From: a virus
Lineage: Duplodnaviria > Caudoviricetes
Virus record (IMG/VR): IMGVR_UViG_3300021255_003843
Span: 32,001 to 96,000 of that record
Reading direction: 5' to 3' (one strand)
Length of the DNA: 64,000 bases
Both the position numbers and the translations under genes were made by a program. Below are positions 1 through 64,000 of the stretch, in pieces (position 1 is the stretch's first letter; the number at the start of each line of letters is the position of its first letter). The notes below the pieces were generated by a model. The model was not told the origin of the DNA. It saw only the letters and a list, made by a program, of their open reading frames with translations, and made no database searches.

Positions 1-1947
1 AATTTTCATTAGTCCATATGCATTGGGGCCGGTAGCAATTGGTACATTAGCGACACCGTCGCTCACGATACTCGTTCCATCAATCTGTACATCTTGTACT
101 GGCGCTTCGTGTATATCTTCTAACGCCGGCGCTCCGATCATATTTCTGATAGCTGCTTTAGCTTCATCTGTGTAAGTACCAACAGCGTTATCTGATTGAG
201 ATTGCGTAATATCGCCAGCGGCCTTGGCTAAACCGTAGAAAGCTGATTCGTGTTGTCTACCAGCGATAATAGGTCTGAAAACATCTGTGCCTTGTTTTAT
301 AATTATTGAATTGGCTCCTGCAATTGCTAGCTGTTCAGTATTAAGCATTACTATGCCATTGCTTCCAACTACTTTGACAACACCGGCTTTATTCGTCGTA
401 GCGTAATCATCAAACTGTACATAATTACTCAAATCAATTGTCGCACTGCCGAACTGTTCCCACTTATTGTTCAGATATACCCATTCAATATACAGGTTGT
501 CTCCTTCACCACCTGGAACTAAATAGAAATAATTCCTGTCAGGTTCTGCGATCGTCGGTATACCGGTAGCGCTGTCGTATTCAGAAGCAGAGCAGATATG
601 GATCTTCATATTATCTACTAACGTAGCGATCTCTGCTTTATCGTCTTCTGTCAGATTATACGCATCGCCTTGCGGGCCTTGCGCTTCTACACCACTGTCT
701 ACATACGCATTTGTCTGCTGATTCCAGACATGCCACATACCGTTCTCGATCTTCGGACTGTGTGCTACAGCGGCTACTGCTGTATCTTTTGCGGCTTCAG
801 CATTACGCTGCGCCGTCTCTGCTGCCGTCTTTGCTGCGACGGCGTTATCTGCCGCCGTCGCAGCAGCAACAGCGCTGTCTTTAATATTATCGGCGTAGCT
901 CTTTGCTTCTGTCGCCGATCTCTCAGCGTTTGCCTGAGCGCTTATCGCTTTATTCGCCGACAAGCCAGCAGCTTCTTCACTATCTTGTGCGTCATCTGCG
1001 CTTTGCTTTGCCGACGTCATCGCGACCTCAGCTCGCTGAGCATAATTAAGCGCATCATCTTTCGCATCTAAAGCCGCCAACTTCGCTTGATCTGCTTTTT
1101 CAGCAGATTGCGCGGCTTCATTTGCTTTGTTCACTGCCGCCTGCTTTGCAGCTTCGGCGGCTTCCTTACTTTGCTGCGCAGCCGCCGCGTTCGAAGCGGC
1201 GGTCTGCGCGCTCGTAGCAGATTCTGTCGCGCTGTTAAGGCTTAACTGTGCCGCGTTGATAGATGTCTGAGCTGACGCTTTCGCCGCGTCTCGCGCAGTT
1301 TCAGCAGCAGCCTGTGCGTCTTCTGCTTTATCCTGCGCGGCTTCAGATTTAGCCTGAGCTTCTTCTGCCTTACGTTGCGCAAGCTCCGCCGCGTTCTTAT
1401 AATTCAAAGCGTCTTCAGCAGAATTGTTCGAAGACTCGGCAGACAACTGTGCGTTGTCTCTCGCAGCTTCGGCTTTGTTTTGCGCATCCTCGGCAGCTTC
1501 CTTTGCGGCAACAGCTTCAGATAAAGCTGTTGCCGTAGCTTCTACGTCTTCGCCGGTCTGCTTTACAGCTTTGTTTAGTTCGACGATTGCTTCTGCGATC
1601 GCCGTTTGTTCTTCAGGTAAAGGTTCTTCGTCGGTAATCGTAGCGCGGTTAGAGATCGGAATAATAATCTGCGCTACAGTTTCACCGCTTGTTTCTGTCG
1701 CATGCAGATAAAGCCATGCATATATTTCTTTGCCTGGCTGAAAGTATTCTCTTGGTATTAGTACACCATCAGCATTGCCGATCTGGGTTTTCGATTCGCC
1801 GTTGATCTCGTTGCTGAAATGTACCTCATATGCAGGCGGCAGGTCTACGCCGACAAGTTTCAGTATCTGGCCGTAGTTAAAACGGAACAGTGTTCGCGTT
1901 TTACAAAAGCTTGATTTGCCTATGTCGGCAACAACAATGTTATCCAA
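1..1947 (-). CDS. Tail/baseplate fibre-like protein with BppU-like N-terminus and long Ala-rich coiled coil (partial, runs off window edge)
   Basis: Not in ORF track. TTG start at 1947 after GAGGTG. Translates MDNIVVADIGKSSFCKTRTLFRFNYGQILKLVGVDLPPAYEVHFSN..., then an Ala/Glu/Lys-rich region; the same frame reads DVQIDGTSIVSDGVANVP...LMKI at the window edge. Confidence 0.7.
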   Translation of the reverse strand, partial: MDNIVVADIGKSSFCKTRTLFRFNYGQILKLVGVDLPPAYEVHFSNEINGESKTQIGNADGVLIPREYFQPGKEIYAWLYLHATETSGETVAQIIIPISNRATITDEEPLPEEQTAIAEAIVELNKAVKQTGEDVEATATALSEAVAAKEAAEDAQNKAEAARDNAQLSAESSNNSAEDALNYKNAAELAQRKAEEAQAKSEAAQDKAEDAQAAAETARDAAKASAQTSINAAQLSLNSATESATSAQTAASNAAAAQQSKEAAEAAKQAAVNKANEAAQSAEKADQAKLAALDAKDDALNYAQRAEVAMTSAKQSADDAQDSEEAAGLSANKAISAQANAERSATEAKSYADNIKDSAVAAATAADNAVAAKTAAETAQRNAEAAKDTAVAAVAHSPKIENGMWHVWNQQTNAYVDSGVEAQGPQGDAYNLTEDDKAEIATLVDNMKIHICSASEYDSATGIPTIAEPDRNYFYLVPGGEGDNLYIEWVYLNNKWEQFGSATIDLSNYVQFDDYATTNKAGVVKVVGSNGIVMLNTEQLAIAGANSIIIKQGTDVFRPIIAGRQHESAFYGLAKAAGDITQSQSDNAVGTYTDEAKAAIRNMIGAPALEDIHEAPVQDVQIDGTSIVSDGVANVPIATGPNAYGLMKI

Positions 1948-1965
1948 CGCCGTCACCTCTTTCGT

Positions 1966-2178
1966 TTATAAACCTAAAAGTATCCTTGCCGCTACAGCAA
2001 GTTCTGATTCTTCGGAGCTTTCTTCCTGCTCCGGTATTTCTGTTTCCGGTATCTCGTGCCAGTATTCAGGCTTGTCTAATTTAGCGAGCCATACTTCGGT
2101 AGAGTATGTCTGCCCGTCTGTCAGCACCATGCCTTCTTCAGCGATAAGATGTACCGGATCCTCATTGATAATGCGCAT
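1966..2178 (-). CDS. Small tail-associated hypothetical protein (ends ARILLGL)
   Basis: ATG after AAGGTG; acidic; C-terminus resembles 40774..40938. Confidence 0.65.
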   Translation of the reverse strand: MRIINEDPVHLIAEEGMVLTDGQTYSTEVWLAKLDKPEYWHEIPETEIPEQEESSEESELAVAARILLGL

Positions 2179-2188
2179 AGCTATCACC

Positions 2189-2281
2189 TTAAATTGTGTT
2201 CACGTCAGTGTCGAGCTCAGATAAAACAAGATCAAATGCGTAGGTGTCACCTCGCACCATGCTGATGTTTTCTTTGACCAA
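2189..2281 (-). pseudogene. 30-aa remnant of an RGDT-motif baseplate-type protein
   Basis: TTG...TAA reading MVKENISMVRGDTYAFDLVLSELDTDVNTI; looks like the start of a longer domain that stops abruptly. Confidence 0.35.
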
Positions 2282-2286
2282 TATTC

Positions 2287-3117
2287 TCACCCCGCATAAA
2301 TATCTTTGTATACATCGTTCAGTTTCGTCCACGTCTGTCTGCCAACAATGCCGTCAGCTTTCAGGCCGTAAGCTTTCTGAAACTTAACAACGGCATCTTT
2401 GGTCTTCTTGCCAAAGATGCCGTCCACACTGCCGCAATAGTAATCGACAGTATTCAGCATATTCTGTAAAGCCGCCACGTCTGTGCCGGTGCTGCCTTTT
2501 TTAATCGTCCTGCGTACAACAACGTCAGGATCGATATCAGGCTTTGCCGGTTGATAGCCTTGCTTCTCTAATTCTTCCGCTACTTCTTTGCGAAGCCGCG
2601 CCATCGTGTACTGCTCCCAAGCTGTACCTTTCTTCCCCCACCAATGATTCACATCAGCGTGGTTGCTGGCACATTTCATTCTGTGCAGCTCAGCATGACA
2701 ACGTATATTCTCAGGATCGATGCCGAACTTCTTGCACAGCTCTACGCAGAGCCAACGTACGCAGCAATACAGGTAGGCCGCTGCAACGTCGGTGTCTTTG
2801 CTTTTCGAAGGCTCGCAGATTTCAAACCCGACGCACCAATCGTTTGCGTTGCCTTTGCTTCCTTTGCCTGATAACCAGGGCCGCACATTCCAATCAAGGG
2901 TCTGCATAATGCCGTTCGTATCGATAATGGCGTTCGCACATTTCTCGATTGTGCTGTTGTTCCACCTGCGCCATCTGTCACGGTTCGTGCCCTTGCAGCC
3001 TACGCTGTGAACCTGAATGCCCGTCGGTGTCCTGCGCCTGTCCGCCTTGTAGCAACGGTTCTTTGTCATAAAGTATTCTTCTATAGGATATAACTCGTTT
3101 GGTTCAAAGTCTCCCAT
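2287..3117 (-). CDS. Endolysin: N-acetylmuramoyl-L-alanine amidase (Amidase_2-like) + C-terminal PG_binding_1 domain
   Basis: IQVHSVG, GFEICE, HAELH...NHAD Zn-amidase motifs; C-terminal GxDVxxLQ...DGIFGxxTxxAVxxFQ...DGIVGxxTW. Confidence 0.9.
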   Translation of the reverse strand: MGDFEPNELYPIEEYFMTKNRCYKADRRRTPTGIQVHSVGCKGTNRDRWRRWNNSTIEKCANAIIDTNGIMQTLDWNVRPWLSGKGSKGNANDWCVGFEICEPSKSKDTDVAAAYLYCCVRWLCVELCKKFGIDPENIRCHAELHRMKCASNHADVNHWWGKKGTAWEQYTMARLRKEVAEELEKQGYQPAKPDIDPDVVVRRTIKKGSTGTDVAALQNMLNTVDYYCGSVDGIFGKKTKDAVVKFQKAYGLKADGIVGRQTWTKLNDVYKDIYAG

Positions 3118-3122
3118 TGGGA

Positions 3123-3557
3123 TCACTCCTCGATCCAATACTGCGGCGTCACATTAGGCGACCACACAACCGGGAAGTTATCAGGTGCGGAGCATGTATA
3201 CACCTTGCCTTCAAACGTCACCTTATCGCCGTCGTAATACCACTTGCCTTCTACATATTCGGCAAGCGCTTCGTCTTCTTCATCCTCAGGATCCTTCTGA
3301 AGCTCCGCAACTGCCGCCTCTAAAGCAGAGATACGCTTGCCAAAGGCGGCAAGCGTATCTGCTACGTTGATTATTTCTGCAATGCTGTCCGTTGCTTTCG
3401 CCCTCGCTTCCGCGTAAAGCGTAGCCCTTTCTTCGTCGGTCAACTTGCCTCGTATATGATAAATGTCGATCTTATGCAGCATCTCTTCCAAAGAGGTGAA
3501 CCCCTCATCGATTGCTGCAGAGAAATCGGCCTTTACTATATCGCTCATATTGTTCAC
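3123..3557 (-). CDS. Virion-associated protein with C-terminal CBM5/12 (ChiC-like) domain
   Basis: YVEGKWYYDGDKVTFEGKVYTC...WSP...W pattern. Confidence 0.65.
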   Translation of the reverse strand: MNNMSDIVKADFSAAIDEGFTSLEEMLHKIDIYHIRGKLTDEERATLYAEARAKATDSIAEIINVADTLAAFGKRISALEAAVAELQKDPEDEEDEALAEYVEGKWYYDGDKVTFEGKVYTCSAPDNFPVVWSPNVTPQYWIEE

Positions 3558-3560
3558 CCC

Positions 3561-5816
3561 TTAAGAGAATGTTATTGTCGCACCAGTGCTAAAGCTTATA
3601 ACATGTGGTGTATTGTTTGTCGTGCTGTAACTACCAACATAACTAATGTTGACGATGCCGGCATCAGCCTTAATCCCATATGATGCAGAACCAAGACCAG
3701 TGATGTTACCGCCATCTATTAGCTTGCCGCCAGGCCCAAGAACATAACATTTTGTAGCTGTGATATGTGCGCTGCTTGCATGAATAGGACGTCCTAAAGA
3801 CAGCGATGCCTGGAAATTCTTTTTTGAGTTAGTAACCCAACCAGGAATATTAACACCAGAAATATCTATAACGTCGCCAGCCTCAATGCATTTCGGTACA
3901 TTTAACGCAGTTCTCGCGCCTGCCGCTGTCGTTTGGCCGGTGCCACCTTTGCCGATCGGCAGCGAACCGCTGAAGTTCGCTGCCGTAATATCGCTTGTGA
4001 AAGCCAACTGTTTCCACGCGCTGAATGTCGGCGAACCGGATGTGTTATACGTATGCATGTACCTGATATATATACCGCTTAGATTATAAGTGATATACAT
4101 CTGGTACATGTAACAGTTCGTGCTCTGCGCAATCGTCACAGAGATCTCGTCTTTAGCCGCAGATCCGACAACAAGCTTACCTGTCAGATCGCACGGCCTG
4201 TTAGCCAGTGAAGCCGCGATTGTATTAGACTCAATAGTATACTCACCAGGAACAGTGTAGCTGTTTAGGTTAGCGCCAGACGGAATCTTGCCAATCATCA
4301 CACTGTGAGGTTGCAGCAATCCGCCGTACGCTCTGATACGCCACGAATCGTTGACAGCAAAGATGTTCTCTTCGTCAAGCGCCGCTCGGCCTACGGCAAC
4401 AGAAGTGCCGCCATCTCTGAAGTGCATAACGTATGTCGCTGTAGGGATAGAAGTAATTGCCGTCGCCGTATTGCCAACCTTGTCATCTACAGTTACCTTG
4501 ATGTTGTAGGAAATATCAGGGCTAAACGAGATTGTGTCACCATTACCGATTAGGAAAGACGTATTACTCGTAAACGTTTTGCCGGCATTCTGATAAGCGA
4601 CATCACTCAGCTCCTTGAAGTAGCTAGCGGTTGTTACACCATTCAGATTGTTGACATCGGCAAATGTATATGTAACTGTTACCAGAGCATACTGGCCCTG
4701 ATCGTTCATTGTTTTATCTTCATTGCAGCGCTTCGCTGTAAGCGAAGAAATCGTCGGCTTAGCGTACGCGTATACGGTGATATTAGTGGTTTTAGTTACT
4801 GTCCTGCCGCGAGAGTCCGTGACAAGAGCCTGCAGCGTTATCGTGCCACTCGATGTAAGCGTCGACGTCTGCGCGGTATAGGTAGTGCCACTGGCTGTTC
4901 CGTTCGCTGTAGATCCCCAGCCAGAGAACACGACGCTCGTAATCGTACTACCGTACGCACCGGCAACGTTAGCTAAAGATAAGTTTGCTGTGCTGTAGCC
5001 TTGAACAAACGTACTCGCCATAGAAGCATCAGCACCGGTTGTTACCGCAGTAGCAGATAACGTTCCGGCGGTAGGCACAACCGACGCCGGAACGTTGATC
5101 GTAAACGTGTATTCATTTGAACCCATCAACGTTGAACCATTGTAGGTTTGAAGAACAACCTTGCCAGTTCCGCTCGTCGCATTTGTAATGTATTGACAAA
5201 CAGACAATGGATAGCTGCAGCTTGCCGTGGTTGTACCAGCGGCAAGCGTCGTTGGGCCAGATATAACCGTATTGTTTACGTACCACGTGACCTTATGGGT
5301 ATAAGATGCATTACTTGGATTTATGTTTAATGTTACGGATCCAGAGCCGGCATCAATAGATGTAACGCTCGTTGTACCAGATGAAGCCGGTAGCTCATAC
5401 GTGATCGTAAGAGATATGCTTGACATATAGCAAGACATACTTCCAGATGACGACGAGCTTGAACTCGCGGGGCTTGCGCATTGAAACGAAAATACAATAG
5501 ACAAAGATGTGCCTATTGTTGAAAACCATGATAAGACATTGACGCCTGACTGATGGTTTCCATTAACAACATACGTTACACCATTGGCTTTAACTTTAGA
5601 TGTCGATTGCGCTGTTGTTATTTTGAAAGTAGCTGCCGTAGCTCTGCTGCCGGATGGTATGTCGGATAAATCAATTAAAACTGTTTTTGTCGCAGTAGAC
5701 GGTGTAGATGGATTAGTCCATGTTACAGCATCTGTATCAGGATCTACATTGCCTCTATTGTATTTCCATGTAGATTTTAATGTAAAACTATCTATTTTCT
5801 TAGTTACGCTTGGCAT
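3561..5816 (-). CDS. Minor tail / receptor-binding protein (DUF859-like, knob-like C-terminal region)
   Basis: Ser/Thr-rich beta protein with VTDSRGRT, YxxP, RC motifs, then a LNSYTVPGEY...YIRY...W module and LPIGKGGTG. Confidence 0.7.
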   Translation of the reverse strand: MPSVTKKIDSFTLKSTWKYNRGNVDPDTDAVTWTNPSTPSTATKTVLIDLSDIPSGSRATAATFKITTAQSTSKVKANGVTYVVNGNHQSGVNVLSWFSTIGTSLSIVFSFQCASPASSSSSSSGSMSCYMSSISLTITYELPASSGTTSVTSIDAGSGSVTLNINPSNASYTHKVTWYVNNTVISGPTTLAAGTTTASCSYPLSVCQYITNATSGTGKVVLQTYNGSTLMGSNEYTFTINVPASVVPTAGTLSATAVTTGADASMASTFVQGYSTANLSLANVAGAYGSTITSVVFSGWGSTANGTASGTTYTAQTSTLTSSGTITLQALVTDSRGRTVTKTTNITVYAYAKPTISSLTAKRCNEDKTMNDQGQYALVTVTYTFADVNNLNGVTTASYFKELSDVAYQNAGKTFTSNTSFLIGNGDTISFSPDISYNIKVTVDDKVGNTATAITSIPTATYVMHFRDGGTSVAVGRAALDEENIFAVNDSWRIRAYGGLLQPHSVMIGKIPSGANLNSYTVPGEYTIESNTIAASLANRPCDLTGKLVVGSAAKDEISVTIAQSTNCYMYQMYITYNLSGIYIRYMHTYNTSGSPTFSAWKQLAFTSDITAANFSGSLPIGKGGTGQTTAAGARTALNVPKCIEAGDVIDISGVNIPGWVTNSKKNFQASLSLGRPIHASSAHITATKCYVLGPGGKLIDGGNITGLGSASYGIKADAGIVNISYVGSYSTTNNTPHVISFSTGATITFS

Positions 5817-5825
5817 TTAATCACC

Positions 5826-6830
5826 TCAATTCTGATCGCCGACATAGATTAATGCCATGCCTGTATCCGTAGGAACAAACGCAAATTTACCAATTCTGAA
5901 TCGCGTCTGGATAACAGCTTCTGTTATTTGCAAAGCCTGATTGCTGATCGATGCAACCGGTGTACCATTCTCGTTAAAAGCAAGCTGTTCATTGGAAAGG
6001 TCCATTGTAAATGGGCTATTGCTTTTACCCATATGAATACCGTTCTGGTCAAACGTTTGCCATGAACTTGCTTTATCGGTATATTCCTTTGCACCAGCGT
6101 ATGTATTTGTAATGTTGTCAAACTGAATTTGCACAGAATCATTATACTGTGAAATGCTTGTCGATATTTCCTGGGTCATTGTATCTTTGACGCCAGCCAA
6201 ATCGCTTTTATATTTCGTACTTTCTGTAACCGTTGTAATCAGCGCGTTTGGTTCCGTAATTGTTTCAGTTCGCGACACACGCTCCGCAAGCAGCATTGTT
6301 TCTTCATCGCTGTCTTCAGGCGCTGGACTCCAGTCAGACGCTACGTCGCCAAGCTCAAGCATACTTCTGTACAATAACAGATCTCCTGCAGAACCGCTGC
6401 CACTGTACGTTGGCGTAATCGTAATATATTTTGTTGTCGGATTAGGATTGGCAATTTCTATCTTTACCCAGCCGTCGTCTGAATCAAGCTGCTGTGTTTT
6501 AGACAGGCCAAGCATATTAATATTAAGCGACATGTCTGTCAGTGCTTTTGCCCAGACAGTATAAATATATTTGTCTTCAACGTGTGGCAACGTACCTAAA
6601 CTGTACGTTGCCCCGCTGAACTTACTCAACTGTAAAACAGAATCTTCTGAACCGTCAGGCACTTCTGTACCAAGCCGAGCGTATTGCGCGTTTGGAAAAT
6701 CTGTAGAGTTTGCAATACCATGGTAGTTATCGTTGATCATATCAGAAGAGTTGCGTATATAGTTTCTGCCGCCAGAACTACCGTCCTGCAAATCAGTAAT
6801 TGTAATCGAACCAGTGGCAATGATCGCCAT
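5826..6830 (-). CDS. Minor tail protein
   Basis: GGRNYIRNS...LELGDVASDWSPAPED module, coiled coil, C-terminal beta region; tail-module position. Confidence 0.7.
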   Translation of the reverse strand: MAIIATGSITITDLQDGSSGGRNYIRNSSDMINDNYHGIANSTDFPNAQYARLGTEVPDGSEDSVLQLSKFSGATYSLGTLPHVEDKYIYTVWAKALTDMSLNINMLGLSKTQQLDSDDGWVKIEIANPNPTTKYITITPTYSGSGSAGDLLLYRSMLELGDVASDWSPAPEDSDEETMLLAERVSRTETITEPNALITTVTESTKYKSDLAGVKDTMTQEISTSISQYNDSVQIQFDNITNTYAGAKEYTDKASSWQTFDQNGIHMGKSNSPFTMDLSNEQLAFNENGTPVASISNQALQITEAVIQTRFRIGKFAFVPTDTGMALIYVGDQN

Positions 6831-6842
6831 ATGATCACCGCC

Positions 6843-8690
6843 TTACTCTGCTTCGCACACAAATACTGTCTTATTTGTCACATCGGCGTCTGTAACATAG
6901 ATTACTTTACCAGTAGCCCAGGCAGCGCCATCATCCATGGCGTTGCCATCCTTGTCACGCCGATACCATTTATAGGTTTTTGTGTGTTTATAGGTTGCAT
7001 TACTTGTGACATCAGCCCAAGTGGAACCACTATATCTCATCAGTTTGGTTGTAGCTCCAGTGCTTTGGATCTGATAGTAATAATCTCCAGTAGCGGCGGA
7101 AGACGGATTCGTTTTCGAGTAGGTTGTGCTCTTAGGAGCGTCAACCTCCTGTCCATTCTGCCACAACCTGGCAATCAGAACAGTGGTTCCAATAGCGTTC
7201 TTGAACACATCGCCAGCAGTAGAATCAACTTCAAGCTGATAGTTATCCGTCTTATCAATCAGCGTAATAATATCAGTATAAGTTTTGGACTTATACGTCA
7301 TCTCACACTTGAAGCTGGCTTGACCTGTAACGCTCGCACCAGACACAGATAAAGAAGAACCAGTTTGTCCGCTGATAACAGTCCAAGAGCCGCTGGAATA
7401 CTGATACCATTTATAGGATGCGCCGGATGTAATTGCCGTAGATCCATCGTAAGCCTGGGTCTGAATCGTCTTAGTGCCAGTCTGGTTCGTAAACACTGTG
7501 CCATTAGGCGCATATAAAGAGAATACGATAGCGTTTTGCCCTGCATTGCCGGTAGCACCAGTATTGACCTTGCTCCAATGAATAATCAAATTGGTTTTCA
7601 CGGGAGCGGTGACGGGTACAACGAGCTCTCCGTTTTGCTCCGCGCTGCCGCCAAGTTCGGCGTTCGCGCTCACAGTAATTGTCAAAGGTATTTCGCTAGA
7701 AGCTGCGCTGCCTGCAGTAACTGTCATGCCAGAAGGCGCGCCAGTTACTATGCCAACAGTAGGTGTTACCTTGGTAGTTCCAGTATAAGCCACAACATTG
7801 CAGTTGGCAGTAGTTGCAGCTACCTTGCCTTGATAATTAGCCGCAAAGGTAATTGACTCGTTGGTTAAGAAGACGGTAGAAGCAGACGCGCCAGGATTGC
7901 CGTTGGTGCCATTGGTACCGTCTTTAACTTTGTAAATACTGATGACGTCATATACATTAGCGTCAGTAGTAGAAGCTTTGATTGTAGCAACGTTGCCGTT
8001 AAATACAGCGTGGCCCGGCTTCACATACAACGTACTTGTAGTGATAGAAGTGTTGCCGTCGCCGGTGGGATAAGAAACGAAGTTGCCAGAAGAATTCTTG
8101 TACTGCCAAGTGATTGTACCAACACTGCCTTGTGTATTGGCGGTTAGCTGAATCTGCGTAGGCGTCGGAGTATCAGGAGTTGCCTGCTCATACTTGAACG
8201 TCTGTTCACCGCTGATTGTCACAAGCTTAGCGTTAGTCCCGTTTGTTCCGTTAGTACCAGTTCGCACCAGTGCGAAAGTAATATCTGCAGAGGCCGTCGT
8301 ACTCAGACCAGTATCAGGATCTTGATAGGTAACATTTGCAATATAGGTTAACAGGTTGCTCGTAATGCCACTAAGCTTGTTGGCGGTAACAGTCAATACG
8401 TTTCCGGATGCAGTTTCGCCAGTGGTCAGTCCAGTGTCAGCACTCGTTCCTTCTTTGCGCCGCCACTCAACAGATAGGTGCTCGTTATCTACAGAAATAG
8501 CTTCATTGTTCGCGTAGACAGTAGGCGTTAACACCAGATTAGTAGAGGCCCAGTTAGGAGAAAACTGATTAGAAGAAGCATTTACATCATAGATCTGGGT
8601 GCGAGGAAGGTTGCTGCCAATATATACTGATATGGATTTACCATCAGAAAGGTCAATAATCGTTTTTGAACCAGTTGCTATTATAGCCAT
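6843..8690 (-). CDS. Tail protein with Ig-like repeats
   Basis: Repeated W...CE/ITxxDxxDG beta modules with GTNGTNG linkers. Confidence 0.7.
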   Translation of the reverse strand: MAIIATGSKTIIDLSDGKSISVYIGSNLPRTQIYDVNASSNQFSPNWASTNLVLTPTVYANNEAISVDNEHLSVEWRRKEGTSADTGLTTGETASGNVLTVTANKLSGITSNLLTYIANVTYQDPDTGLSTTASADITFALVRTGTNGTNGTNAKLVTISGEQTFKYEQATPDTPTPTQIQLTANTQGSVGTITWQYKNSSGNFVSYPTGDGNTSITTSTLYVKPGHAVFNGNVATIKASTTDANVYDVISIYKVKDGTNGTNGNPGASASTVFLTNESITFAANYQGKVAATTANCNVVAYTGTTKVTPTVGIVTGAPSGMTVTAGSAASSEIPLTITVSANAELGGSAEQNGELVVPVTAPVKTNLIIHWSKVNTGATGNAGQNAIVFSLYAPNGTVFTNQTGTKTIQTQAYDGSTAITSGASYKWYQYSSGSWTVISGQTGSSLSVSGASVTGQASFKCEMTYKSKTYTDIITLIDKTDNYQLEVDSTAGDVFKNAIGTTVLIARLWQNGQEVDAPKSTTYSKTNPSSAATGDYYYQIQSTGATTKLMRYSGSTWADVTSNATYKHTKTYKWYRRDKDGNAMDDGAAWATGKVIYVTDADVTNKTVFVCEAE

Positions 8691-8694
8691 ATAA

Positions 8695-11600
8695 TCACTC
8701 CTCGGAAGTTAATTCGCAATCATATGTGGCACTATAATACACATCGAGTGTCGTTACGGTGATTGACTTCACACCATTATGATTGCTGTTCCAAATGTCA
8801 TCGGCCATACTGTCAGCCGATTTACGTTTCCATTGAAAACGTGACGCCGGTAAATCGGCTGTCACGTTTTGATTGCCGTGCCACACTCTGGCACTTAATG
8901 TAGTTGACGTCACATTAGAAGATAGAACATCAGATGTAGATATAATCTCTATCCTATAGCCGATCATATCATCTACGTCGTCTTTTGTTGCGTAATTCTG
9001 AGCATCGTCTTTTGTAACGAAGTGCTCCGTCTTCTCGACGGCGGCAATGATCTGATCGTCTGTAATAACAATAGAAGCAATCTTGTCGTTGATCTCGTCT
9101 TCGAGATTCTGCACGACAATGTTGATTGATTTGTTTGAAGATATATCAAGCTCTTCGCCGAAGCCGGGAGCAATGTGATTGGTAGTAATGGAGCCAGCTT
9201 CGATACGTTCAGCAGAAAGATAGCCTGTCGTGATCTCGTCGGCCGTGAATCCGTTGCCGTCGCCGAACGTACGCCAGGCCCAATCTCCCCACTCGTCTTT
9301 ACTCGACGCAATAGCAAATCCATTGCCCGTTAGCGTCATTGCGCTGTTGCCATCGGCAGACACGAATACCATGTTGCCTCGATCATCGGTGTACCATGTA
9401 GACGAGCCGCCTGTAATCAACAGTTTGTTTGCGTCGATCTTGCCTTCAAGCCTCTGCGCCGCGATTGCGCCTGTCTCTGTGATAGCGCTCGCTCGCTCAT
9501 ACAGACCCATACGGCCCTTCGCTTCGCTTGACACTTCCGCAATATGTGTCATTACGTCAGTGAAGCTATGCTGTGTAATCGTCGTCAAGTTTGTGTTGAT
9601 GGAGATTTTAGTTTTCCATGGCAGGTCATAACACTTCTGGATCTTGTCTACAAAAGCCCAACAGTTAATATTAATGTCAGGATCAACAAGGTGCGCCGCA
9701 CTTTGTGTAGAAATATCCGGCCACAAGATCTTGTATTGCTCGCCAGTGACACTATCCTCAAAGCCGTCCATGTTGCTGCCATACAGATCAACATAGTTGA
9801 TGTCATACTTCGCCTCAGGCTTCGACAGCTTTTCTAAATTATCTAAGGCATCGTCATACAGCTTCTGCTCGTCGCCGTCAACGTAATCATTCTTCTGCCA
9901 GTAGCCTTCACGATAAAGATCGCCAAGCTCTGTCTTCAGAGCGTTCTCTAATTCCTTTACGTCATCCTGCGCTGATTTGAGCGCGGGATAACATACGCCG
10001 TAAGCTTCGTCGGCGAGGTCTGCAAACTTCTTTGTCAGCGGCGTAATGCCTTTCAGCTCGCCGCTCGGTACAACGTTCTGCAAAACGACATACGTCTCAT
10101 CTTCTTTTGTGATGATCTTGTTCGCCACGTTCGGCGTCGAAATCGTCACAGCATCAGCAGTGATTACTCTGTCGCTGACGATACGTATATACTTCGTGCC
10201 GCCAACAACCAGATCACCGACCTCAGTCACATGTGTCTGTCCGTAGGGAGTGACGACGCTGCCACCCATTCCATATACTGTTTCATAACCAAGATACCTG
10301 CGCTCTTCGTCATAGTAGTAGACATCGAGATCGCCGTTGTATCCGTTGAAAACATACTCTGTATTCACGTATGCTCTGATAAAACCGGTACGGTGTTTAG
10401 CGTTGTCTTCAACATCGCCGCCGCTGCTCTTGTCGATTGTGCCAACTTCTTGAGCAGACATGCCGGCCAGAATGTTATCCGCATGATAGTTGACGTTATC
10501 GAAACGATACGCTTTCGTTTCGATAACGGTTTCAGCGTCTTTGACCTTCTGCGTGATTGTGCTGACGGTTGAATCATAGGTCAGTGTGTCGCCGGCATTC
10601 AACGTATCTTTTGTCGTGAACACCCAATAATTGCCGTAACCATTTTCAAAAGCGTAGTTACCGCTCGGTAATTCAGCGTCCGCAGTATAGGTATAGTTCT
10701 GATAGATACCTTTGATGTATTTATCTCTCGTCTGCCCGGCGGCATACACCGTACCAAACAGAGCAGACATGCGCTTGTCGGCCACAGTTTCCTTCTTGGC
10801 AGACCACGCGCCGCTCTCTTTGCGATACAGTAAAGATTTTTTCCAGTTGAACCAATAATCGCCAGGCGAATCCGCAGGATCCACGCTGTCTACGATGACA
10901 CGTTTCCATGCGGTATCGCCCTTGTCCGCCCAGCAGAAATAAAGTTCGGAAGGTGTCGTGTTGCCTTCGTACCACTTCCACCACCAGCCATAGCCGTTAA
11001 GCGACAGCGCAGAATGAGACGGTTCATCCTTCTCGTAGTACAGAGGATGTTTCACCGTCACTACTTTCACAGCTGTCTCGGCGGCTTGCTGCGTCGCCTC
11101 GTCAGCTGTTTCGTATGCGCCAAGCAAACCATTGACATTATGCTGTGCAAATAAATATACGCGATAAGGAACTGATTGTATATATTTACAATCATTAGAT
11201 GTCAGCCAGAGCGTCAGCACGCTCGGGTTCTCCTCATCGTCTATTTCTTTTAAGTAGGACTTTTCATACTTCAACGGTTCGCCGTTGTAAGGTTCATATA
11301 CAATATAAACAACCGATGCAATATCGTGCACCGGATCGCCATTGCCTTTTAATTCCGTGGCTACCCGCCACTTGAATTGTTTGTCTTCCTTCTTCGTGTA
11401 ATCTGTCCTGTACATGACACCTTTTGAGTAATCGTTCGTGTTCAGGTTCAGCTTTACATGCCCGTCCTGCTCTTTCACGATCGTGCAATCAAGCTTGCAG
11501 AAATCAACGGAGCCAATCGTCTCAGACAGCGATGTGATCGCGTTGGCAAACTCCGTCGCCTTTGTATTGACGATCTCCATATACTCCGGCGCTTTCATCT

Positions 11601-12792
11601 GGTAATTCGCGATGCGCTGCAACATGCCGTCTGTCAGCAGACCGATGTCGCGGTAGTAATGGAAGTCCATCAGAAAGGAGAACCAGTTCGTTACTTCTTT
11701 GCGCTGAGACTCGTCTTCTGTGAAGAAGGCTTCGCTTTGCGTTTTTTGCTGACTTTCGTACAGAAAATAGGCACGTTCGTTGGCCTCGTCCCAGACGTAC
11801 ATACGAGAAGCAGGGTCTAAATCGGACCAGACAACTTTAGATATTTTCTGCAGAGAATCTGAGCTATTTCCGAAGGTAAAATATCGTACAATATTGATGC
11901 CATTCTTGTCGGTCAGGTTGACCTGGCATTCGGTGCCAGGGTCAACCGCCTCACCAATGACGAGAGTGTACACGGTATGTGTGCACTCATCAATGCCGCA
12001 GTAGCCGTTTGTCTTGTCGCCATACGCGCCATAGGCGTACAGCTTCGTGATCATGTTCTCCTCATTCAGCGTGCGCGTAACGTTGCTGACGTTCGTGCCA
12101 TAGTGCAACTCGATTACACCTTCGTTCATAACGTCGGGCAGCGCACCATCCTCTGGTTGAGAGAACGGGTTCAGTGGCACAATGTCAACCGTCTTCGTGT
12201 CGCCGTTATAGATCGGTTTCGCCTCGAAGAGGTCACACATGTTCGCTATTAGCTTGAAGGCCCCGGTCTTTGCAGAGGCCTTCAAGCTACGATACTTAAC
12301 AGACGTTCCATCTTTCTCATAGAAAGTGTCTACGTGGCCGGGTGTCCAACCCGTACCTTCAAGAATCGTGTCGAGCAGCATCGCCGCCGTACCGACGTTG
12401 TTGCCTTCTTCGTCGGAGAATTCAAGCTCAAGACGTTTATGCTTCAACAGCTGGCTGACATGGCCCGCTGTAATGTTTAAGGTTTTCGTATAGTTGTTAT
12501 GCGTGATCTTAGACTCAGACAGGATGAACCAATCGGTCCCGTCATCGTCGATCATTCTCAGCTTATATCCTTCGCGGATATAGGGGATGCGGAAATTAGC
12601 TTCGTCGCCATCTTCGGTGTGGATCTGCTGCGGCAGAGAAAAAGAGATCTCTTTCCACCCGTTGCGCTCCGTCGTTTTTATGACGTCGTATGCCTGACCT
12701 GATACGTCAGATGTTTGGTCGTACAGTGAGCACTGCTTGTTACCTGAGTAATCAAATACATCAAGTACAAGGTTTCGTCTGTATTTGAGCAA
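8695..12792 (-). CDS. Baseplate hub / Tal-like tail spike protein
   Basis: Directly follows Dit; ILEGTGW, YGTNVSNVTR...ITKLYAYG, GFAIA...WAWRTFGDGNGFTADEITTGYL motifs. Confidence 0.8.
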   Translation of the reverse strand: MLKYRRNLVLDVFDYSGNKQCSLYDQTSDVSGQAYDVIKTTERNGWKEISFSLPQQIHTEDGDEANFRIPYIREGYKLRMIDDDGTDWFILSESKITHNNYTKTLNITAGHVSQLLKHKRLELEFSDEEGNNVGTAAMLLDTILEGTGWTPGHVDTFYEKDGTSVKYRSLKASAKTGAFKLIANMCDLFEAKPIYNGDTKTVDIVPLNPFSQPEDGALPDVMNEGVIELHYGTNVSNVTRTLNEENMITKLYAYGAYGDKTNGYCGIDECTHTVYTLVIGEAVDPGTECQVNLTDKNGINIVRYFTFGNSSDSLQKISKVVWSDLDPASRMYVWDEANERAYFLYESQQKTQSEAFFTEDESQRKEVTNWFSFLMDFHYYRDIGLLTDGMLQRIANYQMKAPEYMEIVNTKATEFANAITSLSETIGSVDFCKLDCTIVKEQDGHVKLNLNTNDYSKGVMYRTDYTKKEDKQFKWRVATELKGNGDPVHDIASVVYIVYEPYNGEPLKYEKSYLKEIDDEENPSVLTLWLTSNDCKYIQSVPYRVYLFAQHNVNGLLGAYETADEATQQAAETAVKVVTVKHPLYYEKDEPSHSALSLNGYGWWWKWYEGNTTPSELYFCWADKGDTAWKRVIVDSVDPADSPGDYWFNWKKSLLYRKESGAWSAKKETVADKRMSALFGTVYAAGQTRDKYIKGIYQNYTYTADAELPSGNYAFENGYGNYWVFTTKDTLNAGDTLTYDSTVSTITQKVKDAETVIETKAYRFDNVNYHADNILAGMSAQEVGTIDKSSGGDVEDNAKHRTGFIRAYVNTEYVFNGYNGDLDVYYYDEERRYLGYETVYGMGGSVVTPYGQTHVTEVGDLVVGGTKYIRIVSDRVITADAVTISTPNVANKIITKEDETYVVLQNVVPSGELKGITPLTKKFADLADEAYGVCYPALKSAQDDVKELENALKTELGDLYREGYWQKNDYVDGDEQKLYDDALDNLEKLSKPEAKYDINYVDLYGSNMDGFEDSVTGEQYKILWPDISTQSAAHLVDPDININCWAFVDKIQKCYDLPWKTKISINTNLTTITQHSFTDVMTHIAEVSSEAKGRMGLYERASAITETGAIAAQRLEGKIDANKLLITGGSSTWYTDDRGNMVFVSADGNSAMTLTGNGFAIASSKDEWGDWAWRTFGDGNGFTADEITTGYLSAERIEAGSITTNHIAPGFGEELDISSNKSINIVVQNLEDEINDKIASIVITDDQIIAAVEKTEHFVTKDDAQNYATKDDVDDMIGYRIEIISTSDVLSSNVTSTTLSARVWHGNQNVTADLPASRFQWKRKSADSMADDIWNSNHNGVKSITVTTLDVYYSATYDCELTSEE

Positions 12793-12814
12793 AGGTGCTC
12801 ACTTCCTTTCTGTC

Positions 12815-13906
12815 TTATGCAAATGTAGGTTTATATAAAATATCGAGCTTCGTCAGATTGATAGTGCCGCCATTAGGATAAGCGCTGACATACAGCTCGT
12901 TCATTTTCAATATCTGCGCTTTGCCGTTCTTCTCATCGGTCACAGTTTTATTGATGCCAGCAGTGCTGTCGTCGGTCACGTTCACGATCTTCGCGCTCGT
13001 TCCGTCGGCGAAGTACACATACCGGTTGACCATGTCGTAATTAAACTTGCCGTCGCTCTTGAGCGTTTTACCATCTTCGCCGATCGTAATGTCGATGTTG
13101 CGGTAAGCTGGATAGCCGGGCTCAAGCTCGATGAATCCGTAATCGTGATACAGGAAGCCAGGGCTCGACACCGTGCCGTTTGTCAGGATTGTCTGCCCGT
13201 TCAGGCTATCGCACTGCACATAATGATTGTTCGCACAAACCTCTGGCGTAATTGCAACGAAGCGGCAGTTCTGTCCCGTTGTACGGTTAGAGATCATTAA
13301 GCCAGTGCCAACGTCGCCGGCAATCCGCACGGCGATCTTGGCGCGCTCAGTACCGGGGTTGTACAGCAGCAGCTCTTTGTTCTCGGTGATCGGCTCGCTT
13401 GCGGAAGCAAACGATGTTGTCATGTCGATTGTACCTTCAGGCAGCAAAGCAGAGTTCGCCAGCAGGCTTGCTTCGTCTTCGCAGCCATCAGGGATAGACA
13501 TATAGTCCGTTCTCGCGTAGGGGTAGTAGGCCCGTAATGAGATCGAGACGATGCCGTTCTGGTAGTTCGTCATCTGCCCGACATCAACGCCGGTCACTGT
13601 CGCCACGTACCAGCACCAGGGACGCTTCTTGAACACAAGCCGCCCTGTTGCGTTGCGGCGGAAGACACTGTAAATCCTAGTGAGCACGCCGTTGAGCACA
13701 TGTTGATCCTCATAAAAGCAGCGAAGAACAAAGTCCTTGGGTTGCAGTGTGCTACCGTAGTAATAGCCGCCGTCGTGACCGTCGAAAACTTGCTCATGCG
13801 GTTTATGCGTAGCAGGCTTATACACGTAGGTGTTGCTCAGGTCCGGCGCATATTCAAGCTCAAGATCTGCAATGTCGATCCCGTTAAAGGTGAATCCTCC
13901 AGTCAT
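12815..13906 (-). CDS. Distal tail protein (Dit)
   Basis: MTGGFTFNG...G.DG.YY...F...G.LVF...AYYPYA; follows TMP; RBS GAAGGAGG supports ATG at 13906. Confidence 0.8.
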   Translation of the reverse strand: MTGGFTFNGIDIADLELEYAPDLSNTYVYKPATHKPHEQVFDGHDGGYYYGSTLQPKDFVLRCFYEDQHVLNGVLTRIYSVFRRNATGRLVFKKRPWCWYVATVTGVDVGQMTNYQNGIVSISLRAYYPYARTDYMSIPDGCEDEASLLANSALLPEGTIDMTTSFASASEPITENKELLLYNPGTERAKIAVRIAGDVGTGLMISNRTTGQNCRFVAITPEVCANNHYVQCDSLNGQTILTNGTVSSPGFLYHDYGFIELEPGYPAYRNIDITIGEDGKTLKSDGKFNYDMVNRYVYFADGTSAKIVNVTDDSTAGINKTVTDEKNGKAQILKMNELYVSAYPNGGTINLTKLDILYKPTFA

Positions 13907-13925
13907 AAATAACCTCCTTCTTTTC

Positions 13926-13952
13926 CATATATATCCATTCTCGAGTGTAATC
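13926..13952 (-). promoter_or_regulatory. 27-bp conserved motif, copy 1 (candidate phage-RNAP late promoter)
   Basis: CATATATATCCATTCTCGAGTGTAATC, near-identical at 45602 and 53301; just upstream of Dit and downstream of a strong hairpin. Confidence 0.6.
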
Positions 13953-13972
13953 ATTATTTTACGCACTTGTAA

Positions 13973-14011
13973 GCGTGCGCCCTACCCCTTTTAAAGGGGT
14001 AGGGCGCACGC
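13973..14011 (-). terminator. Strong hairpin/terminator after TMP
   Basis: GCGTGCGCCCTACCCCT-TTTAA-AGGGGTAGGGCGCACGC inverted repeat. Confidence 0.65.
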
Positions 14012-14048
14012 GCTTATCTAGCATTTGTTTATTAAATATATATAATCC

Positions 14049-17000
14049 TTAGAAAGAATAGCTCATCGTATTAAAGCCTTGCTTCGAAAGCTCTTTAACA
14101 AACTTCTGTCCAACACGCTGCGCGACCTCGTCAAAGTCGGCGTCATCCTTGAACTGAGCTTCTGTGATGTTGATCACAAGCTCGCCAATGTTCTGGCTGT
14201 TTCCACTGAACGAGTTGCTGTCGATATTGCTGATTGTAGAACGATAACGCACAACCTTTGCCTCGTCTAAGAAGCTGCGTATCAGAGCGGTATCGTCGGC
14301 GCTAAGGAAAGCTTCGGGCTTAGCTTTAGTGCCGTCAACCCAGGCGGGACCAGTGAAATCAACTAAACCACCGGAATCAAAGCCAAATAATTTCTTAACG
14401 TTATCGGCCAGTTTGTTGGCAGTAGCAGATATTGTTTGAGCAACTTTACTCGTTGAACCAATTTTGTCTGTGCCAGAAGAAGCAGTGTCGTAATGAAGAG
14501 CTCTGGAATTGTCAACGTAAGCGCCATTGTTATCTTGAACATTGATCCTGTCAGCGTCTGTTGTGGTATTCGCATTATTGCCAGACCCAGAACCGGATCC
14601 AGATTTCTTACTCGATCCATTTGTCCCAATCCCGCTCAGACCATTATCGCTATGACTATAGACAGCATCACGCTTTTGCGCAGCAATCCAGTTATCATAC
14701 ATCTCGCCCCAATCGTAAAGCATTTGTTTCTGCTCATCCTCTGAAGCATTGATGTAATCCTGACTTGCCATCATGTAATTCAGGAACAAGTCTTTGCCGC
14801 TCAAGATATCAGCGATTTCTTCCCAGTAAGTGTGCGTATAACCAATCATTTGCTCGTAGGTGTCGATCCAACCCTGGATCATCTGCTTCTGCGCAGCGTC
14901 CATTGCTAAGCCGTACTCTTCTACGTTAGCCTTCAACCAATCGAGCATACCTTCCTGGCTCATCTGCATTACCTGGTTTACCTCGTCAGCCAGATTGTTG
15001 GCGTCTTCAAGCCAGGCTTCAAGATCTTCGCCGCCGTAGTTAACGAAATCATCGTAAGCCTGCAGCTGGCTATCGATCTGTTCCTTTTGGTAATCAGCTT
15101 CATCTTCGGCAACATCCCATGCAATCTCTTTCTCGATCTTCGCAATCTGCTCTCTCAGCTTTGCGGCATCCTTTGTGCGGGTGCTGTCCATCTCAATCAA
15201 CGCAAGCTGTTTCTTGTACTCAGAAAGCTCTTCATACTTCTCAGCTTCGTCTTCAGCGTCTTTTCTACGCTGAAGACGTTCGTCAATCAGATTCTTTTCT
15301 TCTTCAAGCGCAGCGCGTTTCTTCTCGATGTCTTTCTCAATCAAAGCCCACTCAGCGCGATAGCGCGCACGGATCGCTTCGATGATGGCGTCTTGCATGC
15401 TGACAGTACCGGCAAGCATATCACGCTCGCGCTGGATACGGTTGTTAATCTCAGTGTCAACCTCGGTTTCAAGATCGGTATGCAGCTTCAGTATCGCCTG
15501 TTCGTTCTCTTCAATCTTCTTTGTATTCTCCTGAATCGCGATGTTTGCTTCCTCGATCGCTTCTTCATAAGCGAGTACACTGTCATACAGGCTCTTCCAA
15601 TCGTCGCTGTTCTTCTTCGTCCTTGCCATCTGCTTCTTCGTTGTTTCGATATGCTTCTCAAGCGTAGCAATCAGGCGCTTCTGAGCATCGTTCTCAAGCT
15701 CGATCATCCGGTTCTGGTTGCCTATCTCGCTGGCGTTTTCATACTTTGTCTCTTGATACTGGATCATCTTAATCTCGTGATTCAGCAGAGCTTGTTCGCG
15801 CTTCAGGCGTTCAAGCAGTTTCTGAGCAGCGGACTTACCTCCGCCGCCTCCGCCGCCTCCACCACCGCTACGTCCTTTACCAAGATCGGTAGTCTGGAAC
15901 TGTAGTTTAATATTGCTGCCGTCGGATGTAACGACACCAGTTGCTTGCATACCCATTCGCGAAAGTGTTGCCATGATCTCTTGAATTTGAGCTTGCGCTG
16001 CACCAGTTGCTTCGTTGGCAAGCTGAGACAAGTCAACAGTTACTTGACCTTTATCAACCAGCAACTGAATTTGGGATCCGTCCAAACCAAGATTCTGCAG
16101 TTTCTCGTTGAACGTACCTTGCAGACCTTCTGTCAACATGGTGCCAGCAGTATTCAGATAATTGTCAATCGCTTGCTTATCTTCAGTTTCCCAATCTTTA
16201 ATTGCTTGCTGTACAGGGGTGCCGCCTTTTCTTAAATCTTTTTTATCTAAGCCAGTACCTTGCGCAATAGCAGAGAGCACGTCGTTACTTCTATCACCTT
16301 TTTTGTATTTCTCTCGATAATACTGATTGTTAGCGATAGCATTGATGCCCTGCCGGAACGATTTCATATATGCATTAGAATCTTTAATGTCTCCGCTAAG
16401 TGCTCTAACGCCGCTTGCAATATCTTTTGAAGCTTTATTAAATTTATTATACTGTTCAATCTTTCTTGCAGAGAACTCGCCGTTCAAGGCGGTCATATCA
16501 TATGTAAAATCCTCTGTTGCATTGCCGATCGCATAAAGAAGATCAGCTCCACCTTCAATATCACTCAACCATTGAGCAAAATCTTCGTGACTTGCTATAT
16601 AAGATTGAACAGTAGCAAGCTGTTCTGTGTTTAAATTTAGCGAACTGCTTGTACCAAATCCTTCACCAAATTGCTGCCTGGCAATTTCCATATTGTTATT
16701 GAATAATTGATCTCGATAAAGAGGAGCATAGCCAGTGCCTTGGATCAGGGCATTCCGCATCTGGTCATATGTCCATCCGTGCTCGCTATTATAAAAGATT
16801 TCATCAAAGCCGCTGCCAAGCATACGAGCTCCTTCGTCCTTCTTCAGATAATCTAAAAGCTCGGCGTCGCTATTGATGGCCGCTATCAGAGATTCCTGAT
16901 CTGAACTTTGCATAGCCAATCTTGCCAAACGGTTCTTATATGTCTCCGCTTCTTTTTCAGGTTCAACATTAGCTGCTGCACCTTGCGTTAAGATTTCATA

Positions 17001-20000
17001 AGCAGTTCTGTTATCAGTTATTTCGCTAATGCCAGTAATTTGTCCATCTTTCTCTGTCAGCTGTAACCCAGACATATCAAGCAGTTGTTCGACAAGCTCT
17101 CTAATTTTTTGATTGCCATCCTTAGCCAGATCTGAAAGGCTACTGAGCTCAGGGAAAGCTCCAACAATTGCTGCTTCCAAACTATCTCGTATCTTTTGTT
17201 GATCGCCTTTTAAATCTTTTGCAAGATCTTTCAGTTTTTCAGGTGTCTTTTTATATTCTTTTATTTCTTCATCTGTGAGTTGAGCTTTTGTCTGTAGGTA
17301 CTCCCAATCAGTCTCAGTAAGATTAGCTTGATTATCATACATTGTTTGAGCGATTTGAGCTGCTTGACTTGTGCGTTGAAGCTCAGAGCCTTCTGCGCTT
17401 ATTAATCTTCTCTCTTCTCTGGTGGGTCCTTTTGTACGATCAATGTCTGCAAGCCTCTGCGCAAGTTCAGCGCTACCAGCTTTCAGCTCTCCATTGCGTT
17501 CTCGCTCATAAACAGTTTGATAAGCAGACCCGGCTTTAAGCGCATCTATCTGATATTTCTCAAGCTGCTGCCCAGACATCACAGCAGAGTAAGCTTCGTT
17601 AAAGCCCTGCACGTTATTTGTCAGATAATCAAGCATCGTCGGGTTATTCTTTCTCAACTCTTCGAGCTTTGCCTTGTCGCCATTGAGAGCAGCTGTAATG
17701 TATTCAGATACACCGGACGTTGTCATCCTCGTAGCGTTCGGAGCCGTAATACCGTACGCGCCGTTCAACAGCATGGCGCGAATAGCGTCAACGTCGCCTC
17801 GCTCTATAGCCGCAAGGAAATCAGTGTTACTAAGTAGATCTGTCGCAGCGGTTGTTTTATATCCATTTGTACGCTGTACTAAATCGACATAACTTCTGAA
17901 ATCGCCTAAATTGCCATTACTCAGTTCGAAAGAATTCAGCATTGCTTGATAATCAGTGCTTTGATCTCCCTGTCCAAGCGCTGCTCTTGTATCCAGCGCT
18001 CGTGCCAATTGCTGAGCCCATGTCAACTGCGCGTCAGCTTTGCCGCCATACTGCATCTGCCATTGCCCATTCTCGCCGCGCACAATTTCACCAAGCTGAG
18101 AAGCACGAAGTCGTTGATTCACTTCAGCTACTTGAGCATCTGTCATGCCAGTAATCATATCGCTTGTAGACTTCTGCGTCCTACCAGGCTTAGACATCCC
18201 AAGCATTACCTTGATGCGCTCTAAGAAGCCTTCTGGTTGCTTAGTTTCGTATGCGGCATCACCAAGCTGATCCACCAATATTTGGTCGACAGCTGTGCTG
18301 ACAGTAGTGTTGCGAAGCTTCTCAACCTCTTCCATTGCATATCCGTAATCATTTGCTAAGCTGCGTTCACCAGACTGATATTGCGCAATAACGTTGTCGC
18401 CAATATTAAAGGCATTCTTGATCGTATTCCAATCCTCTGGCCGCTGTATTCCTTGACCAGAAGTTAAGCGTTTATAAGCCTGCTGCACCTCATCGAGGTT
18501 AGTGATCTGCTGTCCAAGCTGATTCATCTGGCTAATGCTATCAATGATATTGCCGTTAGCAATCGTCGTCAGTTGATTACTGAGACCAGATAACACTTTA
18601 CCTTCTTCTTCGAGTGCGCCGATTACCTCATTGCGTATCGCATCGGCCAAAGTCTTAGCAGCTTTGGCCGCAGCTTCGCTGTCAGAGCCATACGTCGCAA
18701 GATAATCAAATAAACCAGGGAAGCTCTTTAACTGGCTTTGAATACCATCTTCTAATCCTGCAAACATATCTTTCGCACCGTCGCCAGCTTCCATCAGCTT
18801 ACTGATTTCTTCCAGCGTTTTGGCAGTTGTCATTTGCGGAGTATAACCAACAAACGGATTATCTGTAAACGATTCCTGCGCTTTCTTTTTTAGATCGTCT
18901 AATTCCTTTTGATCAACTGTTTCTCCATTGTTTTGTTTTTCAATTAACTGCAAATATCTGAGAAGCTCAGACGATTGACCAAGCTGACCAAGATATTTTT
19001 CACCAGCCTGCTGCAAGCTCATATTATTATCAAGCACATCTTTTATCATCGCTCTATTGGAAGCGTTTGAGAAAACACCGCTTGTGTTATACAAATTTTT
19101 CCAGTTATCATACCATAAGCCTTGCAATAAACTTTCTCCATTTTTTCCGACAAGATTACCGTTTTCATCAAACGACAGCCCGAGCCCGCTCATCACGTCA
19201 GAACCTACATCCGAATTGGCCGCATTAAGCAAGCTAATAAAAGCAGGTAAATACTGATTTTGTCTTATAAGCTCTTCACCGACGGACAGTTTTAAATCAT
19301 CCCAATTGTCTGCAGTAACTTCTTTATCAAACCCAGAAAAACTCTTCATCGATTCTATAAAGCTTTGTGCTTCTGCAAAGTCATATGATTTCTCTTGTAT
19401 GTCAGACATCTGTTGAATTGTACTAACCCAGTTGTTAATACCTTCGGTGGCAGTTTTTATCTCATCATCTGTTCCGTATAAGCCAGTAATCCAACCAGCT
19501 TGATCAGAAGTGATCCGGCTTAATGCCTGCAAGCGATTTAAGTTACGAGTATTGTACGCCTTTCGATACTCAGCTTCCGCTAACTGGTATTCGTCAGCTT
19601 CTCTATTTCCTATCAATCCAGACATTGTATATACATTTGACAAGATTCCAGAACCGCTGTTGTTCTGCCATATTGCCTGTTCAGTCGGAGTTAAATTATT
19701 CTCTATATATTTACCAAACGCTTGCGGTGTCGCAAATTGATTAGAGCTTATTAATCCATAGAGCTTATTAGCCAATTCATACTGGCTGTTTTCAGATTGC
19801 ATTGCTTTATACGGATTGTACAAGCTTCTGTTCTCATAAGTCAATCCGCTTAAATCTGATAAAGTCTTGCGATCAAACAGGCCATATGCGCCGCTATAAT
19901 CACTATATCTCGCGTTTAATCCAAGCTTGTTCATAGCAGCGTCAAGAATAGGAGTTCCGTATTGCGCACCAAGATAATCATAACTGTAAGCAGCATCGTT

Positions 20001-23000
20001 CTGAGCTTGTAACAATCTCGCATTTAAGTCCGTTGAGGCCCCTGTCATCGTAATATTTCTATGCGTTACATCAGCGTTTATAAAATCATTTTTGTTAATA
20101 CCGATTAAGCTGAACAAGTTTTCGTCAATAGCATCCAGTTCTGTACCATTGTTAAGATATTGACTGATTGTATTGTATGCTACAACCCTGTCATACACAT
20201 CGTTAATATTCTGTACCATTTTATCTCTAAGCGCTTCGCGGCTTGTTGTTTGAGCTGAACCATGTCCTTCAGATAAAGCTTGAATCACCATATTCGTAAG
20301 CCCATCGGACACTTGGCCACTTCTTTCTTGTAATCTTAACCATGCTGTCTTTAAGATATCCAAAGCGTTATTTCTATCGGCGGTAATCTTGCTGCTATTC
20401 AATGTTGTAATAGCGTTTGCAACATCCGATCCATACACACTGGTTATCGCAGCCAGCTCGTCTTCTGTAAGCTGAACATTAAAATTACCGCTGTTTAATT
20501 GGGCGGCGGCTTTAAGTACAAGCTTTTGAGCCTGCTCTTCTGTTGTAGCCATCGACGCTTGGTTGATATCAAAAGCAGCGTTCGGTCTGTTGTAATTAAC
20601 AGAGTTAAACCAATTTTCTTGGAACCCTTTGCCGTTCGTAAGACCCAGCTGCTCAGCTTGCGCCTGAGTCATTAAACCGGCGTGAATCGCAGAGCCATAT
20701 GTGTTTACCAAAGCTTGTCTATAATCACTGCTGTTCAAATACGCCACATACTCTCGAGCAGCTGCGGCTTCATTGCCAAAGAAATCTTTGTCGCTCTTGC
20801 CAGCGTAAGTAGAAGATCCGGCTTTAATAAGCTCCTGATATTGAGACGGAATATTTGCCCAAGCAATAGTGCCAGAAGCTAACCGATTTGCAAACTGTCC
20901 GGCGATCGCTTGATTACGCATGGTTTCAAGTTCTGTGTTGAAAGTTGTTTGCGCCTCATGTTTCTGAATTCCATTTCTTGAAAACTGGTCAGCTAACTCA
21001 ACGAGATCCTTGATCAGCGTACCGGCTTTCAAAACTTCTTCTATGCCTTCAGACTTAAACTTGATCTTAATCTCAGTTTCTAACTCTTTCTTGCGTGCCG
21101 CATCAGTAGTGTTTATCCACTCATACAGCTCTGGATATGCACTCTTGATCTCGTTTAAATACTCTCCATATTTTTTCTTAGCTTCATCGGCATTAAGATC
21201 AAAGTTGACAATATTTGAAGCGACAGATCTCAGCTGTCTGGATGTATAAAAATTGTTGCCGTTAGCGGCCAGAGGATTTTCTTCGACATATCCTTGACCG
21301 GTATATGTTGTTGAAAATTGTTTATCTTGTCCGATAGTTGTTCTATAACCAGCAGATTTTGCGGCCTGCGTAAACTGCTGAAACTCTTGTCGAGTAGACT
21401 CGTCGGTTATACTATTCGCGTAAAGTTCCATAATTCTATCAGTAAAATCAAGGCCTTTATTTTCTTTTCTGAGCTTATTCCACTCTTCTTCATCCATTGA
21501 TTTAACGAAACCGCCAAGCAGATCTTGCATATAAACATTGAACCCGTGCGCACTTTCTTCTCTTGCTTTATTTAATCTGCTATTTTCAAGTGTCATGTAC
21601 AAACCTCTGTTTGCATCAAAGTTTGTCCTATTAACACCCCACTGTTTAGCAATTAAATCGTATTGATCCGCACTCGCAGTACCAGCATTTATAGCATTGT
21701 ATGCAGCAAGTTCTTGACCATAACTCATATTACCAGACAAAATACTGGCCGTATAATCCGTTAAAGAGCTTTGTAAAACTTTACCTTGTAAATAATCTCT
21801 GAATTGATCCAACGTATATTTGCCGGTGCCAACTTTAAGATCTTTAATCATTTTAGCAAACTCTGCGTCGTTTGTCATAACGCCCGTCAGATTAGGTATT
21901 TGTTTTTCAACATTGGATATCATATCAGCCATATCTTGATAAGAGCTGGCTTGCATGGCATATGACAACACATTTTTATATACATCTGTATATTCTTTAT
22001 CATTTAAACTATAATCATTAACAAATTGATCTAAATTTCGATAAGCATTTAATCCAGCTGAAGTTTTTATTCTATTTATGTCAAAATCATCGTAATTTAA
22101 TTCAATAATATCAGACGTTTTTTGAATTATTGATTGTTTATAATTGCGATATGCTTCTTCAGCTTTATCTAAATCGTCAAAACCAAACAATTGCTTTCCA
22201 TTTTCATCGGTGTAGAAATATTTGTATTTATTATTTGCTTTCTTAGCTGCATCCTGGAATTGTTGTGGTGCTTTATATGTATTTAAATATCTTTGTAAAG
22301 ATTCATGTAATGCATCTGGCAAATCTTCAGGCAATACTTGAGCAGTATCTTTCAATAATTGATCCTTTAAATATTTCCGCGCTTCTTCATCTCCGCCAGT
22401 TAAGCTATCTGTATCTCCAAGAATTTGACCTATAAAAGTATCAACTTCTTCTTCTCGCTGTTGTTGATAAGCGTCGGTATATAATTTCTGAATTCCTTGT
22501 CCTTTTGACCCAATTAAATAATTCCTAAACGAGTTTAAGAACTCTTTTTGATGTTCAGGATTAAGATGCGTGATCGACGTAAATACATTTTCTGAAAACC
22601 TGGCTCTCGTTTCATTTCCAAGTTTCTTTAAAAAACTGACGCCATCATCAGTATTTAAGTATATCTTAAATTTATCGTTTAATTTAGGATCATTAACATC
22701 TATGCCGAGCATTGAAAACAATGCCTTTTGATAGAATTCTTCATATGCTTTTTCAGAAGAAAGATCAATATCGTAAATACTATCAGGCATTATATCCGCA
22801 TAATCAAATGTTATTGCAGAAGTTGCATCAGCAATGTCAGAAGGCAACGTACCAGATGCCCAGTTGACCAAATATTTTTCATTTAATGAAGTACCTACAT
22901 TTTTATGTTCAACAGAATGTTGCGATGCATTATAAGCATCTCTTAATTTATCTGGTTTATACGCCGCTTCATAAGCAGCATATTTCATATCAATAGTATC

Positions 23001-26000
23001 TTCATCTATGTCTCTTTGTAATTTATCTATATGATCCTGACCTTGAGTAACAAATATTTTCCAATTTTTGCCAGCTTCTTCTGCGCTTTCAAATCCTTTC
23101 TTAACACCGTCAAGCGTACCAGCTAAATCGTTAAGAGAACCTATAAAAGCCTGTTGATCAGAAGCGGACATATTGCCCTTTGCTTTTTCCCAAGCCTCGC
23201 CATATTTCTGAACTTCATCAATTTGTTTCTGTAAAGGTTGTAAACCTTCTTTTCTGTTTTTAGAATAAGAATCAGCTAGCTTAATTTGCTGTTGAGCCTT
23301 TAATGTCGGGTCGTTTTGATCTACAAAATTTTTACGAGCGGAACCGATAGCTCCGGCAACACCAAGAACACCAGCGATCGCGACAACGGAAGCCAGTGTG
23401 CTAACCAGACCCGCCGCGCCTTTGAAAGTGTTAGAGGCAGCATTAACGATCAGCAGTTTAGTGGCTAGCGCAGCAAGCGCGCCGCCAATCACAACAGCAG
23501 CGGTAGACACAGGCCCAGCAACAGACGTGAGATCTTTCAGTCCACCGACAAAGCCAGTAACCATATCGACAGAGCTCACAAAGAACTGGTTGCTCGACAT
23601 GCTTGAAACCAAGCCATCGTAAGTAGCCTTCAATTCTTCCATCGCAGCCGTAATACTCTTCACAGCGATAGCATACTTGCTATCTGTCGTGCCTTCACTA
23701 TTCTCGGCTAAGCCAAGTAATCTGTCTAACTCAGCACCGCCGTCTTCTCCCATGCCTTCCATCAAGGTCTGGAACACGTTCGTCTGCCTGCCGCCAGCCA
23801 TTGTATACGTAATGTTATTGCGCTGAATATCATTCAGACTTCCCCAAACCTTAGACAGATCGCGAAGCACATCGAAGCTGTTTCTAAAGCTCTTGCCACC
23901 GCTTTCACGTAACTGAATGCCAGCGCCGGACAGAGCTTTTTCAACATCGTTGATTGACACGGAAGCGCCCGTCTCGTCGTTGACATAACCCTGATTCGTA
24001 ACACGATTCATGCGTGAGAAGATCGTCTGCATAGCAGTACCGATTACCTGGCCGCTCATCTGAGTTTTACTGATACCGATCGTCAGCATTGACGTTAATT
24101 CTTCGTAGCTGACACCAGCAACCTTCGCAGCGGCAGCGGACTTCTGCATACCCTTGAAGATCTCATTAGCTGTCGTAGCCGCGCTGTCGCCCAAAGCGGT
24201 CAGCGCGTCCATCGCTTCTTCAGCGGAGTTTACGAGGCCGTTCTGTATAGCAGTGGTGATTGCCTTGCCGGCGTCTGTCACCTTTGCGCCAGTAACGGTG
24301 GCGAATTTGATGATCGCGCCAGTACGGTCCTCTACCTGCTGGTCATTTAAACCCTGGCGATAAAGGTCCGACTCAACGGATGCAACGTTAGCAACGCTCG
24401 TCTTCAGCTCGATAGCGCGATCGACCGTCGCCTTTTTGACAGCCTGCATCTGCTCATCCGTCTTCATCGTAATCGCCTGGATGCCACGCATCTGGCTATC
24501 AAACTGCACAACAAAGTTCTTAGCTTCGGTAAACGCCTGACGGATCATCTTCCTGCCGAAGCTCTGCAGCAGTTTATCCGCAGCGGTTGCCGCCGTCTCT
24601 AAACCGGCAGCAAGCATATTGCCAATTGTCTTGAAGTTGCCGGCAGTGTCGCCGAACTCCTTCATTGCTTCCTTCGTGCTCTCGAGTGCCTCACGATAAT
24701 GGTCAAGACTTGCCGTAGCAGAATCATATTGAGCCTGCGCAAGGTTCCTGTCTTCGTCGGTAGCGGCATTATCAATAGCGTTCTTGGCAGCAAGCTGCTG
24801 TTCTTCCATCCGCTTGACCATCATATCGTTGTAGTTATATTGGCTACGATACTGATCATACATGTTCTGACGCTGGAGGTAAGTGCGACTCAGAGGATCA
24901 ATTGCAGTTCTCGATTGCCAGTTGCGGTTCATCTGCTCGACCTGCATCTCGGCACGCTTAGCTTGCATGATCTCTTGTTCGCCGCGAAGCTCTGCCTGCT
25001 TCTGACGCTGGCGAATACGCTCGTTGTAAGCAGCTTCTTCGCGTTTCACGTAATCATCGTTAAAGCGTTCAAGCGGCTTAAGGCGCTCATCTTTTTGTTC
25101 TTGTGTCAGATCAGACTTGCGGATTCTGTCAGCAATCTTGCGAGCATTATCTACATTTTTCTGCGCTTTATCTCTGACAGCTTCAACACCTTCAAGATAC
25201 CTCGAGACATCAATATTTTGCTCGTCGTATTTACGCTTATAATCTTCGAAGGTAGTGTTTACTATCTTCGCTTCATCTTCTGTAATAAACCCAGTCTTCT
25301 GTTTCTTCCGGTTGATCCTGGCTTGCTCTTCTCTAAAATCAAGGAAAGATTTTTCTTTATCAATATCGTATTTATCAACATCGGCCATGTAGGTGCTTAA
25401 CACCTGAGCAACGCGAGCTCTATCCTGCAGTTTAAGATGCTGCTGTTGAAACATCGTATTCTCGTCGATTTGCTGAGTAAGCACAGAATACGGTTCCATC
25501 TTCTTAGCAACTTCTTCGTCGCTCATGCCTTGATCTTTATATACTTTCTCCAACCTTTCACTCAGCTGAGAAACAACTTCTTTCGCTTCGTTTGCTCCTT
25601 GCTTCAGCTGCTGGAACGGGTCTTTGATAACAGTACCTTTTATTTTATCAAGCAGATTTGTTATATCTGCTTCTTTCATCTTGCCAGTTTCTTCTCTCGC
25701 ACCAGCAAGATAAGTGTCAGTTTCTGCTAAACGCTCTTCGTAAAGTTTTCGCTCAGCTGGGCTGAACGGATACTTCTCACGATCCTGCAAATGTTTCTGA
25801 AGTTCATTGCGATAATCTTCGACAGCCTGCAGCTGGTTGTTATACTCTTCGAACTGAACATCGAGCGCGGAAACTTTATTGGCACGCTTACGATTTGTTT
25901 TATCTAGATTCTCATATAAGCGTTTTGCTTTAAGTTCAGTGGTGTCAGCAAAGTCTTGATTCATCTGCTGCATCAAGTCTTTGCGTCCACCAACCAATTC

Positions 26001-29000
26001 TTTAAACTCCTGCTTCATGGCAGGCGGCAGCTGATCAAACTCTTCGCCATTCTTAATAAAATCTTCAAGCTGTCTATAAACAAAGCCAACGTTCGCAGCC
26101 CTGCTTCCGTAATAAGTTTCTGCTTGAGACTTACCTTCAAGCTCATTCTCTTTCTTTAGAAGACCAGACAAGAACTGCTGCTTCACGCTGTCAACACTGG
26201 ACCGCAAAGTGTTAGCATGTTCTTGAGCTTGAATGTAAGTATAAGCCTTACCAAGTTGAGCATTCTCATCTAAGATACGCTGACGTTGCGCTGTTATATC
26301 GCGATAAGCCTGCATATCAATCCCGCTGCCAGCAGCGAGTTGATCAACTTCGTCGTATACGCGCGCTACTTGAGCAGCTTCGGCCTCGGCTTTCGCGAGA
26401 TCACCGTCTACCGCGTAAATACGTTTAGAAGCTTCAATAGCCTCTTCTTTTGTCATATCCGGAGAATAGCGAGCCTGATCTTCCTGCGGCAACGTACTCT
26501 TGATCTGATTCATCTGCTCTTCGTGCTGTTTCGTCTCGATCTCAATACGCTGTAATTCAGCTTGATTCTCCTGTAGCTTTTTCTCAACTGCTTCACGCTG
26601 CAGCACGGTATCCTTGCCAGTGAAAGTAAAATCTAAACCGCCCTTCTGCCCTAAGAATAATTCTGGCAGAAGCTTCGCAGGATCGTCTGTACGGAACACA
26701 GAGCTAATATTTGGCTGGTTGATACCTCTTTCGATGAAACCCTGGGCTGCAGTAATACCATATTCGTTCATCTTCTTTTGAACATAAGAATCGAACGAAA
26801 CCTCAGAGCCATCTTCCATTTTAATCATGCCACCTTGGGCTTTTTGATATGCTTCTTCCTCGATTTCACGCTTAGATGCTATAATCATAGCCTGCATATC
26901 ATCAAGCTCTTCTGCAGACATCGGAGCCATCGGGTTAGCAATATCATACGCCTTCATTGTGCGAAGGTTCTTCATCAACGCTTGCGTTGTTTCGCCTGCT
27001 CCGCCATAACCCATATGTTCAAGAGCTTGAAGCAGAGCGTACGTGCGTTCCATATTGACGCCTTTAGACGCAACCTGAGATACAGCGCGCATTGTTCCAA
27101 CGTCTGTTGTGTTAAAAATAGAACGGAAGTTGATCTTATCAAAACCAAGATCGCGAAGTTCCTTCATGTTGATAGGAATCTCATGTCCGTTTACTGTTGC
27201 GGTGTAGATGTCCTCAGGAGAAGGAACATCCATGTTGTCGCGGCCTGTTACGTTAAACAGGCGACTAAAACGAGACGGAAGCTTAGACCATTGAGCACCA
27301 GCGTATAAAGCCTTCTTCATCTGAGGAGTTGCTTCAGTAGATGTAGCGTGCTTTAACCCGGCGGTAGCTTGGTCGTAAGTAGGTGTGCTTTGAATTGCCG
27401 CTGCTAAAAGATCTTTATTTTCAGGAGCGTATATATCAAACATTGCTGCACGACGCGCAGAAGCGTCGGCAGCACCCATTTCGTTTGTAACATCTTGACT
27501 TGTTTGAAAGAATAAACGACGATGAAGCGGATTGTCTACATTTTTAGCCGCTTCGGCAGGCATATCTACCTTCTTAATAATGGGCTCCGTACTTCCTTCA
27601 AAATCCTGAATGGCTTTTTCTTGAATGGCAACTACTTCAGCAAACGCTTCAGCTAAATCGCCATAAATCGTTTTTGCTTTATCCCCATCTAAGTCTGCGC
27701 TACCAAGCGTCGCCAAATCCGCCTCAGAAGCGAATAAGCCACTCGTAGTTTGCCCGAAAACTTTATATATATCTCTCGCTAAATTAGCATAGTTTTTGCC
27801 AACAACAAAGTTGCCAAACAGAGAAGGGCTTCTTTGAACAGCAACTTTTTTAGCATCAGGTCTGGCAAAGTCAACAAGTTGACCCTTGTTTAATGCGAAC
27901 ACACCTTCGAGATCTTCGTCACTAATGGTTAAAGCTGTGCCAGTTTTTTCTTGATATTGTTGACGGATTCTTTTCAGCAAGTCAGACCTACTAAGGCCAT
28001 TGATCGTTTCAAGACCTAGTATGGACGCCAGAGGAGACTTATTGATAGTCTGGTTAATAACAGAAGGGTTTGTACCAAAATCTATCCATTCACCAGAAGA
28101 CATGCGCTCTGTCAATGATTCAATCTCGTTCTGCACCCAGCTTTGCACGGCACTGCTGTTCACGTTTAGCTTGCCGCTTCTGATCTGCTTACCGAGATAG
28201 TTGTCAGGATCAGCAAACAAATATTCTCTGATGCCAGCCTCAGAACTTAACAGGTTGATGCGTCTATCAAATTCGTCGATTTGTTGTTGACGCATCTTCG
28301 GACTGAGGTTCATAAAGGCCATTGCTTGAGTGCCGATACCTTTTGCTCTTGTTTCAGCATCATCATATGTGCTCATACTCGACATGCCATAATGCTGAAG
28401 CATCGCCGTAAAACCTTTGCTGATCTCTTCAGGAGTGTGGAAGTTCGAGTACGCCTGCATGTTTTTAATCGTAGAAGCATCAACGAAGCCATGGTAATCG
28501 GTTAAGTCAATGTTGCCGCCAACGCCAGGCAAGATAAACCGACCGTTGGCGTCCGTTAAGCCGGCAGCTTTTGCCCATTCGCCAACAGTCTTATAACCGG
28601 AGATTTGGTGGAACGTACCCTTGCCGGCAACACCCATACGGCCCTGGAAATCTTTTTCAGGTAGAATACCATCCATGAACCAGCCGATACCATCGGCAAG
28701 CTTCTGCTTCACATTTTCATCATTGATTTGAGACAGATCAACAACAGCAAAGTTGCGATTCTTGAAATTGCCATGTGTGTCCCAGCTGTTTGACCAACCT
28801 TTACCGGTTGCATCGAAGTGTTTTCTCAAGCTTTCAATGTCTTTGAATTCATAAGCAGAATCAACGAAATCATTCCAGAAATTAGCGCCCTTACCGTCGG
28901 CAGTTACAAAGCCATGCTTCTGAGCCCATTCCTGCTCACGCTTCATGACAGCTTCATAAGCTTGCTGCTCAATCATGCGGACACCAGCATGAGTACCAGT

Positions 29001-30410
29001 GCCGTGCATATTCTGAGCAATATACCTCTTGCCGCTCGGACCAATAGGCACAGCCTTGCCACTCAGCAACTCTTCAATAAAAGCCTGCTGTTTCGGATCA
29101 TTTCGATCATAACCATCAGCGCTGACAAAGATGACCTTGTCAGTAAAATCATTATGATGGCCTTCAAGGCCGAGCATTCTCGTGTTCTGCGATTCACTGA
29201 GCATGACGCGAGAACTTTTTCCGGTATTATTAAACAGATCGCCGACAGTGTATTTAGCAATCTCATATTGCTCAAGCATATGCTTTGTAGATCTACCGAG
29301 CTTCTCAAAACCTCTGCCAAGAGATCCCGCGTCAGACCAATCTTTGTCAGAACCAATGCCGTCAATGTCACTCATGATGCTAAGCAGACGGCCGGCAGAA
29401 GAAGAGGTCATGCGGCTTACAAGCTGGCGTGCCTCTTTGCTCGTCATATCTTCTAAGCCTTTGAAAATATCAACACGCTGGCTATCTCTGCCAGAAGCTC
29501 GCTTCACGAAAGACGTGAACAGGTTACGCCTGAAATCATCAAGCATCTGCGGAGTGATTTCTCTAATCAGAGACAGTTCACCATTGTCCTCAAGTTTCGT
29601 CATGCCTTTGACGCCGTAAGCAGCTCTCGCGGCTTCATCATTGTCTCTGATTAAATCTCTGAGCTGCGTTCGATTGTAGGCAGACAGGATGCGAGAACCA
29701 CTCGGCATTGCCATAGAAGTATAGCCTTTATTCTTATAACTCTCCCTGAAACTTGCAGGAAGCAGGTCTACAGGCTGAGCAGTGGTGTTATTATTCCTGA
29801 GAATATGCCCATACCTTGCGCGCTGATATTCTGCGGTGTTAAAAGCAGGAAGAACGTTCGGGATCAGAGCTTCAACATATTTCTGATAGACATCGCTGCG
29901 AGTAATGCCGCCATGTCCCTTAGACATAAAGAACTCTTCAAAGGGTTTACTCTTCACGAACTCTCCGGCGGCCGTCTTAGCTGTCAAGCCAGCTAAGCGT
30001 GACGCCTGAGCTTTCAGCATAGAGGACAACTCGCCGGTTTCAGCGCTCAACTGCTGTCTGATCGTTTGCGAAAATCCATCAACAATGGATTTCGCAAACG
30101 ACGCTCCGAAAGCACCGTCCTGCCCAAACAGAGAGCTCATAGTCCCAAGCTCTTTCAAACCACTCTGCACATCTTGTACAAAATCCTGGTCATCGGTTCT
30201 ATTATTTAAGCGCGCCTTCGAGATTTTTTCTTGCAGCATATCTACGATCGAACTTGCGCGCTCAAGGCCTTCGTTTAATGCGCCCGTCATACTCGGCGCG
30301 TCTTCAAACGAGGTGCGAAGTTCGTTAAACTCTTGCTTAAAGTTCCGTAGTTGGCCTACAGCTTTATCAAGGTCTAACACTTCTACACTCAAAGATAGTT
30401 TGTCAGACAA
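14049..30410 (-). CDS. Giant tape measure protein (5453 aa) with N-terminal two-barrel RNA polymerase-like domain
   Basis: TMP core (FDSQM...LYRQG...ALGDSAATT...GTAMQTIFSRM, ~23.7-24.5 kb); C-terminal coiled coil and FDSGG..DFTG.AWVDGT..KPEAFL; upstream of Dit. N-terminal RNAP motifs D573-G, R591/K597-G, R860-S-P, D906-L-D-G-D910. Confidence 0.9.
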   Translation of the reverse strand: MSDKLSLSVEVLDLDKAVGQLRNFKQEFNELRTSFEDAPSMTGALNEGLERASSIVDMLQEKISKARLNNRTDDQDFVQDVQSGLKELGTMSSLFGQDGAFGASFAKSIVDGFSQTIRQQLSAETGELSSMLKAQASRLAGLTAKTAAGEFVKSKPFEEFFMSKGHGGITRSDVYQKYVEALIPNVLPAFNTAEYQRARYGHILRNNNTTAQPVDLLPASFRESYKNKGYTSMAMPSGSRILSAYNRTQLRDLIRDNDEAARAAYGVKGMTKLEDNGELSLIREITPQMLDDFRRNLFTSFVKRASGRDSQRVDIFKGLEDMTSKEARQLVSRMTSSSAGRLLSIMSDIDGIGSDKDWSDAGSLGRGFEKLGRSTKHMLEQYEIAKYTVGDLFNNTGKSSRVMLSESQNTRMLGLEGHHNDFTDKVIFVSADGYDRNDPKQQAFIEELLSGKAVPIGPSGKRYIAQNMHGTGTHAGVRMIEQQAYEAVMKREQEWAQKHGFVTADGKGANFWNDFVDSAYEFKDIESLRKHFDATGKGWSNSWDTHGNFKNRNFAVVDLSQINDENVKQKLADGIGWFMDGILPEKDFQGRMGVAGKGTFHQISGYKTVGEWAKAAGLTDANGRFILPGVGGNIDLTDYHGFVDASTIKNMQAYSNFHTPEEISKGFTAMLQHYGMSSMSTYDDAETRAKGIGTQAMAFMNLSPKMRQQQIDEFDRRINLLSSEAGIREYLFADPDNYLGKQIRSGKLNVNSSAVQSWVQNEIESLTERMSSGEWIDFGTNPSVINQTINKSPLASILGLETINGLSRSDLLKRIRQQYQEKTGTALTISDEDLEGVFALNKGQLVDFARPDAKKVAVQRSPSLFGNFVVGKNYANLARDIYKVFGQTTSGLFASEADLATLGSADLDGDKAKTIYGDLAEAFAEVVAIQEKAIQDFEGSTEPIIKKVDMPAEAAKNVDNPLHRRLFFQTSQDVTNEMGAADASARRAAMFDIYAPENKDLLAAAIQSTPTYDQATAGLKHATSTEATPQMKKALYAGAQWSKLPSRFSRLFNVTGRDNMDVPSPEDIYTATVNGHEIPINMKELRDLGFDKINFRSIFNTTDVGTMRAVSQVASKGVNMERTYALLQALEHMGYGGAGETTQALMKNLRTMKAYDIANPMAPMSAEELDDMQAMIIASKREIEEEAYQKAQGGMIKMEDGSEVSFDSYVQKKMNEYGITAAQGFIERGINQPNISSVFRTDDPAKLLPELFLGQKGGLDFTFTGKDTVLQREAVEKKLQENQAELQRIEIETKQHEEQMNQIKSTLPQEDQARYSPDMTKEEAIEASKRIYAVDGDLAKAEAEAAQVARVYDEVDQLAAGSGIDMQAYRDITAQRQRILDENAQLGKAYTYIQAQEHANTLRSSVDSVKQQFLSGLLKKENELEGKSQAETYYGSRAANVGFVYRQLEDFIKNGEEFDQLPPAMKQEFKELVGGRKDLMQQMNQDFADTTELKAKRLYENLDKTNRKRANKVSALDVQFEEYNNQLQAVEDYRNELQKHLQDREKYPFSPAERKLYEERLAETDTYLAGAREETGKMKEADITNLLDKIKGTVIKDPFQQLKQGANEAKEVVSQLSERLEKVYKDQGMSDEEVAKKMEPYSVLTQQIDENTMFQQQHLKLQDRARVAQVLSTYMADVDKYDIDKEKSFLDFREEQARINRKKQKTGFITEDEAKIVNTTFEDYKRKYDEQNIDVSRYLEGVEAVRDKAQKNVDNARKIADRIRKSDLTQEQKDERLKPLERFNDDYVKREEAAYNERIRQRQKQAELRGEQEIMQAKRAEMQVEQMNRNWQSRTAIDPLSRTYLQRQNMYDQYRSQYNYNDMMVKRMEEQQLAAKNAIDNAATDEDRNLAQAQYDSATASLDHYREALESTKEAMKEFGDTAGNFKTIGNMLAAGLETAATAADKLLQSFGRKMIRQAFTEAKNFVVQFDSQMRGIQAITMKTDEQMQAVKKATVDRAIELKTSVANVASVESDLYRQGLNDQQVEDRTGAIIKFATVTGAKVTDAGKAITTAIQNGLVNSAEEAMDALTALGDSAATTANEIFKGMQKSAAAAKVAGVSYEELTSMLTIGISKTQMSGQVIGTAMQTIFSRMNRVTNQGYVNDETGASVSINDVEKALSGAGIQLRESGGKSFRNSFDVLRDLSKVWGSLNDIQRNNITYTMAGGRQTNVFQTLMEGMGEDGGAELDRLLGLAENSEGTTDSKYAIAVKSITAAMEELKATYDGLVSSMSSNQFFVSSVDMVTGFVGGLKDLTSVAGPVSTAAVVIGGALAALATKLLIVNAASNTFKGAAGLVSTLASVVAIAGVLGVAGAIGSARKNFVDQNDPTLKAQQQIKLADSYSKNRKEGLQPLQKQIDEVQKYGEAWEKAKGNMSASDQQAFIGSLNDLAGTLDGVKKGFESAEEAGKNWKIFVTQGQDHIDKLQRDIDEDTIDMKYAAYEAAYKPDKLRDAYNASQHSVEHKNVGTSLNEKYLVNWASGTLPSDIADATSAITFDYADIMPDSIYDIDLSSEKAYEEFYQKALFSMLGIDVNDPKLNDKFKIYLNTDDGVSFLKKLGNETRARFSENVFTSITHLNPEHQKEFLNSFRNYLIGSKGQGIQKLYTDAYQQQREEEVDTFIGQILGDTDSLTGGDEEARKYLKDQLLKDTAQVLPEDLPDALHESLQRYLNTYKAPQQFQDAAKKANNKYKYFYTDENGKQLFGFDDLDKAEEAYRNYKQSIIQKTSDIIELNYDDFDINRIKTSAGLNAYRNLDQFVNDYSLNDKEYTDVYKNVLSYAMQASSYQDMADMISNVEKQIPNLTGVMTNDAEFAKMIKDLKVGTGKYTLDQFRDYLQGKVLQSSLTDYTASILSGNMSYGQELAAYNAINAGTASADQYDLIAKQWGVNRTNFDANRGLYMTLENSRLNKAREESAHGFNVYMQDLLGGFVKSMDEEEWNKLRKENKGLDFTDRIMELYANSITDESTRQEFQQFTQAAKSAGYRTTIGQDKQFSTTYTGQGYVEENPLAANGNNFYTSRQLRSVASNIVNFDLNADEAKKKYGEYLNEIKSAYPELYEWINTTDAARKKELETEIKIKFKSEGIEEVLKAGTLIKDLVELADQFSRNGIQKHEAQTTFNTELETMRNQAIAGQFANRLASGTIAWANIPSQYQELIKAGSSTYAGKSDKDFFGNEAAAAREYVAYLNSSDYRQALVNTYGSAIHAGLMTQAQAEQLGLTNGKGFQENWFNSVNYNRPNAAFDINQASMATTEEQAQKLVLKAAAQLNSGNFNVQLTEDELAAITSVYGSDVANAITTLNSSKITADRNNALDILKTAWLRLQERSGQVSDGLTNMVIQALSEGHGSAQTTSREALRDKMVQNINDVYDRVVAYNTISQYLNNGTELDAIDENLFSLIGINKNDFINADVTHRNITMTGASTDLNARLLQAQNDAAYSYDYLGAQYGTPILDAAMNKLGLNARYSDYSGAYGLFDRKTLSDLSGLTYENRSLYNPYKAMQSENSQYELANKLYGLISSNQFATPQAFGKYIENNLTPTEQAIWQNNSGSGILSNVYTMSGLIGNREADEYQLAEAEYRKAYNTRNLNRLQALSRITSDQAGWITGLYGTDDEIKTATEGINNWVSTIQQMSDIQEKSYDFAEAQSFIESMKSFSGFDKEVTADNWDDLKLSVGEELIRQNQYLPAFISLLNAANSDVGSDVMSGLGLSFDENGNLVGKNGESLLQGLWYDNWKNLYNTSGVFSNASNRAMIKDVLDNNMSLQQAGEKYLGQLGQSSELLRYLQLIEKQNNGETVDQKELDDLKKKAQESFTDNPFVGYTPQMTTAKTLEEISKLMEAGDGAKDMFAGLEDGIQSQLKSFPGLFDYLATYGSDSEAAAKAAKTLADAIRNEVIGALEEEGKVLSGLSNQLTTIANGNIIDSISQMNQLGQQITNLDEVQQAYKRLTSGQGIQRPEDWNTIKNAFNIGDNVIAQYQSGERSLANDYGYAMEEVEKLRNTTVSTAVDQILVDQLGDAAYETKQPEGFLERIKVMLGMSKPGRTQKSTSDMITGMTDAQVAEVNQRLRASQLGEIVRGENGQWQMQYGGKADAQLTWAQQLARALDTRAALGQGDQSTDYQAMLNSFELSNGNLGDFRSYVDLVQRTNGYKTTAATDLLSNTDFLAAIERGDVDAIRAMLLNGAYGITAPNATRMTTSGVSEYITAALNGDKAKLEELRKNNPTMLDYLTNNVQGFNEAYSAVMSGQQLEKYQIDALKAGSAYQTVYERERNGELKAGSAELAQRLADIDRTKGPTREERRLISAEGSELQRTSQAAQIAQTMYDNQANLTETDWEYLQTKAQLTDEEIKEYKKTPEKLKDLAKDLKGDQQKIRDSLEAAIVGAFPELSSLSDLAKDGNQKIRELVEQLLDMSGLQLTEKDGQITGISEITDNRTAYEILTQGAAANVEPEKEAETYKNRLARLAMQSSDQESLIAAINSDAELLDYLKKDEGARMLGSGFDEIFYNSEHGWTYDQMRNALIQGTGYAPLYRDQLFNNNMEIARQQFGEGFGTSSSLNLNTEQLATVQSYIASHEDFAQWLSDIEGGADLLYAIGNATEDFTYDMTALNGEFSARKIEQYNKFNKASKDIASGVRALSGDIKDSNAYMKSFRQGINAIANNQYYREKYKKGDRSNDVLSAIAQGTGLDKKDLRKGGTPVQQAIKDWETEDKQAIDNYLNTAGTMLTEGLQGTFNEKLQNLGLDGSQIQLLVDKGQVTVDLSQLANEATGAAQAQIQEIMATLSRMGMQATGVVTSDGSNIKLQFQTTDLGKGRSGGGGGGGGGGKSAAQKLLERLKREQALLNHEIKMIQYQETKYENASEIGNQNRMIELENDAQKRLIATLEKHIETTKKQMARTKKNSDDWKSLYDSVLAYEEAIEEANIAIQENTKKIEENEQAILKLHTDLETEVDTEINNRIQRERDMLAGTVSMQDAIIEAIRARYRAEWALIEKDIEKKRAALEEEKNLIDERLQRRKDAEDEAEKYEELSEYKKQLALIEMDSTRTKDAAKLREQIAKIEKEIAWDVAEDEADYQKEQIDSQLQAYDDFVNYGGEDLEAWLEDANNLADEVNQVMQMSQEGMLDWLKANVEEYGLAMDAAQKQMIQGWIDTYEQMIGYTHTYWEEIADILSGKDLFLNYMMASQDYINASEDEQKQMLYDWGEMYDNWIAAQKRDAVYSHSDNGLSGIGTNGSSKKSGSGSGSGNNANTTTDADRINVQDNNGAYVDNSRALHYDTASSGTDKIGSTSKVAQTISATANKLADNVKKLFGFDSGGLVDFTGPAWVDGTKAKPEAFLSADDTALIRSFLDEAKVVRYRSTISNIDSNSFSGNSQNIGELVINITEAQFKDDADFDEVAQRVGQKFVKELSKQGFNTMSYSF

Positions 30411-30592
30411 TTCAAACTCCTCCTTTGTATTTTATTGACGTATACTTACCGATATGCTACAGTCCGCAGGAGTATATGTCTTATGGATTTATAGTTTTTT
30501 AAAATTTGGTAAAAAAATAAGGGACAGGTATGCCGTACAATTCGCAGAGCTGATATTAAAAGATTTATTTTACGGAAGCGATTGAGTTTATC

Positions 30593-30621
30593 TTGACATC
30601 CTCCCTGTGTTTGAGTACAAT
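30593..30621 (+). promoter_or_regulatory. sigmaA-type promoter for opposite-strand orphan gene
   Basis: TTGACA-17 nt-TACAAT, followed by AAGGAGG and ATG at 30649. Confidence 0.75.
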
Positions 30622-30648
30622 AAACGTACTAAAAACAAGGAGGTCTCC

Positions 30649-30982
30649 TATGAACTACAATGATGACCAGGCCGACATCATGAGTATGATCGATAATTTC
30701 AACGAAGAGGAATATTTTAAAACACATGACGTTCCTAAAGCTCAGGATGATCCTAAAGTAATTCTTGCAGAATTCCTTCAGAGATTAGAGTGGGTCTACG
30801 GCGCACGCTTAGGAATCACTGATCCTCGCAAGGCAAAACTCAATGTAGCTAAGCACTTGATGTCTGTAAACAAAAACCTCAGGCCTCACGTCTTATATCC
30901 TGAGTTCTTCAACGGCAACGATTATCCAATTCAATCTGCTTTTGATAAAGAAGCAAATAAAGATACAGAGTATCCGTTCTAA
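30649..30982 (+). CDS. Hypothetical moron-like protein (ends DTEYPF)
   Basis: Own promoter and RBS; opposite strand to the tail operon. Confidence 0.75.
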
Positions 30983-30991
30983 CGGATACTC

Positions 30992-31423
30992 TTATTCATC
31001 AGCCTTCTTTTTCGCAAAATTAATATTGGAAGGCAGCGTAGCCTTCACTTCAAGTTCCTTCTCCTTGACATCAAGCTCTTCTTCCTTCTCTTTAACCTTC
31101 TTGTCGCGTTCTAAATAATTAAGCAGATTCAACATCAACTGGTTCTCTTCCTGAGTGATTGCAGGATCGATAACTTCCTCAATCGTCTTGGCAACCCAGG
31201 CAGCAATAATGTTCATCTTGTTGTTCATGATGTTTCTTTTTTCAACTTCAAGCTTAATCGCTTCAATCAACTCTTCTTCACTGATCACTTCATCATGGTC
31301 GAGCAGCCCTGCAATACGCAACGCTTCCTTATATCGCGGTTCAAGAAAACACAATCCGTTGCCGGCATCGACGACAACAAGCTCAATAGCCTGATTGATA
31401 ATATCGTAATAATTCATAATCAA
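30992..31423 (-). CDS. Hypothetical protein
   Basis: ORF with AAAGGA RBS; helical/charged. Confidence 0.7.
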   Translation of the reverse strand: MIMNYYDIINQAIELVVVDAGNGLCFLEPRYKEALRIAGLLDHDEVISEEELIEAIKLEVEKRNIMNNKMNIIAAWVAKTIEEVIDPAITQEENQLMLNLLNYLERDKKVKEKEEELDVKEKELEVKATLPSNINFAKKKADE

Positions 31424-31445
31424 TTTCCTTTCTTCCTTTTCGATT

Positions 31446-31493
31446 CGAAATGTACGGGTATATTATAATATTATAATGTTCCCGTACATTTCG
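31446..31493. repeat. 48-bp near-perfect loopless palindrome
   Basis: CGAAATGTACGGGTATATTATAAT|ATTATAATGTTCCCGTACATTTCG; 2 mismatches between arms. Confidence 0.85.
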
Positions 31494-31508
31494 CTAAGGG
31501 ACAATTAA

Positions 31509-31550
31509 ACGTGTCGCCTCCGCGCATTCAAACGCGGAGGCGACACATGT
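31509..31550 (-). terminator. Hairpin terminator
   Basis: GTGTCGCCTCCGCG...CGCGGAGGCGACAC right after the stop of 31553..31789. Confidence 0.6.
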
Positions 31551-31552
31551 TT

Positions 31553-31789
31553 TTACATTTTGCCTTCGTAAATGGCAGTAACAATGTTACCTTCATCAGG
31601 ACGCGTCGCAGCATTATCCGCCAGCTTAGCCGCCACAAAAGGATTAGGCATATTCAATTCAGCCAACGCAATTGCTGCATTAAGGAATCGACCATACGAA
31701 GACTTCTTGTCTACGCCGCCTTTCAGATATTTAGCGTAATTGAAAACCATACGATCGTAATAATAGTATGCACTGTTCTGATTATCCAT
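31553..31789 (-). CDS. Hypothetical protein
   Basis: ORF with AAGGAG RBS. Confidence 0.65.
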   Translation of the reverse strand: MDNQNSAYYYYDRMVFNYAKYLKGGVDKKSSYGRFLNAAIALAELNMPNPFVAAKLADNAATRPDEGNIVTAIYEGKM

Positions 31790-31881
31790 AATGAAAACTC
31801 CTTTATAAAAAATATAAAGCCGCCAAGCTTTATTGTGCCTCGTCTGTCGCAGACGTACGGTAGCTCAGTAATGCGTTTGCA

Positions 31882-32217
31882 TCACTGAGCCCAAGACAAA
31901 TCTCCAAGATCTTCTACCTTCGACATGACATTGGCCTTGCCAAGCATGTCTACGAAGCTCTGATTCATCTTCTGCGGCTTTGACATCGGGTTAGCTTCCT
32001 GTATCATTTTCCAACTGTCCTTTGCAAACGCGTTACCAGCATAGTTTACTACTGCGTCGTAATTAACACGCTTGCCCAAAGCCGCCAGGACGCTGTCGAA
32101 AAACGGAATGCTCATATCGTTTATTTTATTCTCATTTGTTTCGCCAAGGTAAACCGCGATCATTGCCACGGCTTCGTCAAGGTTTAATGATTCGTTTCCT
32201 TGGCTGCCCGGTTTTTT
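31882..32217 (-). CDS. Tail assembly chaperone C-terminal extension (gpT-like), reached by -1 frameshift
   Basis: The -1 frame is open from the slippery A-AAA-AAC (32217-32211) into ORF 31882..32169, which has no good RBS. Confidence 0.8.
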   Translation of the reverse strand, partial: KKPGSQGNESLNLDEAVAMIAVYLGETNENKINDMSIPFFDSVLAALGKRVNYDAVVNYAGNAFAKDSWKMIQEANPMSKPQKMNQSFVDMLGKANVMSKVEDLGDLSWAQ

Positions 32218-32690
32218 GCCGCCTCTTCTTTCTCGTCTATTTTATTCAGACGTTTGAAGATGCTCAATATCCTTTCAATATCGCCGGTTGTCATTGTGTC
32301 ATACAATCTGGTAACTAACTTGGCGTTGTCAAATACGGCGGTTAAGAAATCAAACACAACCTGATCACCGTCTCGTTCGGGATCTATAACGCCTTTATCC
32401 CACGCCAACACGTCAGTTAACGGATATATTTCTAAGATACGATAAGCGGCAGCTGTACGGTTCCGCTGATACTTTATTTTTGTCGGGTGTATCTCAATCG
32501 TTTCCCCGTTTATTGTAACACAGTTTTCAGGATTGACCTCAGCGGGAGGAGCTCTGTTTAATTCTGTCTCCTTCGGAATCTCCTTCTGTGTTGCGTTCTC
32601 TTTTGGAATTACCTTGCGCTTTTTGTTTGCTGGAGGCGCAGGTATTGTTTCTTGTTCTGATTCTGGAATAGGTTTATCTTCTATTGCCAT
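32184..32690 (-). CDS. Tail assembly chaperone (gpG-like)
   Basis: Follows the major tail protein; ends ...AKNRAAKETNH with a slippery heptamer at K-N. Confidence 0.8.
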   Translation of the reverse strand: MAIEDKPIPESEQETIPAPPANKKRKVIPKENATQKEIPKETELNRAPPAEVNPENCVTINGETIEIHPTKIKYQRNRTAAAYRILEIYPLTDVLAWDKGVIDPERDGDQVVFDFLTAVFDNAKLVTRLYDTMTTGDIERILSIFKRLNKIDEKEEAAKNRAAKETNH

Positions 32691-32714
32691 CTAAACACCT
32701 TCTTACCTTCAAAT

Positions 32715-32752
32715 AAAAAAAGGGGGAGACTACCTAAATGGTAGTCTCCCCC
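32715..32752 (-). terminator. Rho-independent terminator after major tail protein
   Basis: GGGGGAGACTACC-ATTTA-GGTAGTCTCCCCC + T7 on the minus strand. Confidence 0.8.
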
Positions 32753-32846
32753 GCATACCTTTGCGTACGGCGTATCAACCGTCTATTAGACTACCTTCTG
32801 TTAAACCTTATAAGTCATCGCAATGATATTAAACTAATTCCTTTAA

Positions 32847-33623
32847 TTAGGCAGCGACATACGCCAGGCTGTAAGCCTTGCCATCGTCGCGCTTAGCGTC
32901 CATCGTCGCCCAGGTGACGGCGTTAGTAGCAGCACTCTTGTAGCTGGTATCGAAACCGGGCATCTGGGTTACACGGCAACGGAACACCTTCATGATAACA
33001 TAACCCTTGATAGAGGCATCGGTGCAATCCTCACCAGAATTGTACACAGGCCACTTGAACACGGCTTCACCGATAGCAGAGGTTGCGTTATCGATCATAG
33101 CCACGTTAGCACCGGTCACGGTGTACTCGTAAGAAACTTCAACTTCGCCAGTAACGTCATCAGGCAGAGTAACCTCAGCACCGGACACAGCAAAAGTATC
33201 GGGATCGCCTTCCTTAGAGGCAGCACCGGCGGAAGTACCTTCGACAAGGCCAGCGATAGAAACGGTCTTTTCGATAGGAGTATGAGCCAGAGTGATCTTG
33301 TGGGAAGCAGCGTCAGGAATCAGATGCTCTGTGGTGTAAGTAGTATAGGTCTCGTCGGCCTTGAAGTTCGCACCGTTCGCCAGAGCAAACAGCTCAGCGT
33401 TGAACTGACCAGAGGTCATAGAGATTTCCATGGTAGATTGACCAGGGAGATACGCCACGGGAAACAGAGACCAACCAGCGTTCACTTCGGTGTACTGGAC
33501 GTTAGGGGAAGCGTTGGCTTGGGTGATTTCGTCGAAATAGAAAATACGGCCATCGCAGCGCTTAAACCAAACGCGCGGAACGTCGGCAATATAACCTTTA
33601 TAAGCGGCAACATATGTGCTCAT
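32847..33623 (-). CDS. Major tail (tube) protein
   Basis: Between neck genes and chaperones; followed by a terminator; size and composition fit. Confidence 0.75.
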   Translation of the reverse strand: MSTYVAAYKGYIADVPRVWFKRCDGRIFYFDEITQANASPNVQYTEVNAGWSLFPVAYLPGQSTMEISMTSGQFNAELFALANGANFKADETYTTYTTEHLIPDAASHKITLAHTPIEKTVSIAGLVEGTSAGAASKEGDPDTFAVSGAEVTLPDDVTGEVEVSYEYTVTGANVAMIDNATSAIGEAVFKWPVYNSGEDCTDASIKGYVIMKVFRCRVTQMPGFDTSYKSAATNAVTWATMDAKRDDGKAYSLAYVAA

Positions 33624-33707
33624 ATGAAGCACCTCTTTCTTGAATGTTTTTATATTCTCACCTTAGATACCTCCTACGTACTAAGATGGAAATATCAAAC
33701 CAGCGGG

Positions 33708-34175
33708 TCAATATACCCGCATGAAGCTAAAGCTGATGCCATATCTCGTATACCCGATCGTACGGGTACCAAGCTCGCCTTCTGTAACGATCCTGAATTT
33801 ATAACCTGTGCCGGCTATAAAATCATTTTTATTCAGAAGTTGATTGAGTCTGTCGGCAATCAGCACTGTACGATAAAGCAACCTGTCCCTATCTGCGTTA
33901 TGCAGATGTTCTTTCTTGACATAGATGTCAAAGTTTAACAGGTTGCGTTTGACATCAGGCACACCAGTGTCATCATTATTGATGAATCCGTATATAATAC
34001 GAACCTTCTCGTTTTCAACGAGATCGTTTGTATAGCTGGCCCTGATAAAGTATTTGTCAATGAAGGTGATGATATCAGTACCTTCAGGCAACAGCATAAG
34101 TTCTTTTAACCGTTCGTCAGCAAAAAAGACCTTGCGCAGAATAGTGTTCCATTCATTGACCCACGCCGAAGGCAT
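33708..34175 (-). CDS. Putative tail terminator/completion protein
   Basis: Immediately upstream of the tail tube gene; FDIYV...IADRLNQLL pattern. Confidence 0.55.
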   Translation of the reverse strand: MPSAWVNEWNTILRKVFFADERLKELMLLPEGTDIITFIDKYFIRASYTNDLVENEKVRIIYGFINNDDTGVPDVKRNLLNFDIYVKKEHLHNADRDRLLYRTVLIADRLNQLLNKNDFIAGTGYKFRIVTEGELGTRTIGYTRYGISFSFMRVY

Positions 34176-34179
34176 AACA

Positions 34180-34440
34180 TCACGTCCTTCTCTTTAGTGC
34201 GTTTTGAAAATAAATATCTCGGGCTAAATGTTTGTACCAATCATTTAGATCCCCGAGATCGAAAGATATTTGAAACTCGCTGTTGCTTGTCTCTTCGACA
34301 GTAACCGAGATTTCTGAAAGGTCAATACCTTCCACCATTGCGTCATACTTAATAAGCGCATCGATTTCTTCCGCTTGTTCACTGACCTTCTGTCGAATCA
34401 TCTGCATCATTTTGTCTTCAAGACTTCCGGCGTCAACCAT
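34180..34440 (-). CDS. Hypothetical neck-region protein
   Basis: ORF coupled to its neighbours. Confidence 0.6.
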   Translation of the reverse strand: MVDAGSLEDKMMQMIRQKVSEQAEEIDALIKYDAMVEGIDLSEISVTVEETSNSEFQISFDLGDLNDWYKHLARDIYFQNALKRRT

Positions 34441-35162
34441 TACTCGATACCTCCAGCAGCCTTCTTAGCTTGCAGAGTGATGCAGCCAAACTTGTCATCG
34501 ATACCGAGGCCGATGCGGTTCACGTCAACGATTTCATAATACTCATTACCCCAGAGAAATCTGTCGCCGATGCGTATGTTCTTGGATTGTTCGTTATACT
34601 GAACCGTCATAAGCGTCAAAGCGTTCGGCGTAACACCTGGCGTTGCAGCAATAGCAGAGTATTCCGGCCTGCCGTCATAACGGTAAGCGTTCGACGGCAG
34701 GCGGTCGACAATCTTCTTCCAGCCTTCTTCTTGAATTAGATAACCATCCGCATCTGTAAGCTCATGCACAAATCTCTCGACCGTCAGATACATGTTGCAA
34801 CGTAAAGCCCGCGAAGGCAGATTGTTACTTTGTTTGTGTACTTCCCAGTCAAGAATATAGATGATGTTATTTTCGTCAATGAGGATATCGCCTTTCGTCA
34901 CGCCGCTATTAATATCGCAACGGATATTCATATTGTTATCCGTATTTGTGTAGCGGCTTTTAGACGTGTCCGGATACAGCTCTCCACGGACAATCGTTTC
35001 CTTATATCCATCTTCAAATTGATCGTACCAATTATGGTACAGTTTGAAGTTCATAACAGTGTTCGGGATATCGTTATCTAAGAACTCGGTGAAATCAGAA
35101 GCCAGCGTCGGCGGGACATAAAAGCGTCTGTTTGTACCAGACGGCACATACGGCTTAGACAT
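34440..35162 (-). CDS. Putative head-closure/neck protein
   Basis: Position; GD.L...Y...RCN and I.IGDRF...Y.I.DV beta-barrel-type repeats. Confidence 0.55.
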   Translation of the reverse strand: MSKPYVPSGTNRRFYVPPTLASDFTEFLDNDIPNTVMNFKLYHNWYDQFEDGYKETIVRGELYPDTSKSRYTNTDNNMNIRCDINSGVTKGDILIDENNIIYILDWEVHKQSNNLPSRALRCNMYLTVERFVHELTDADGYLIQEEGWKKIVDRLPSNAYRYDGRPEYSAIAATPGVTPNALTLMTVQYNEQSKNIRIGDRFLWGNEYYEIVDVNRIGLGIDDKFGCITLQAKKAAGGIE

Positions 35163-35174
35163 AAACAGCCCTCC

Positions 35175-35519
35175 TTACTTCGAGGCGCTGTCAATCATTT
35201 CCGCTATCACTTCTGAAAGCTTCATGTCTGCACAAGACACGCCTTTATAGTGTAAAGTTTTAGGAAGCCGCGCAATTGAGTTAGCAACATCAAGCAGTTT
35301 ATGCCGAATCTTATTAAAGCCCTGTATAGACTCTTCGCTCCACTCGCTCTTCTGCTTTCCTTCCTCAAACTTATAATATGCGTCCTCTACATCGAGGATG
35401 AGCCGCTTGATTTCTAACTCAAGCATATTCGTATATTCAAAAAACGTATATGTCTTTTGATTGATGTGTTCCATATTCTTATTGAGATAATCAATAAGAA
35501 CAGTAAAGTCCTTGTTCAT
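35175..35519 (-). CDS. Hypothetical protein
   Basis: ORF within the structural operon. Confidence 0.65.
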   Translation of the reverse strand: MNKDFTVLIDYLNKNMEHINQKTYTFFEYTNMLELEIKRLILDVEDAYYKFEEGKQKSEWSEESIQGFNKIRHKLLDVANSIARLPKTLHYKGVSCADMKLSEVIAEMIDSASK

Positions 35520-35549
35520 TTACCTTTACCTCTATCCTTATAATGGTCG

Positions 35550-36599
35550 TTAACGGCCGTAGATTTTAATCTTCGTGTTTTTGCCAAAGTTGTTGGTGTT
35601 ATAAGAAAGAACGATACGATTGACAACAGCAGGCGGATTGTCAGAACCATTCCAGTTGCTATAAGCAAGCTGACCAACGGCAGTGCCGACACCGCTCGCT
35701 GTTTCGTACCTTGCAGTTTTCACTCGCGTTTCTACAAGCCAACGATTCGGCGCGATCTGTTTAGCATAGATGTCGCCATACGTAATGCGGTCAGTGTATA
35801 TAGAATGGTTGGCACTGATTAAGACATTTGTTGCGCTGTCGGATGAACCTATTGAAACATTGAAACGGCTCGCTTTATCAGTCGCCGCAGGTTCAAAATT
35901 TGTTTCAATATAGAAACCGCTTGCGATATTCAGAGGCTTGCCAGTGCTGTCTTGACTAATAATAATAGACGACACATCTTCTGTCAGAGTGATCTCATTC
36001 AGCAGCGGCATCGGAGTGTCACCGTCTCCAGTGATAATTGTATCTCCGCCGCCGGAAGACACAGTGGTCCAGTAGTTGACACCTTGACCGTTTGTTGCAA
36101 GAACTTGTCCGGCAATACCGGGACGAGCCGGCGCGTCAAGCTTGCCGCTGATGTCGATCGTAGAGCCGGATCCATCCGTGTGCACTTCGGGCGCATACAG
36201 TGTCTGCGTATTGTTGCCGACCTTAATCGTAGCAATACGAGTACCGCTCGTCTGTACAGGCGTCACGGTAACAGTTTCAGAGTTCGGCGCAAAGATAGAC
36301 TTGGTTTCACTGCCGATCTTGATGTTCGCAATACGAGTACCACTATCAACCAGAGTAGTTACAGTTACTTTCTCAGCTTCAGGAATTTCAACAGCCGGCG
36401 CATAAAGCGGAGTGCGCTTTGTGCCAACCGTAACGCCGCCGATTTCAGTACCGGACTTAACGACCTGGTCGACCTTAATAGTAGCGACGTTGCCTTCTTC
36501 ATCTTTGCCGATGCCGCTATCTTCGATCTCGTCAAGACGTTGCTTCAACTGCAGCATATATAACGCTGATGCGTTATCGTCTACGATAATTCTTTCCAT
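35550..36599 (-). CDS. Putative neck/head fibre with three SGT.I..I.VG....LYAP repeats
   Basis: Three related ~30-aa repeats, then a GQVLATNGQG..W fibre motif. Confidence 0.6.
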   Translation of the reverse strand: MERIIVDDNASALYMLQLKQRLDEIEDSGIGKDEEGNVATIKVDQVVKSGTEIGGVTVGTKRTPLYAPAVEIPEAEKVTVTTLVDSGTRIANIKIGSETKSIFAPNSETVTVTPVQTSGTRIATIKVGNNTQTLYAPEVHTDGSGSTIDISGKLDAPARPGIAGQVLATNGQGVNYWTTVSSGGGDTIITGDGDTPMPLLNEITLTEDVSSIIISQDSTGKPLNIASGFYIETNFEPAATDKASRFNVSIGSSDSATNVLISANHSIYTDRITYGDIYAKQIAPNRWLVETRVKTARYETASGVGTAVGQLAYSNWNGSDNPPAVVNRIVLSYNTNNFGKNTKIKIYGR

Positions 36600-36613
36600 A
36601 AGAATTCCACCTT

Positions 36614-37042
36614 TCAGTTTGTTAAACAGGCAAACCTGCTCATTTTAAAAAAGACAATTCTCCGCTCGTTTTCAAGCTGACCAATCGTATCCTGCAAATG
36701 AGCATAAGGTTTATCCGCAGACGTAACGGTCAGAGCGTCCGTGCTGTAACTGACAATGTTATTAACGTCAGATTGCACTCTTTTGAAAAAGTTAATTTTT
36801 GCGACGAGCAATATATACTTCTCTTCGTCTATTTCAAAATCATAATTAAAAACGTCTTCACCGTATTCGTTCTTTGTCAGATACTCTTTCTTATATTCGA
36901 AGGTTCGACCTGTATCTATGAACAGCGTTTTTATCGCGCTGATAATAAAGCGCTGGTAATCATAGTCCGTCAATATTTCCGGCGTCCTTTGCCATGCCGT
37001 TGCTTCCTTCAGCTCGTCGATAAAATCAGATAATAGTGTCAC
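36614..37042 (-). CDS. Putative head-tail adaptor
   Basis: Position after capsid genes; helical, ~140 aa; AGGAGG RBS. Confidence 0.55.
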   Translation of the reverse strand: MTLLSDFIDELKEATAWQRTPEILTDYDYQRFIISAIKTLFIDTGRTFEYKKEYLTKNEYGEDVFNYDFEIDEEKYILLVAKINFFKRVQSDVNNIVSYSTDALTVTSADKPYAHLQDTIGQLENERRIVFFKMSRFACLTN

Positions 37043-37063
37043 AAGCCTCACCTCCTGTTTCGG

Positions 37064-37507
37064 TTAGCCCTCTAGCCAATCCTTATTCGGTATCTTATTA
37101 TTCAGGATCTTCAGCTTGCTGGCGGGCAGATCCATACCCATTGCCACTTTATAAATAGCATGCAGCTCTTCGGGATCGGAAATAGAATCAAGCCATTCTT
37201 CAACCTTGCGAGCAGGTCCCTTGAGCGCAGCAGTGATTTCAGCGTCATTCAGATGCTTCTCGGCATCAGGATCTTCATAGATCAAAAACTTTTCGAGAGG
37301 AACGTCGTTGCCCTGATCATCGACAGGGACAAGCATCTTCTGAGAAAAGAACTTCTTGTTAGCGCAGAGCCCTTCGATAGAAGCGATTTCGTCAGAAGTA
37401 AGCATAACAAAATTACCCGTCTTAACATTGACGGACTGGTTGTTCGGCTTCATTACGCCGATATCATATTTGCAACGATTATATACACGATAATATTCTT
37501 GCGTCAT
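37064..37507 (-). CDS. Hypothetical protein downstream of major capsid
   Basis: ORF with RBS. Confidence 0.7.
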   Translation of the reverse strand: MTQEYYRVYNRCKYDIGVMKPNNQSVNVKTGNFVMLTSDEIASIEGLCANKKFFSQKMLVPVDDQGNDVPLEKFLIYEDPDAEKHLNDAEITAALKGPARKVEEWLDSISDPEELHAIYKVAMGMDLPASKLKILNNKIPNKDWLEG

Positions 37508-37529
37508 AACCTTATCCCTTTCTTGATAA

Positions 37530-37561
37530 GCGGAGCTGCCGCATCAAAGCGGCAGCTCCGC
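37530..37561 (-). terminator. Terminator after major capsid gene
   Basis: GCGGAGCTGCCGC-N6-GCGGCAGCTCCGC. Confidence 0.7.
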
Positions 37562-37567
37562 GCTTTA

Positions 37568-38572
37568 TTAGTTGATCTTATAAGCGCCGATCGTGGGCAC
37601 CTTGCCAACCACGAAGCCCGCACCGAACCACTGGTCCAGACGGATTTCGTAAACTAGGTCGTCAATATTCTGGGACTCGAACGCCTGCACAGTGCCTTCG
37701 TTCACAACCTTCAGGTTGCGCATATCAGCAGAGATGCTGCCGGGCAGCAGGTACAGGTAATCGATCGCCAGGGTCGGGGTCACGCCATCATCCTGCAGAC
37801 TGTTCTGCATCTGGATAACGTCGCAGCCATTGTAACGGCCAAGCAGACCGTTGTCGTTATACTCGTCGATCATCTTATCGGACGGATTCACGATCATCGC
37901 GCCGCCAGCATAAGAAGCCATGCCGGTGATGCCAGCCAGCTGACCAACAGCAGCGGCGTCGCCGAGAATGGTCACACGGCCAAGACGCTTGAAGTGAGCC
38001 AGCTGCTCGTCGAGAGTAGCCTTCACAATACCAGTGCCGGTCGCATAGAACGGCTTCTGGTAATCATCGATCGCGTTGTGCAGCACGTTTTCGATGTGCT
38101 TCAGCTTCATGTTGGTCATTTCGCGGTTCGCTTCGCGAACGAGATCGGGCATATTCACACGGCCAGTGCGCAGGTCGAGGATATTGATGGCCGGACGAGC
38201 GGAAATCTCCATGGTCTCCAGCATGACCTGACGATCAGCCACGTAGCTGCGCGGCGTGGTAGAACCCTTGGCCTGGATAACGGCCTTAATATTGCCGGTC
38301 TTCACATTAAACGCGGCCTTGTCGCCGTAACCAATGTTCTTGATATCAGCAACGTTGTTCAGGAAATCCAGTTCACCCTGCTGCAGTTCGTTCACGGTAA
38401 ACGCGATCGTCTGCGCCAGCTGGTGACGGTTAGTGGGATTAGGATCTTTTACGAGCTCAGAAATAATCTGGTTCGCTTCGTCGATCTGAGCGCCATCAAC
38501 ACGCTCGTTGCGGGCCTGCGCGGCCAGCACCTTTACAAACCCAGAGTTGGGCTTAACAATAATTTCACTCAT
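37568..38572 (-). CDS. Major capsid protein (HK97 fold likely)
   Basis: 334 aa after protease and decoration genes; G.LGRYNG..V motif; followed by a terminator. Confidence 0.8.
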   Translation of the reverse strand: MSEIIVKPNSGFVKVLAAQARNERVDGAQIDEANQIISELVKDPNPTNRHQLAQTIAFTVNELQQGELDFLNNVADIKNIGYGDKAAFNVKTGNIKAVIQAKGSTTPRSYVADRQVMLETMEISARPAINILDLRTGRVNMPDLVREANREMTNMKLKHIENVLHNAIDDYQKPFYATGTGIVKATLDEQLAHFKRLGRVTILGDAAAVGQLAGITGMASYAGGAMIVNPSDKMIDEYNDNGLLGRYNGCDVIQMQNSLQDDGVTPTLAIDYLYLLPGSISADMRNLKVVNEGTVQAFESQNIDDLVYEIRLDQWFGAGFVVGKVPTIGAYKIN

Positions 38573-38594
38573 AGTCTTTCACCTCTCAGCCTTA

Positions 38595-39029
38595 TTAACC
38601 GATCGTGCCGTCGGCCTTGACGGTGTACTCGGTACCAGCCACAGGGGTGCCAGTAACCTTGTCGGTCACAAACTCTTCGCCGACCAGCAGCGGATGAGCA
38701 CGCAGATACGCGTCGGCCTTAGTGGCATAAGCGCGGGTGTCATACTCCTGCTCGCCGCCAACGTTCAGCTCAAAGCCGTTCTCGACGAGATACAGGGGAT
38801 CACCGATCGCCTTCACGATAAAACGATAGACGGGAACGCCACCATAGATAGAAGTAGCTTCCTTGCAAATAAACTTAGTAGCAGCATTAGCCGCCGGCAG
38901 TACAAACTTGCCAGCGTCAGAGCCGGTGCCAACCGCAACCAGCGCGCCGTTCTCAATGGCAGCGCCAGTGCCGTTTGTGAGTTCACCCTCATAAACGTAG
39001 CCCTGAAGCTTCGTCATGTAACCAGCCAT
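38595..39029 (-). CDS. Capsid decoration/cement protein
   Basis: IENG.LV motif; between scaffold and MCP. Confidence 0.6.
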   Translation of the reverse strand: MAGYMTKLQGYVYEGELTNGTGAAIENGALVAVGTGSDAGKFVLPAANAATKFICKEATSIYGGVPVYRFIVKAIGDPLYLVENGFELNVGGEQEYDTRAYATKADAYLRAHPLLVGEEFVTDKVTGTPVAGTEYTVKADGTIG

Positions 39030-39095
39030 GATTTATCCCTCCAAATACAGAAAGCCGCCGGTTAAGCCCGGCGGCGCTTTTGTTTTATTTTATTC

Positions 39096-40244
39096 TCACA
39101 CGGGGTCGAGCAGCGAGTAATGCTCCCGGCTCACATGTTCCTGCTCATCAAGCAGGGTATATTTCTTAGGCTGATTAATTTCAGCCATAAAAGGATTGAC
39201 ACTCTCAGAGAGCTTCTTCTCCTGCTCGGCAAAAAGCTTACGGATATCTTCGACACTCGTCTGCATTTCAGCCAGTTCCTTGCGGAGTTCGGCAATAGCA
39301 TTCTGAAGGGACGCAACTTCCTTATCTTCTTCGTCCTCTTCTTTCTCTTCTTCTTCGGTCTGTTCAGCAACCTGCTCTTCAGCGGTCGCCTTTTCTTCCT
39401 CCGCAGTAGTGCGCGTAGTCGTCTCAACTACAACACGCTGCTCTGCGGAATCACCAGTATCAGTGTCATACGCGCAAGTTTCATTAATTTCAGTGTGAGT
39501 TTCTGTCACATAAACTTCAGCGTTTTCCTTATTCTCTTCAGCCTGAACGTTTTCTTCGGGCTTTACCTCGGCAGTTTCCTGCTGAGTTTCATTTTCCGCC
39601 GCCGTCTTAACTTCTGTCTCGGCGACGACAGTTTCTTCGTTCGGCATATGTTCTGCCTCCTTCGTTAGATCTTTGTTACAGGCTTCAATCTCAGCCACGA
39701 GCTGCAACGCCACAGCTTCAGGACACGCAGGGAAAGACACAACGCACATACCTTCGAGGTAGTTGCCTTCAGCCTTGTCAATAAGAATCGTCTTATCTTC
39801 AAGCTCTTCGTAACTGCCGCAATTAATTTCAAAGCTGAACTTCAAAGCGCCTTCAGCAAATAACTCGCTGATCGCCTTGCATACAGCTTTATTGCGTTTA
39901 AGAATTCTCGCGTATCCAACAAGAGCTTCGCTTCCGTCTTCGTTGGCGACAACTTCAAACTTATAGAAGCTGCCGATCATCGAGGTAGAAAACGTTCCGG
40001 TCACAGCGTTGTAACAATGACCAAGCTTTTCGTATTGACCATTTGCCAAATTTTTTACATCTGCGCAAAGAGGCAGGCCAATATACTTTTCCTGATTCTC
40101 TACGATCTCACTAAGGAAATCGTGTGTGCAGCGCACGCCGTTCAGGTTCGCTTCAGGAACTGTGAACAGCGTAGCTTTTACTGTCATATACAAATCAGAA
40201 CTTTGCAGCTCGGAGGCAGATGCAATAAAAGTCTTAATGAGCAT
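39096..40244 (-). CDS. Prohead protease with acidic scaffold C-terminus
   Basis: NLNG...GH...IG...FSFEI...G.CVV..PA; Glu-rich tail plus coiled coil. Confidence 0.75.
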   Translation of the reverse strand: MLIKTFIASASELQSSDLYMTVKATLFTVPEANLNGVRCTHDFLSEIVENQEKYIGLPLCADVKNLANGQYEKLGHCYNAVTGTFSTSMIGSFYKFEVVANEDGSEALVGYARILKRNKAVCKAISELFAEGALKFSFEINCGSYEELEDKTILIDKAEGNYLEGMCVVSFPACPEAVALQLVAEIEACNKDLTKEAEHMPNEETVVAETEVKTAAENETQQETAEVKPEENVQAEENKENAEVYVTETHTEINETCAYDTDTGDSAEQRVVVETTTRTTAEEEKATAEEQVAEQTEEEEKEEDEEDKEVASLQNAIAELRKELAEMQTSVEDIRKLFAEQEKKLSESVNPFMAEINQPKKYTLLDEQEHVSREHYSLLDPV

Positions 40245-40375
40245 ATTGCATTTCTCCTTTATGCTTACACATACAGCAGTAGGAGGATACTCTATGTGTT
40301 TGCACAGATATATACAAAGACACCGTCATTTTCAGACGGCGTCGATGTAACAAATATTATACAGTTTTCGTGACA

Positions 40376-40777
40376 TCAAGACACTTCTTCCCAGCCATAC
40401 ACGCCAGGTTCCCATGAGTTGTTGTCAGCAATGCATATCCAAATCTTGCCATTGTGCGCGACCTTGTCGCCCTTCTGGTATGTGTTTGTGCTGTCAGGCT
40501 GTTCCCATTCATGGATTACGTCAGGATCCGGTATAAGAACTTTAGCAAACAAAGACGGAGCTTCCGGAGGAGTCCATGAAGACTGAGACGTGTGCGCCTG
40601 AAGCACCTTATACAGAATGCCATCATAACGTACACGTTCACCTACTTCTTTGTATTCATGATTATTCTTCCAACTCGGATATAACTGTATCGCATCTAAA
40701 GCTTCCTCGTCTGTTAAAGACGTGGCAGCTTTTTCGATATATCCGCGCAGCTTCTGCGCTAATTCAACAAGCGTCAT
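40376..40777 (-). CDS. CBM5/12 (ChiC-like) carbohydrate-binding virion protein
   Basis: LYP.W...VGERVRY.G.LYKVLQAHTSQ..WTP...EWEQPDSTN.Y.KGDKV.HNGK.W...N.WEPGVYGW. Confidence 0.8.
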   Translation of the reverse strand: MTLVELAQKLRGYIEKAATSLTDEEALDAIQLYPSWKNNHEYKEVGERVRYDGILYKVLQAHTSQSSWTPPEAPSLFAKVLIPDPDVIHEWEQPDSTNTYQKGDKVAHNGKIWICIADNNSWEPGVYGWEEVS

Positions 40778-40938
40778 TCACTCACCCCCAAAAGGATGCG
40801 CGTAGCTTCTAACTCTTGCTCCAATTCCGCAATGCGATCTTCTAATGTCTTCACGTCGTCGGGTTCGACGATCGCTTCAGCTGCTGCAATCTCAGCCTCT
40901 GTCGCGTCGCGATATGCGCCGTTATCATATATCCTCAT
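40774..40938 (-). CDS. 54-aa coiled-coil protein (ends TRILLGVSE)
   Basis: Below the ORF-track cutoff; GAGGTG RBS; ATGA overlap with the next gene. Confidence 0.7.
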   Translation of the reverse strand: MRIYDNGAYRDATEAEIAAAEAIVEPDDVKTLEDRIAELEQELEATRILLGVSE

Positions 40939-40961
40939 ATGTAACACCTCGTATATTTATT

Positions 40962-42545
40962 TTAACCATCGTCCATGCTGCCTTCGGGGTTCGATGGCTT
41001 AGGTTGTTTGCCGCGCTCAGAAGCGTCGGGGTCCGAGTTGCGTTCTTCGTCCGTCATCTCTGGACGTCCGCCATCGCTATCGTTCGCAGACGTTTGACCA
41101 GCTAAAGCCCGAGGCTGCATTGTTTCGTCAGTACCATCGGCACTCTCTTTGGCACGCTGAGCCTTCTCTTTTTCAAGAGAATAGCCCTGGGTTTCCATCA
41201 TTGTCTTAGTAGATACTAAGCCTTGCGTCCAAAGTTCCTTGCAGACATCGCGAAGCGCTTTGCGGCCATCCATGTCAAGCGGCATAAACTTAAACGAAGG
41301 AACTTGGTTGACGTTATACTTATGCGTTATCGCAAGCTCTTCCTGAATGCAGACATTGATTTTATTCATTAATTCACAGATCTCGTCGCGGGCCGCATCA
41401 ATTCGCATAGATGCAGTTTGCATAGATACCTGCGCCGAAGCGAAAGTGCTGCCGTCTTCGGAAACACCGTTGACGATAATACCGCTGATACCTCCAGCAG
41501 ACAGGATGTCTTTATTGACATCACGATACTTGTCAAATTGGAAGAGGTCATCAAGCTTAGGCTGTATGACGTTTGCTTCCGCGAGCTGGTTAGTAACAGC
41601 GAGCGGAAACTTAGACATCGCGTTGGAAAAGACGTTGCGTACGTCTTTGAGTTCGGTAATATCAGGCAGTATGTCCCGTCCCTTTTGTTTGTCGCCGTAA
41701 GTAACATGAACGAACGAACGGATGCCTAAGTTAAGAATAGCGTTCTCATATTTAGAGATAAGCTCTTTCTTAGCTAAAGCCGGCAAGCATGCCGCAATAA
41801 AAGGAATAGCGTAACGCATCCATCCTTCTTTCGGGCACTGAAGCACCTTCGTATACTTAGGATTCAACTGTGCGTACTGCGCGCCTTTGTTTAAAGCCTC
41901 GAAGACTTCGTCGGGATAGCCGGCGAAATACTGCTGGAGGTTATTGTCTTTGATCCAGTTTTCTCTGACGGTGTAGCTCTTCTGCCGCCACTCATTCAGA
42001 ATTGTCTGGCAATCAAAGTCAACGATCGGTTCGCCATTCAACATCGTGTTGCCGATCTTACAAAGATGGACCGGCAAAGTGATAGGCACACCATGGAAGA
42101 TATAAACAAATACGTTAGAGTATTTCCAATACTCGACAGCGATGCTTTCAAGCTTTTCGCGCAGACGGATCTGTTTATAAAACTCTTCGTATATTTTATT
42201 AGTCTTGTCGTTTGTACCGACAAGGTTCCATGGCGAGCCGATAGTGTACGGCACATAGACATGACGCACGATCCCGCGAACGACGGGATCAGCGTCACAG
42301 TAGTAATCGGAAAGTTTATAGAGGTTAACGATGTTTCTCTGCTTGTCTCTTAATATGGCATCGTAATCGTAACCAACTAGGTTGCCATTAAAAGTAATAT
42401 TGGAATTTGAGAACGATTGATAATCGGTGCGGTCTTCGTCATCTTTAGCGCCGGTCACCGTCTTACCTTTTCTGTCGTTAGCCGGAAGCTGATTCGCCGC
42501 AGCTTCTGCAGGCTTCTGCCTTCTGAAAAGATCAAGGAATCCCAT
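40962..42545 (-). CDS. Portal protein
   Basis: Directly after terminase; ~530 aa; C-terminal GGRP motif; GGAGG RBS before MGFLD. Confidence 0.85.
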   Translation of the reverse strand: MGFLDLFRRQKPAEAAANQLPANDRKGKTVTGAKDDEDRTDYQSFSNSNITFNGNLVGYDYDAILRDKQRNIVNLYKLSDYYCDADPVVRGIVRHVYVPYTIGSPWNLVGTNDKTNKIYEEFYKQIRLREKLESIAVEYWKYSNVFVYIFHGVPITLPVHLCKIGNTMLNGEPIVDFDCQTILNEWRQKSYTVRENWIKDNNLQQYFAGYPDEVFEALNKGAQYAQLNPKYTKVLQCPKEGWMRYAIPFIAACLPALAKKELISKYENAILNLGIRSFVHVTYGDKQKGRDILPDITELKDVRNVFSNAMSKFPLAVTNQLAEANVIQPKLDDLFQFDKYRDVNKDILSAGGISGIIVNGVSEDGSTFASAQVSMQTASMRIDAARDEICELMNKINVCIQEELAITHKYNVNQVPSFKFMPLDMDGRKALRDVCKELWTQGLVSTKTMMETQGYSLEKEKAQRAKESADGTDETMQPRALAGQTSANDSDGGRPEMTDEERNSDPDASERGKQPKPSNPEGSMDDG

Positions 42546-42563
42546 AGGCGATCCAACCTCCAT

Positions 42564-44219
42564 TTAGAAATAAGTGGCAATGCCTACACAAGGCTTGCCT
42601 CTCTGATATTTTTTTATATTATCTTTCTCAAGCTCGCTGATGTAATCATTTCCCATTGCTAAGCTTGAGTATCGGTCTTTATGCATTGAGTTGCGCGGCG
42701 TGTCGTATAAAACGTTACCGCTCGCACCAACCTTGCTGACAATATTGCCCATCTCAAATTGCAAAGCATCGGCCTCGTGAAATATAGCCTTCTCCTCCAT
42801 CCGCATTTGCTGCGAAGGATCCTCGAGCTCAGCCTCAGAGGCTTTAATAATCCGAGAGTCAACAGGCAACTCGATTGTACGTTTCTCTAATGCGACGCGC
42901 AGGTTTGTGTAAATACGCTGGTTCAGCGTCTGCACTGCCCTAAAAGGATGTAGCACAGGTAAAGCCGCCGCGTTCATGTTAGGAGAATCGTCGACGACGA
43001 GAGGCGGGTATTCCTTCCCGCTCACGGAGTCGACCCATTCCTTATCAAAGAAACGGTCGAGACTGTCGCCAAGACCTCTGGCGTCGTAGATGATCTTCTC
43101 GGTATTCGGAAACTTAACATGGTAAAGCTGTCGTAGCTCCTCAGCTAACACGTCTAAGGTTTTGCCGTGGAAGCTTCGTATTAGCACAACCTTCTTGGCA
43201 TAGCTACCGTCGGCTCGCTCAGTAAACTTAATCACTGTGATGATCGAGTTGTCTGCGTCCTTTGCCTCGGAGGTCGCGATATCCAATGAGATAACGTATC
43301 TTGACTTGCTATTCTTAGGTTGTTCAAGCTCAATCTTCTTAAGCGTCCTGCAGCTTTGTGTCAACTCATAAGGGAAGGCTGAGTTATTTTCAGAGCCTAA
43401 GAATTTACATCCGTACTCCATCTGGAAGATGATATCAGGCATGCGAGCTTTCTCGCCCTCAAAGAATTGCGCATCGTTGATGCCATCCGCGATAGCGGTC
43501 TTATAGTCAAGCGCGCAGGCGAACTGCGTTCGGTCGCCCTTCGCCATGCGCTTTACAGTCTCTAAGAAGTTTGAGTAATACTGGTTATTCTTAGCGCACG
43601 CACTCGTAATCGTTACGGTTTTAGATTGAAAATCCTTGAACCCAAATGTTCTTGCATTATACCGTATCTCGTTTCTTGTCGGGGCTACAATCGCCTCAAG
43701 CTTGTCCTGGTCGACATCAAGCGCCTCATCAACAATGACGAGCTTCGCACGTTGGCCGCGAACACTCTCTAGTGCAAGGCTCCGCAGTACGCTGCCATTT
43801 TTCAGCGTACACTGCGAGCCGTTCTTGGAAATCTGAATCAAAGATCTCGCATTCGTCGCGTTGATCTCATTTGCGATATTCGGATTCTGGTCAGCGATCG
43901 ACTTGAGCGTCGTCAGGACTAAGGTAGCCTGAGCCGCCGTCGCCGATACAATCAGTATCTTCGAACCTGGATAAAGGACGCCAACGGCGAATCCAGCGAG
44001 CGCGGCTACGAAAGTTTTGCCGTAGCCGCGCGAGCATGTGTCGTTACTATTGACACAGTTGCCAATCTGTCTAATTAAGACGTGTTGCGTAGGAGAAAGC
44101 TTCACAGGCGCACACGCGTCTTCTATAAAGATGTCTAAGTGTTTGCGGTAGAAGATAATCTGCTCCTCTGCCGCGTCCCAATTTGTGATGACGCCAGGCC
44201 TCACTACTGCCACAGACAC
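42564..44219 (-). CDS. terL: Terminase large subunit
   Basis: Walker A SRGYGKT, RGQRA, Walker B VIVDEA, ITSA, nuclease ISLDIA...D, KDRYSS. Confidence 0.92.
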   Translation of the reverse strand: MSVAVVRPGVITNWDAAEEQIIFYRKHLDIFIEDACAPVKLSPTQHVLIRQIGNCVNSNDTCSRGYGKTFVAALAGFAVGVLYPGSKILIVSATAAQATLVLTTLKSIADQNPNIANEINATNARSLIQISKNGSQCTLKNGSVLRSLALESVRGQRAKLVIVDEALDVDQDKLEAIVAPTRNEIRYNARTFGFKDFQSKTVTITSACAKNNQYYSNFLETVKRMAKGDRTQFACALDYKTAIADGINDAQFFEGEKARMPDIIFQMEYGCKFLGSENNSAFPYELTQSCRTLKKIELEQPKNSKSRYVISLDIATSEAKDADNSIITVIKFTERADGSYAKKVVLIRSFHGKTLDVLAEELRQLYHVKFPNTEKIIYDARGLGDSLDRFFDKEWVDSVSGKEYPPLVVDDSPNMNAAALPVLHPFRAVQTLNQRIYTNLRVALEKRTIELPVDSRIIKASEAELEDPSQQMRMEEKAIFHEADALQFEMGNIVSKVGASGNVLYDTPRNSMHKDRYSSLAMGNDYISELEKDNIKKYQRGKPCVGIATYF

Positions 44220-44226
44220 TCACTCC

Positions 44227-45126
44227 TTATACAGTGTCGAGACCCAACGACTCAACAAGATAATTGAACGAATCGATCACACGATCGACATCGTCCTTCG
44301 GCCATTTGATTTCTCTCGTACACGGGTGTCCCGTCGATTCAAGTTTAGCCGTCAGCTCTGACCAAGAGCTAAGCCCGGCCGTATCGCCGGGCTTGCGCTT
44401 GCAGGCCGCAAAGTTACCTGACTTACTTAGCAGATCGAACTGCGATATCGCGTCTTTAACAACTGAATAATCGCAGCGCCCAGCCATGAAGTCATCTTGT
44501 GCTTTATCAGCTTGAAGGCTTGCTTTAGCAAGTTTGCGGGCAATATCGCGCAGGTTCGTATCACTAAGATCGAAGTCTTCTTCGAGGCCGCTGTAGTATT
44601 CCTCAAGGTATTCAAGCTCACTCTTCTTGAAGTACCCATTGAATTTATGGCTATAGGTTTTAACATCGGGATCCGCTTCTTCTACTACCTGGCCGTTCGC
44701 TTTCGCTTCGGCATAAGATAGGGTCTTACCGTCTTCACCGTTCTCAACGTATTGGTAGTAGACGCCCATTACTGCAGGAACCTGCTGACAGGTGAGCCGC
44801 GTAAGAATGACCTTGCGGCGATCGTCATTAGCCTTCTGGTACGTCGGATTATTTGAGGCAAGCTTCTCTGCTTTTTCTTCAGCCTTCTGCCATATGCGCT
44901 CGTTCCACTCTCTATGGTTCTCCCAGAAGTATTCACGCATTTCGTCTTTAGACGCGCAGCGGTTGACACAATCTTTGCACCATATGTCCTTACCAAGCTG
45001 CTCGTCCCAATCACGGTTGACGTAGTAATCGGCAATCGGTTTAACGCGGCCGCACTTCAAACAGAGCTTCGTCTGTGGCGGTCGGATAATACGCTTTGGC
45101 TTAGACTCGGTTACGACATCAGGCAT
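44227..45126 (-). CDS. Zn-finger protein upstream of terL (candidate terminase small subunit)
   Basis: CLKC...WCKDC; immediately before terL. Confidence 0.55.
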   Translation of the reverse strand: MPDVVTESKPKRIIRPPQTKLCLKCGRVKPIADYYVNRDWDEQLGKDIWCKDCVNRCASKDEMREYFWENHREWNERIWQKAEEKAEKLASNNPTYQKANDDRRKVILTRLTCQQVPAVMGVYYQYVENGEDGKTLSYAEAKANGQVVEEADPDVKTYSHKFNGYFKKSELEYLEEYYSGLEEDFDLSDTNLRDIARKLAKASLQADKAQDDFMAGRCDYSVVKDAISQFDLLSKSGNFAACKRKPGDTAGLSSWSELTAKLESTGHPCTREIKWPKDDVDRVIDSFNYLVESLGLDTV

Positions 45127-45511
45127 AAATGCGTACCTTCCTTATTGGCGCTCCGTGTTCAACGAGAGCGTCAATAAGCTCTTCGCTCTCCTTCGTCTTC
45201 GGGAGTTCCTCGCTTGTTGCGACGGCACTCTCAAGCTTTGCCCACTCCTTCTCTGCTTCTATGTTCGCGTAGTACGCAACAAGGAGTTTGAATAAAGCCG
45301 CCGTCTTCTTATACTTGTAGGTCTTGATGCCGTACTCGTCCTCCCGGATAAAAGTAGGCTGGATCCCATGTTCGTTTAAGTAGATATACTCACGTTTCGT
45401 CTGCGTTGAGTATTCCATATCAAAAGCCCTCTTGGGAGGGTTGAGCTTATGGATAGCAGGATGCTCGGACGTCTCTGCTACAAACGTACAATCATCGCGA
45501 TCATATTTCAT
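45119..45511 (-). CDS. Hypothetical protein, first gene of the late operon
   Basis: GAGGTG RBS; overlaps the next gene. Confidence 0.7.
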   Translation of the reverse strand: MKYDRDDCTFVAETSEHPAIHKLNPPKRAFDMEYSTQTKREYIYLNEHGIQPTFIREDEYGIKTYKYKKTAALFKLLVAYYANIEAEKEWAKLESAVATSEELPKTKESEELIDALVEHGAPIRKVRIYA

Positions 45512-45601
45512 AAATGAATCACCTCAAAAAAGTTAATCAAAATAAGAGACGCTTAACAAAAGTGCGTCTCTTTTTTAGAGACGTTGGAGCACGTCTCTCT
45601 C

Positions 45602-45628
45602 CATATATATCAATTCTCGAATGTAATC
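45602..45628 (-). promoter_or_regulatory. 27-bp conserved motif, copy 2 (candidate late promoter)
   Basis: CATATATATCAATTCTCGAATGTAATC about 90 bp upstream of the structural operon. Confidence 0.6.
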
Positions 45629-45837
45629 ACAAAAATGGGATGGAAAATGGGAGTAGGAAAAGATCATATCCCCCGTGAGTTTCTTGATGAAAACTTTTTC
45701 AGCGTAAACCCCACCCCCGTAAAAAGTTTTCACTGAAACCAATGAACCCCTGGCGATATGGCGGCCGATCCGCATGAGGAAAACGCTGCCAAATAAAAAA
45801 AGCGACCTGCTGGAACAGGCCGCAAAGGAGGATTCTT

Positions 45838-46041
45838 ATGAAAAAGTACACTCTATCTGTCCGTAGCACCGCAACTCGCAGAGAAGACCCTGTTTACGAC
45901 AACAATCTTTCGAAGATGAACATGGCTGCAACCATTTTCACCGTCAGAAAGGTGCCGCAGGTCGTCATTTTCGACAATGAGGAAGAAGAAATCATTTTCC
46001 TCGCCGAGAATGGAACCGTTAAGGTGGATCATCTGCCTTAA
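45838..46041 (+). CDS. Hypothetical early protein
   Basis: AAAGGAGG RBS. Confidence 0.7.
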   Translation: MKKYTLSVRSTATRREDPVYDNNLSKMNMAATIFTVRKVPQVVIFDNEEEEIIFLAENGTVKVDHLP

Positions 46042-46163
46042 AAATCCTCCCGCCCTTGATCTTAGCACAGACTTGTGCGCAGGTCAAGGGCACTTTTCTG
46101 CCAATTAGCGGATGCGTAAATCCGCTGATGATATATCAACAAAACAAAACAGGAGGAAGAACA

Positions 46164-46502
46164 ATGTTTAACATCAATAACATGTCCCGTAGCTACGATG
46201 CCAACTCAACCGTCTCAAAGAAACACAACAATCCTATTCCTAATTGGCTTCATGCCAAGTTTCTTCTCTGGGGTTATGATCCAATAACCGACGACGAATA
46301 TCTGTTAGGAGAAACAACTGATAAACGCATCGCTCGAAGCTGGGTTAAGGAAATAAAGCGCGATCACTACACTCGAATTGTTGTTGAATTTCCTGGATCC
46401 TATTGCACTACAGCACATGAGCTGCGCTGGTGCGACGCTAAAGCAAATCCTGAAACAGTTTATTTCACTCTAAACGATAAGAGTGAAGAGATTCCATTTT
46501 AA
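46164..46502 (+). CDS. Hypothetical early protein (ends SEEIPF)
   Basis: A-rich leader + AGGAGG, ATG at 46164. Confidence 0.75.
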   Translation: MFNINNMSRSYDANSTVSKKHNNPIPNWLHAKFLLWGYDPITDDEYLLGETTDKRIARSWVKEIKRDHYTRIVVEFPGSYCTTAHELRWCDAKANPETVYFTLNDKSEEIPF

Positions 46503-46512
46503 GGAGGAACCC

Positions 46513-46662
46513 ATGATCATTATTATTCTCATCGCTGTTGCAATCTTTTTGATTTCCATTAACGATATCCTCGACGCCGTTGACGAGATGCGCTGGCAGT
46601 TCAACATGCTGCCAGCGCGTTTCTGGAAACAGAACTATAAAACGCATCGGCGTTTTTATTGA
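46513..46662 (+). CDS. 49-aa membrane protein
   Basis: AAGGAGG RBS; MIIIILIAVAIFLISINDIL...; stop overlaps the hammerhead stem. Confidence 0.65.
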   Translation: MIIIILIAVAIFLISINDILDAVDEMRWQFNMLPARFWKQNYKTHRRFY

Positions 46663-46728
46663 CCCGTCTGATGAGAGCTGGATAGCAACCAGCCGAAACG
46701 CGCTTTGGCGCGTCACGGGAAGCCAATA
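46657..46728 (+). ncRNA. Type I hammerhead ribozyme
   Basis: P1 CCCGU/ACGGG (+UAUUG/CAAUA), CUGAUGA, P2 G-GCUGG/CCAGC-C, GAAA, P3 CGCGC/GCGCG, GUC cleavage after 46714. Confidence 0.92.
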
Positions 46729-46751
46729 CCCGTTGCGGTTTCATTCTCCGC

Positions 46752-46782
46752 AAAACAAAACCCCGGTGCACGAACACCGGGG
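46752..46782 (-). terminator. Terminator for antisense transcript
   Basis: CCCCGGTG-TTCGTG-CACCGGGG-TTTTGTTTT on the minus strand. Confidence 0.75.
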
Positions 46783-46811
46783 CCTGGCGTCCACGAAAGG
46801 AGGTGATTCCT

Positions 46812-46967
46812 GTGGACACCGTAGCTCTGACAGCAGAGCAATGTGTATGGTTTCTGACCATCACAGCGCCATATCGCAGAACTCTGCTGAAGAAGCTGTC
46901 CACCGGCGAGTATGTGCTCGTATGGGATGCGGCAACGCATGAGTACATACTGACAAAGGTGGATTAA
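46812..46967 (+). CDS. 51-aa small protein covered by a predicted antisense RNA
   Basis: AAAGGAGGTGA RBS, GTG start; MDTVALTAEQCVWFLTITAPYRR... Confidence 0.65.
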   Translation: MDTVALTAEQCVWFLTITAPYRRTLLKKLSTGEYVLVWDAATHEYILTKVD

Positions 46968-47003
46968 CAGCTCACCGAGAAGGTTCACGCCCTTCTCGGT
47001 TTC

Positions 47004-47032
47004 AGTTTACCAGACACGTGAAGCCGTGTCAA
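47004..47032 (-). promoter_or_regulatory. sigmaA-type promoter (antisense)
   Basis: TTGACA-17-TAAACT with extended TG. Confidence 0.7.
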
Positions 47033-47477
47033 GATGTTAACGATTTGTTAAGTTGGATTCATAAAGAATTCCATCTTTTCATTTCGTTTTCAAAAACCCT
47101 CGCCATCGGCAAATGATCCTGATAACACATCAGATTTGTTTGTCGATGCTTCCTGTGGTATCGGACAAGCTGGCCCTTTACAGCTTGTCCGTTTTGATAT
47201 ATGCTGGTTAAGAAATTGACGCTTAACCACTTCGCTAATGTCAATTATCGTAACTTGGCTGGCGAGCCTTGTACGCGGAAGGAGGAAAATGGAAAAGGCT
47301 CCTGCCATCAACAGGAGCCATAGGAGGAAGGGATGTGAGTATCATCAACCTTCATCAGCATTATAGCATAATCACAGCTGTAATGCAAGCACATCGTGCG
47401 GCGATTAAGCATAGGCCTAGCCGTGGCAAGCGGTAAACTAACAGCAACTCAACAAACAAAAATTAGGAGGAAAAACC

Positions 47478-49988
47478 ATGAGTATCATTAATTTAGTGAA
47501 ATCCAACACCCTGTCTGTCGAAGAAACCAACGGAACCGGTGTCACTTTGAACACCGAAAACCATGCGTTCGGTCTGACTCCCGCGTTCACTCGCTTCTCC
47601 CCCGATTACTTCCAGATCATCGACACTGGAGATATGGATCGCGGAGAAATCCCCGCAGTTCAGAACTATCTCGACAACATCATCGACAACGGCATCCAGG
47701 ATGGAAGCCGTCGCTACATCCCGGTTTTCGCCGGTTCCAGCAACCAGCGCAATGGTCAGTTTGTAATGTGCTGGGACAAAATCTGGAACGACGTTACATC
47801 CTGGTGCTGTGCCGGTCTCGATTGCAGGAAATTGCCTGTAGGCAAGCTCGCCAAATACATGGCACTCATGTTCTCAACCGTTCGTTCCTGGGATGCTGTG
47901 TTTCCCGATGGTGGACTCTATGGGGTGTTCAAGTACCCACATCCCAGCACCTGGGGCGTGTTCCCTGACGTTGACATTGACGCTGTTGGCCTGTTCAATA
48001 AGGTCACTCCGTGGGCTGTAAACAAAGAACTGGTCCTCGGTTCTGACAAAGAGACCAACAAGATCACTGATGGTATCGCTCTGTTCGTTCTGGACGATAC
48101 TCAGCTCAACTCTCATCAGAAGAAAGAGATCATCAAGAAAGCAGAAGCTTTCACCGTCAGAGCTCCCATGGTCAAAGGTCTCTTCGTTCCTGTTCTCAAA
48201 TCCGCATTGATCAAGTGGTTCGAAGATCATCCCGAAGCGTCGTCTATTCAGAAGGACGCTTGGGGCAACGAACAGAACCTGCTCGACCTCCAGGTCATCA
48301 CCTTCAAGTCTGTCTTCAAAGCTTGGAAGTGCATCAAGCAGTGGTCCGAGTACGTTGAAGGCTTCGATACCTACGAGCACCATGTGTGGGTCTGCATCGC
48401 GGCGCACGGGGAGCGTTGGGCTTCCCTGCCGTATCAGCAGCTCCAAACCCTCAACGCCAACAATGCGCAGGTCGAGGAGCTCGCGCGCACCAGCGCGAGC
48501 TTCCTCATCGACAATGCCAAGATCGGTAAGCTTGGCAAGATCATCGGAGGAAACCTTGGCAAGATCGTCGACATCTTCCCGGATATGCTGCATGATCCCT
48601 TCGTCCGTGAGCAGCTGCAGCGGAAGTGGATTAGCCGCTGCAAGCAGATGTATGGCGGCCGCATCCTGCATGTCAGCCATAATCTGTTCTGCTCCAGCGA
48701 CATCATTGCCGTTATTGAAGGGTTGACTGGTCAGTCCGTTCATGGCGTGCTGCCTGCCAATACCGTGCACACTCAGGCCTTTGGTTACGACAGGAAGCTG
48801 GGCTGCACTCGCTGCCCGCATCTCGACAACGCGTGGGTCACTCCGCGCAACATCAAGGTTCCTGAGGAATATCTTGGCCTGTACATGGGCACCACAATCT
48901 TCTACAGCTGCAATGACAACACCATGAAGGTTCATCAGATGGACTTTGACGGTGATCACAGCAACGTTACCGACAATCCACTGCTCATCAAGCTGGCTGA
49001 GTACAGCCATGCCAGCTATGGCGATTCCTGCCTGCTGTACGCGGCCATGGACGATGGCACCGCGCCGAAGACGACGTCTGATTATAAGACTGAGTTCAAC
49101 GAGCTGTGCCGCAACAGCTTCAAGGCTCCGATCGGCCTGTACGCCAACACCCTGACCAAGGTTTGGGCTCTGCGTAACATGATGGAAAAGACCAGCGCTC
49201 AGGCTAAGAACCTGTGGGTGTGGATCGCCTGCCTGACCAGGAAGGGCAACACCTGCATTGATGAAGCTGGCGGACATGGCAAAGACAGCTCCGTCGGCAT
49301 CGCGGAAGACGTGGTCGAACGGTTCCGTCGGACAAAGAAGCCATGGTTCCATGGTTATGCCAAGGGCACGATCAATCCTCAGGGTCAGATCGTCCGCGCT
49401 GACGCCGACTACAAGTACGAGTTCAAGCCGTTCCACACTGTCGACGTCTATAGCGCCATCTGCCGGATGCTTGTGCCGACAGAGGCTGAAACAGTGATCG
49501 ATCTGTCCGCTTATTCCATTATTTACTCCAAAGAAGTAGCGGCCAGGATCGTTCGTACCCTTATGAAGGATTCCAATGTCCGCACCCGTCGTGCGGCCAT
49601 GAAGGATCTTTCTGATACCTTCGCCGATCTCGTCTGCGCAGCCAACCATGAAGAAGTGCTGATCGCTCAGAGCAGCAGCCTGGCCGCTGTGCCGAACTTC
49701 ACCATGGATAAGGTCGATCTGATCCGCGCCAAGTGCGAGCAGATCGCTCTGAACTGCGGCTACACGCTGGACGACGCTGTCGACATTCTGGTCTTCAATC
49801 TGTTCTACAAGACCAGCGCGACCAGTGCGAAAACCTCCATGATGAAGCGCTGGTTCTTCATCGCCTTCGGTGACATCGTGTTCGAAAACGCGCAGCGCAA
49901 CCTGTCCGTTGAACTCACGACCACCGACAACTACGAAGACGCCTCCGAGGAGGAGGATGACGACGCGATCGATCAGTTGGAAGACTGA
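47478..49988 (+). CDS. Single-subunit two-barrel (YonO-like) DNA-dependent RNA polymerase
   Basis: 836 aa; TDG(198), R....KG, YQ.LQTL, RCP, catalytic D489-F-D-G-D493. Confidence 0.88.
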   Translation: MSIINLVKSNTLSVEETNGTGVTLNTENHAFGLTPAFTRFSPDYFQIIDTGDMDRGEIPAVQNYLDNIIDNGIQDGSRRYIPVFAGSSNQRNGQFVMCWDKIWNDVTSWCCAGLDCRKLPVGKLAKYMALMFSTVRSWDAVFPDGGLYGVFKYPHPSTWGVFPDVDIDAVGLFNKVTPWAVNKELVLGSDKETNKITDGIALFVLDDTQLNSHQKKEIIKKAEAFTVRAPMVKGLFVPVLKSALIKWFEDHPEASSIQKDAWGNEQNLLDLQVITFKSVFKAWKCIKQWSEYVEGFDTYEHHVWVCIAAHGERWASLPYQQLQTLNANNAQVEELARTSASFLIDNAKIGKLGKIIGGNLGKIVDIFPDMLHDPFVREQLQRKWISRCKQMYGGRILHVSHNLFCSSDIIAVIEGLTGQSVHGVLPANTVHTQAFGYDRKLGCTRCPHLDNAWVTPRNIKVPEEYLGLYMGTTIFYSCNDNTMKVHQMDFDGDHSNVTDNPLLIKLAEYSHASYGDSCLLYAAMDDGTAPKTTSDYKTEFNELCRNSFKAPIGLYANTLTKVWALRNMMEKTSAQAKNLWVWIACLTRKGNTCIDEAGGHGKDSSVGIAEDVVERFRRTKKPWFHGYAKGTINPQGQIVRADADYKYEFKPFHTVDVYSAICRMLVPTEAETVIDLSAYSIIYSKEVAARIVRTLMKDSNVRTRRAAMKDLSDTFADLVCAANHEEVLIAQSSSLAAVPNFTMDKVDLIRAKCEQIALNCGYTLDDAVDILVFNLFYKTSATSAKTSMMKRWFFIAFGDIVFENAQRNLSVELTTTDNYEDASEEEDDDAIDQLED

Positions 49989-50096
49989 TCGTCGCGTCGC
50001 TCAGGCGTCACGCTCCGTCGCGCAAAGAGCGGCCATGCTGTGGCAAGCGGCAATTCTCTGTAATAATAAAAAACAAAAAAATGGGAGGAAAACACA

Positions 50097-50603
50097 ATGT
50101 CTATCACTTTGAAGTCTATGCGCGCTGGTAAGGTTTCCGTCAATGAGTTCAATACCTATCCCGAGATGCTGCCCGTTCTCATGAAGATCCATGGCATGAA
50201 TCTGCCTTACTACATCCTCGAAGATGGCAAGATGATCTTCCAGGGCAACCTGGAGTTCGTCGAGAAGGAGAAGGACGCACCCGTCTCTTATACCCTGAAG
50301 ACGATGAACGAGGATGGTATGACTGACACCGCTCAATTCACCAATTTCGCCGACCTGTCTATCGCTGCCGCAGTGGCAGACATCAACCATATGCCGTGGT
50401 TCGTAGTCGATAACCATTCCGGCAAGATCATTCGTCAGGGTAATATCGAGCGCGTTGCCGCCATCAAGAGCGGCAACGCGCCGGAGACCTGCGTCGCCGA
50501 AGAGCCTGTCCCCGAAACTCCTGACGTCGACGTCGATATAGACGCTACGCTTGATGAGATGAACGATCTCATCGGAGATCTCGGCGCTCTTGACAATATC
50601 TAA
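50097..50603 (+). CDS. Hypothetical protein
   Basis: A-rich leader, GGGAGG; internal repeat (P.Y/W....GK.I.QGN.E.V) twice; acidic tail. Confidence 0.75.
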   Translation: MSITLKSMRAGKVSVNEFNTYPEMLPVLMKIHGMNLPYYILEDGKMIFQGNLEFVEKEKDAPVSYTLKTMNEDGMTDTAQFTNFADLSIAAAVADINHMPWFVVDNHSGKIIRQGNIERVAAIKSGNAPETCVAEEPVPETPDVDVDIDATLDEMNDLIGDLGALDNI

Positions 50604-50708
50604 GTCTGAGCTTCACACCACAGGCCGCCGTGTGCGGCCTGCGAGTGAGCCCCAGGCTCAAATACAAAAGCCAGATGGATGCGGCCATCTGGCGGAAGGA
50701 GGTTACCC

Positions 50709-50825
50709 ATGTACGGCTACTGCACTGACTGTGGCTATATGGGGCTCGTTGGTAACGAGTGGATTCTCTTCGCGACAGAAGAAGAATACCATGAGTACCT
50801 CCAGCCCGATGATACCACAGACTAA
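50709..50825 (+). CDS. 38-aa small protein (GYMGLV...LFATEEEY)
   Basis: GAAGGAGG RBS; below track cutoff. Confidence 0.7.
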   Translation: MYGYCTDCGYMGLVGNEWILFATEEEYHEYLQPDDTTD

Positions 50826-50939
50826 CACGTAAGTCAAGCTATGACCTGAGTACGTCGTTAAACTGCTCCGGCTTGTCTGCGCCGTAAAGACAGGCTTCTT
50901 ATCCCGCAGCGCGGCTCCCCCTTTTTTCCGGCCCCATAT

Positions 50940-51030
50940 TTTTCCCGCTTCCGCTCGCTCCGCTCCACCTCGCCTTCGGCTCGCTCCGCTCCGCTTCGCT
51001 GCTTGCGTGCGCTTCCGCGCTTGTTTCCGG
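50940..51030. repeat. CGCTC/CGCTT pyrimidine-rich low-complexity tract
   Basis: About 10 CGCTY-like units; almost no A on the + strand. Confidence 0.7.
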
Positions 51031-51203
51031 ATGTTGCTCTATCGTGTGATTCTGTCCGAGTTTTCCTGATAACTTATCTGGAAAAGTCAGGATGAGCGGC
51101 ATCCTGCGATAATTTATCCATCCTTCATGTCAGGAAGAAGTTTGCAGATAAATTATCTGGATTTCTCAGGCAAGTCTCATGCGTCTCGCAAAATTGAGTA
51201 TGG

Positions 51204-51234
51204 GCGCGCTGAGGACAGCGCGCGCCATGGTGAT
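51204..51234 (+). promoter_or_regulatory. AGGA-loop hairpin motif, copy 1
   Basis: GCGCGCTG-AGGA-CAGCGCGC-GCCATGGTGAT. Confidence 0.7.
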
Positions 51235-51275
51235 AGCTTCGTTTATCGAAATAACTTGAAGGAGGAAGCTGCGCT

Positions 51276-51437
51276 ATGGCGCTCGTGGTATTCATAATCC
51301 TGATAACAATCATCATGCTTGGTGACATCATCGTGGATCTATTGGATCAATTCTTGTGGCCGCTCATACTGCGTCGGGACGCACTGCATGTAGATAAGCG
51401 GAAACGTCCAAAACGCCAGAAATGGCAGTATCGTTAA
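51276..51437 (+). CDS. 53-aa membrane protein with basic tail
   Basis: AAGGAGG RBS; MALVVFIILITIIMLGD...KRKRPKRQKWQYR. Confidence 0.6.
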   Translation: MALVVFIILITIIMLGDIIVDLLDQFLWPLILRRDALHVDKRKRPKRQKWQYR

Positions 51438-51511
51438 AAACTCTACTGAATAAAAAAGCCGGACGCCCAATGAAAGGCGTCCGGCTTTCGTGAATGAAGG
51501 AGGAAATCACT

Positions 51512-51985
51512 ATGTGCAAAATCACTGATGTTACTATTGTTACCGACGGCGCTTGCTCCGGCAATCCTGGTCCCGGAGGCTGGTGCGCTCTCATGATCTG
51601 CGAAGGCAAGGAGCGCTCACTGCACGGCCACAAGACGCAGACCACCAACAATGAGATGGAACTCACTGCCGTGGTCCAGGGTCTTCAGGTGCTGCGCTAT
51701 CCCTGCACGGTGAAGGTACTGACCGACAGCGCTTACATCGTCAACCAGATCAATGGCGGTTATCTCGAGAAGTGGGCCAGCAATGGCTGGCGCACCTCGA
51801 CGAACCAGCCGGTGCAAAACCTGCACCTGTGGCAGGACCTGCGTGCAATGCTCAATGTGCACACCGTCACCTTCGTCAAGGTGAAGGGTCACAGCGGCGA
51901 TCCGCTCAACGAGAGAGCGGACCATGAAGCCTGCTGCGAGCGTGATCTTGCGAAAATCATGGCGTTCTCCGTAACGCCCGTGTAA
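51512..51985 (+). CDS. rnhA: Ribonuclease HI
   Basis: TDGACSGNPGPGGW, TTNNEMEL, TDSAY, N..LW, VKGHSG...NERAD. Confidence 0.95.
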   Translation: MCKITDVTIVTDGACSGNPGPGGWCALMICEGKERSLHGHKTQTTNNEMELTAVVQGLQVLRYPCTVKVLTDSAYIVNQINGGYLEKWASNGWRTSTNQPVQNLHLWQDLRAMLNVHTVTFVKVKGHSGDPLNERADHEACCERDLAKIMAFSVTPV

Positions 51986-52002
51986 TACAAGGAGGTTGTC
52001 AT

Positions 52003-52182
52003 ATGAGAAAGAACACTGGACTTATTCTCGCGATGCTGTTTATGATGTGCGTCGCTTTCGTAGCCGGTTGGCTGATCACTACGCATCATCTGGTGATCGA
52101 GTGCGACCATCCAAAGAATACGATCTACGTGACAGACATGTTCGGCCAGGAGTGGATCTACGATTACAATTGTGTCCGCTGA
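52003..52182 (+). CDS. 59-aa membrane/secreted protein
   Basis: AAGGAGG RBS; MRKNTGLILAMLFMMCVAFVAGWL... Confidence 0.65.
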   Translation: MRKNTGLILAMLFMMCVAFVAGWLITTHHLVIECDHPKNTIYVTDMFGQEWIYDYNCVR

Positions 52183-52207
52183 TGTCACAGGTCGAACCCG
52201 TAAAGGT

Positions 52208-52238
52208 GCGCGGCGAGGACGCCGCGCGCCATGGTGAT
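52208..52238 (+). promoter_or_regulatory. AGGA-loop hairpin motif, copy 2
   Basis: GCGCGGCG-AGGA-CGCCGCGC-GCCATGGTGAT. Confidence 0.7.
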
Positions 52239-52273
52239 ATAACGCACTTCTAATAAGTGTTGAATGAAGGAGA

Positions 52274-52612
52274 ATGAGTATGTATCAGTATAAGGTTCAG
52301 ATGATCAACCACAATATGCCGTCCAGGCATTATACGCTGCAGCACAGGCTGAACACCTGGCTCGAGGCTACCGGCACGACCAAGGCAGAACTCTCCCGTG
52401 CCTGCCAGGCCTACGCTTCTCACTATCGCATGAACTTCTCTAAGACGAACATCGCTCATTATTCTGCAGGACGCTGCTGCCCGAAGACGGACACTCTCGC
52501 GATCCTGAGCCATGTCATGGGAGTCTCTGAGCAGTGGCTCACTGGCTACGGTCCGGAATCTCTGCGTGTCACCAGAACTCTGGTATCTACGACACGCTAC
52601 ACCAGGGTATGA
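52274..52612 (+). CDS. XRE-family helix-turn-helix regulator
   Basis: RL...T.AELSR...SKTNI.HY..G...PK.DTL..LS....VSEQWLTG. Confidence 0.85.
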   Translation: MSMYQYKVQMINHNMPSRHYTLQHRLNTWLEATGTTKAELSRACQAYASHYRMNFSKTNIAHYSAGRCCPKTDTLAILSHVMGVSEQWLTGYGPESLRVTRTLVSTTRYTRV

Positions 52613-53205
52613 CACAGATGAGAGCGTGCTGAAATATGCACGCTCTCTTTTTTCAGAATCCTGGATGAAACTCAGGCTATTCTGTACAGAAGGGTCGCGA
52701 TCACTGAACGATCGGGGGACAAGCTATATAATAAATACGATGTCCCCGGATGCACGAGCTCCACTGGTAGAAAAACACCATAATGCACGAAACATTTTGG
52801 TTAGGGAGCAATGACGTGGAATAGTTGGGAATGTAAGTGAAATCAGGGGAAATGATAGGGGAGAGAACAGTTCTTTTCCTGTTTTTCCTATTTTCTATTC
52901 CTTTTTCATGCTCAATGACCACAGCAGTGCTCCTTAATACCCCACTTTTCTATATAAGCACCAATTGTAGTTTTCTACACTGATAGAGACGGCCGTGTGT
53001 TCACGCTTCGTGAATACCCGTTGCGTATCGCTACACTGGTAGATACACACATTCCGTCTCTAACGATAGACCCATAGGGTTCCTACTAACAACATCTAAG
53101 CGCTCCCTTTCCTCCACGCCTTTTGGATAGGCGGGGAAAGGGAGCTTATTCATGACCGTGCTTCTCTCATATTCGTTTCTAAACAACACATATGTATCTA
53201 ACATT

Positions 53206-53248
53206 ACGAAAAGGGGAGGGCTGCTGGCGCAGCCCTCCCCTTTTCGTG
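53206..53248. terminator. Bidirectional terminator hairpin
   Basis: ACGAAAAGGGGAGGGCTGC-TGGC-GCAGCCCTCCCCTTTTCGT. Confidence 0.75.
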
Positions 53249-53300
53249 TAAATCAACGTTTTTCGTTTGCATATTCGAAGGTCCGCTTCGCGTCCCTTCT

Positions 53301-53327
53301 CATATATATCCATTCTCGAATGTAATC
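53301..53327 (-). promoter_or_regulatory. 27-bp conserved motif, copy 3
   Basis: CATATATATCCATTCTCGAATGTAATC in a non-coding region. Confidence 0.55.
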
Positions 53328-53425
53328 GCACCTACATACTTTATCTGATATAGTACATCGACAGATGATGTATATATATCTGGTTGAATTTTTAACCAGA
53401 TTATCCTGGACATACCTCGCCTTAA

Positions 53426-53456
53426 CCGCGCTGAGGACAGCGCGGGCCATGATGGA
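53426..53456 (+). promoter_or_regulatory. AGGA-loop hairpin motif, copy 3
   Basis: CCGCGCTG-AGGA-CAGCGCGG-GCCATGATGGA. Confidence 0.7.
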
Positions 53457-53471
53457 ACTTACGGGGACTCC

Positions 53472-53500
53472 ATTATACTGTCGCCGTGAAACCCTGTCAA
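53472..53500 (-). promoter_or_regulatory. Consensus sigmaA promoter on the minus strand
   Basis: TTGACA-17-TATAAT, perfect match. Confidence 0.8.
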
Positions 53501-53571
53501 GTTAAATTTTTATTACAAATTTTCGTCGTCTTGCGCTGCAATGGACGATGTAAACCCGCCAGGAGGACCAT

Positions 53572-53826
53572 ATGGAAGAAGAGTTCAAAGAAGGAGATCT
53601 TGTCGTCATCAAACAGAGCAAACATTGCTTAGTTGAAGACATCAGACAAGAACATCGCAAAGCATTTGAGATTCTTTGCGCGACGCCGCACGCAGTGAGA
53701 GATTATAAGAAATCATCAAATCTACTTTATGTTCCGGTTCTGGAAGGCAATGCCACAATTGTCTTGAGTCCGGAATGGTTTGAGCACGCTGACGATCCCA
53801 TCGAGAACAATCCTGACCTGTACTGA
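53572..53826 (+). CDS. SH3/KOW-like paralog 1
   Basis: FKEGDLVVIK...WFE...DLY. Confidence 0.75.
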   Translation: MEEEFKEGDLVVIKQSKHCLVEDIRQEHRKAFEILCATPHAVRDYKKSSNLLYVPVLEGNATIVLSPEWFEHADDPIENNPDLY

Positions 53827-53861
53827 CGCCACTTCCCCGCTCCGCCGTTACGCAGACGGGG

Positions 53862-53892
53862 GCGGCCTGAGGACAGGCCGCGCCAGGATGAA
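53862..53892 (+). promoter_or_regulatory. AGGA-loop hairpin motif, copy 4
   Basis: GCGGCCTG-AGGA-CAGGCCGC-GCCAGGATGAA. Confidence 0.7.
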
Positions 53893-53948
53893 GGGTTTGA
53901 CGCCCTTCGGAAATAACAAACGTGCGGCAGAGCCGCGAGGAGGAAATT

Positions 53949-54137
53949 ATGGAGCGTGAATATTTCTTTAACCAGAGCAAAGCTTTTGATCCGACCGCCG
54001 GCTGCGCCCTGAACCGCATCGAAGCGGAGCAGAAAAGAAAAAGGAATAAGGAAGCCTGGCTCGAGATCGCCCGCAAGATGTGTTCTAAGCCTCAGCATCT
54101 CTTTGTTCCGGTAGGTGAACTGGTTGTGAAAGCCTGA
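53949..54137 (+). CDS. Hypothetical small protein
   Basis: GAGGAGG RBS; DPTAG.A...I motif. Confidence 0.65.
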   Translation: MEREYFFNQSKAFDPTAGCALNRIEAEQKRKRNKEAWLEIARKMCSKPQHLFVPVGELVVKA

Positions 54138-54175
54138 TCCCGCCGGGAAAAGAAGCTTGACTTCAGCAACGAAAG

Positions 54176-54206
54176 GCGGCCTGAGGACAGGCCGCGCCAG
54201 GGTGAA
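54176..54206 (+). promoter_or_regulatory. AGGA-loop hairpin motif, copy 5
   Basis: GCGGCCTG-AGGA-CAGGCCGC-GCCAGGGTGAA. Confidence 0.7.
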
Positions 54207-54381
54207 GGGTTATACGGCCCTTGCCCGACGAATCGCAAAACAAAAGCGATTCGTCGCAAAATCAAGACTCGTTACGCGCTGCAGACAAATGCTCCGGCGC
54301 GAAACGATATATTTTGATGCGAAAAGCATCCGACAAAATGGCAGACGCCAAACGCCCACAGGGCAGAAAGAGAGAGAGAGT

Positions 54382-54801
54382 ATGAATAAGCTGTTTATCA
54401 TGGGTCACCTCACCGCCGACGCTACCGTCCGCACCGTCAATGTCGCTGGCGTTCCTACGCCTGTTGCCACCTTCACCGTCGCTGCCAACTATGGACGCCG
54501 CAACGAGAATGGTGACCGCAACGTCCAGTTCGTGCGCTGCACCGCGTGGCGTGAATTCGCCAGCAAGCTCGCGCCGTACCTGAAGAAGGGCACCCAGGTG
54601 GCCGTCGAAGGTCCGTGCCGCGTCTCCGTGTACCAGAGCAACCAGGACCGCACCTGGCGTGGTCAGCTCGAGATCCCGACGATCGAGAGCTTCGAGTTCC
54701 TGAGCGCCCAGAAGAGGGACGAAGCGGCTGAACCCGCAGAAGCGCCCGCTCCTGAGACGCCCGCTGCTCCCGCCGCCGATGACGGCTACCCCTTCGATTA
54801 A
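54382..54801 (+). CDS. ssb: Single-stranded DNA-binding protein
   Basis: MNKLFIMGHLT.D...F.VA.N...F..C.AW...YLKKG.QVAVEG; tail DDGYPFD. Confidence 0.92.
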   Translation: MNKLFIMGHLTADATVRTVNVAGVPTPVATFTVAANYGRRNENGDRNVQFVRCTAWREFASKLAPYLKKGTQVAVEGPCRVSVYQSNQDRTWRGQLEIPTIESFEFLSAQKRDEAAEPAEAPAPETPAAPAADDGYPFD

Positions 54802-54818
54802 TGAAAAGAGGAATCTGA

Positions 54819-54923
54819 ATGGATCCGTATTCTGAGTTCTGTACTGTCGAAGACGCGCTGGACTGGTTCACCGGCGAAGCGCTCTTCGAGCTTCACGAAT
54901 TCGAGGAATCCGAAAACGAATAA
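54819..54923 (+). CDS. 34-aa acidic peptide
   Basis: AAGAGGA RBS; MDPYSEFCTVEDALDWFTGEALFELHEFEESENE; followed by a terminator. Confidence 0.5.
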   Translation: MDPYSEFCTVEDALDWFTGEALFELHEFEESENE

Positions 54924-55080
54924 GGCGGGCTTGTCCCGCCTTTTTATGCAGCGCAGCCCGTCAATGTCGGACAAGCTGTACTTCCAAGAATAAGTGGTTG
55001 AAACCGACCATATTGATAGTTGCCAGGTCAAGTAACTGTTCAATGGGGACAAGCCACTTCATGGGACAACTCCTCCGCGC

Positions 55081-55123
55081 GCCGAGACGCCCTCCTCCTC
55101 CTGGGGCGTCTCGGCTTATTTTT
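55081..55123 (+). terminator. Terminator with C-rich loop
   Basis: GCCGAGACGCCC-TCCTCCTCCTG-GGGCGTCTCGGC-TTATTTTT. Confidence 0.7.
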
Positions 55124-55198
55124 CGTCAGCGAAGTCTTTTGAAGGCCGCCGTCTGGCCCGGACCGCAATAACTTGTATTATCGAATCGGAGGCGGAAG

Positions 55199-55489
55199 AT
55201 GACTGAACAGGCGCGTGGTTTCAAAGAAGGCGATCTGGTTGTTGTAAAGCCAGAATATGCAGATGTGATGTACGAAGCATACAAACACCTCATATTGTAC
55301 GGTACGCCTAAGTCTAAGCTTGGTAAAAACATTGCTCTCGGAGAACCCGCTATCGTTCTTCGCGTTTGGGATGACGAAATGTGGATAACCGACAAAGATG
55401 ACAGAACGGGAGAATTCATTGCACCTCTAACGCAATGGTTTACGTTTTATAAAAATAAAGCAATGGATGCAATTGATCATCTCCTGTAG
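55199..55489 (+). CDS. SH3/KOW-like paralog 2
   Basis: FKEGDLVVVKPEY...WF...IDHLL. Confidence 0.8.
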   Translation: MTEQARGFKEGDLVVVKPEYADVMYEAYKHLILYGTPKSKLGKNIALGEPAIVLRVWDDEMWITDKDDRTGEFIAPLTQWFTFYKNKAMDAIDHLL

Positions 55490-55499
55490 GAGGATTAAA

Positions 55500-55781
55500 A
55501 TGAGTAGTTTTGAAATTGGCGACATCGTAGTCGTCAAGCCAGAATATGCCTCATCCTTCAGAAACATATACGAAGGGCATGAGAGTTTGTTCAATAGACA
55601 TAAAGTTCGCTTCGGAATCAGCGTTTCGGAAGGCGCACCAGCGCGTGTCGTGCATACCACTTATGACGGCATCGACCTGACCGATCTCGACAATACACTC
55701 AGCCCCAACTCCTGGCTCTGCACCGAGAGAGAATGGTTTGAGCTCTATCAAGAGCGAGGACCGATCGAGCAGCTCTTGTGA
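55500..55781 (+). CDS. SH3/KOW-like paralog 3
   Basis: FEIGDIVVVKPEY...WFELY...IEQLL. Confidence 0.8.
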   Translation: MSSFEIGDIVVVKPEYASSFRNIYEGHESLFNRHKVRFGISVSEGAPARVVHTTYDGIDLTDLDNTLSPNSWLCTEREWFELYQERGPIEQLL

Positions 55782-55788
55782 GGTAACT

Positions 55789-56112
55789 ATGGATTATTTT
55801 CACGTTGGAGATATCGTCGTAGTAAAGCCTGAATATAGCGAAGAGCTGATAAGAAGCTATTCGTCTGGCTACAGCGACGCAAAATGCAAATTTGGTCGCG
55901 CTGTTGCGCGTGGCGCTCCAGCCAAGGTCGTCCACTGTCACAAAAGCGAAATTGTCAAAGTGTCAGACTACACGAAAGAGTATCTAACTTTTGGTGGCAG
56001 CAGCGGATGGCTAACAGATCTTGAGGAAACGCTGCAATGCGAGGATTATTTGCACCTAAGCAGCGCCTACTTTGACCTTTATATGCCTCCGATACCTGAT
56101 GGTCTGCTGTAG
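55789..56112 (+). CDS. SH3/KOW-like paralog 4
   Basis: FHVGDIVVVKPEY...YFDLY...DGLL. Confidence 0.8.
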   Translation: MDYFHVGDIVVVKPEYSEELIRSYSSGYSDAKCKFGRAVARGAPAKVVHCHKSEIVKVSDYTKEYLTFGGSSGWLTDLEETLQCEDYLHLSSAYFDLYMPPIPDGLL

Positions 56113-56122
56113 GAGTTTTATA

Positions 56123-56365
56123 ATGTGTTATGTGCATGAAATAGAAACGTTTCACGAAGGTGAAATCGTCGAAATGACAGACCATGTGAAAAAGTTACCA
56201 CGACTAAAAGAAGCCCGTATTTTACAGGATGACAAATTCCTAATAAAAGATGTAGGCGTAAACGGTATTTTAAAAATACAGAATATAAGAAACAACGAAG
56301 ATTACTATGTCAAAAACATTTCATTGCAGCACATAGTTCCTGAAGTTGAAACATGTCTTCTGTAG
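56123..56365 (+). CDS. SH3/KOW-like paralog 5
   Basis: FHEGEIVEM...ETCLL. Confidence 0.7.
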   Translation: MCYVHEIETFHEGEIVEMTDHVKKLPRLKEARILQDDKFLIKDVGVNGILKIQNIRNNEDYYVKNISLQHIVPEVETCLL

Positions 56366-56678
56366 GAGCGCCCATGCCAACATCAGTGTATCAGCCGGAC
56401 CAGTTTGTCGTCGCGCTGCTGTAATTATTGCGTGCCCCTTTGATCATCACCCGTGCAAATCGGGCAGGGGCTATACTCAACCTCCTTTCTGGACGCTGGC
56501 AAGCCGTCCAATGAAGCTTGCCAACAGGTTTGCGGTACTCGCCTGCCCTAATATAAAAAACCGTTGTGAGTAGACAGTCATGGCAGTGTGTCTGCAAGTC
56601 CCGGGAGTCCTCCAAGTGCAGGTAAATGCATAGCCTCGAACTCCCGGGGCGGACGTTCTATTTTGAAAGGAGACGCTC

Positions 56679-57134
56679 ATGCTGAGATTTGTCAAAGGTG
56701 ATTTGCTTGAAGCAAAAGAAGATTTCATCTGCCATCAGGTCAACTGCATGAGCGCAATGGGCTCAGGCATTGCTAACCAGATCGCGGACAAATGGCCTCA
56801 AGTAAAAACACTGTATTTATCAAAATGCCAGATGTTTGATGACAGAAGACTTCTGTTGGGCAAAGTTCAGTCTATAAAAATCGATGAACATCAATACGTA
56901 CTGAATATTTTCAGCCAGTATACTTATGGCAGCGACAAAAATACGGTCTATACAAACTATCCAGCTTTGCAGAAAGCGTTGTATCTGGCTCGTTTGCCTG
57001 ATAAAAGCTATGCTTTTCCGTACCACTTTGGATGCGGCTTAGCGAACGGCGACTGGACAACTGTTCGTTCGCTAATTGAGAAAATACTGGCCTATGACCA
57101 CGAAGTTGTTATTTACAAGAGGTACGCCACATGA
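56679..57134 (+). CDS. Macrodomain protein (Poa1p/TARG1-like ADP-ribose hydrolase family)
   Basis: KGDLL...ICHQVNC...MGSGIA..I...P...N.FSQ...T.Y...FP..FGCGLANGDW. Confidence 0.88.
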   Translation: MLRFVKGDLLEAKEDFICHQVNCMSAMGSGIANQIADKWPQVKTLYLSKCQMFDDRRLLLGKVQSIKIDEHQYVLNIFSQYTYGSDKNTVYTNYPALQKALYLARLPDKSYAFPYHFGCGLANGDWTTVRSLIEKILAYDHEVVIYKRYAT

Positions 57135-57400
57135 AAGGAAACGCTAAGCTATACAAACCAGGCGACGAAGTGTTCGTCTCCGACGATATTATGTATATGA
57201 ATACCAGTGACGGCGTAGGCATTGCAGAAGCGATGAAAACAATGGCCGGCCAACGTCTGACAATCAAAGCTATTTCCGATGGATATCCGAAGTGTGGCTT
57301 GTGTTATATCGTAAAAGAAAATACTTTCTTATGGCAGGATGAAATGTTGGAGCCCATTAGCAACATTGACATGACCGCCATGGACAGCCTGCTTTTATGA
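57131..57400 (+). CDS. SH3/KOW-like paralog 6
   Basis: YKPGDEVFV...MAG..LTI...WQDEMLEP...DSLLL. Confidence 0.8.
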   Translation: MKGNAKLYKPGDEVFVSDDIMYMNTSDGVGIAEAMKTMAGQRLTIKAISDGYPKCGLCYIVKENTFLWQDEMLEPISNIDMTAMDSLLL

Positions 57401-57410
57401 GGTAATAACT

Positions 57411-57692
57411 ATGTTTCAAGAAGGAGATCTCGTCGTAGCGAAAAACCCGGCAAGAATGCGAGAAACATATAAAGATTGGGCCAAACGATACCCGGATGAA
57501 CGCATCAAGTATGAACTCGGGCTGAAATTTGCTGACGGTGCGCCTCTTGAAATTATCAGGATGAGAGGAGCCACCGGCGTAGTTCTCGGCCCAGTTGGTT
57601 CGTCATGCACAGACAACGACAAAACGCTCTGGCTCAACTCAGGCGATCTTGCGCTTTGCGACGACATGCAGCCTGTGTCTGATTTATTGTGA
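57411..57692 (+). CDS. SH3/KOW-like paralog 7
   Basis: FQEGDLVVAK...VSDLL. Confidence 0.8.
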   Translation: MFQEGDLVVAKNPARMRETYKDWAKRYPDERIKYELGLKFADGAPLEIIRMRGATGVVLGPVGSSCTDNDKTLWLNSGDLALCDDMQPVSDLL

Positions 57693-57699
57693 GGTAGCT

Positions 57700-57909
57700 A
57701 TGTTTCGAGTAGGCGATATAGCAATAGCCAATGAACGCGCCAAAGGCGTTTATTCAATAACCAAGCCAGGCTGGATCGGCACAGTTATCAGGGTTTATCC
57801 TGGTTTCATTACAGTAGCCGGAAAAGAAGGCAATTTCACTGTATGTTCGGAACACTTCGATCTTTATAAGGATCCTCTTGATATCAAAGACATCTCGCGG
57901 TTGATATGA
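57700..57909 (+). CDS. SH3/KOW-like paralog 8
   Basis: FRVGDIAIAN..A...Y.IT..GW.G.V...HFDLY...SRLI. Confidence 0.8.
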   Translation: MFRVGDIAIANERAKGVYSITKPGWIGTVIRVYPGFITVAGKEGNFTVCSEHFDLYKDPLDIKDISRLI

Positions 57910-57917
57910 CCGCATAT

Positions 57918-57990
57918 GGCCTCTTAGCTCAGCCGGTAGAGCAGCTGACTGTTAATCAGCCGGTCGCGCGTTCAAATCGCGCAGAGGCCT
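57918..57990 (+). tRNA. tRNA-Asn(GUU)
   Basis: Acceptor GGCCTCT/AGAGGCC, D arm GCTC/GAGC, anticodon arm GCTGA-CT GTT AA-TCAGC, T loop TTCAAAT; no encoded CCA. Confidence 0.92.
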
Positions 57991-58162
57991 CGTCGGGACG
58001 ATCTGCCGGAAAATGGCGCAGATCACGCGCAACGCTGTTGGAACAGAAGGCTTGGGTTGCGCAACTTGTCAGCAAAAGAAATATCTATAGTTTTTAGCCA
58101 TTTCCATGCCTTGCTTACAGCTGACAGCCCTGCCGCTGGGGTCATAATACAGCGGATTTTAT

Positions 58163-58355
58163 GGAGACTTAGCTCAACTGGGAGAGCGCCAGCGTTGCTC
58201 AGCGTAGGTCAGATGTATAGTCAGGAACTGACCAAAGCGTTTCGGCTCGGCAATATAACTCACCCCGTGATATTAAACGTTGCCATATTTTGTTGAGGAC
58301 AGAATAAGCGGATGCACGCAAGAGGTCGGCGATTCGAACCCGCCAGTCTCCACCA
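58163..58355 (+). ncRNA. tRNA-Ala(UGC)-derived RNA with 117-nt structured insertion at the anticodon
   Basis: Acceptor GGAGACT/AGTCTCC-ACCA, D arm and T loop intact; removing 58199..58315 gives exactly 76 nt with a TGC anticodon. Confidence 0.8.
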
Positions 58356-58454
58356 GGTGCTGCCTTACAGGGGGCAGTATGCCGGAGTCATGACCGGCAC
58401 TTCTGTACGTCGTTTTGGCACCGGTTTGGGCGCTATAATCTAACTGGTGCACGT

Positions 58455-58528
58455 GGGGATTTAGCTCATCAGGTCAGAGCAGCGCTCTTATAAAGCGCAG
58501 GTGCATGGTTCAAGTCCATGAATCCCTA
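58455..58528 (+). tRNA. tRNA-Ile(UAU)
   Basis: GGGGATT/AATCCCT acceptor, GCGCT-CT TAT AA-AGCGC anticodon arm, CATGG-TTCAAGT-CCATG T arm, A73. Confidence 0.9.
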
Positions 58529-58601
58529 TTTGCCCGTGACCATGGAAACACGGGCAAGACGCATCGCCTCTTTAAAATATAGCCGGCGTGTCCGGCTATA
58601 T

Positions 58602-58673
58602 AGGGGAGTAGCCAAACGGAAAGGCACGGGACTTTGACTCCCGCATGTGAAGGTTCAACTCCTTCCTCCCCTG
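58602..58673 (+). tRNA. tRNA-Gln(UUG)
   Basis: AGGGGAG/CTCCCCT acceptor, CGGGA-CT TTG AC-TCCCG, GAAGG-TTCAACT-CCTTC, G73. Confidence 0.92.
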
Positions 58674-58694
58674 CTACGAAATCAAGGAGCTTAT

Positions 58695-58943
58695 ATGGCG
58701 TGTAAATTCAAACCCGGCGACGTGATCGTCGGCAACGATCTCGCTGACGAACGTTACTTTATCACTAACAAAGGCTGGATCGGTCAGGTCATTTCTGTAA
58801 GCCGGGACTGCTTTAGCGCAAAAACGCTTTACAAAAGCGGCAAGCTTGGCACACTTTTTCCTGCCCTTGGTTACGAATACTTTAACGTGCTCGAACCAGA
58901 ATTCGACGCCAAGCATATTAAACAGATGGCAATGATATTATAG
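58695..58943 (+). CDS. SH3/KOW-like paralog 9
   Basis: FKPGDVIVGN..A...Y.IT.KGWIG.V...YF...AMIL. Confidence 0.8.
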   Translation: MACKFKPGDVIVGNDLADERYFITNKGWIGQVISVSRDCFSAKTLYKSGKLGTLFPALGYEYFNVLEPEFDAKHIKQMAMIL

Positions 58944-58953
58944 GAGCGACCGT

Positions 58954-59196
58954 ATGCTGTCACAAACAAAATTTCAGATAGGCGATTATGTGATCGGCAC
59001 AAAGGAAGCTACCGCGCACTATGCGATCACAAAAGAGGGCTGGACCGGTCAGATAACGGAAATACGGAAATATACTATCATGGTGTACGGCAAAGACAAC
59101 TGTGACCGTGACAGATGGTTCGAAGTAGAGCCTAAATATTTTGAATCATGTGATTCGCAAAATTTCAATCAGAACGAGTTTCAGCAGATATTGTAG
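58954..59196 (+). CDS. SH3/KOW-like paralog 10
   Basis: FQIGDYVIGT..A...Y.IT..GW.G.I...YFE...QQIL. Confidence 0.8.
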   Translation: MLSQTKFQIGDYVIGTKEATAHYAITKEGWTGQITEIRKYTIMVYGKDNCDRDRWFEVEPKYFESCDSQNFNQNEFQQIL

Positions 59197-59205
59197 GGAG
59201 AAACC

Positions 59206-59442
59206 ATGGATCGCAACACTCGATATAAAGTAGGCGACATCGTGCGGTGCTATCGGAAGTTTATTGATGTTCCGGAAGAAACGCTGTTCGAAATTGTCCA
59301 AGTAAACGCCTATTCTTATTATACTACATATCTCATCACGCCGGCCACGATGGATGGCAAGCGTTATTATGTTCGCGCGGAAAGTATTCGCAAGGCGAGC
59401 GTGAACGATTTTGACAAGCGGAAAATTAAAACTCTGCTGTAA
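59206..59442 (+). CDS. SH3/KOW-like paralog 11
   Basis: YKVGDIVRC...KTLL. Confidence 0.8.
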   Translation: MDRNTRYKVGDIVRCYRKFIDVPEETLFEIVQVNAYSYYTTYLITPATMDGKRYYVRAESIRKASVNDFDKRKIKTLL

Positions 59443-59451
59443 GGAGACAAC

Positions 59452-59784
59452 ATGTTTAGTCCATTGAATTATTCGCCGGAAGATCTGTTCGATGACGAAA
59501 ACAAAGACGGCCTCGACAGCGAGCGCTTTGTCGTCGGCGACAGTGTATACATTCATCCGGACCTGCGCGAAACCGACAAGGGTGCGTCCGTGACGGAAGA
59601 TATGCTCAACTATGCCGGTTCGCTTGCCAGAATCGTGAGAGTGCTGGGCAACTCGTATAAGCTCGATGTTGATGATGCAGACTGGGTCTGGGATGATTAC
59701 TGTCTTCTGAGTCAGAATGAGTTCGCGCAATATATTACTGGCGTTGCCAAGGTAGAAATCAAACGGCTGGAGGGCTTGATATGA
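59452..59784 (+). CDS. SH3/KOW-like paralog 12
   Basis: FVVGDSVYIHPDL...M..YAG...Y.LD....W.DYCL...EGLI. Confidence 0.8.
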   Translation: MFSPLNYSPEDLFDDENKDGLDSERFVVGDSVYIHPDLRETDKGASVTEDMLNYAGSLARIVRVLGNSYKLDVDDADWVWDDYCLLSQNEFAQYITGVAKVEIKRLEGLI

Positions 59785-60086
59785 GCTACGATATCTTCGA
59801 CATTCACAACGAAGAGGGCATATGCGCCAAATTGTTCGATGTTGGTGATAAAGTAATCATCCGTTCTGACATCAGACCGACCAATAAACACCCGACGATC
59901 ACATCGCAAATGGCGGCCTTGGCAGGCAAAGAAGGTACCGTTGTCCGTAAAAACGGTGACGCTTCTTATCTTCTTGATATTTCAGGAGGCGAATACGGCT
60001 ACGTCTGGTGCGATTACTGTTTCGAGCCTCCGGACACAGGCGCTGCTAATTCACAAATAACCGAGTCTATGCCGGTTCTGCTGTAA
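59781..60086 (+). CDS. SH3/KOW-like paralog 13
   Basis: FDVGDKVIIRSDI...M..LAG...Y.LD...W.DYCFEP...PVLL. Confidence 0.8.
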   Translation: MSYDIFDIHNEEGICAKLFDVGDKVIIRSDIRPTNKHPTITSQMAALAGKEGTVVRKNGDASYLLDISGGEYGYVWCDYCFEPPDTGAANSQITESMPVLL

Positions 60087-60096
60087 TTTTAACGCT

Positions 60097-60132
60097 ATAA
60101 ACAGCCCGCTCATTAAAAGCGGGCTGTTTATA
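60097..60132 (+). terminator. Terminator after paralog array
   Basis: TATAAACAGCCCGCT-CATTAAA-AGCGGGCTGTTTATA. Confidence 0.7.
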
Positions 60133-60287
60133 TAGAACACCTCGGAAAGGAGGGAGTATATGGTTCGGGTGAGATCGCCCAGCGCATATTCATAAAACCT
60201 TTGACCCAGTTCCATATCTTGTTTGCAGATGCAAACACCAATAAAACCCAATTTAAAACAAATTTCAAAACAAAAAGGAGAAACACT

Positions 60288-60893
60288 ATGATTTCTATCA
60301 CCCTGCTCACCAATGCTGGCCGTCAGACTACTCCCGTGTCCGAAGATACCTCTATCCGCGAAGTGCTGGATTCCAAGCACATCAACTATGCCGCCTCCGT
60401 CGTTCAGCTGGATGGCTGCGCGCTGCGCCCCGGCGACATGGATAAGACCTTCGCCGAAATGGGCATCAAAGACAGCTGCTATCTGACAGCCGTCGTTAAG
60501 GCGGATAATGCTGCCAAGGTCACCGTGGTTGGCGAAGCCGCCGTTGTCACCTCCGCGCTGAAGCTGGCAGACATCAAGACCGCCAAGAAGTATCGCCCGG
60601 AAGCCTTGGAGCTGAAGAAGGACAAGGATGTCATCTTCGCTGTTGACACCACTGATCGTTCCGCCGGCTCCATCAATATCCACGGCGCAACCTTCTCCAA
60701 CGCCACGGACGCTGATGGCTATGCCACCATCACCATGACCGTGGATCGCGGCGAGGATGTTGAGAAGACTCTGCTCGATAAGATCGGCATGGGCCTGCTG
60801 CTGTTGAATCAGGTCGAGGAAGCCTTCGGCGAACAGCTGGCGTCCATCCAGGCTGATCAGGCGAAGATCAAGTCTCTGATCGACATCAAGTAA
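60288..60893 (+). CDS. Ubiquitin-like (beta-grasp) domain (aa 1-75, ending KADNA) fused to a ~126-aa C-terminal domain
   Basis: Ubl-like pattern: I.ITL...TSIREVL...V.LDG..L...DMDKTFAEMGI...CYL..VVK; first gene of the E2/JAB/E1 operon. Confidence 0.75.
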   Translation: MISITLLTNAGRQTTPVSEDTSIREVLDSKHINYAASVVQLDGCALRPGDMDKTFAEMGIKDSCYLTAVVKADNAAKVTVVGEAAVVTSALKLADIKTAKKYRPEALELKKDKDVIFAVDTTDRSAGSINIHGATFSNATDADGYATITMTVDRGEDVEKTLLDKIGMGLLLLNQVEEAFGEQLASIQADQAKIKSLIDIK

Positions 60894-60906
60894 TTCCTGA
60901 CACGAC

Positions 60907-60942
60907 AAGGCGGCGTCCCCATTCAAGGGACGCCGCCTTTTT
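60907..60942 (+). terminator. Intra-operon terminator after Ubl gene
   Basis: AAGGCGGCGTCCC-CATTCAA-GGGACGCCGCC-TTTTT. Confidence 0.8.
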
Positions 60943-60975
60943 CGGAAGCCTCTTAAATGAAAGGACATTATTTCC

Positions 60976-62385
60976 ATGTTCGGAAATACGTTTAATGAAA
61001 TCAAATATTTTGGCGACGCGTTCGCCGAACAACACGAGAAGTTGAGCAGGATCACGCAGCGCGGAAATTATCAGAATGATAAGACGATGCTGGCGTTTGC
61101 ACGAGCCCTTCTATTTAACAGGCTCCCGGAAGGCGAAACCTTCTCCATCAATATCTACCCCATCGACAGCCCGATCTATCAGGACATGATGGACCATCCA
61201 AAGGAGAAGGACGAGCTGCACAATCAGCTGTTCGTTTTCTACAAGGAAGACGATACAATCGACGAAGCGCAGGTCAACGCGTTCTACGCCAAGTATCCTA
61301 CGTTCCATATCATGCAGCAGCATATGGACTTCTTCTCATCGTGCGCAAAAGCCTGGTGCTACAACGATACTGAGAACATTTCCGCCATCCTGTTTCTGCA
61401 GGAAGCGAATGTGCGCAAGATGCACCTGCTGTTCTCCATGCTCTCCGCCTACTTCAAGCCTCTGTGCCCGGTCATGACCGGCTATGAGAAGACAGATTTC
61501 TGCCCGTCCATGACCAAGCGCGCTTCTCAGCCCTTTGAGGAGTGCATGGCTCACCTGGCGCATGAGTATGGCATCGATCAGGAGTATATGGCGTTCATGA
61601 TCCGGAACTACACCCGGAACAACGTACGTGTCGTTATCGATCAGGCTGAACGCACTCTGGCTGAACGGCGGGACACGCTGCAGCGTAATATCGAAGAGTA
61701 CACTAATCTATACCGCGCTTTCAAGCAGGCTTCTGATAACGTTGAACTGCTGAAATCTCGCCCCGTCGAAGAAGATACAGAGCTCGTAGATTTCTTCAAG
61801 GCACATAAGAATATCAGGCTGTTCGACGTCAGCGGCGATATGCTCAAGTTCTATGTACTGGGTACTCTTGAGTGGTTTGATCTTGAATTCTATCATCGCG
61901 CGGCGAGGAACGATAATGCCATCTACCGCATCAACGCGCCACGGGCTTTCTCTGAGCTGGAAGACCGCAAACTGTTGATGGACGCCATCTTCTCCGATGA
62001 TCCGATTTTCAAAATCCGCATGTGCTCATCCTATGGTCTGTCTATCACCGGCGATGTGGACGTCTGGGCTAACTATAACTATCCCGCGGATATACTTAAG
62101 CAGTATATTCCGAATCCGCATATTCAGTATCACCGCTGCCTCGGCGACCATCGTGATCCGATCCGCCGCGCGCTGAGAGACAATAACATGCCGCTCGCCA
62201 TCGAGCAGTGTATCGCCTCCGCTCAGTCCGTCAATATTGCGGAGCGCAGCGTCACCTTCGATCCGTTCATGAAGAACGTATTCAGCTCCACAAACAAGAT
62301 TCTGGTGGATATGAAAGGCAAAGAATATACGCCCGTCGAGGCTCTGAAATATCTGAAAAAGAAAGCGCAGGCTGAGAGCAAATGA
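60976..62385 (+). CDS. Putative prokaryotic E2-like conjugating enzyme with N-terminal domain and coiled coil
   Basis: C-terminal PNPHIQYHRCLG (xPH...CLG, Cys388); operon context. Confidence 0.65.
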   Translation: MFGNTFNEIKYFGDAFAEQHEKLSRITQRGNYQNDKTMLAFARALLFNRLPEGETFSINIYPIDSPIYQDMMDHPKEKDELHNQLFVFYKEDDTIDEAQVNAFYAKYPTFHIMQQHMDFFSSCAKAWCYNDTENISAILFLQEANVRKMHLLFSMLSAYFKPLCPVMTGYEKTDFCPSMTKRASQPFEECMAHLAHEYGIDQEYMAFMIRNYTRNNVRVVIDQAERTLAERRDTLQRNIEEYTNLYRAFKQASDNVELLKSRPVEEDTELVDFFKAHKNIRLFDVSGDMLKFYVLGTLEWFDLEFYHRAARNDNAIYRINAPRAFSELEDRKLLMDAIFSDDPIFKIRMCSSYGLSITGDVDVWANYNYPADILKQYIPNPHIQYHRCLGDHRDPIRRALRDNNMPLAIEQCIASAQSVNIAERSVTFDPFMKNVFSSTNKILVDMKGKEYTPVEALKYLKKKAQAESK

Positions 62386-63230
62386 AAACGATAAAGATCA
62401 CGGAAGCCGATAAGGCCGCCATCAGGGAAGAGTTTGAGAAAACTCTGGCTGATTACCGGCTTCCGAACGGCGAGTTCAAGTTTACAAAATCCTTCGCCGC
62501 CCGCAAAGCGGCGAAGGATGAGCGCATCACGCTCTATTATACGCCGGACGCATATCTGAAGATCACCGCTCTGGTGAACAAGTTCGATACAGAGGTAGGC
62601 TGGCATGGTCTCGTCCGTAAGGTAGACGATAAGACTTACCTGATCTATGACATCCTGGTCTATAAGCAGGAGGTCACCGGCGCAACCGTCAACACGGATC
62701 AGGATGAGTATGTCGAATTCCTGAAGAATCTCACCGACGAGCAGGCCGAGCATATGTTCTATCACGGCCACAGCCATGTCAATATGGGTGTGTTCGCCTC
62801 CTCTGTGGATATGGATCACCGCGCACGCCTGATCCAGTGTGCTGATGAAAACGGTTTCTGGATTTTTCAAATTTGGAACAAACGTAAGGAAGTTTCGACC
62901 GTACTCTATGACCTCGCCAATAATGTTCTGTATGACTCGGATGACATCGATATGACCGTCCTGTTCGCGGACGGCTCCGACGTTACGGAGTTCACTGCGA
63001 ACGCGGATAAGCTCGTCGTAAAAAAAAATACCTTGCCCGCTCAGGTCAAGATCGACAGCAAGTGGTCGGGCGGCTCTTACAATACCGCGCAAAAAGAGCC
63101 CGAAAAGTCCAAAAAGGCAGAAAAAGCTAAGGATAAGAAGAAGTACGAGGACTATGACGACGACCTGATTGACGATGGCACTAAGCCTTATGGCTATGGC
63201 TATGGTTACGGGTATGGCTACAATTACTAA
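62382..63230 (+). CDS. JAB/MPN+ (JAMM) metallopeptidase
   Basis: EVGWHG...HSH-x7-S-x2-D (HSHVNMGVFASSVD); acidic and YG-repeat tail. Confidence 0.9.
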   Translation: MKTIKITEADKAAIREEFEKTLADYRLPNGEFKFTKSFAARKAAKDERITLYYTPDAYLKITALVNKFDTEVGWHGLVRKVDDKTYLIYDILVYKQEVTGATVNTDQDEYVEFLKNLTDEQAEHMFYHGHSHVNMGVFASSVDMDHRARLIQCADENGFWIFQIWNKRKEVSTVLYDLANNVLYDSDDIDMTVLFADGSDVTEFTANADKLVVKKNTLPAQVKIDSKWSGGSYNTAQKEPEKSKKAEKAKDKKKYEDYDDDLIDDGTKPYGYGYGYGYGYNY

Positions 63231-63241
63231 GGAGAGAAGAC

Positions 63242-63913
63242 ATGGATCTTTCTAAATCCTATGAATTCTTCCAGCCTTCCATGTGCGACGGCCGCATCCA
63301 CATCATCGGATGCGGCTCCGTCGGCTCTACAGTGGCGGAACTGCTGGTTCGCTACGGCCTGACCAATATCACGCTCTATGATTTTGATCATGTCGAGGCT
63401 CACAACATCGCTAATCAGATGTTCGATAGTACCGACATCGGCAAGGAAAAGGTCACAGCCGTGGCCGATCATCTGATCGCTATCAATCCGGAGCTGCGGG
63501 ACACTCTGCGCATCGCCGATAAGGGCTATACAAATCAGAAGCTCTCCGGCTATGTATTCCTGTGTGTCGACAATATCGACCTTCGACGCAAGATCGCCGA
63601 GGAAAACAGGAACAATGTATTTATCAAGGCGATGTTCGATTTCAGGACCCGCCTGACCGACGCCCAGCACTACGCTGCGGATTGGTCTGACGAAAAGCAC
63701 AAGGAAGCCTTCATCAATTCTATGCAATTCTCGCACGAGGAGGCGTCCAAGGAGACGCCTATGTCCGCCTGCCATGTCACCCTCAGTGTGGCGGCGACAG
63801 TGCGCCTGATCTGCACCTACGGGGTCGTCAACTTCATTGACTTCCTCAAGAAAGGGACCCTCAAGAAGACCGTACTCATCAACACAGAGCTCTGGGACTT
63901 GATGGGTATCTAA
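63242..63913 (+). CDS. ThiF/E1-like adenylyltransferase
   Basis: IIGCGSVGS, DFDHVEAHNIANQ, GKEKV.A, CVDN...R; candidate catalytic Cys in SACH. Confidence 0.92.
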   Translation: MDLSKSYEFFQPSMCDGRIHIIGCGSVGSTVAELLVRYGLTNITLYDFDHVEAHNIANQMFDSTDIGKEKVTAVADHLIAINPELRDTLRIADKGYTNQKLSGYVFLCVDNIDLRRKIAEENRNNVFIKAMFDFRTRLTDAQHYAADWSDEKHKEAFINSMQFSHEEASKETPMSACHVTLSVAATVRLICTYGVVNFIDFLKKGTLKKTVLINTELWDLMGI

Positions 63914-63930
63914 AATAACAGGAGAGGCTT

Positions 63931-64000
63931 ATGTTTGGATATTTCTACTTCACCAGGCGCGCTATCGCAAAGAAAAGTGGGCAAACAAAGTTCATAAGCC
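63931..64000 (+). CDS. Partial ORF at window edge
   Basis: AGGAGAGG RBS; MFGYFYFTRRAIAKKSGQTKFIS... Confidence 0.45.
   Translation, partial: MFGYFYFTRRAIAKKSGQTKFIS

Follow-up and report, generated by a model that had tools for sequence, protein, structure and literature searches.

Organization of the array

The window analysed here, a stretch of 64,000 nucleotides (positions 32,001 to 96,000 of IMG/VR record IMGVR_UViG_3300021255_003843), belongs to a 105-kb uncultured phage in which 19 small proteins end in a related C-terminal tail. Thirteen of them constitute an array of SH3-like proteins of 69-110 aa encoded on the + strand between 53572 and 60086 (Table 1), the other six being found at genome positions 10711, 11563, 16569, 21198, 22450 (with an SLF end) and 22950. 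The array is not continuous: three tRNA genes lie inside it, as do the genes of a single-stranded DNA-binding protein (SSB) and of a DarG-like macrodomain protein. Against Pfam Macro, the macrodomain protein reached 0.0022 and 18.3 bits, below the 22-bit cut-off. The last member is separated by 201 nt from a ubiquitin-like (Ubl) operon whose order is Ubl, E2-like protein, JAB, E1 and retron-type RT. The phage also encodes a protein of 5453 aa.

Table 1. Features of the array and of the adjacent Ubl operon (clusters from BLASTP; "weak", joining the cluster weakly)
Feature	Position	Strand	Description
Member 1	53572..53826	+	84 aa, tail NNPDLY, weak cluster A
SSB gene (non-member, interrupts array)	54388..54801	+	Pfam SSB 1.4e-16
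Member 2	55199..55489	+	96 aa, tail AIDHLL, cluster A
Member 3	55500..55781	+	93 aa, tail PIEQLL, cluster A
Member 4	55789..56112	+	107 aa, tail IPDGLL, cluster A
Member 5	56123..56365	+	80 aa, tail VETCLL, singleton body, ATG at 56123
DarG-like macrodomain gene (non-member)	56679..57134	+	PADLOC DarG 4.4e-16; phrog_335 8.6e-35
Member 6	57131..57400	+	89 aa, tail MDSLLL, cluster C (SH3_15-related)
Member 7	57411..57692	+	93 aa, tail PVSDLL, weak cluster A
Member 8	57700..57909	+	69 aa, tail DISRLI, cluster B
Three tRNA genes (Asn, Ile-tat, Gln)	57918..58674	+	inside array
Member 9	58695..58943	+	82 aa, tail QMAMIL, cluster B
Member 10	58954..59196	+	80 aa, tail EFQQIL, cluster B
Member 11	59206..59442	+	78 aa, tail KIKTLL, weak cluster C
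Member 12	59452..59784	+	110 aa, tail RLEGLI, cluster C
Member 13	59781..60086	+	101 aa, tail SMPVLL, cluster C; modelled SH3-like barrel and low-confidence tail
Ubl protein	60288..60893	+	beta-grasp residues 1-70, conserved flexible DNAA linker, C-terminal domain
E2-like protein, candidate tail reader	60976..62385	+	469 aa, invariant NPH...C.G (alignment)
JAB/JAMM peptidase	62382..63230	+	invariant E71, H130-S-H132, S140, D143; weak PADLOC JAB match
Minimal E1 (ThiF)	63242..63913	+	Pfam ThiF 4e-22; PADLOC CBASS E1-E2 models 5e-20

All 13 ORFs that an earlier note had listed from the sequence were found on the + strand with the C-termini it gave. The terminal dipeptide is [LIM][LI] in 12 of the 13 and LY in the remaining one, member 1, whose orthologue in L003 retains PDLY. 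As the amino-acid frequencies of the genome give this dipeptide a probability of 0.024, at least 12 occurrences in 13 ORFs would arise by chance with P = 4e-19. With six different final codons (CTC, CTG, CTT, TTA, TTG and ATA), the end is conserved at the protein level, as had been claimed. Conservation also includes a hydrophobic residue at position -5, which extends the tail to Phi-x-x-L-L.

Bodies of the array proteins

The claimed common start, (F/Y)xxG(D/E)xV-like, is present as F/Y-x-x-G-D-x-V, in which G8 is invariant and D9 nearly so. BLASTP among the members yields three clusters, A, B and C, and one singleton body (56123), in agreement with the "about three subfamilies" of the earlier note, and the clusters are linked by hhalign with probabilities of 91% (B-C), 88% (A-C) and 66% (A-B). 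No array protein of the window matched Pfam at threshold. A profile search with cluster C matched 6035 proteins, mostly tandem-repeat proteins, representatives of which score up to 2.7e-73 against Pfam SH3_15 (PF18346), the Mind bomb SH3 repeat. In the AF2 model of member 13, the barrel core has a pLDDT of 76-86, and its Foldseek matches are L21e, Mind bomb MZM-REP (4xi7, 4tse), YorP, KOW and Tudor domains, with TMq 0.56 and an rmsd of 2.3 A on MZM-REP. These data support the description of the array bodies as variable SH3-like modules; cluster C is related to SH3_15 and is predicted to fold as an SH3-like barrel.

Small SH3-like barrels are also known from other phage proteins such as YorP of the Bacillus subtilis SPbeta prophage (2heq), a Foldseek match. 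In Mind bomb, an E3 ligase, the REP SH3 repeats serve to recognise substrates, and the PDB title of 4xi7 describes MZM-REP domains in complex with a Jagged1 peptide. Unlike Mind bomb, the phage proteins are single-domain proteins without a RING or other ligase domain. They also differ from most SH3_15-like repeat proteins by their C-terminal tail, which is found in 10 of the 150 best matches.

The tail as a portable motif

In relatives, the tail follows the wider motif [DE]-Phi-x-x-[LM]-[LIF], then 0-12 residues, and the terminal dipeptide is its local form. Each phage has its own version: EFxxML(x) in G004, DFxDLL in G006, SFDDLLKG in L165, FEDELMxLLGG in L111, [IL]DxILNx in L090, ELxxLLEA in L091 and D[VI]xxLL on 16 genes of L107, ATSEELMNLLL being one further version. 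One version per phage is expected if the tail co-evolves with a reader. Between G000 and L003 orthologues, identity is 0.90 in the tail, compared with 0.70 in both the body and the linker. In the model of member 13, the tail comes after a linker, has low confidence (pLDDT <50 for residues 87-98) and does not pack against the barrel.

The motif is also carried by non-SH3 bodies, both in the phage itself (genome 10711 and 11563) and in relatives (nine genes of G006; proteins of 271 and 217 aa in L082). It is therefore a portable short linear motif and not a free-carboxylate degron. Indeed, recognition of the free C-terminus, as in a ClpX/ssrA-type degron or a PDZ-type site, is hard to reconcile with the 1-12 residues that trail the motif in relatives. 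The idea of variable recognition domains with a shared docking or degron tail thus survives in its first part as far as the anatomy goes, upheld by the variable SH3-like bodies, the flexible conserved tail and its occurrence on unrelated bodies, whereas the trailing residues speak against the degron reading. Likewise, the "hydrophobic dipeptide at the very end" turned out to be lineage-specific.

That the shared end has no function of its own, being imposed by a nucleotide constraint (ribosome-binding site or translational coupling) or forming the last structural element of the fold, is hardly credible. Genes are only 7-13 nt apart, with the Shine-Dalgarno sequence of the next gene at the stop codon, as would suit such a constraint; however, that sequence (GAGG/GGAG) lies on or after the stop codon and off the Leu codons, which vary, and the tail is kept in members preceding gaps of 200-1370 nt. 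These three points largely refute the nucleotide constraint. The tail is moreover found on unrelated folds, with other trailing residues in other phages, and a structural role would hardly suit an end left unpacked on the modelled barrel.

The adjacent Ubl operon

The operon beside the array is a genuine Ubl system. The Ubl model (AF2, pLDDT 86.7) resembles SUMO and ubiquitin in Foldseek (TMt 0.55-0.68), the protein ends in a conserved KADNA/A, and its two parts, beta-grasp and C-terminal domain, are encoded as separate genes in L082 and L093. The E2-like protein had no match in Pfam or PADLOC, and an Atlas lead to Prok-E2_D reached only 0.81. The operon is similar to BilABCD and to type II CBASS with Cap2/Cap3 in that its beta-grasp Ubl is accompanied by a ThiF E1, an E2-like Cys protein and a JAMM peptidase. 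It differs from them in being phage-encoded and coupled to a retron-type RT, in a Ubl ending in DNA/A rather than Gly and in about 300 extra N-terminal residues of the E2-like protein. No E3 adaptor is known for bacterial Bil systems, nor any adaptor family for Bil or CBASS (bioRxiv 10.1101/2023.09.26.559546).

One reading makes the tails themselves substrates of E1, E2 and JAB: the mini-proteins would be attached to targets through their C-termini, in the way Cap2 attaches CD-NTases in type II CBASS, and where residues trail the motif, as in some phages, JAB would trim them. It would agree with the best score of E1, obtained with the CBASS E1-E2 (Cap2) models of PADLOC, with the terminal and disordered state of the tails in AF2, and with tails ending, like Ubl precursors, in LLGG or LLGG plus 1-3 residues (L111, G004 and G001). 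Pre-processing of fused Ubls by JAB is documented for Bil (bioRxiv 10.1101/2023.09.26.559546). This reading nevertheless appears unlikely, as the operon has a beta-grasp Ubl of its own, whose conserved end is different, and as the tails of the phage itself, G006 and L107 stop at Leu-Leu and lack a small residue there. Nor does Gly uniformly precede the trailing residues; a Gly after the motif could be a helix cap.

Association of tails with the operon

The link to the operon first rested on adjacency, but arrays were found to flank it in many diverged phages. Across 80 E1 loci, 275 occurrences of the motif were counted versus 99 expected, and 36 loci have at least three copies. A tail-bearing gene lies directly 3' of E1 in at least eight loci (L081, L082, L084, L085, L087, L116, L119 and L176). 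P0023 is directly upstream of a Ubl gene. Tail-bearing genes of relatives are thus sometimes inside the Ubl operon itself. In the first set of relatives, every detectable SH3 homologue carries the tail. A further reading, in which the tail is an address label for virion loading (capsid interior or cargo) and injection, like T4 capsid-targeting sequences or encapsulin cargo peptides, is very improbable: the genes belong to the early/replication strand block outside the structural module, they are associated with the Ubl operon and not with structural genes, and the latter are conserved in tail-less relatives.

Co-occurrence across phages, proposed earlier as a check, gave a divided answer. Four complete relatives devoid of the operon (G002, G008, G023 and G024) lack SH3 genes and carry tails at chance level, but arrays are absent from five operon-bearing relatives (G003, G019 and the records behind L089, L093 and L094), so the operon does not need arrays. 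Since the operon is present in 17 of the 23 long contigs of the clade, the finding that all array phages have it is statistically weak (roughly p = 0.1). Joint gain and loss would also be expected without a functional link because a single variable early region harbours both arrays and operon. Shared descent confounds their co-presence.

These reservations bear on a possible though doubtful explanation, in which the tail docks on a host hub (ClpX/ClpC, HslV or another protease unfoldase, sliding clamp, divisome or other), the mini-proteins act as host-takeover or anti-defence adaptors, and adjacency to the operon reflects only the shared region. The six tailed genes far from the operon lie beside RNA-ligase and NAD-salvage genes, and tailed genes in general are scattered among genes of counter-defence type (RNA ligase, HAD RNA-repair domain, NAD synthase/NMNAT/NAPRTase, DarG-like macrodomain, tRNAs). 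No phage gene was found to be present in exactly the same phages as the tails. Tail-fibre and endolysin similarity, common to several tail-bearing phages, follows a pattern similar to that of the tails, which a host-encoded, host-specific reader would predict as well. The ClpX adaptor SspB is laid out as a domain, a linker and a C-terminal peptide, an arrangement that the mini-proteins match with their flexible linker and short hydrophobic end, and the phage encodes a ClpP. This ClpP does not track the tails, however, being present in the tail-less G002, G003 and G008 and not found in the tail-bearing G007. In addition, the trailing residues tolerated in relatives exclude free-carboxylate readers, the tail flanks are acidic and not basic as in SspB/ssrA systems, the tails lack the Gln of the clamp motif QL[SD]LF, and tailed genes sit inside the operon at the eight loci listed above.

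A putative adaptor function

As tails occur in relatives only alongside the Ubl operon, the mini-proteins are probably interchangeable target-binding adaptors for its machinery. The reading preferred here, with a probability of roughly 0.4, is that they are modular E3-like or receptor-like adaptors whose docking partner would belong to the phage Ubl system. Each would combine a small SH3-like binding module, a short flexible linker and the portable motif, trimmed in this phage to Phi-x-x-L-L at the very C-terminus. The fast-diverging bodies presumably bind a different target each, most plausibly a host or defence protein, and the uniformity of tails within a phage may result from recognition by a single reader. 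The most likely reader would be a component of the adjacent module (Ubl, E2-like protein, JAB, E1 or retron-type RT), the mini-proteins serving as exchangeable E3-like receptors for the E2 or as LIR/SIM-like receptors for the Ubl.

This putative function has parallels in F-box, SOCS-box and poxvirus ankyrin-PRANC proteins, where viral paralogue expansion also associates variable recognition domains with one C-terminal docking element. In the phage, that element is a motif of 5-10 residues and not a folded box of 40 aa, there is no sequence relation, and the putative partner is a prokaryotic-type E2, Ubl or E1 instead of Skp1/cullin.

LIR motifs, which bind Ubls, read acidic-[WFY]-x-x-[LIV] and link cargo-binding domains to a Ubl, ATG4B having a C-terminal one (PMC7615515). 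As in LIR/AIM and SIM motifs, the phage tail has an acidic residue followed by Phi-x-x-[LIM] and is often C-terminal on otherwise unrelated proteins; [WFY]-x-x-[LIV]-like cores are seen, for example, in EEFEGML and TEFEAML, two tails of G004. The phage Ubl has a SUMO/ubiquitin-like fold, in which any Atg8-type pockets would be putative. The first motif position, aromatic in canonical LIRs, is mostly aliphatic in the phage tails (I, V or M), which count one extra conserved Leu at +4.

Genomic context of the array

The 13 mini-protein genes belong to the plus-strand block of an IMG/VR phage contig of 105,495 bp that is about 95% complete. Structural genes, one of which encodes 5453 aa, lie on the minus strand, and early, replication and accessory genes on the plus strand. 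The accessory genes encode ThyX, NrdD, PhoH, ClpP, an RNA ligase, a HAD RNA-repair domain, NAD synthase, NMNAT, NAPRTase, an integrase and a primase-helicase, and a DnaE fragment is found at the contig end. The array stands between the SSB gene and an operon coding for ubiquitin-like (Ubl), E2-like, JAB and E1 proteins, and is broken up by the SSB gene, a DarG-like macrodomain gene and three tRNA genes. With its macrodomain, tRNAs, RNA ligase, HAD repair domain and NAD-salvage genes, the plus-strand block looks like a counter-defence region. Neither a search for related loci with the macrodomain nor a search of bacterial and archaeal genomes with TerL, aimed at prophages and a host, gave a match.

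Relatives were collected via TerL, the E2-like protein and E1, ten records being retrieved whole, two partly and about 90 as 20-kb loci. In the following, G numbers are long or complete records (G000 being this phage) and L numbers are fetched loci or contig pieces.

Features of the phage and its relatives. Plain positions refer to the window (bases 32001-96000 of the contig)
Feature	Position	Remarks
Mini-protein array	53572-60086	13 genes, plus strand
DarG-like macrodomain	56679-57134	inside array; PADLOC 4.4e-16
Ubl	60288-60893	
E2-like	60976-62385	
JAB	62382-63230	
E1/ThiF	63242-63913	
Retron-type RT	L007:931-2121 (genome 95931-97121)	after E1; PADLOC RT_II-A 2.9e-44
Separate Ubl and C-terminal domain genes	L082 (1718-2512); L093 (9121-9838)	reverse order
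Tail-bearing ORFs outside the array	genome 10711; 11563	bodies without G-D motif
ClpP-family protease	L005:8017-8661 (genome 8017-8661)	Pfam 3.8e-25; Ser, His and Asp at expected positions by eye
PHP-like N-terminus	L038:805-3981 (G004 40805-43981)	1058 aa; by eye
PHP-like N-terminus	L005:64-609	by eye
Broken TerL match	L009:2001-3638 (G002)	
Broken TerL match	L012:2001-3647 (G006)	
PF-type tail	54388-54801	SSB; ends DDGYPFD
PF-type tail	46056-46502	ends EEIPF
PF-type tail	30593-30982	ends TEYPF
PF-type tail	L007:6972-8855	primase-helicase; ends GEQPF (G004 orthologue: GAPF)
PF-type tail	L005:613-951	ends LFEPFE

Families and fold of the mini-proteins

All 13 open reading frames reported in the earlier note are present with the C-termini that it described. 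The last two residues are [LIM][LI] in twelve of them and LY in the thirteenth; given the composition of the genome, at least 12 such ends in 13 have a probability of 4e-19. The last two codons do vary (CTC, CTG, CTT, TTA, TTG and ATA are used). Position -5 is hydrophobic and also conserved, so that the local motif reads Phi-x-x-L-[LI]-COOH. The proposed division into about three subfamilies is reproduced by BLASTP, which yields cluster A (members 2, 3 and 4, with 1 and 7 weakly), cluster B (8, 9 and 10), cluster C (6, 12 and 13, with 11 weakly) and singletons. The clusters are joined by hhalign profile comparison (B-C 91%, A-C 88%, A-B 66%), so that a reading as diversified paralogues is reasonable, with an old divergence. 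In an annotated phage collection, the array region had no match at the DNA level; at the protein level, cluster C had one marginal match and cluster A none.

The SH3/KOW-like reading is directly supported for cluster C by profile, AF2 and Foldseek results, and extends to A and B by their hhalign similarity to C only. A profile of cluster C retrieved 6035 proteins from a representative set of 1.84 billion, most of them tandem repeats of the domain. Representatives of this set match SH3_15, the 'Mind bomb SH3 repeat' (PF18346), thus connecting cluster C, and this cluster alone, to that family through intermediates. One of them, P0007, carries eight SH3_15 stretches (2.7e-73) fused to an ADP-ribosyltransferase, and two others score 7e-9 (P0005) and 1e-9 (P0009). 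PHROGs gave matches of cluster C to unnamed families only, and PADLOC, searched with member 13 only, gave none. In the AF2 model of member 13, a beta-barrel core (pLDDT 76-86) is followed by a tail with values below 50 (residues 87-98). Foldseek aligned this model with Mind bomb MZM-REP (4xi7, TMq 0.56) and a Mib repeat (4tse, 0.54), and also with L21e, KOW, Tudor and YorP, the E-values being modest across matches (7e-3 to 3e-2). In the E3 ligase Mind bomb, substrates are bound by the SH3_15 repeats. Cluster C has the fold in common with these repeats and is homologous to them through intermediates; none of the 13 mini-proteins has a Pfam match of its own at E up to 1, SH3_15 included.

A portable C-terminal motif

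The earlier note had described the tail as a shared terminal hydrophobic dipeptide. The tail is indeed shared and conserved, but the dipeptide is a special case of a portable motif, since relatives carry other tail versions, often with trailing residues. The motif can be written [DE]-Phi-x-x-[LM]-[LIF] followed by 0-12 residues. In G004, the closest relative, homologous SH3 genes end in DDFLKLL, EEFTAMLP, SEFFQML, TEFEAMLL, EEFEGMLV, KHFQMLGG and AEFLSLL, and the motif occurs 12 times against 1.8 expected. Nine genes of G006 with another, non-SH3 body all end in D[FI]x[DSE]LL, and 16 genes of L107 in D[VI]xxLL-COOH. The tails of G001, G005 and G007 read [DE][DE]-Phi-x-x-[LMI]-[LIF] plus 2-5 residues; further versions are FEDELMxLLGG (L111), SFDDLLKG plus 1-12 residues (L165), [IL]DxILNx (L090), ELxxLLEA (L091) and ATSEELMNLLL. 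Tails are thus uniform inside one phage and different between phages. Six further tail-bearing small ORFs occur elsewhere in the genome of this phage. Identity to L003, a related contig, amounts to 0.70 in the bodies, 0.70 in the ten pre-tail residues and 0.90 in the last five.

A nucleotide artefact caused by ribosome binding or translational coupling was rejected. Genes of the array are spaced by 7-13 nt, and the Shine-Dalgarno sequence of the next gene overlaps or follows the stop codon (CTG-TAG-GAGG, TTG-TGA-GGT), off the Leu codons; moreover, the tail is kept in members with a downstream gap of 200-1370 nt. An artefact or a structural element has hardly any likelihood.

In homologous tails, 1-12 extra residues, often polar, follow the motif (MLP, MLGG, ILKG, LLD, LLEA, LLKGAAQ). 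Judging from these sequences, the tail is unlikely to be read at a free carboxylate. An ssrA/ClpX-type degron, which needs a free non-polar C-terminus, does not fit the trailing residues. Some phages end the tail in LLGG with or without a few residues, as might be expected if the mini-proteins were themselves conjugated through the tail, like cGAS by Cap2; this reading is nevertheless improbable.

Several other candidates were discarded. No tail fits the beta-clamp motif QL[SD]LF; where a Q is present, it stands at -3, and the spacing is Phi-x-x-L-L. The phage ClpP is present in tail-less G002, G003 and G008 and was not found in tail-bearing G007. Its gene adjoins PhoH in the early block, outside the head module, and is kept in most relatives independently of tails. 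A likeness to the C-terminus of the Ubl protein was dropped as the latter was judged part of a long structural helix, and a likeness to that of E1 (DAFNFxLDAF), loose and seen by eye, was too weak to use. The tails may also resemble the HslU tail.

The neighbouring Ubl operon

The neighbouring operon is a genuine Ubl system. In the Ubl model (AF2, pLDDT 86.7), residues 1-70 adopt a beta-grasp fold and are joined to a C-terminal domain by a conserved, flexible DNAA linker; across 72-76 columns, Foldseek aligned the model with SUMO and ubiquitin (rmsd 2.7-3.3 A). The junction through which the C-terminal domain of about 125 aa is fused to the Ubl, K-x-D-N-A-A, is conserved and flexible. Ubl and C-terminal domain are encoded by two genes in L082 and L093, the stand-alone beta-grasp Ubl genes of 75-76 aa ending in KADCA and KADNAA, respectively. 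JAB holds the invariant JAMM residues E...HSH...S..D, and E1 matches ThiF (Pfam, 4e-22) with its best PADLOC scores on CBASS Cap2 models. The E2-like protein, the putative counterpart of a UBC-fold E2 with a catalytic Cys, displays an invariant NPH-x5-C-x-G; it has no match in Pfam or PADLOC and a weak Atlas lead to Prok-E2_D (0.81). A retron-type RT follows E1 in this phage and in nearly all relatives, and the Ubl-E2-JAB-E1-RT unit, with E1 as marker, was found in at least 156 IMG/VR contigs.

The phage operon shares a beta-grasp Ubl, an E1 adenylation domain and the JAMM motif with Bil-type operons, whereas the Ubl of those operons has a C-terminal Gly, either encoded as such or exposed by processing, and that of the phage has a non-Gly end, as the stand-alone genes indicate. 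The last 10-12 residues of E1 and its orthologues are variable, hydrophobic and acidic (NTELWDLMGI, NTETWDVLAL, DAFNFMLDAF). They recall the minimal E1 UBA5, which possesses C-terminal Ubl- and E2-binding peptides. In L082, a 252-aa ORF resembling by eye a homing endonuclease is located between the Ubl and E2 genes.

Association of the tails with the operon

The link to the operon had first been drawn from adjacency in one genome. The neighbourhood is conserved across many relatives, arrays flanking the operon in G000, G004, G006, G001, G005/G007, L087, L090, L091, L107, L111, L165 and others, but the array is absent from five operon-bearing relatives (G003, G019 and the records behind L089, L093 and L094). 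The motif was counted 275 times in 80 E1 loci, where 99 occurrences would be expected, and 36 of these loci have at least three; this is an undercount because the regular expression misses the L165-type version. Tail-bearing relatives recovered by the SH3 profile, and not via the operon, are the immediate downstream neighbours of E1 in L081, L082, L084 and L085; in L080, one immediately precedes the Ubl gene. A tail-bearing gene also comes right after E1 in L087, L116, L119 and L176, with a non-SH3 body in the first three, and the L082 operon includes a second tail-bearing gene of the non-SH3 kind.

In the complete operon-less relatives G002, G008, G023 and G024, no SH3 genes were detectable and motif counts were at chance level. 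Co-occurrence alone is weak evidence, as the operon is present in 17 of the 23 long contigs of the clade, and array and operon are located in one common variable region, which counts against a link. Phyletic profiling returned no phage gene with the exact distribution of the tails; the nearest patterns are those of the Ubl operon genes, and agreement is only partial for a 219-aa ORF, the endolysin and a fibre protein. A host hub as reader of the tail is unlikely, and a label for loading into the virion very improbable. Even with a host protein as reader, the motif would represent a new short linear motif system in phages. Sharpened to a portable, putative docking motif and a conserved Ubl-operon neighbourhood, the earlier reading is partly supported.

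A possible targeting layer for Ubl conjugation

With its acidic residues and Phi-x-x-[LM]-L core, the tail motif is similar to the LIR/AIM motifs that bind Ubl proteins. Several autophagy receptors have a C-terminal LIR. A canonical LIR is also located at the C-terminus of ATG4B (PMC7615515). The LIR core is [W/F/Y]-x-x-[L/I/V], and F occupies position 0 in tails of G004, G006, L087 and L165. In the window, this position is aromatic in EFQQIL only, the other tails having I, V, M or L. Acidic residues just upstream of the core are consistent in G004, G006, L111 and L091 and partial in the window.

A variable domain of peptide-binding type, a flexible linker and a conserved motif, found also on other bodies and in one form per phage, make up the anatomy of an adaptor family with a single reader. 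This anatomy, the LIR-like motif, the parallel with Mind bomb SH3_15 and Bil systems lacking a known adaptor (bioRxiv 10.1101/2023.09.26.559546) favour docking of the tails on one of the components that make up the Ubl module of the phage, with a probability of about 0.4. Candidate readers would be Ubl, the N-terminal region of the E2-like protein, E1, JAB or RT. It is more doubtful that a widespread group of phages of about 100-150 kb aim their own Ubl conjugation system with fast-evolving, exchangeable SH3 mini-adaptors plugged in via a phage-specific LIR-like tail. No literature was found on phage Ubl operons with SH3 adaptors.

In bacterial Ubl conjugation (Bil, CBASS Cap2/Cap3), substrate adaptors are not known and target choice is open. 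Here, a phage-encoded relative of such systems is accompanied by diversifying SH3 modules of peptide-binding type across many lineages and changing gene orders. If they do target Ubl conjugation, they would be the first layer of targeting, E3-like or cargo-receptor-like, for any Ubl system of prokaryotes or phages. Docking of the tail on the Ubl machinery would offer a model of viral retargeting of protein tagging against many host factors, in which each SH3 body could serve as bait for identifying targets.

Other features of the phage genomes

In several relatives, the TerL match is broken by two or three stop codons; an intron or intein, a frameshift or an inserted homing endonuclease could account for this. 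A scan of larger early proteins revealed no phage-encoded sliding clamp. The phage encodes a protein with an N-terminus that resembles, by eye, the PHP domain of DnaE; the protein has 1058 aa in G004, and the contig of this phage breaks within its gene. Besides the motif of the mini-proteins, a second class of C-terminal tail, in which acidic residues precede PF as in the SSB tail, is carried by at least five proteins of this phage.

Follow-up and report, generated by a model that had tools for sequence, protein, structure and literature searches.

A cluster of tRNA genes in this phage contains a 193-nt sequence that begins and ends as a tRNA-Ala(UGC) and carries 117 nt of other sequence in its anticodon loop. 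Is this a working RNA built on a tRNA, a tRNA gene with an intron, or what is left of a tRNA? We examined the gene in the window, a stretch of 64,000 nucleotides corresponding to bases 32001-96000 of a 105,495-bp IMG/VR phage record that is about 95% complete. The phage genome encodes terminase, portal and tail genes, and related phages are linked to it by the large terminase (58-73% identity); contigs of the phage and its relatives were drawn from ENA, Logan and JGI assemblies. The phage likely originates from the rumen, judging from 'SHIW14' scaffold names, which we took as sheep rumen, and from a relative that carries ROOL RNA together with a weak match to 'cow-rumen-3' RNA.

Anatomy and ancestry of the gene

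Contigs from at least three other samples (ENA ERZ12302814, ENA ERZ28612963 and JGI 3300002641, where the contig stops at 58317) carry the gene with 100% identity, and it is therefore not an assembly artefact. The phage is also contained in the samples behind SRR873595 and SRR873598. Only one variant was found, contig L043 from JGI sample 3300041748, which is 95% identical to the window over 1.3 kb. The order at the locus is tRNA-Asn, the interrupted gene, tRNA-Ile and tRNA-Gln, with the following features.

57918-57991, plus strand: tRNA-Asn(GTT), the upstream neighbour (ARAGORN, Rfam)
58121-58148, plus strand: sigma-70-like promoter, CTGACA, 16 nt, CATAAT, matching at 10/12 positions and ending 14 nt before the gene
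58163-58355, plus strand: the 193-nt gene itself, derived from a tRNA-Ala(UGC), its anticodon loop interrupted by the insert and its ACCA end encoded; recognized by sequence and homology
58163-58198, plus strand: 5′ tRNA part, comprising the acceptor strand with A3, the D arm, the 5′ strand of the anticodon stem and the first TGC; 0 differences from L043
58199-58315, plus strand: orphan insert of 117 nt, its boundary ambiguous by 3 nt through the repeated TGC
58316-58355, plus strand: 3′ tRNA part, comprising A37, C38, the 3′ strand of the anticodon stem, the variable loop, the T arm, the acceptor strand and ACCA
58356-58453, plus strand: spacer of 98 nt between the gene and tRNA-Ile, with TATAAT at 58434-58439
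58454-58529, plus strand: tRNA-Ile(TAT), the downstream neighbour (ARAGORN, Rfam), whose co-transcription with the gene is probable
58602-58674, plus strand: tRNA-Gln(TTG) (ARAGORN, Rfam)

The initial annotation had described the acceptor stem, D arm, T loop and ACCA as intact, and we found them so. The acceptor strands, GGAGACT and AGTCTCC, form 7/7 pairs, with TA after the 5′ strand and ACCA after the 3′ strand. The D arm, GCTC-AACTGGGA-GAGC, has 4/4 stem pairs and is separated from the anticodon stem by a single G, and the T arm reads GGCGA-TTCGAAC-CCGCC. The anticodon region runs CCAGC-GT-TGC, 117 nt, (TGC)-AC-GCAAG, with AGGTC next. The insert is bounded by the repeated TGC as claimed, and excision of 58199-58315 leaves 76 nt, with an expected exon junction of ...CCAGCGTTGC followed by ACGCAAG...; owing to the TGC repeat, three alternative registers, from 58196-58312 to 58198-58314, are equally good.

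Intact 76-nt tRNA-Ala(TGC) genes are present in two related phages, G005 and L040, where the tRNA order is Asn-Tyr-Ala-Gln-Ile. Both halves of the interrupted gene align to these genes (the 3′ half against that of G005 with E 2.8e-6 in blast), the exons are 79% identical to them, and the entire acceptor stem matches except at position 3. Judged by this homology, the gene derives from a tRNA-Ala and the resemblance is not due to chance, in agreement with the tRNA-Ala scaffold originally proposed.

The features that would make it a decoding tRNA have been lost. The G3:U70 pair is the main determinant for AlaRS, as Hou and Schimmel, and McClain and Foss, are said to have reported in 1988. It is kept in three independent phage tRNA-Ala genes, namely those of L040/G005, G006 and G004. 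The interrupted gene has A3-U70 in both known lineages, and splicing should therefore not restore a product that accepts alanine. The anticodon-stem mismatches C28.A42 and A29.A41, likewise found in both lineages, leave 3/5 pairs. Both of these defects had been pointed out before; a further T-stem mismatch, A53.C61, which is confined to the window lineage, had been overlooked. G53:C61 is a near-universal pair in tRNAs. Set against a canonical tRNA (G3:U70, a 5-bp anticodon stem and G53:C61), the excised form of the gene falls short, and the gene is incapable of serving as a normal alanine tRNA. Neither ARAGORN nor Rfam found another tRNA-Ala gene in the phage.

As regards annotation, the gene is wholly overlooked by standard tRNA finders. 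ARAGORN did not call it with or without its intron option, and Rfam RF00005 gave no match on it at the gathering score or at E≤10, the three neighbouring tRNAs scoring 64-70 bits. After excision of the insert, ARAGORN typed the 76-nt sequence as tRNA-Ala(tgc), with its default threshold in the case of L043 and, for the window copy, once the threshold had been relaxed slightly.

The insert compared with known introns and RNA classes

Sensitive blastn and nhmmer searches with the insert found nothing in the phage's own genome or in six complete relatives. A blast of the whole gene against ten related phage records matched the tRNA halves only, and searches of phage and plasmid collections with the gene and the insert gave only chance-level or tRNA-flank matches. 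Pattern scans for the gene, its junctions, the insert and the promoter returned 0 hits in viral, metagenome and genome collections, among which the near relatives are perhaps not represented; in the same collections, and subject to the same limit, a generic pattern of a tRNA-Ala with a 104-134-nt insert also returned 0. When seven phage genomes were scanned for tRNA ends with a long middle, the gene was found only in its own phage and the insert nowhere else. In Rfam, no family matched the gene or the insert at E≤10 in a 901-nt search (57850-58750).

The gene is absent from the relatives G001-G010, L037, L040 and L042, and L037 and L042 have in common the order Asn-Ile-Gln without it. Concerning the proteins encoded nearby, one of 82 aa has homologues only within its own cluster. 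Another of 469 aa has no relatives in the viral contig collection, and its homologues led to contigs L034-L042, where the gene occurs only in the identical phage. By these comparisons, the insert is an orphan confined to one lineage, and the site in relatives is either empty or occupied by a plain tRNA-Ala. The initial annotation had allowed that the gene would be just an insertion-killed pseudo-tRNA if it was not expressed and the structure of its insert was not conserved; as to conservation, the insert was absent from the eleven related phages examined. We also weighed whether the TGC direct repeat, together with a weak inverted similarity of the termini (TCAGCGTA versus TCCGCTTA), is a transposon footprint, and rejected this as too short and ambiguous a trace.

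In the predicted structure, an arm of 134 nt replaces the anticodon loop. Its elements are as follows.

58192-58203, plus strand: 5′ strand of the closing helix, irregular, extending the anticodon stem into the insert and pairing with 58308-58319 (pair probabilities 0.64-0.98)
58207-58233, plus strand: hairpin H1, GGUCAG, a 15-nt loop and CUGACC; z -1.1, not distinctive, pair probability about 0.58
58249-58284, plus strand: hairpin H2, GGCAAU...GUUGCC with inner UAA/UUA and UCAC/GUGA stems, then AUAUUUUGUU; z -2.3
58286-58306, plus strand: hairpin H3, an A/U-rich 9-bp stem with a GAG loop; z -6.4 for a segment picked post hoc
58308-58319, plus strand: 3′ strand of the closing helix, pairing with 58192-58203

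Pair probabilities were 0.94-1.0 for GGCAAU/GUUGCC with UCAC/GUGA in H2 and 0.87-1.0 for the UAUUUUGUU/GACAGAAUA stem. The hairpins named in the initial annotation are thus present in the predicted ensemble, but the multi-hairpin domain proposed there folds no better than shuffled sequence. Against dinucleotide shuffles, the fold energy of the whole gene gave z -1.64, with 13/200 shuffles as good, and that of the 134-nt arm alone gave z -1.38, with 20/200 as good. The predicted stability is therefore not exceptional relative to shuffled sequence, and unusual z-scores were found only among insert hairpins selected after the fact. An insert that is lineage-specific, without a homologue and unexceptional in its fold gives no support to the selected RNA domain, a decoy or carrier, that had been put forward. 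The other original proposal, a spliced intron, gained no support from an insert of this distribution, with relatives carrying a plain tRNA-Ala or nothing.

Group I introns occupy tRNA anticodon loops in this phage family, as in G008, and the insert might accordingly be a ribozyme that splices or cleaves itself, either a group I intron or its remnant or a small nucleolytic ribozyme. We consider this very improbable. A search of 57850-58750 for the group I core (RF00028) gave no match at E≤10; the positive control, a 272-nt intron in the tRNA-Sup(tta) of G008, was matched by RF00028 with 41 bits and E 1e-7, and the insert has no similarity to it. At 117 nt, the insert is about half as long as the smallest group I introns of tRNAs. 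A U(-1) together with a terminal G is present in none of the four registers (U/A, U/U, G/G and C/C), and the small ribozyme families of Rfam gave no match on the gene at E≤10. Like group I introns such as that of G008, the insert interrupts the anticodon loop of a clustered phage tRNA gene, and it differs from them in having no catalytic core, half the minimal size, no U(-1)/terminal-G register and no Rfam match. The earlier exclusion of a group I intron on grounds of length and splice ends can be upheld.

The alanine-like scaffold and an open frame within the insert also bring to mind a mini tmRNA, in which an alanine-tRNA-like domain would be combined with an internal 27-codon ORF (58213-58296). 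This is scarcely credible. The tmRNA search of ARAGORN was negative, no tmRNA family of Rfam matched, the G3:U70 needed for alanylation is absent and the D stem is full, which bears out the original statement that the gene is not a tmRNA; nor are there pseudoknots or a ...LAA-type tag end. The changes of L043 in this frame, one non-synonymous and one synonymous as counted by eye, are uninformative. Coding frames in this region, a 79-aa frame starting with TTG (58057-58296) and the 27-codon frame starting with ATG (58213-58296), were judged to be due to chance because they overlap the promoter and the 5′ half of the tRNA and were left uncalled by gene callers in five contigs.

The gene nonetheless represents a phage tRNA whose anticodon loop holds a short insert that is not a ribozyme, and such inserts have been described. 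Lak megaphage tRNAs contain putative, Rfam-negative 'enigmatic introns' of about 93 nt in their anticodon loops, one of 93 nt being that of a tRNA-Tyr (Devoto et al. 2019, Nat Microbiol, PMC6784885, Table S6). This is the nearest published system. In both cases, about 90-120 nt interrupt the anticodon loop, with no Rfam match and a length insufficient for group I. On the other hand, Lak inserts are found repeatedly, in several tRNAs and in different cohorts, whereas ours is unique to one lineage; at least one Lak insert is itself tRNA-shaped, whereas ours is not; and the Lak exons, once freed of the insert, could be assigned a tRNA type and an anticodon (with eukaryote settings), whereas the exons here lack G3:U70 and two anticodon-stem pairs.

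By analogy, the insert might be an 'enigmatic' intron that does not splice itself, with nucleases excising it and an Rnl5-like ligase of the phage joining the 76-nt tRNA. The phage does encode an RNA ligase with PF09414 and a PHA02142 OB domain (G000:9597-10724), its other tRNA cluster lies 1.2 kb from the ligase gene, the excised tRNA-Ala(tgc) was accepted by ARAGORN for L043, and the phage is without another tRNA-Ala. We nevertheless regard such an intron as unlikely. Its product would have no G3:U70 and only 3/5 anticodon-stem pairs, so that selection for a working tRNA is not visible. A bulge-helix-bulge (3-nt bulge, 4-bp helix, 3-nt bulge) was not formed in the junction strands or in the predicted folds, EndA (PF01974) was not found in the phage genome in a search whose control matched 4/4 archaeal genomes, and RtcB was not found in the phage. 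The insert recurs in no other tRNA of the seven phage genomes scanned. It gave no tRNA match. A T loop, an acceptor-like 7-bp end and a CCA are all missing from it, and it therefore does not fit with excision by tRNA end-trimming enzymes. The Rnl5-like ligase is present in G003 and G005, both without the gene, and missing from G001, G002 and G008; thus the ligase does not track the gene.

Promoter, cassette exchange and the single variant

The promoter before the gene is the only promoter-like site in 57600-58900. With this element directly upstream, the gene is probably transcribed, ahead of tRNA-Ile and tRNA-Gln, and would be the first unit of a precursor containing all three. In L042, a distant relative, tRNA-Asn, the 171-nt spacer and the promoter are about 94% identical to those of the window, and the promoter leads directly into tRNA-Ile, with neither the gene nor the 98-nt spacer on its 3′ side. 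That spacer in turn is 96% identical to the tRNA-Tyr/tRNA-Ala spacer of L040 and G005, in a match that enters the next tRNA by 14 nt. These matches suggest that tRNA genes act here as cassettes recombining at their similar 5′ ends (GGRGAYTTAGCTCA). The tRNA content of the cluster varies among relatives, and in a cluster in such flux decaying copies are to be expected. A link between the gene and a retron-type reverse transcriptase encoded 5.6 kb downstream was also considered and rejected, the reverse transcriptase being conserved in relatives without the gene.

The insert might alternatively act in cis, as a leader or attenuator for tRNA-Ile and tRNA-Gln. Transcription would end at H2 with the AUAUUUUGUU that follows it, and would pass where the U-tract is instead taken up in the alternative hairpin H3. 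The U-rich tract directly 3′ of H2 does double as the 5′ strand of H3, and the second TATAAT is lost in L043, so that tRNA-Ile and tRNA-Gln there would rely on read-through from the promoter before the gene. However, the long stem of H2 is interrupted and the hairpin weak (-7.2 kcal/mol), a terminator scan of the plus strand found none, no sensor or ligand is suggested, homologues are absent and L042 manages without the insert. We take attenuation to be quite improbable. The loss of the second TATAAT in L043 also means that conservation of the promoter is explicable by the need for tRNA-Ile and tRNA-Gln alone.

Between L043 and the window, the gene differs at 4/193 positions (2.1%), all of them transitions.

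58244, G to A: within the insert, in a junction
58275, A to G: a predicted U-A pair of H2 becomes U.G
58332, A to G: G53 in L043, matching the intact tRNA-Ala of relatives
58336, G to A: A57 in L043, matching the intact tRNA-Ala of relatives

Because L043 agrees with the intact tRNA-Ala of relatives at position 53, the change of G53 to A in the window lineage is derived. Elsewhere in the comparison with L043, 19/235 third codon positions differ (about 8%), and the two downstream spacers differ by 12% and 32%, that between the gene and tRNA-Ile differing at 12/98 positions with loss of its TATAAT. On its own, the much lower divergence of the gene would point to constraint. A further contig from the sample of L043, L048, has 1 difference from the window across 57411-58142. 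L048 and L043 conflict at 58118 within their overlap, and the comparison is a mosaic with a change-point near 58332, which makes any inference of selection on the gene unsafe. As far as this single 95% variant can tell, there is no clear sign of selection on the gene.

Transcribed relic or selected RNA

Taking the gene as a functional RNA on a tRNA scaffold, RNase P, 3′ trimming and the CCA would see to its tRNA-like processing and its stability, A3-U70 would block charging, and the function would reside in the 134-nt arm, which could work as a sponge, offer a binding platform or be a decoy for a host nuclease that targets tRNAs. We regard this as possible but doubtful. The acceptor, D and T architecture is intact, the promoter is strong, damage is limited to decoding and identity elements, divergence of the gene is low within L043 and one of the changes preserves a pair. 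Precedents can also be named. T4 RNAC and RNAD are not tRNA genes with an insert and are likened to our gene by description, no sequence relation being expected. They are two small RNAs from the tRNA region of T4 (PMC3014915) and resemble the gene as non-tRNA small RNAs among phage tRNA genes, with presumably the same processing. Closer at hand is a conserved 103-nt tRNA-like gene of G001 and G006, in which 48 nt stand in place of the anticodon arm; between the two phages, it shows a compensatory change from ACTG/CAGT to ACCG/CGGT and one from U.G to C-G. Against a function stand the restriction of the gene to a single lineage with one variant, an insert without a homologue and fold z-scores that are not significant. 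The apparent conservation may reflect a recombination block of low divergence, with 1 difference upstream in L048, and 2/117 changes in the insert are not low by local standards. Moreover, the window lineage gained the G53 to A change that breaks the T stem.

The explanation that we prefer, though with somewhat less than even confidence, is that the gene is a transcribed pseudo-tRNA relic, a tolerated by-product and not a selected device. It would have originated as an exchangeable phage tRNA-Ala(UGC) cassette, of which related phages still have intact counterparts. Unrelated DNA of 117 bp may then have been inserted, in this lineage only, into the anticodon loop at TGC microhomology, and with the 134-nt arm, A3-U70 and the two anticodon-stem mismatches a decoding tRNA would have been lost. 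We infer that the promoter, which would also serve tRNA-Ile and tRNA-Gln, drives a precursor of the gene, tRNA-Ile and tRNA-Gln, that host tRNA end-processing enzymes trim the gene product to a tRNA-like RNA of about 193 nt, and that this RNA has no function. Transcription of the gene would persist because it is placed between the promoter and useful tRNAs. Like tRNA pseudogenes, the gene is tRNA-derived, missed by detectors, deprived of identity and anticodon-stem features and lineage-specific. It differs from them in keeping a strong promoter, a perfect acceptor stem, an encoded CCA and the first place in a tRNA operon, and is therefore very likely still expressed.

Several observations sit uneasily with a relic. 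The tRNA top half of L043 is fully intact (7/7 acceptor pairs, the D stem, G18 G19, the T arm and ACCA). The disruptive changes are all in the anticodon stem or the identity pair, as would suit an RNA that is processed and never charged. The gene of L043 differs at 4/193 positions against about 8% of third positions, and one of the two changes in the insert keeps a predicted pair. Functional tRNA look-alikes, as the 103-nt gene of relatives, occur in this phage family. In addition, phages seldom retain useless DNA. As a minority view, we hold that the 117-nt arm is a selected domain on a tRNA chassis acting in trans, or else an intron of a novel, protein-dependent type, neither ribozyme nor tRNA-shaped. 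With a selected domain, a spare tRNA-Ala cassette would have become a stable uncharged look-alike that the tRNA machinery processes, and that acts, for example, as a nuclease decoy or as a partner of the Rnl5-like ligase or the retron-type reverse transcriptase.

If the RNA is functional or spliced, it would represent a third design among the short anticodon-loop inserts of phages, one that is large, not tRNA-shaped and carried on an unchargeable scaffold, and with 193 nt and its own promoter it would be a tractable case for the handling of such RNAs. If the gene is a relic, as we prefer, it would be a snapshot of the turnover of phage tRNA arrays through cassette swaps at 5′ ends and re-use of promoters, in which a damaged copy lingers by sharing its promoter with useful tRNAs.

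tRNA genes as shuffled cassettes

Spacers of identical type, each bearing a promoter, lie 5' of different tRNAs in different phages of the family that includes the carrier of the 193-nt tRNA-Ala(UGC)-derived gene. Two such spacers are as follows.

window 57992-58162: before the 193-nt gene; in the relative's stretch L042 (4206-4374), before tRNA-Ile
window 58356-58453: before tRNA-Ile; in the relative's stretch L040 (3536-3649), before tRNA-Ala

The cassette breakpoints were located within GGRGAYTTAGCTCA, the common 5' motif of the tRNA genes. Judging from these arrangements, the tRNA genes of the family behave as cassettes that undergo shuffling.

Hairpins in tRNA-derived genes

Within the insert of the 193-nt gene (window 58249-58306), AUAUUUUGUU directly follows the predicted hairpin H2 on its 3' side, and this tract doubles as the 5' strand of the next hairpin, H3. 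As a folding model, the order H2, tract, H3 faintly suggests a layout like that of a terminator/anti-terminator. A conserved tRNA-like gene of 103 nt is common to two related phages, G001 and G006.

L026:1115-1217 (G001:98114-98216), - strand of L026: RF00005 match, 38 bits
L027:878-980 (G006:1877-1979), - strand of L027: RF00005 match, 36 bits

Here, the 17 positions of the anticodon arm are replaced by 48 nt that make up two hairpins. Between the two copies, ACTG/CAGT is changed to ACCG/CGGT, a compensatory exchange, and TCTC/GGGA to TCCC/GGGA. Three positions in the first hairpin's 9-nt loop are not conserved between the copies, so the gene may not decode.

Genes in the vicinity of the tRNA clusters

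A run of small paralogous genes (69-110 aa) encloses the tRNA cluster (window 53572-60086); their products have an N-terminal sequence of (F/Y)xxGD type and end in a hydrophobic dipeptide. The 82-aa paralogue adjoining tRNA-Gln had no homologue beyond its own 90% cluster in a collection of 5.8 billion protein clusters. Further genes are listed below.

window 63242-63913: ThiF/E1-like gene
L034:8956-10146, just past the window end: retron-type reverse transcriptase, 396 aa (PADLOC RT_II-A, 150 bits)
L034:10349-13192, just past the window end: ~900-aa protein, faint to weak matches to PF05183 (RdRP/YonO-like polymerase)
G000:9597-10724 (L085:919-2046), same phage, outside the window: Rnl5-like RNA ligase (PHA02142 OB domain, PF09414)
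G000:11883-12472: the phage's other tRNA cluster (Leu-TAA, Thr-TGT, Trp-CCA)

The first three occur in the order listed, which is conserved in the relatives' stretches L037, L038, L040 and L042. The ligase, 1.2 kb upstream of the other tRNA cluster, was present in relatives G003 and G005 and was not found in G001, G002 and G008.

Structured RNAs and suppressor tRNAs in relatives

The tRNA genes of the related phage G008 are interspersed with three notable RNAs, all on the - strand of L031.

312-671: TTA-anticodon (ochre-suppressor) tRNA, interrupted by a group I intron of 272 nt (RF00028, 41 bits)
2104-2669: full ROOL RNA (RF03087, 278 bits)
2861-2964: sub-threshold 'cow-rumen-3' match

In G002, G004 and G008, ARAGORN identified amber-suppressor ('Pyl') tRNAs with a CTA anticodon, a hint that some members of the phage family recode stop codons.

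What the first reader, a model, noticed from the sequence alone, without database searches (positions are those of the whole stretch)
60288..63913. Phage-encoded ubiquitin-like conjugation operon (Ubl, E2, JAB, E1)
Seen: four consecutive genes encoding a beta-grasp-like domain, an xPH...CLG protein, an intact JAMM motif and a ThiF/E1 with a Cys in SACH and no CxxC pairs. The Ubl gene has a strong A-rich leader and its own terminator, implying excess modifier over enzymes. No thiamine/MoCo/sulfur-transfer genes are nearby. Established: bacterial E1-E2-JAB-Ubl systems (Bil, CBASS Cap2/Cap3) conjugate proteins, mostly in anti-phage defence. Inference: here the phage carries the machinery, perhaps to tag host or defence proteins, or to reverse host Ubl tagging.
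Basis: partly seen in the sequence, partly recalled or inferred. Interest (0 to 1): 0.9.

Follow-up and report, generated by a model that had tools for sequence, protein, structure and literature searches.

The report
Phage ubiquitin-like tagging cassette with retron-type RT
An uncultured ~105-kb gut/rumen phage carries a ubiquitin-like protein-tagging kit (modifier, E1, a likely E2, JAB protease) that is gained and lost together with a retron-type reverse transcriptase; such kits are known in bacteria as anti-phage defences, but I found no description of this phage-borne, very widespread version.

Summary
Genes at 60288-60893, 60976-62385, 62382-63230 and 63242-63913 encode four proteins.
- Modifier: a ubiquitin-fold domain of 75 aa, fused to a 126-aa domain of unknown function.
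- Likely E2: a 469-aa protein whose C-terminal domain is RWD/UBC-like. It carries [I/V]-P-N-x7-C-L, with N380, H382, C388 and G390 invariant in 162 relatives.
- JAB peptidase with an intact JAMM motif.
- Minimal ThiF-type E1 with a conserved cysteine (C177) in the region I assign to the crossover loop.

In 36 of 44 related phage loci the modifier is a separate ~75-aa gene. Twenty of these end exactly in ...KADNA; the others carry short overhangs, or GG or SA in place of NA. So Asn-Ala stands in for Gly-Gly, and the fusion in this window should need JAB cleavage.

The cassette is always followed by a retron-type reverse transcriptase. Among 22 terminase-defined relatives, E1 and RT are both present in 16 and both absent in 6. 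In two relatives that lack them, the same slot holds Amidoligase_2 genes.

My reading is an accessory phage conflict module that tags proteins through an E1-to-E2 thioester relay. Its target and its role (defence or counter-defence) are unresolved. The E2 assignment is moderate. It is not a member of Bil, Bub or CBASS.

The scan noted this same stretch in an overlapping window of the same genome, not on other DNA.

The parts
60100..60131 (+). Perfect 10-bp hairpin (terminator-like) that closes the upstream array of small ORFs
   Evidence: Read directly from the sequence
60231..60287 (+). A-rich leader with an AAGGAG ribosome-binding site upstream of g1
   Evidence: Read directly from the sequence
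60288..60512 (+). Ubl domain (g1 residues 1-75), beta-grasp fold, tail ...VVKADNA
   Evidence: AF2 model. Foldseek and VIA matches to Ub/SUMO and to the Ubl chain (8tyz_B) of a bacterial E1-E2-Ubl complex. Stand-alone ~75-aa homologues, 20 of 36 ending exactly in NA
60513..60893 (+). Partner domain 'Cdom' (g1 residues 76-201): beta-sheet plus a long C-terminal helix, function unknown. Most relatives encode it as a separate ~130-aa gene next to the Ubl gene
   Evidence: No family match. Its fold was not resolved
60907..60943 (+). Intrinsic terminator after g1: perfect 13-bp stem, 7-nt loop, T5
   Evidence: Read directly from the sequence
60976..62385 (+). g2, 469 aa: alpha/beta N-domain (about residues 1-200), long helix (200-261), UBC/RWD-like C-domain (265-469)
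   Evidence: AF2 model with pLDDT 91. RWD matches at Z 6-7 and 4.5. Family of 2282 clusters
62110..62145 (+). Predicted E2 active-site loop, P379-N380-P-H382-x5-C388-L-G390
   Evidence: N380, H382, C388 and G390 are invariant in 162 representatives. The N-to-C spacing of 8 equals the HPN-to-Cys spacing of canonical E2s (10.1101/2022.03.31.486616)
62382..63230 (+). g3, JAB/JAMM metallopeptidase with a low-complexity C-terminal tail
   Evidence: E71 and H130-x-H132-x7-S140-x2-D143 invariant. Weak hits: PADLOC JAB 0.004, Rpn11 0.04, Prok-JAB in 5 of 36 members
63242..63913 (+). g4, minimal E1 of 223 aa (adenylation domain only). GCGSVGS nucleotide loop; C177 in the region I assign to the crossover loop
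   Evidence: Pfam ThiF 4e-22; Cap2 E1 part 5e-20; MoeB and UBA5 in the PDB. Conservation across 41 homologues
63931..64000 (+). Start of the retron-type reverse transcriptase (396 aa). It runs off the window; the full gene is L002:5932-7122
   Evidence: PADLOC RT_II-A 2.9e-44; Pfam RVT_1. Co-occurs with the cassette

Best explanation
This is an accessory, phage-borne ubiquitin-like conjugation module that travels as one unit with a retron-type reverse transcriptase.

Proposed mechanism; every step is inferred, none is shown here:
1. The abundantly expressed Ubl-Cdom precursor is cut by the JAB peptidase after ...KADNA. Where the Ubl is a separate gene, JAB trims its short overhang instead.
2. 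The minimal, presumably homodimeric, E1 adenylates the C-terminal Ala of the Ubl and takes it onto Cys177.
3. The Ubl passes to Cys388 of the 469-aa E2-like protein. That protein's N-domain and long helix choose the target in place of an E3.
4. The Ubl is joined to an amine of the target.
5. The JAB can also reverse the tag.

The always-adjacent, sometimes fused Cdom is the leading candidate for partner or target. The RT, probably with an RNA or msDNA, most likely senses or regulates, as it does in retron defence systems.

The biological role is a virus-host or virus-virus conflict function. I lean slightly to defence of the lysogen or infected cell against rival phages, but this is unresolved.
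For: Component identities:
- Ubl fold.
- Tail: conserved KADNA, with GG or SA variants and overhangs of 1-3 residues. This parallels the 2-9 aa overhangs on BilA homologues (10.1101/2023.09.04.556158).
- E1: ThiF above cut-off, with conserved ATP motifs and C177.
- JAB: JAMM motif invariant.
- E2-like: RWD/UBC-type structural matches, invariant N380/H382/C388/G390, and a Prok-E2_D lead from protein-language features.

Precedents:
- Cap2, an E1-like enzyme, activates a substrate that ends in Ala. The E. cloacae cGAS tail used in the crystal construct ends ...GRFA (10.1101/2022.03.31.486616).
- A JAB cuts a Ubl-fusion precursor: BubCD cleaves BubAB (PMC11601596).

Linkage:
- Same gene order in 44 of 44 loci that were fetched through g2.
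- E1 and RT are both present in 16 and both absent in 6 of 22 relatives defined by terminase.
- The Ubl gene has its own strong RBS and terminator.
Against: - No biochemistry has been done.
- The E2 fold rests on middling Z-scores from a whole-protein model. No Pfam, PDB or hhalign sequence link to any E2 family was found.
- The classical E2 His of HPN is missing.
- The tail is not Gly-Gly.
- The position of C177 in the crossover loop comes from sequence alignment, not from a structure.
- The related phages share ancestry, so conserved order and the 16/0/0/6 table overstate independence.
- Nothing identifies a target, and nothing shows when the genes are expressed.
Confidence: 0.62

Rival explanations
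1. Same biochemistry, opposite role. The phage uses the cassette early in infection to tag and disable host or defence proteins, or its JAB strips host Bil/CBASS-type tags (counter-defence or host takeover).
For: - The cassette lies on the same strand as the early and replication genes, directly upstream of the RNA polymerase, SSAP, and ORFs I read as SSB and primase.
- The g2 family is very large and nearly confined to viral contigs: 2282 clusters, against only 4 metagenome-assembled-genome loci in 185,579 species genomes.
- No PADLOC system-level match.
Against: - Every characterised E1-E2-JAB-Ubl system and every characterised retron is a defence system.
- The unit is absent from 4 of 14 complete relatives, so it is not needed for growth.
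- Other notes of this scan call the phage temperate.
Confidence: 0.27
2. g2 is not a catalytic E2. It is an RWD-like pseudo-E2 or adaptor, or an unrelated Cys/His enzyme. The E1 alone activates the Ubl, or transfers it directly.
For: - The best structural matches are non-catalytic RWD domains at Z 4.5-6.9.
- No sequence link to E2 families was found.
- In vitro, Cap2 can conjugate with one of its two cysteines missing (10.1101/2022.03.31.486616).
Against: - N380, H382, C388 and G390 are 100% invariant in 162 sequences of about 25% median identity. That argues for catalysis.
- The P-N-x7-C-L spacing equals that of canonical E2s.
- The motif follows the strands I equate with beta3-beta4 and overlaps a short helix just before the helix I equate with alpha2, roughly where the E2 cysteine lies.
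Confidence: 0.12
3. The chemistry is not protein tagging. The Ubl is a sulfur carrier like ThiS/MoaD, or the E1 makes a peptide-nucleotide product as MccB does on a C-terminal Asn.
For: - E1 matches to ThiF, MoeB and MccB score about as well as matches to UBA5 and Cap2.
- The tail contains a conserved Asn.
Against: - No sulfur-transfer, thiamine or MoCo genes lie nearby.
- The E1 has no rhodanese domain and no CxxC pair.
- The JAB and the Cys-bearing E2-like protein are conserved partners.
- Asn is replaced by Gly or Ser in some relatives.
Confidence: 0.04
4. The RT is only a syntenic neighbour in a shared variable region and has no functional tie to the cassette.
For: - The E1-RT spacing varies, and unrelated genes are inserted between them in many loci.
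- All the records belong to one phage lineage.
Against: - Presence and absence match perfectly in 22 relatives, and the RT is adjacent in all 43 loci that reach that far.
- Six loci carry an RNase H1-like gene inside the cassette.
Confidence: 0.25

Closest known systems
Bil (BilABCD) anti-phage system: Ubl, E2, JAB, E1 (10.1101/2023.09.04.556158; PMC11601596)
   Same: The same four component types are encoded as separate genes. Neither has an E3, so the E2 presumably picks targets. Some modifiers carry short C-terminal overhangs that must be trimmed.
   Different: - BilD is a large IAD-AAD-CYS E1, whereas this E1 is a single 223-aa adenylation domain.
- BilA ends in Gly; this Ubl ends in Asn-Ala.
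- The E2-like protein here is 469 aa with an extra N-domain and a long helix, and it matches no E2 family model.
- This system is borne by phages and linked to an RT.
Bub / 6E pathways (PMC11601596)
   Same: Minimal homodimer-type E1, JAB peptidase, and a Ubl made as an N-terminal fusion that the JAB cleaves (BubAB is cut by BubCD).
   Different: - Bub works through Ser/Tyr oxyesters and lacks catalytic cysteines, whereas C177 and C388 are conserved here.
- Bub fuses the Ubl to the E2 and the JAB to the E1, and has a DUF6527 protease. None of this applies here.
- Bub cleaves after Gly.
Type II CBASS Cap2/Cap3 (PMC10097602; 10.1101/2022.03.31.486616)
   Same: The closest profile matches for the E1 (PADLOC E1-E2, 5e-20) and for the JAB. 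The E1 cysteine lies in the crossover loop. A C-terminal Ala can be activated.
   Different: There is no CD-NTase. E1 and E2 are separate proteins. A real beta-grasp modifier is present. The E2-like domain keeps a P-N-x7-C motif that the Cap2 E2 domain lacks.
Lambdoid and T1 phage tail-assembly proteins TAPI (Ubl) and TAPK (JAB) (PMC1779556)
   Same: A phage-encoded Ubl domain fused to a C-terminal domain, with a JAB peptidase predicted to release it.
   Different: Those systems have no E1 or E2 and lie in the tail module. This cassette lies in the early/replication region and has a full activation machinery.
Retrons (RT plus ncRNA plus effector)
   Same: The RT matches retron RT profiles over its full length. 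A strongly structured ~200-nt spacer follows it.
   Different: To my knowledge no described retron type has Ubl, E1, E2 or JAB partners. The ncRNA is unverified here and there is no Rfam hit.

Membership tests
Ubiquitin-like modifiers (beta-grasp) | Beta-grasp fold of about 75 residues | tested here: met
   AF2 pLDDT 85-91 for residues 1-70. The Foldseek rows listed are essentially all Ub/SUMO, with TM by target 0.56-0.67 for stand-alone Ub/SUMO chains. VIA Z 8-9.3
Ubiquitin-like modifiers (beta-grasp) | Free or releasable C-terminal tail ending in Gly(-Gly) | tested here: not met
   The tail is a conserved K-A-D-N-A. Only 1 of 36 stand-alone homologues has GG at this position. The tail is conserved, small-residue and terminal, so it looks functionally analogous
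E1 / ThiF adenylation enzymes | ThiF domain above Pfam cut-off, with nucleotide-binding motifs | tested here: met
   PF00899 at 79 bits against 28.1. GCGxxGST, DFDxV..N..NQ and CVDxIxxRR are conserved
E1 / ThiF adenylation enzymes | Catalytic cysteine in the crossover loop | tested here: inconclusive
   C177 (S-A-C) is conserved in at least 95% of 41 homologues. Its place at the end of the crossover loop is inferred from alignment to MoeB/UBA5-type sequences, not from a structure
E2 / UBC superfold | UBC-type fold (alpha1, four-stranded sheet, alpha2...) | tested here: inconclusive
   Whole-protein model only. The best non-coiled-coil matches are five entries whose matched regions I take to be RWD domains (Knl1 twice, LTN1/Ltn1 twice, a SEA-complex subunit), Z 6.0-6.9 with 90-119 residues aligned, and RWDD3 at Z 4.5.
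E2 / UBC superfold | HPN motif about 8 residues before a catalytic Cys between beta4 and alpha2 | tested here: inconclusive
   P379-N380-x7-C388-L389 has the correct spacing. In the model it follows the strands I equate with beta3-beta4 and overlaps a short helix before the alpha2 equivalent. N380, H382, C388 and G390 are invariant, but the His of HPN is replaced by I/V/M
E2 / UBC superfold | Sequence membership in UQ_con or the Prok-E2_A-E families | tested here: not met
   No Pfam hit at E<=1. No hit to PF14460 in the genome. hhalign against one Prok-E2_D protein gave probability 0.05. Profile search against PDB sequences found no E2
JAB/JAMM peptidases | E ... H-x-H-x7-S-x2-D zinc site | tested here: met
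   E71, H130, H132, S140 and D143 are invariant in 36 homologues
JAB/JAMM peptidases | Profile match to JAB or Prok-JAB | tested here: inconclusive
   PADLOC JAB E 0.004. Rpn11 E 0.04. Prok-JAB is the top family but matches only 5 of 36 members, best E 0.0027. The profile search against the PDB was empty
Bil system | [quoted passage not shown] | tested here: not met
   g4 is 223 aa with a single ThiF domain
Bub (6E) system | Ubl-E2 and JAB-E1 fusions, DUF6527 protease, Ser/Tyr oxyester chemistry | tested here: not met
   The genes are separate, no such protease was seen among the flanking ORFs, and cysteines are conserved at both predicted catalytic positions
Type II CBASS | CD-NTase with an E1-E2 fusion Cap2 and with Cap3 | tested here: not met
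   No ORF with a Cap2-like E2-E1 fusion architecture in the operon and no CD-NTase-like ORF recognised beside it. Only the Rossmann part of g4 matches Cap2 models
Retron (for the linked RT) | Retron-clade RT with an adjacent structured ncRNA | tested here: inconclusive
   RT_II-A 2.9e-44 over 267 of 304 profile positions. The spacer after the RT folds with z -5.4. There is no Rfam match, and covariation was not tested here

The most novel reading that the evidence does not exclude
The cassette and the RT form a new kind of retron-like system in which the effector arm is a ubiquitin-like conjugation machine. The RT product (msDNA or RNA) would gate, or itself receive, the Ubl. The Cdom partner would be the sensor or first target. 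In sister phages the same slot is served by an unrelated ATP-dependent amide ligase (Amidoligase_2), which would point to a shared need for covalent tagging.
Probability: 0.3. Interest if true: 0.9.

Novelty: new variant of a known kind. Interest (0 to 1): 0.78.

Why it matters
Ubiquitin-like conjugation in prokaryotes has so far been characterised only as bacterial anti-phage immunity (Bil, Bub, CBASS). Here a complete kit is a long-standing, highly diversified gene set of a large group of uncultured gut and rumen phages. The E2-like protein alone gives 2282 clusters at 50% identity.

Three things set it apart: a non-glycine modifier tail, an E2-like protein that matches no catalogued family, and an obligate link to a retron-type reverse transcriptase.

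It offers a testable system for how viruses use Ub-like tagging. It would be a new partner class for retron-type RTs. It is also a compact E1/E2/JAB/Ubl set that could be reconstituted in vitro.

Tried and rejected
- Family scans of g1 and g2 against Pfam, NCBIfam, PHROGs and PADLOC gave nothing meaningful.
- Foldseek of the whole g2 model against the PDB gave no match. BFVD gave only one uncharacterised phage protein.
- Profile searches of the g2 C-domain and N-domain against PDB sequences gave only chance-level hits such as CopM.
- hhalign of the g2 C-domain against a Prok-E2_D protein was negative. Only 3 Prok-E2_D proteins turned up in 301 genomes of the class that holds one of the four genome hits, too few for a profile.
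- A last homologue search with the C-domain profile found only family fragments and no stand-alone or annotated E2.
- The fold of Cdom could not be resolved. The Ubl domain filled the match lists, and the Atlas gave only TM<0.5 look-alikes.
- The JAB profile search against the PDB was empty.
- GenBank phages hold only one distant relative, MT835544.1.
- The hairpin-promoter motif reported elsewhere in this genome does not precede g1. No convincing sigma-70 promoter was found.
- I considered MccB-like chemistry on the conserved Asn and set it aside, because Gly or Ser replace Asn in some relatives.
- I considered a papain-like Cys/His/Asn triad and set it aside, because the three residues lie within nine positions, as in the E2 active-site loop.


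Full report
CONTEXT
The window is bases 32001-96000 of a 105,495-bp IMG/VR virus record that CheckV estimates as 95% complete. The record encodes a large terminase, a portal, a distal tail protein and a 5453-aa ORF. The finding covers four consecutive + strand genes:
- g1, 60288-60893, 201 aa
- g2, 60976-62385, 469 aa
- g3, 62382-63230, 282 aa
- g4, 63242-63913, 223 aa

Upstream lie an array of small ORFs and three tRNA genes. Downstream come a 396-aa reverse transcriptase that starts at window position 63931, a 947-aa YonO/QDE-1-like RNA polymerase and a Sak-type SSAP, followed by ORFs that I read as SSB and primase-helicase without scanning them.

THE MODIFIER
No sequence library recognises g1. 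An AlphaFold2 model built on 27 homologues has mean pLDDT 87. It shows two domains joined by a lower-confidence linker at residues 71-80.

Residues 1-75 form a ubiquitin/SUMO beta-grasp. Foldseek found 98 PDB matches at E<=1e-3, and the rows listed are essentially all Ub or SUMO. VIA-align gave Z 8-9.3, including the Ubl chain of a bacterial E1-E2-Ubl complex (8tyz_B, Z 8.6).

Residues 76-201 ('Cdom') form a beta-sheet followed by a 40-residue helix. I could not place this fold.

THE TAIL
Homologues fall into fused forms of about 201 aa and forms of about 132 aa that start exactly at the junction.

I examined 44 related IMG/VR loci. Thirty-six of them encode the Ubl as a separate gene of about 75 aa placed just after a separate Cdom gene:
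- 20 of the 36 end exactly in ...KADNA.
- Others add one to three residues (A, R, AA, NA, TSK).
- Two have S-A in place of N-A.
- One has G-G followed by I-H.
- One stops at K-A-D.

So Asn-Ala occupies the position of the Gly-Gly tail, and overhangs occur as they do in some BilA proteins (10.1101/2023.09.04.556158).

In this window and in L005, L006, L007, L009 and L045 the Ubl is fused in front of Cdom. The junction KADNA|AK equals the Ubl tail joined to Cdom without its initiator Met. Two readings are possible. The fusion may be a precursor that the JAB must cut, as BubCD cuts BubAB (PMC11601596). Or Cdom may be a partner or target. Either way the fusion is Rosetta-stone evidence that the two work together.

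Activation of a C-terminal Ala by an E1-like enzyme has a precedent in Cap2. The E. cloacae cGAS tail used in the crystal construct ends ...GRFA (10.1101/2022.03.31.486616).

EXPRESSION SIGNALS
An A-rich leader with AAGGAG precedes g1. A perfect 13-bp hairpin followed by T5 comes after it, at 60907-60943. The simple scanner missed this hairpin.

THE E2-LIKE PROTEIN
No library recognises g2. Its family is nevertheless very large: a profile search found 2282 cluster representatives at E<=1e-3 and 1114 at E<=1e-30. Only one distant copy exists in GenBank phages, and only four loci were found in 185,579 species genomes, all in gut or rumen metagenome-assembled genomes, three of them labelled Clostridia-type organisms (Congzhengia, Clostridia bacterium, Lachnospiraceae) and one Alistipes.

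The AF2 model has pLDDT 91.4. It shows an alpha/beta N-domain, a 60-residue helix and a C-terminal domain.

The order of elements in the C-terminal domain is helix, two strands, a helical insert, two strands, a loop with short helices, then three helices. That order fits the UBC plan.

Foldseek found nothing for the whole protein. The Foldseek-independent search ranked RWD-type domains as the best non-coiled-coil matches for residues 265-446: a SEA-complex subunit at Z 6.9, Knl1 at Z 6.7 and 6.2, and Ltn1 at Z 6.2. The second look added the RWD domain of RWDD3 at Z 4.5. Which of these regions are RWD domains is my own knowledge, except for 2ebk, which is titled so. RWD belongs to the UBC superfold. 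These Z values are middling, and a domain-only model could not be made.

Sequence supplies the stronger argument. Across 162 representatives with a median identity of 25% to this protein, N380, H382, C388 and G390 are 100% invariant and P379 is 93% conserved. The motif [I/V/M]-P-N-x7-C-[L/I/M] has the same Asn-to-Cys spacing as the canonical H-P-N-x7-C-L of E2 enzymes, which sits about 8 residues before a Cys lying between beta4 and alpha2 (10.1101/2022.03.31.486616, supplemental discussion). In the model the motif follows the strands I equate with beta3-beta4 and overlaps a short helix before the alpha2 equivalent.

The protein-language search named Prok-E2_D clusters as the nearest annotated ones, one of them with the alpha-hel2 domain. 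The score was 0.81, so this is a lead only.

Against the assignment: there is no profile link to any E2 family, and the HPN His is absent. I rate 'catalytic E2-like' at about 0.75-0.8.

D35, R49 and H150 in the N-domain are also about 99% conserved. That suggests a second functional site, perhaps for target or E1 binding.

JAB AND E1
g3 keeps E71 and H130-x-H132-x7-S140-x2-D143 invariant in 36 homologues. Its profile hits are weak but consistent: PADLOC JAB, Rpn11 and Prok-JAB.

g4 is a ThiF domain well above cut-off. Its best matches are Cap2 E1 parts, ThiF, MoeB and UBA5. It has conserved nucleotide-binding and Mg motifs, no CxxC pairs, and a conserved Cys177 at the end of what aligns as the crossover loop. 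That is where the catalytic cysteines of UBA5, ATG7 and Cap2 lie (PMC11601596; 10.1101/2022.03.31.486616).

CONSERVATION AND LINKAGE
All 44 loci found through g2 carry Cdom/Ubl, g2, JAB, E1 and the RT in the same order, wherever the contig reaches that far.

Some loci insert further genes:
- a 165-aa acidic, Cys-containing protein between JAB and E1 in 18 loci
- an RNase H1-like gene in 6 loci
- a 274-aa family between E1 and RT in 11 loci

The RT matches retron RT profiles over its full length (RT_II-A, 2.9e-44).

To avoid choosing records by the cassette itself, I collected relatives through the terminase. I then searched the 22 records of 90 kb or more. E1 is present in 16, the RT is present in exactly the same 16, and both are absent in the other 6. 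Among records at least 90% complete, 10 of 14 have both and 4 have neither. The unit is therefore accessory and is gained or lost as a whole. These are related phages, so the counts are not independent events.

In two complete relatives that lack the unit, the slot upstream of the RNA polymerase holds Amidoligase_2 (PF12224) proteins instead. None of the 16 carriers has that family. Amidoligase_2 enzymes are, to my knowledge, predicted ATP-dependent carboxylate-amine ligases. This hints at replacement of one ligation system by another, but it rests on two genomes.

MECHANISM AND ROLE
The steps set out under the best explanation are inferred from component identities and from the precedents named above. 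None is shown here. They are JAB processing, adenylation, a thioester on C177, transfer to C388, conjugation directed by the E2-like protein's extra domains, and JAB reversal.

The role is open. Four points favour defence against rival phages:
- All characterised relatives (Bil, Bub, CBASS, retrons) are defence systems.
- The distribution is patchy.
- The slot is variable.
- Other notes of this scan call the phage temperate.

Two points favour a phage-offensive role:
- The unit sits among early and replication genes.
- The family is almost confined to viral contigs, where it has diversified deeply.

COMPARISON AND NOVELTY
The cassette works like Bil, with separate Ubl, E2, JAB and E1 and no E3. 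It fails the defining features of Bil (large IAD-AAD-CYS E1, Gly tail), of Bub (fusions, oxyester chemistry, DUF6527) and of CBASS (CD-NTase, Cap2 fusion).

Six full-text searches found no description of a phage-borne E1-E2-JAB-Ubl set of this family, and none of a retron-type RT linked to such enzymes. Absence from that library is not proof.

I class it as a new variant of a known kind.

LIMITS

Noticed in passing
L080:5373-8815 (G312) and L081:6121-7584 (G306): In two complete sister phages that lack the Ubl cassette and the RT, the same slot upstream of the YonO-like RNA polymerase holds one or two Amidoligase_2 (PF12224) proteins plus unknown proteins of 326/378 aa and 140/157 aa. None of the 16 cassette-carrying relatives has this family.
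   Followed up: partly
L002:7110-7330 (just beyond the window end, between the RT and the RNA polymerase gene): The ~200-nt spacer folds very stably (-82.6 kcal/mol, z -5.4) and includes a long, nearly perfect hairpin. There is no Rfam match. It could be a retron-type ncRNA or a terminator.
   Followed up: partly
Related loci, e.g. L008:7797-8366 and L013:8325-8834: A conserved ~165-aa acidic, Cys-containing protein sits between JAB and E1 in 18 of 44 loci but is absent from this window. It may be an extra component of the cassette.
   Followed up: no
L018:5046-5696, L019:5037-5681, L020:5046-5696: An RNase H1-like gene, with an N-terminal hybrid-binding-type motif, is inserted between the Ubl gene and the E2-like gene in 6 loci. 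This is notable given the linked RT.
   Followed up: no
L045:3333-5745: One relative carries a Cdom-like gene, two Ubl-Cdom fusion paralogues and a stand-alone Ubl in tandem, upstream of its E2-like gene.
   Followed up: no
L065, L067, L068, L072, L073 (terminase genes of relatives): The tblastn-defined terminase segments of several relatives translate with 1-3 internal stops where others are open. Single TGA or TAG stops were also flagged inside RNA polymerase matches. This could be stop-codon recoding, introns, frame shifts inside the match or assembly errors.
   Followed up: no
window 63080-63230: The JAB protein ends in a Lys/Glu-rich stretch, an acidic stretch and then a (Gly-Tyr)5 run ending in N-Y. 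Relatives keep an acidic Y-D-D patch but not the Gly-Tyr repeat.
   Followed up: no
window 57131-60086: Eight small paralogous ORFs (78-110 aa, F/Y-x-x-G-D-x-V near the N-terminus) all end in a di-aliphatic peptide (LL, IL or LI). Two small ORFs in cassette-less G306 (L081:8370-9050) share a different ending (LFFRE, LLFRE), so such tagged mini-proteins occur without the Ubl cassette.
   Followed up: partly
window 60976-61575 (g2 N-domain): M1-F2, D35, R49 and H150 are 95-99% conserved across 162 family members. The domain has only weak MogA/MoaB-like alpha/beta similarity (Z about 4). It may be a second active or binding site.
   Followed up: partly

Follow-up and report, generated by a model that had tools for sequence, protein, structure and literature searches.

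To our knowledge, the ubiquitin-type tagging systems described in bacteria until now (CBASS, Bil and Bub) serve in anti-phage defence. In eukaryotes, ubiquitin-ribosomal protein fusions have their N-terminal modifier freed by a specific peptidase. For prokaryotes, JAB release of N-terminal ubiquitin-like modifiers (Ubls) from fusions was predicted by Iyer et al. in 2006 (PMC1779556), and the SAMP1-MoaE fusion with HvJAMM1 provides an archaeal example of a JAMM-released modifier (PMC4443979). Type I Bub operons make a Ubl-E2 pre-protein, BubAB, which is cut after a conserved Gly by the JAB domain of BubCD (PMC11601596). In Type II CBASS, cGAS is conjugated via a C-terminal Gly or Ala (Cap2 conjugates a natural enzyme ending in Ala), and the JAB Cap3 cuts linear fusions exactly at the cGAS C-terminus (PMC10097602). 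In Bil, BilC trims BilA between G97 and A98, and a terminal Ala blocks ATP binding (PMC10557695). No description of a phage Ubl/ThiF/JAB cassette, or of a link between a retron and a Ubl, was found in the literature.

The window analysed here is a stretch of 64,000 nucleotides (positions 32,001 to 96,000) of the 105,495-bp Caudoviricetes virus record IMGVR_UViG_3300021255_003843. On its + strand, a single ORF of 201 residues extends from an ATG at 60288 to a stop codon at 60891-60893. The following features were assigned to it.

60276..60280, + strand: ribosome-binding site AGGAG, 7 nt 5′ of the ATG, read from the sequence
60288..60512, + strand: Ubl beta-grasp domain, residues 1-75, from AF2, Foldseek, VIA and stand-alone 75-aa homologs
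60498..60512, + strand: tail K71-A72-D73-N74-A75 of this domain, with invariant N74 and A75; most split Ubl genes stop here
60513..60890, + strand: partner domain, residues 76-201, with a beta-rich core and a 40-residue C-terminal helix, from AF2

An initial reading of this DNA made from the letters alone (the sequence-only reading) had placed the end of a Ubl-like domain at about residue 75 (nt 60512), in the motif KADNA, and had seen an in-frame second domain closing in a helix. Coordinates and the AF2 model agree with the first boundary, and residues 76-201 indeed end in the 40-residue helix. The start codon needed correction in the ORF list, where the frame began at an upstream TTG (60201). 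This TTG was rejected because homologs begin with M-I-x-[VI]-T, as does the protein when read from 60288; judged from this shared N-terminus, the ATG at 60288 is the true start. The fused form was recovered as about 36 protein clusters of 201-212 aa in a search among metagenome proteins of similar length. Since 12 distinct fused loci were found in addition to these clusters, the comparison indicates that the fusion is not an assembly artefact. Fused forms longer than 352 aa were looked for and none was found. Searches of Pfam, NCBIfam, PHROGs and PADLOC yielded no usable assignment for the 201-aa protein; BIg21, with an E value of 0.12, was the sole match.

The AF2 model of the 201-aa protein, calculated with 24 homologs as input, has a mean pLDDT of 86, and values below 50 are restricted to residues 72-74. 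Residues 1-70 show the beta-beta-alpha-beta-(alpha)-beta topology of the beta-grasp fold, with strands 2-8, 11-17, 38-41 and 63-69 and helices 23-29 and 48-52. Using Foldseek, the domain matched ubiquitin and SUMO with a probability of 1.0 (target TM 0.6-0.67, rmsd 2.6-3.3 over about 74 residues). Using VIA, the Z scores for ubiquitin and SUMO were 8-9.5, and that for the bacterial BilA chain 8tyz_B was 8.4. As in E1-activated Ubl modifiers, a beta-grasp fold of about 75 residues is therefore present, and a ThiF-family E1 is encoded in the operon at all loci examined. The Gly or Gly-Gly end of these modifiers is however absent: the six-residue flexible tail V70-A75 ends in Asn-Ala. As the sequence-only reading had noted, there is no C-terminal Gly, both the tail K71-A72-D73-N74-A75 and the end of the whole protein (...LIDIK) being Gly-free. 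A sulfur carrier of the ThiS/MoaD type was considered and rejected, given the ubiquitin/SUMO-like fold, the lack of Gly-Gly and the presence of an E2-like protein and of a JAB; no sulfur-transfer or cofactor gene is found among the four genes studied here. The name "archaellin" carried by one homolog at JGI is unsupported. INPHARED contained one unannotated 35-kb record, matching the Ubl part only.

Downstream of the fusion gene, the following features were identified.

60907..60942, + strand: terminator-like hairpin with a 13-bp GC-rich stem, a 7-nt loop and a U run, from RNA folding
60976..62385, + strand: E2-like protein, 469 aa, from alignment, AF2 and VIA
62382..63230, + strand: JAMM/JAB metalloprotease, 282 aa, from its zinc motif
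63242..63913, + strand: minimal ThiF-type E1, 223 aa, from a Pfam ThiF match at 4e-22

The hairpin itself spans 60907-60939, ahead of the U run. Its folding energy is -30.1 kcal/mol (z = -6.25) and 0 of 200 shuffled sequences folded as well, though a scan for consensus terminators did not list it. Such a strong hairpin right 3′ of the fusion gene, between the Ubl-partner gene and the enzyme genes, suggests that modifier and partner are produced in excess over the enzymes. The E2-like, JAMM and E1 genes are found downstream of the Ubl in every locus studied, whatever the fused or split state of the latter.

The AF2 model of the 469-aa protein (pLDDT 86.6) shows an N-terminal alpha/beta domain, a 60-residue helix and a C-terminal UBC/RWD-like domain. 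In the latter domain, residues 266-446 form a helix, four strands, a loop and then helices. Its best VIA matches are RWD domains, which by established classification are part of the UBC/E2 superfamily, with middling Z scores of 6.2-6.8 (Knl1 4nf9, 6.8; Ltn1 8aaf, 6.3); Foldseek found no match for this domain. N380, H382 and C388 are invariant in the alignment of the homologs, which are 470-540 aa long across loci. As Foldseek gave no match and the evidence consists of the middling RWD match (Z 6.8) plus an N-x-H...C motif, the protein is a probable, not a firm, E2. For residues 1-160 (60976-61500), only faint similarity to MogA/MoaB and flavodoxin-like folds was detected by Foldseek (E 0.1-0.7). 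The 60-residue helix (residues 200-261; 61570-61760) is a single one and lies ahead of the UBC/RWD-like domain.

In the JAMM/JAB protein, the zinc motif E...HxH x7 S xx D (E71, H130, H132, S140 and D143) is invariant in 20 sequences. Its profile aligns HxH...S..D with the same motif in Rpn11 (E 0.027), and PADLOC gave a weak JAB match (E 0.004). This protein is the candidate enzyme for both processing and deconjugation. Its C-terminus (63190-63227) is a Gly-Tyr repeat (GYGYGYGYGYNY) following a Lys/Glu-rich stretch, and its homologs, 270-360 aa in total length, carry long and variable low-complexity C-terminal tails. Finally, the best PADLOC match of the E1 is the Cap2 E1-E2 (5e-20), the match covering E1 residues 11-86 only. 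Its PDB matches are MoeB, UBA5, MccB (E 2.5e-7) and Cap2, with MccB no better than the others. GxGxxG, D110 and C177 are invariant, C177 being found in 77 E1s.

The tail of the Ubl was compared across 91 distinct domains. N74 and A75 are 100% conserved, K71 99% and D73 98%. The mean conservation is 0.92 at positions 70-75 as compared to 0.65 elsewhere in the domain, a figure that is partly circular for those rows of the set that were picked by the pattern K-x-[DE]-N-A. On this alignment, the conservation of the tail is not a matter of chance. The position after A75, by contrast, is variable (A, V, L, N, R or I). Since A75 is invariant while the next residue varies, this is the pattern that would result if the functional part of the Ubl closed with Ala75 and whatever lies beyond were cut off. 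We predict that the KADNA tail is the counterpart of ubiquitin's LRGG, with the scissile bond 3′ of nt 60512.

To compare gene layouts in related phages, IMG/VR was scanned twice. This gave 146 loci on phage contigs of 20-150 kb, about 95 of them distinct after removal of duplicates. The MAGs that contain related contigs are those of gut Clostridia (Lachnospiraceae, Oscillospiraceae, Ruminococcus and Defluviitaleaceae). The distinct loci fall into three layouts.

83 distinct loci: split, a partner gene followed by a separate Ubl gene
11 distinct loci: Ubl-partner fusion, as in the window
1 locus (L053): mixed, with a partner gene first, then two fusions, then a Ubl gene

A fusion is thus found at 12 of the 95 loci (11 fused only and one mixed), and the partner is a separate gene of about 130 aa at 83 of them. 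The sequence-only reading had proposed to look for homologs in which the gene stops at KADNA with the second domain encoded apart, and such homologs were obtained in number: of the Ubl genes at the 83 split loci, 62 have their stop codon immediately after K-x-[D/E]-N-A. The others bear a tail consisting of R (12 loci), A (5 loci), LAA (2 loci) or TSK (1 locus), or an in-frame TGA inside the tail (1 locus, L039). The short variable tails R, A, LAA and TSK would need trimming. In L039 (8494-8735), the Ubl reads ...V-K-A-D, TGA, L-A-G-N-A-K, stop, with an N-A end 12 nt past the TGA, which could correspond to a small insertion, a broken gene or read-through. A search among short proteins with residues 1-80 gave a similar picture, as 6 of 11 complete stand-alone Ubls stop exactly at ...V-K-A-D-N-A; the remaining ones extend further, by A, N, AR or LAA in some cases and by a longer tail in others.

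On the partner side, the search for proteins of similar length returned a dozen proteins of about 132 aa that cover the second half only. These begin with M-A-K, in register in the alignment with A75-A76-K77 of the fusion. In an exhaustive profile search, 128 of 140 stand-alone partners start with M-A or M-S, N-termini at which methionine aminopeptidase would expose Ala or Ser. As the split Ubl stops at D-N-A and the partner would lose its Met, both layouts are expected to yield the same mature pair, a Ubl ending in ...D-N-A and a partner starting with A-K, joined in the fusion at A75|A76. The cut guessed in the sequence-only reading, KADNA|AKV, is this very bond and matches the gene ends of the split relatives.

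A quick maximum-likelihood tree (IQ-TREE), computed from 79 E1 sequences, was used to examine the distribution of the two layouts. The fused/split label changes four times on this tree, and at least two of the changes are forced by well-supported branches. Fused and split layouts thus replaced each other more than once. Because such switching is easy only if the layouts are functionally equivalent, they are probably interchangeable. No linker is present at the fused joint, and the partner is kept from its residue 2 in every fused lineage. The mixed locus L053 (7056-9468, on a contig shared with L075) has a lone partner gene, two tandem fusions and a Ubl gene ending in KADNA-AA. It is likely an intermediate between the split and fused layouts, arising via tandem duplication: tandem partner-Ubl pairs would set a Ubl gene before a partner gene, and the two would then be fused.

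The comparison of layouts bears on whether the fusion is processed at all. Many UBL-domain proteins are never processed, and the beta-grasp domain could be a docking module that brings the partner to the E1, the E2 or the JAB, the enzymes using another C-terminus; the SH3-like mini-proteins encoded upstream do share a conserved C-terminal tail. Yet most relatives make a free 75-aa Ubl, and each switch between fused and split forms would then alter function. Moreover, the tail, not the surface, is the most conserved part of the Ubl. Finally, the Ubl domain of the window is the only one in the 105,495-bp record, in which no other ORF bears or ends in a K-x-D-N-A motif. We therefore hold docking without cleavage to be very unlikely.

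With a single Ubl in this phage, the E1 would have no substrate unless the precursor is cut. From the comparison of gene ends, which supports it well, we infer that the precursor is cleaved, most likely by the JAB. In the reading that we favour and regard as probable, the precursor is cut at A75|A76, most likely by the JAB, and Ala75 is activated by the E1 and conjugated via the E2-like protein. The JAMM/JAB would cut between Ala75 and Ala76, yielding in a 1:1 ratio a Ubl with a free C-terminal Ala and a partner starting with Ala-Lys, the N-terminus that the split form would have after Met removal. The ThiF-type E1 would then adenylate the Ala75 carboxylate and take the Ubl onto Cys177 as a thioester. 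The E2-like protein would next receive the Ubl on its Cys388 and hand it to targets, a conjugation that the JAB could also undo. Consistent with use of the whole set in fused phages, 15 of 15 fused loci keep C177 and D110 of the E1, H382 and C388 of the E2-like protein and the E..HxH..S..D motif of the JAB. Activation at Ala and conjugation are steps that we infer. As most split Ubl genes need no processing, the main role of the JAB may be deconjugation.

Cleavage might also proceed without the JAB, by a host protease or by self-cleavage at Asn-Ala through a succinimide, as in the C-terminal cleavage of inteins. Asn before a small residue tends to cyclise, and N74 is invariant. Asn cyclisation, however, cuts after the Asn and would give the wrong products. 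In addition, a dedicated JAMM with an intact active site is present in every locus, and in the related systems Bub, Bil and CBASS this task falls to a JAB (PMC11601596, PMC10557695, PMC10097602). Cleavage by other means than the JAB thus appears extremely unlikely.

The sequence-only reading had left the exposed terminus as either Ala or Asn. Ala is the end that stood, since 62 of the 83 split genes stop there; an Asn end fits less well. With Asn74 as the reactive end, the JAB would strip Ala75 onward and the E1 would activate Asn as MccB does with the MccA peptide. BilA provides an example of a conserved reactive residue followed by a removable tail, in which the terminal Ala blocks ATP binding (PMC10557695), and by analogy Ala75 could be removed likewise. 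N74 and A75 are equally invariant, and MccB is among the PDB matches of the E1 (E 2.5e-7). MccB scores no better, however, than MoeB, UBA5 or Cap2, and in Bil the residues after the Gly are unconserved, whereas in these phages Ala75 never varies and is encoded by the last codon in 62 of 83 split genes. A cut at N74|A75 would moreover leave a partner starting with A-A-K in fused phages as opposed to A-K in split ones. Finally, natural Ala ends do get conjugated in CBASS (PMC10097602). Activation at Asn74 is therefore an unlikely version of the mechanism.

Type I Bub resembles this locus in that the Ubl forms the N-terminal part of a fusion protein, the rest being an operon partner of about 130 residues, and in that the operon has a JAB. 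As proposed here, the JAB would likewise cut right after the conserved last residue of the Ubl, giving Ubl and partner in equal amounts. In Bub, however, the Ubl has a Gly end and is joined to an E2 of UBC fold bearing a catalytic Ser/His pair (invariant Ser, His and Asp), whereas the end here is Ala and no UBC fold or conserved catalytic pair was detected in the partner, the fold searches having been filled by the Ubl. The Bub E1 has no catalytic Cys (a crossover-loop Tyr is found and oxyesters are formed) and forms one protein with the JAB, and the operon also encodes a DUF6527 protease. In this phage, in contrast, both the E1 and the E2-like protein carry an invariant Cys, and JAB and E1 are separate genes.

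The rule of a Gly or Ala end in Type II CBASS agrees with Ala75; a JAB is present in both cases and the E1 is closest to Cap2. In CBASS, the substrate is a nucleotidyltransferase (CD-NTase), E2 and E1 form one polypeptide and the system serves bacterial defence, whereas here the substrate is a beta-grasp domain and the E1 stands alone; no CD-NTase or effector is found among the four genes studied here. With Bil, the locus shares the gene order Ubl, E2, JAB, E1 and a true beta-grasp Ubl (8tyz_B, Z 8.4). The Bil JAB pre-processes the Ubl and reverses conjugation (PMC10557695), the same two roles that are proposed for the phage JAB. BilA has a universally conserved Gly and an unconserved tail, and the catalytic Cys of BilD lies in a domain of its own. 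The phage Ubl ends instead in an invariant Asn-Ala, and the set includes a conserved partner protein alongside an E1 of 223 aa and a 469-aa E2-like protein that bears additional domains. As in ubiquitin-ribosomal fusions and in archaeal and mycobacterial fusions of the MoaD-MoaE type, an N-terminal modifier is fused to a functional partner, the prokaryotic peptidase being a JAMM. There, however, the modifier ends in Gly-Gly and is joined to a ribosomal protein or to MoaE, whose roles are known, as opposed to an Asn-Ala end and an uncharacterised partner here. Because its E1 carries a Cys, JAB and E1 are unfused, the conserved Gly is lacking and neither a CD-NTase nor an E2-E1 fusion is present, we file the system as belonging to none of Bub, Bil and CBASS.

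The sequence-only reading had spoken of a non-canonical conjugation chemistry. This was overstated as to activation, since that of Ala is precedented in CBASS, though the terminal residue is indeed unusual for a beta-grasp Ubl. By analogy with these systems, the chemistry is not new, each part of the reading having a tested precedent. What is new is the invariant Asn-Ala end on a true beta-grasp modifier, its fixed companion, an uncharacterised 130-residue protein, what appears to be a minimal Cys-bearing E1 working with a large separate E2-like protein, and the carriage of the system by a phage.

The partner is beta-rich at residues 77-157, followed by one long helix at residues 158-197 in the AF2 model. 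Its family comprises 1250 clusters at 50% identity (E <= 0.001), nearly all of them stand-alone proteins of about 130 aa without annotation. No match was found in Pfam, NCBIfam, PHROG or PADLOC, and a profile search of the PDB gave nothing below an E value of 0.5. In the ESM Atlas, no feature matched and the structural TM scores were all <0.5; in BFVD, the matches were uncharacterised phage proteins only. Fold searches used the two-domain model, and their matches were filled by the Ubl domain, not the partner. S89, in the second strand, is invariant, with no conserved His nearby.

The clean joint between the two proteins could also mean that the fusion is the product of the system, the E1 and E2 of split-gene phages linking Ala75 to the N-terminal alpha-amino group of the partner. 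The fused gene would then encode this linear conjugate, which the JAB would open. The joint is indeed free of linker and every fused lineage retains the partner from residue 2 onward, the two genes are invariably neighbours, the fusion arose at least twice, and 128 of 140 partners expose Ala or Ser once the Met is removed. A clean joint is however equally expected if selection acts on the mature ends only. Characterised bacterial systems conjugate mainly lysines (PMC10097602, PMC10557695), and fused phages keep the catalytic residues of E1 and E2, so that free Ubl is still used elsewhere. Such a role of the fusion is in our view quite improbable. With similarly slender odds, the partner may be a dedicated acceptor, used together with diversified SH3-like adaptors and the neighbouring retron.

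Several neighbouring genes were observed. The region directly upstream of the Ubl gene (55199-60086) contains some twelve paralogous small ORFs (78-124 aa), almost all of which have a hydrophobic dipeptide (LL, IL or LI) as their last two residues; in L002 (7234-7749), the Ubl genes likewise come after small ORFs with an LL end. In the array of SH3-like mini-proteins, a 151-aa ORF (56679-57134) matches Macro (ADP-ribose binding/hydrolase) over almost the whole profile, at a sub-threshold score (E 0.002, 18.3 bits as compared to the Pfam cutoff of 22). A reverse-transcriptase ORF with Y-A-D-D follows the E1, sometimes with one gene between, in L001 (10872-12044), L002 (12364-13596) and L004 (13061-14197).

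Overall, a large group of uncultured phages of gut and rumen Clostridia, represented by more than 100 viral contigs, has its own complete set of ubiquitin-type genes. The alternation of fused and split genes maps the mature end of the tag without experiment. A ubiquitin-fold modifier with Ala as its presumed reactive residue, preceded by an invariant Asn, would widen the Gly-end rule, and the system offers a ready test of the way in which the two terminal residues are recognised by E1 and JAMM enzymes. If the partner were the acceptor, the phage would possess a genetically hard-wired, reversible two-state switch. The always-linked 130-residue partner is a pointer to what these phages use the system for.
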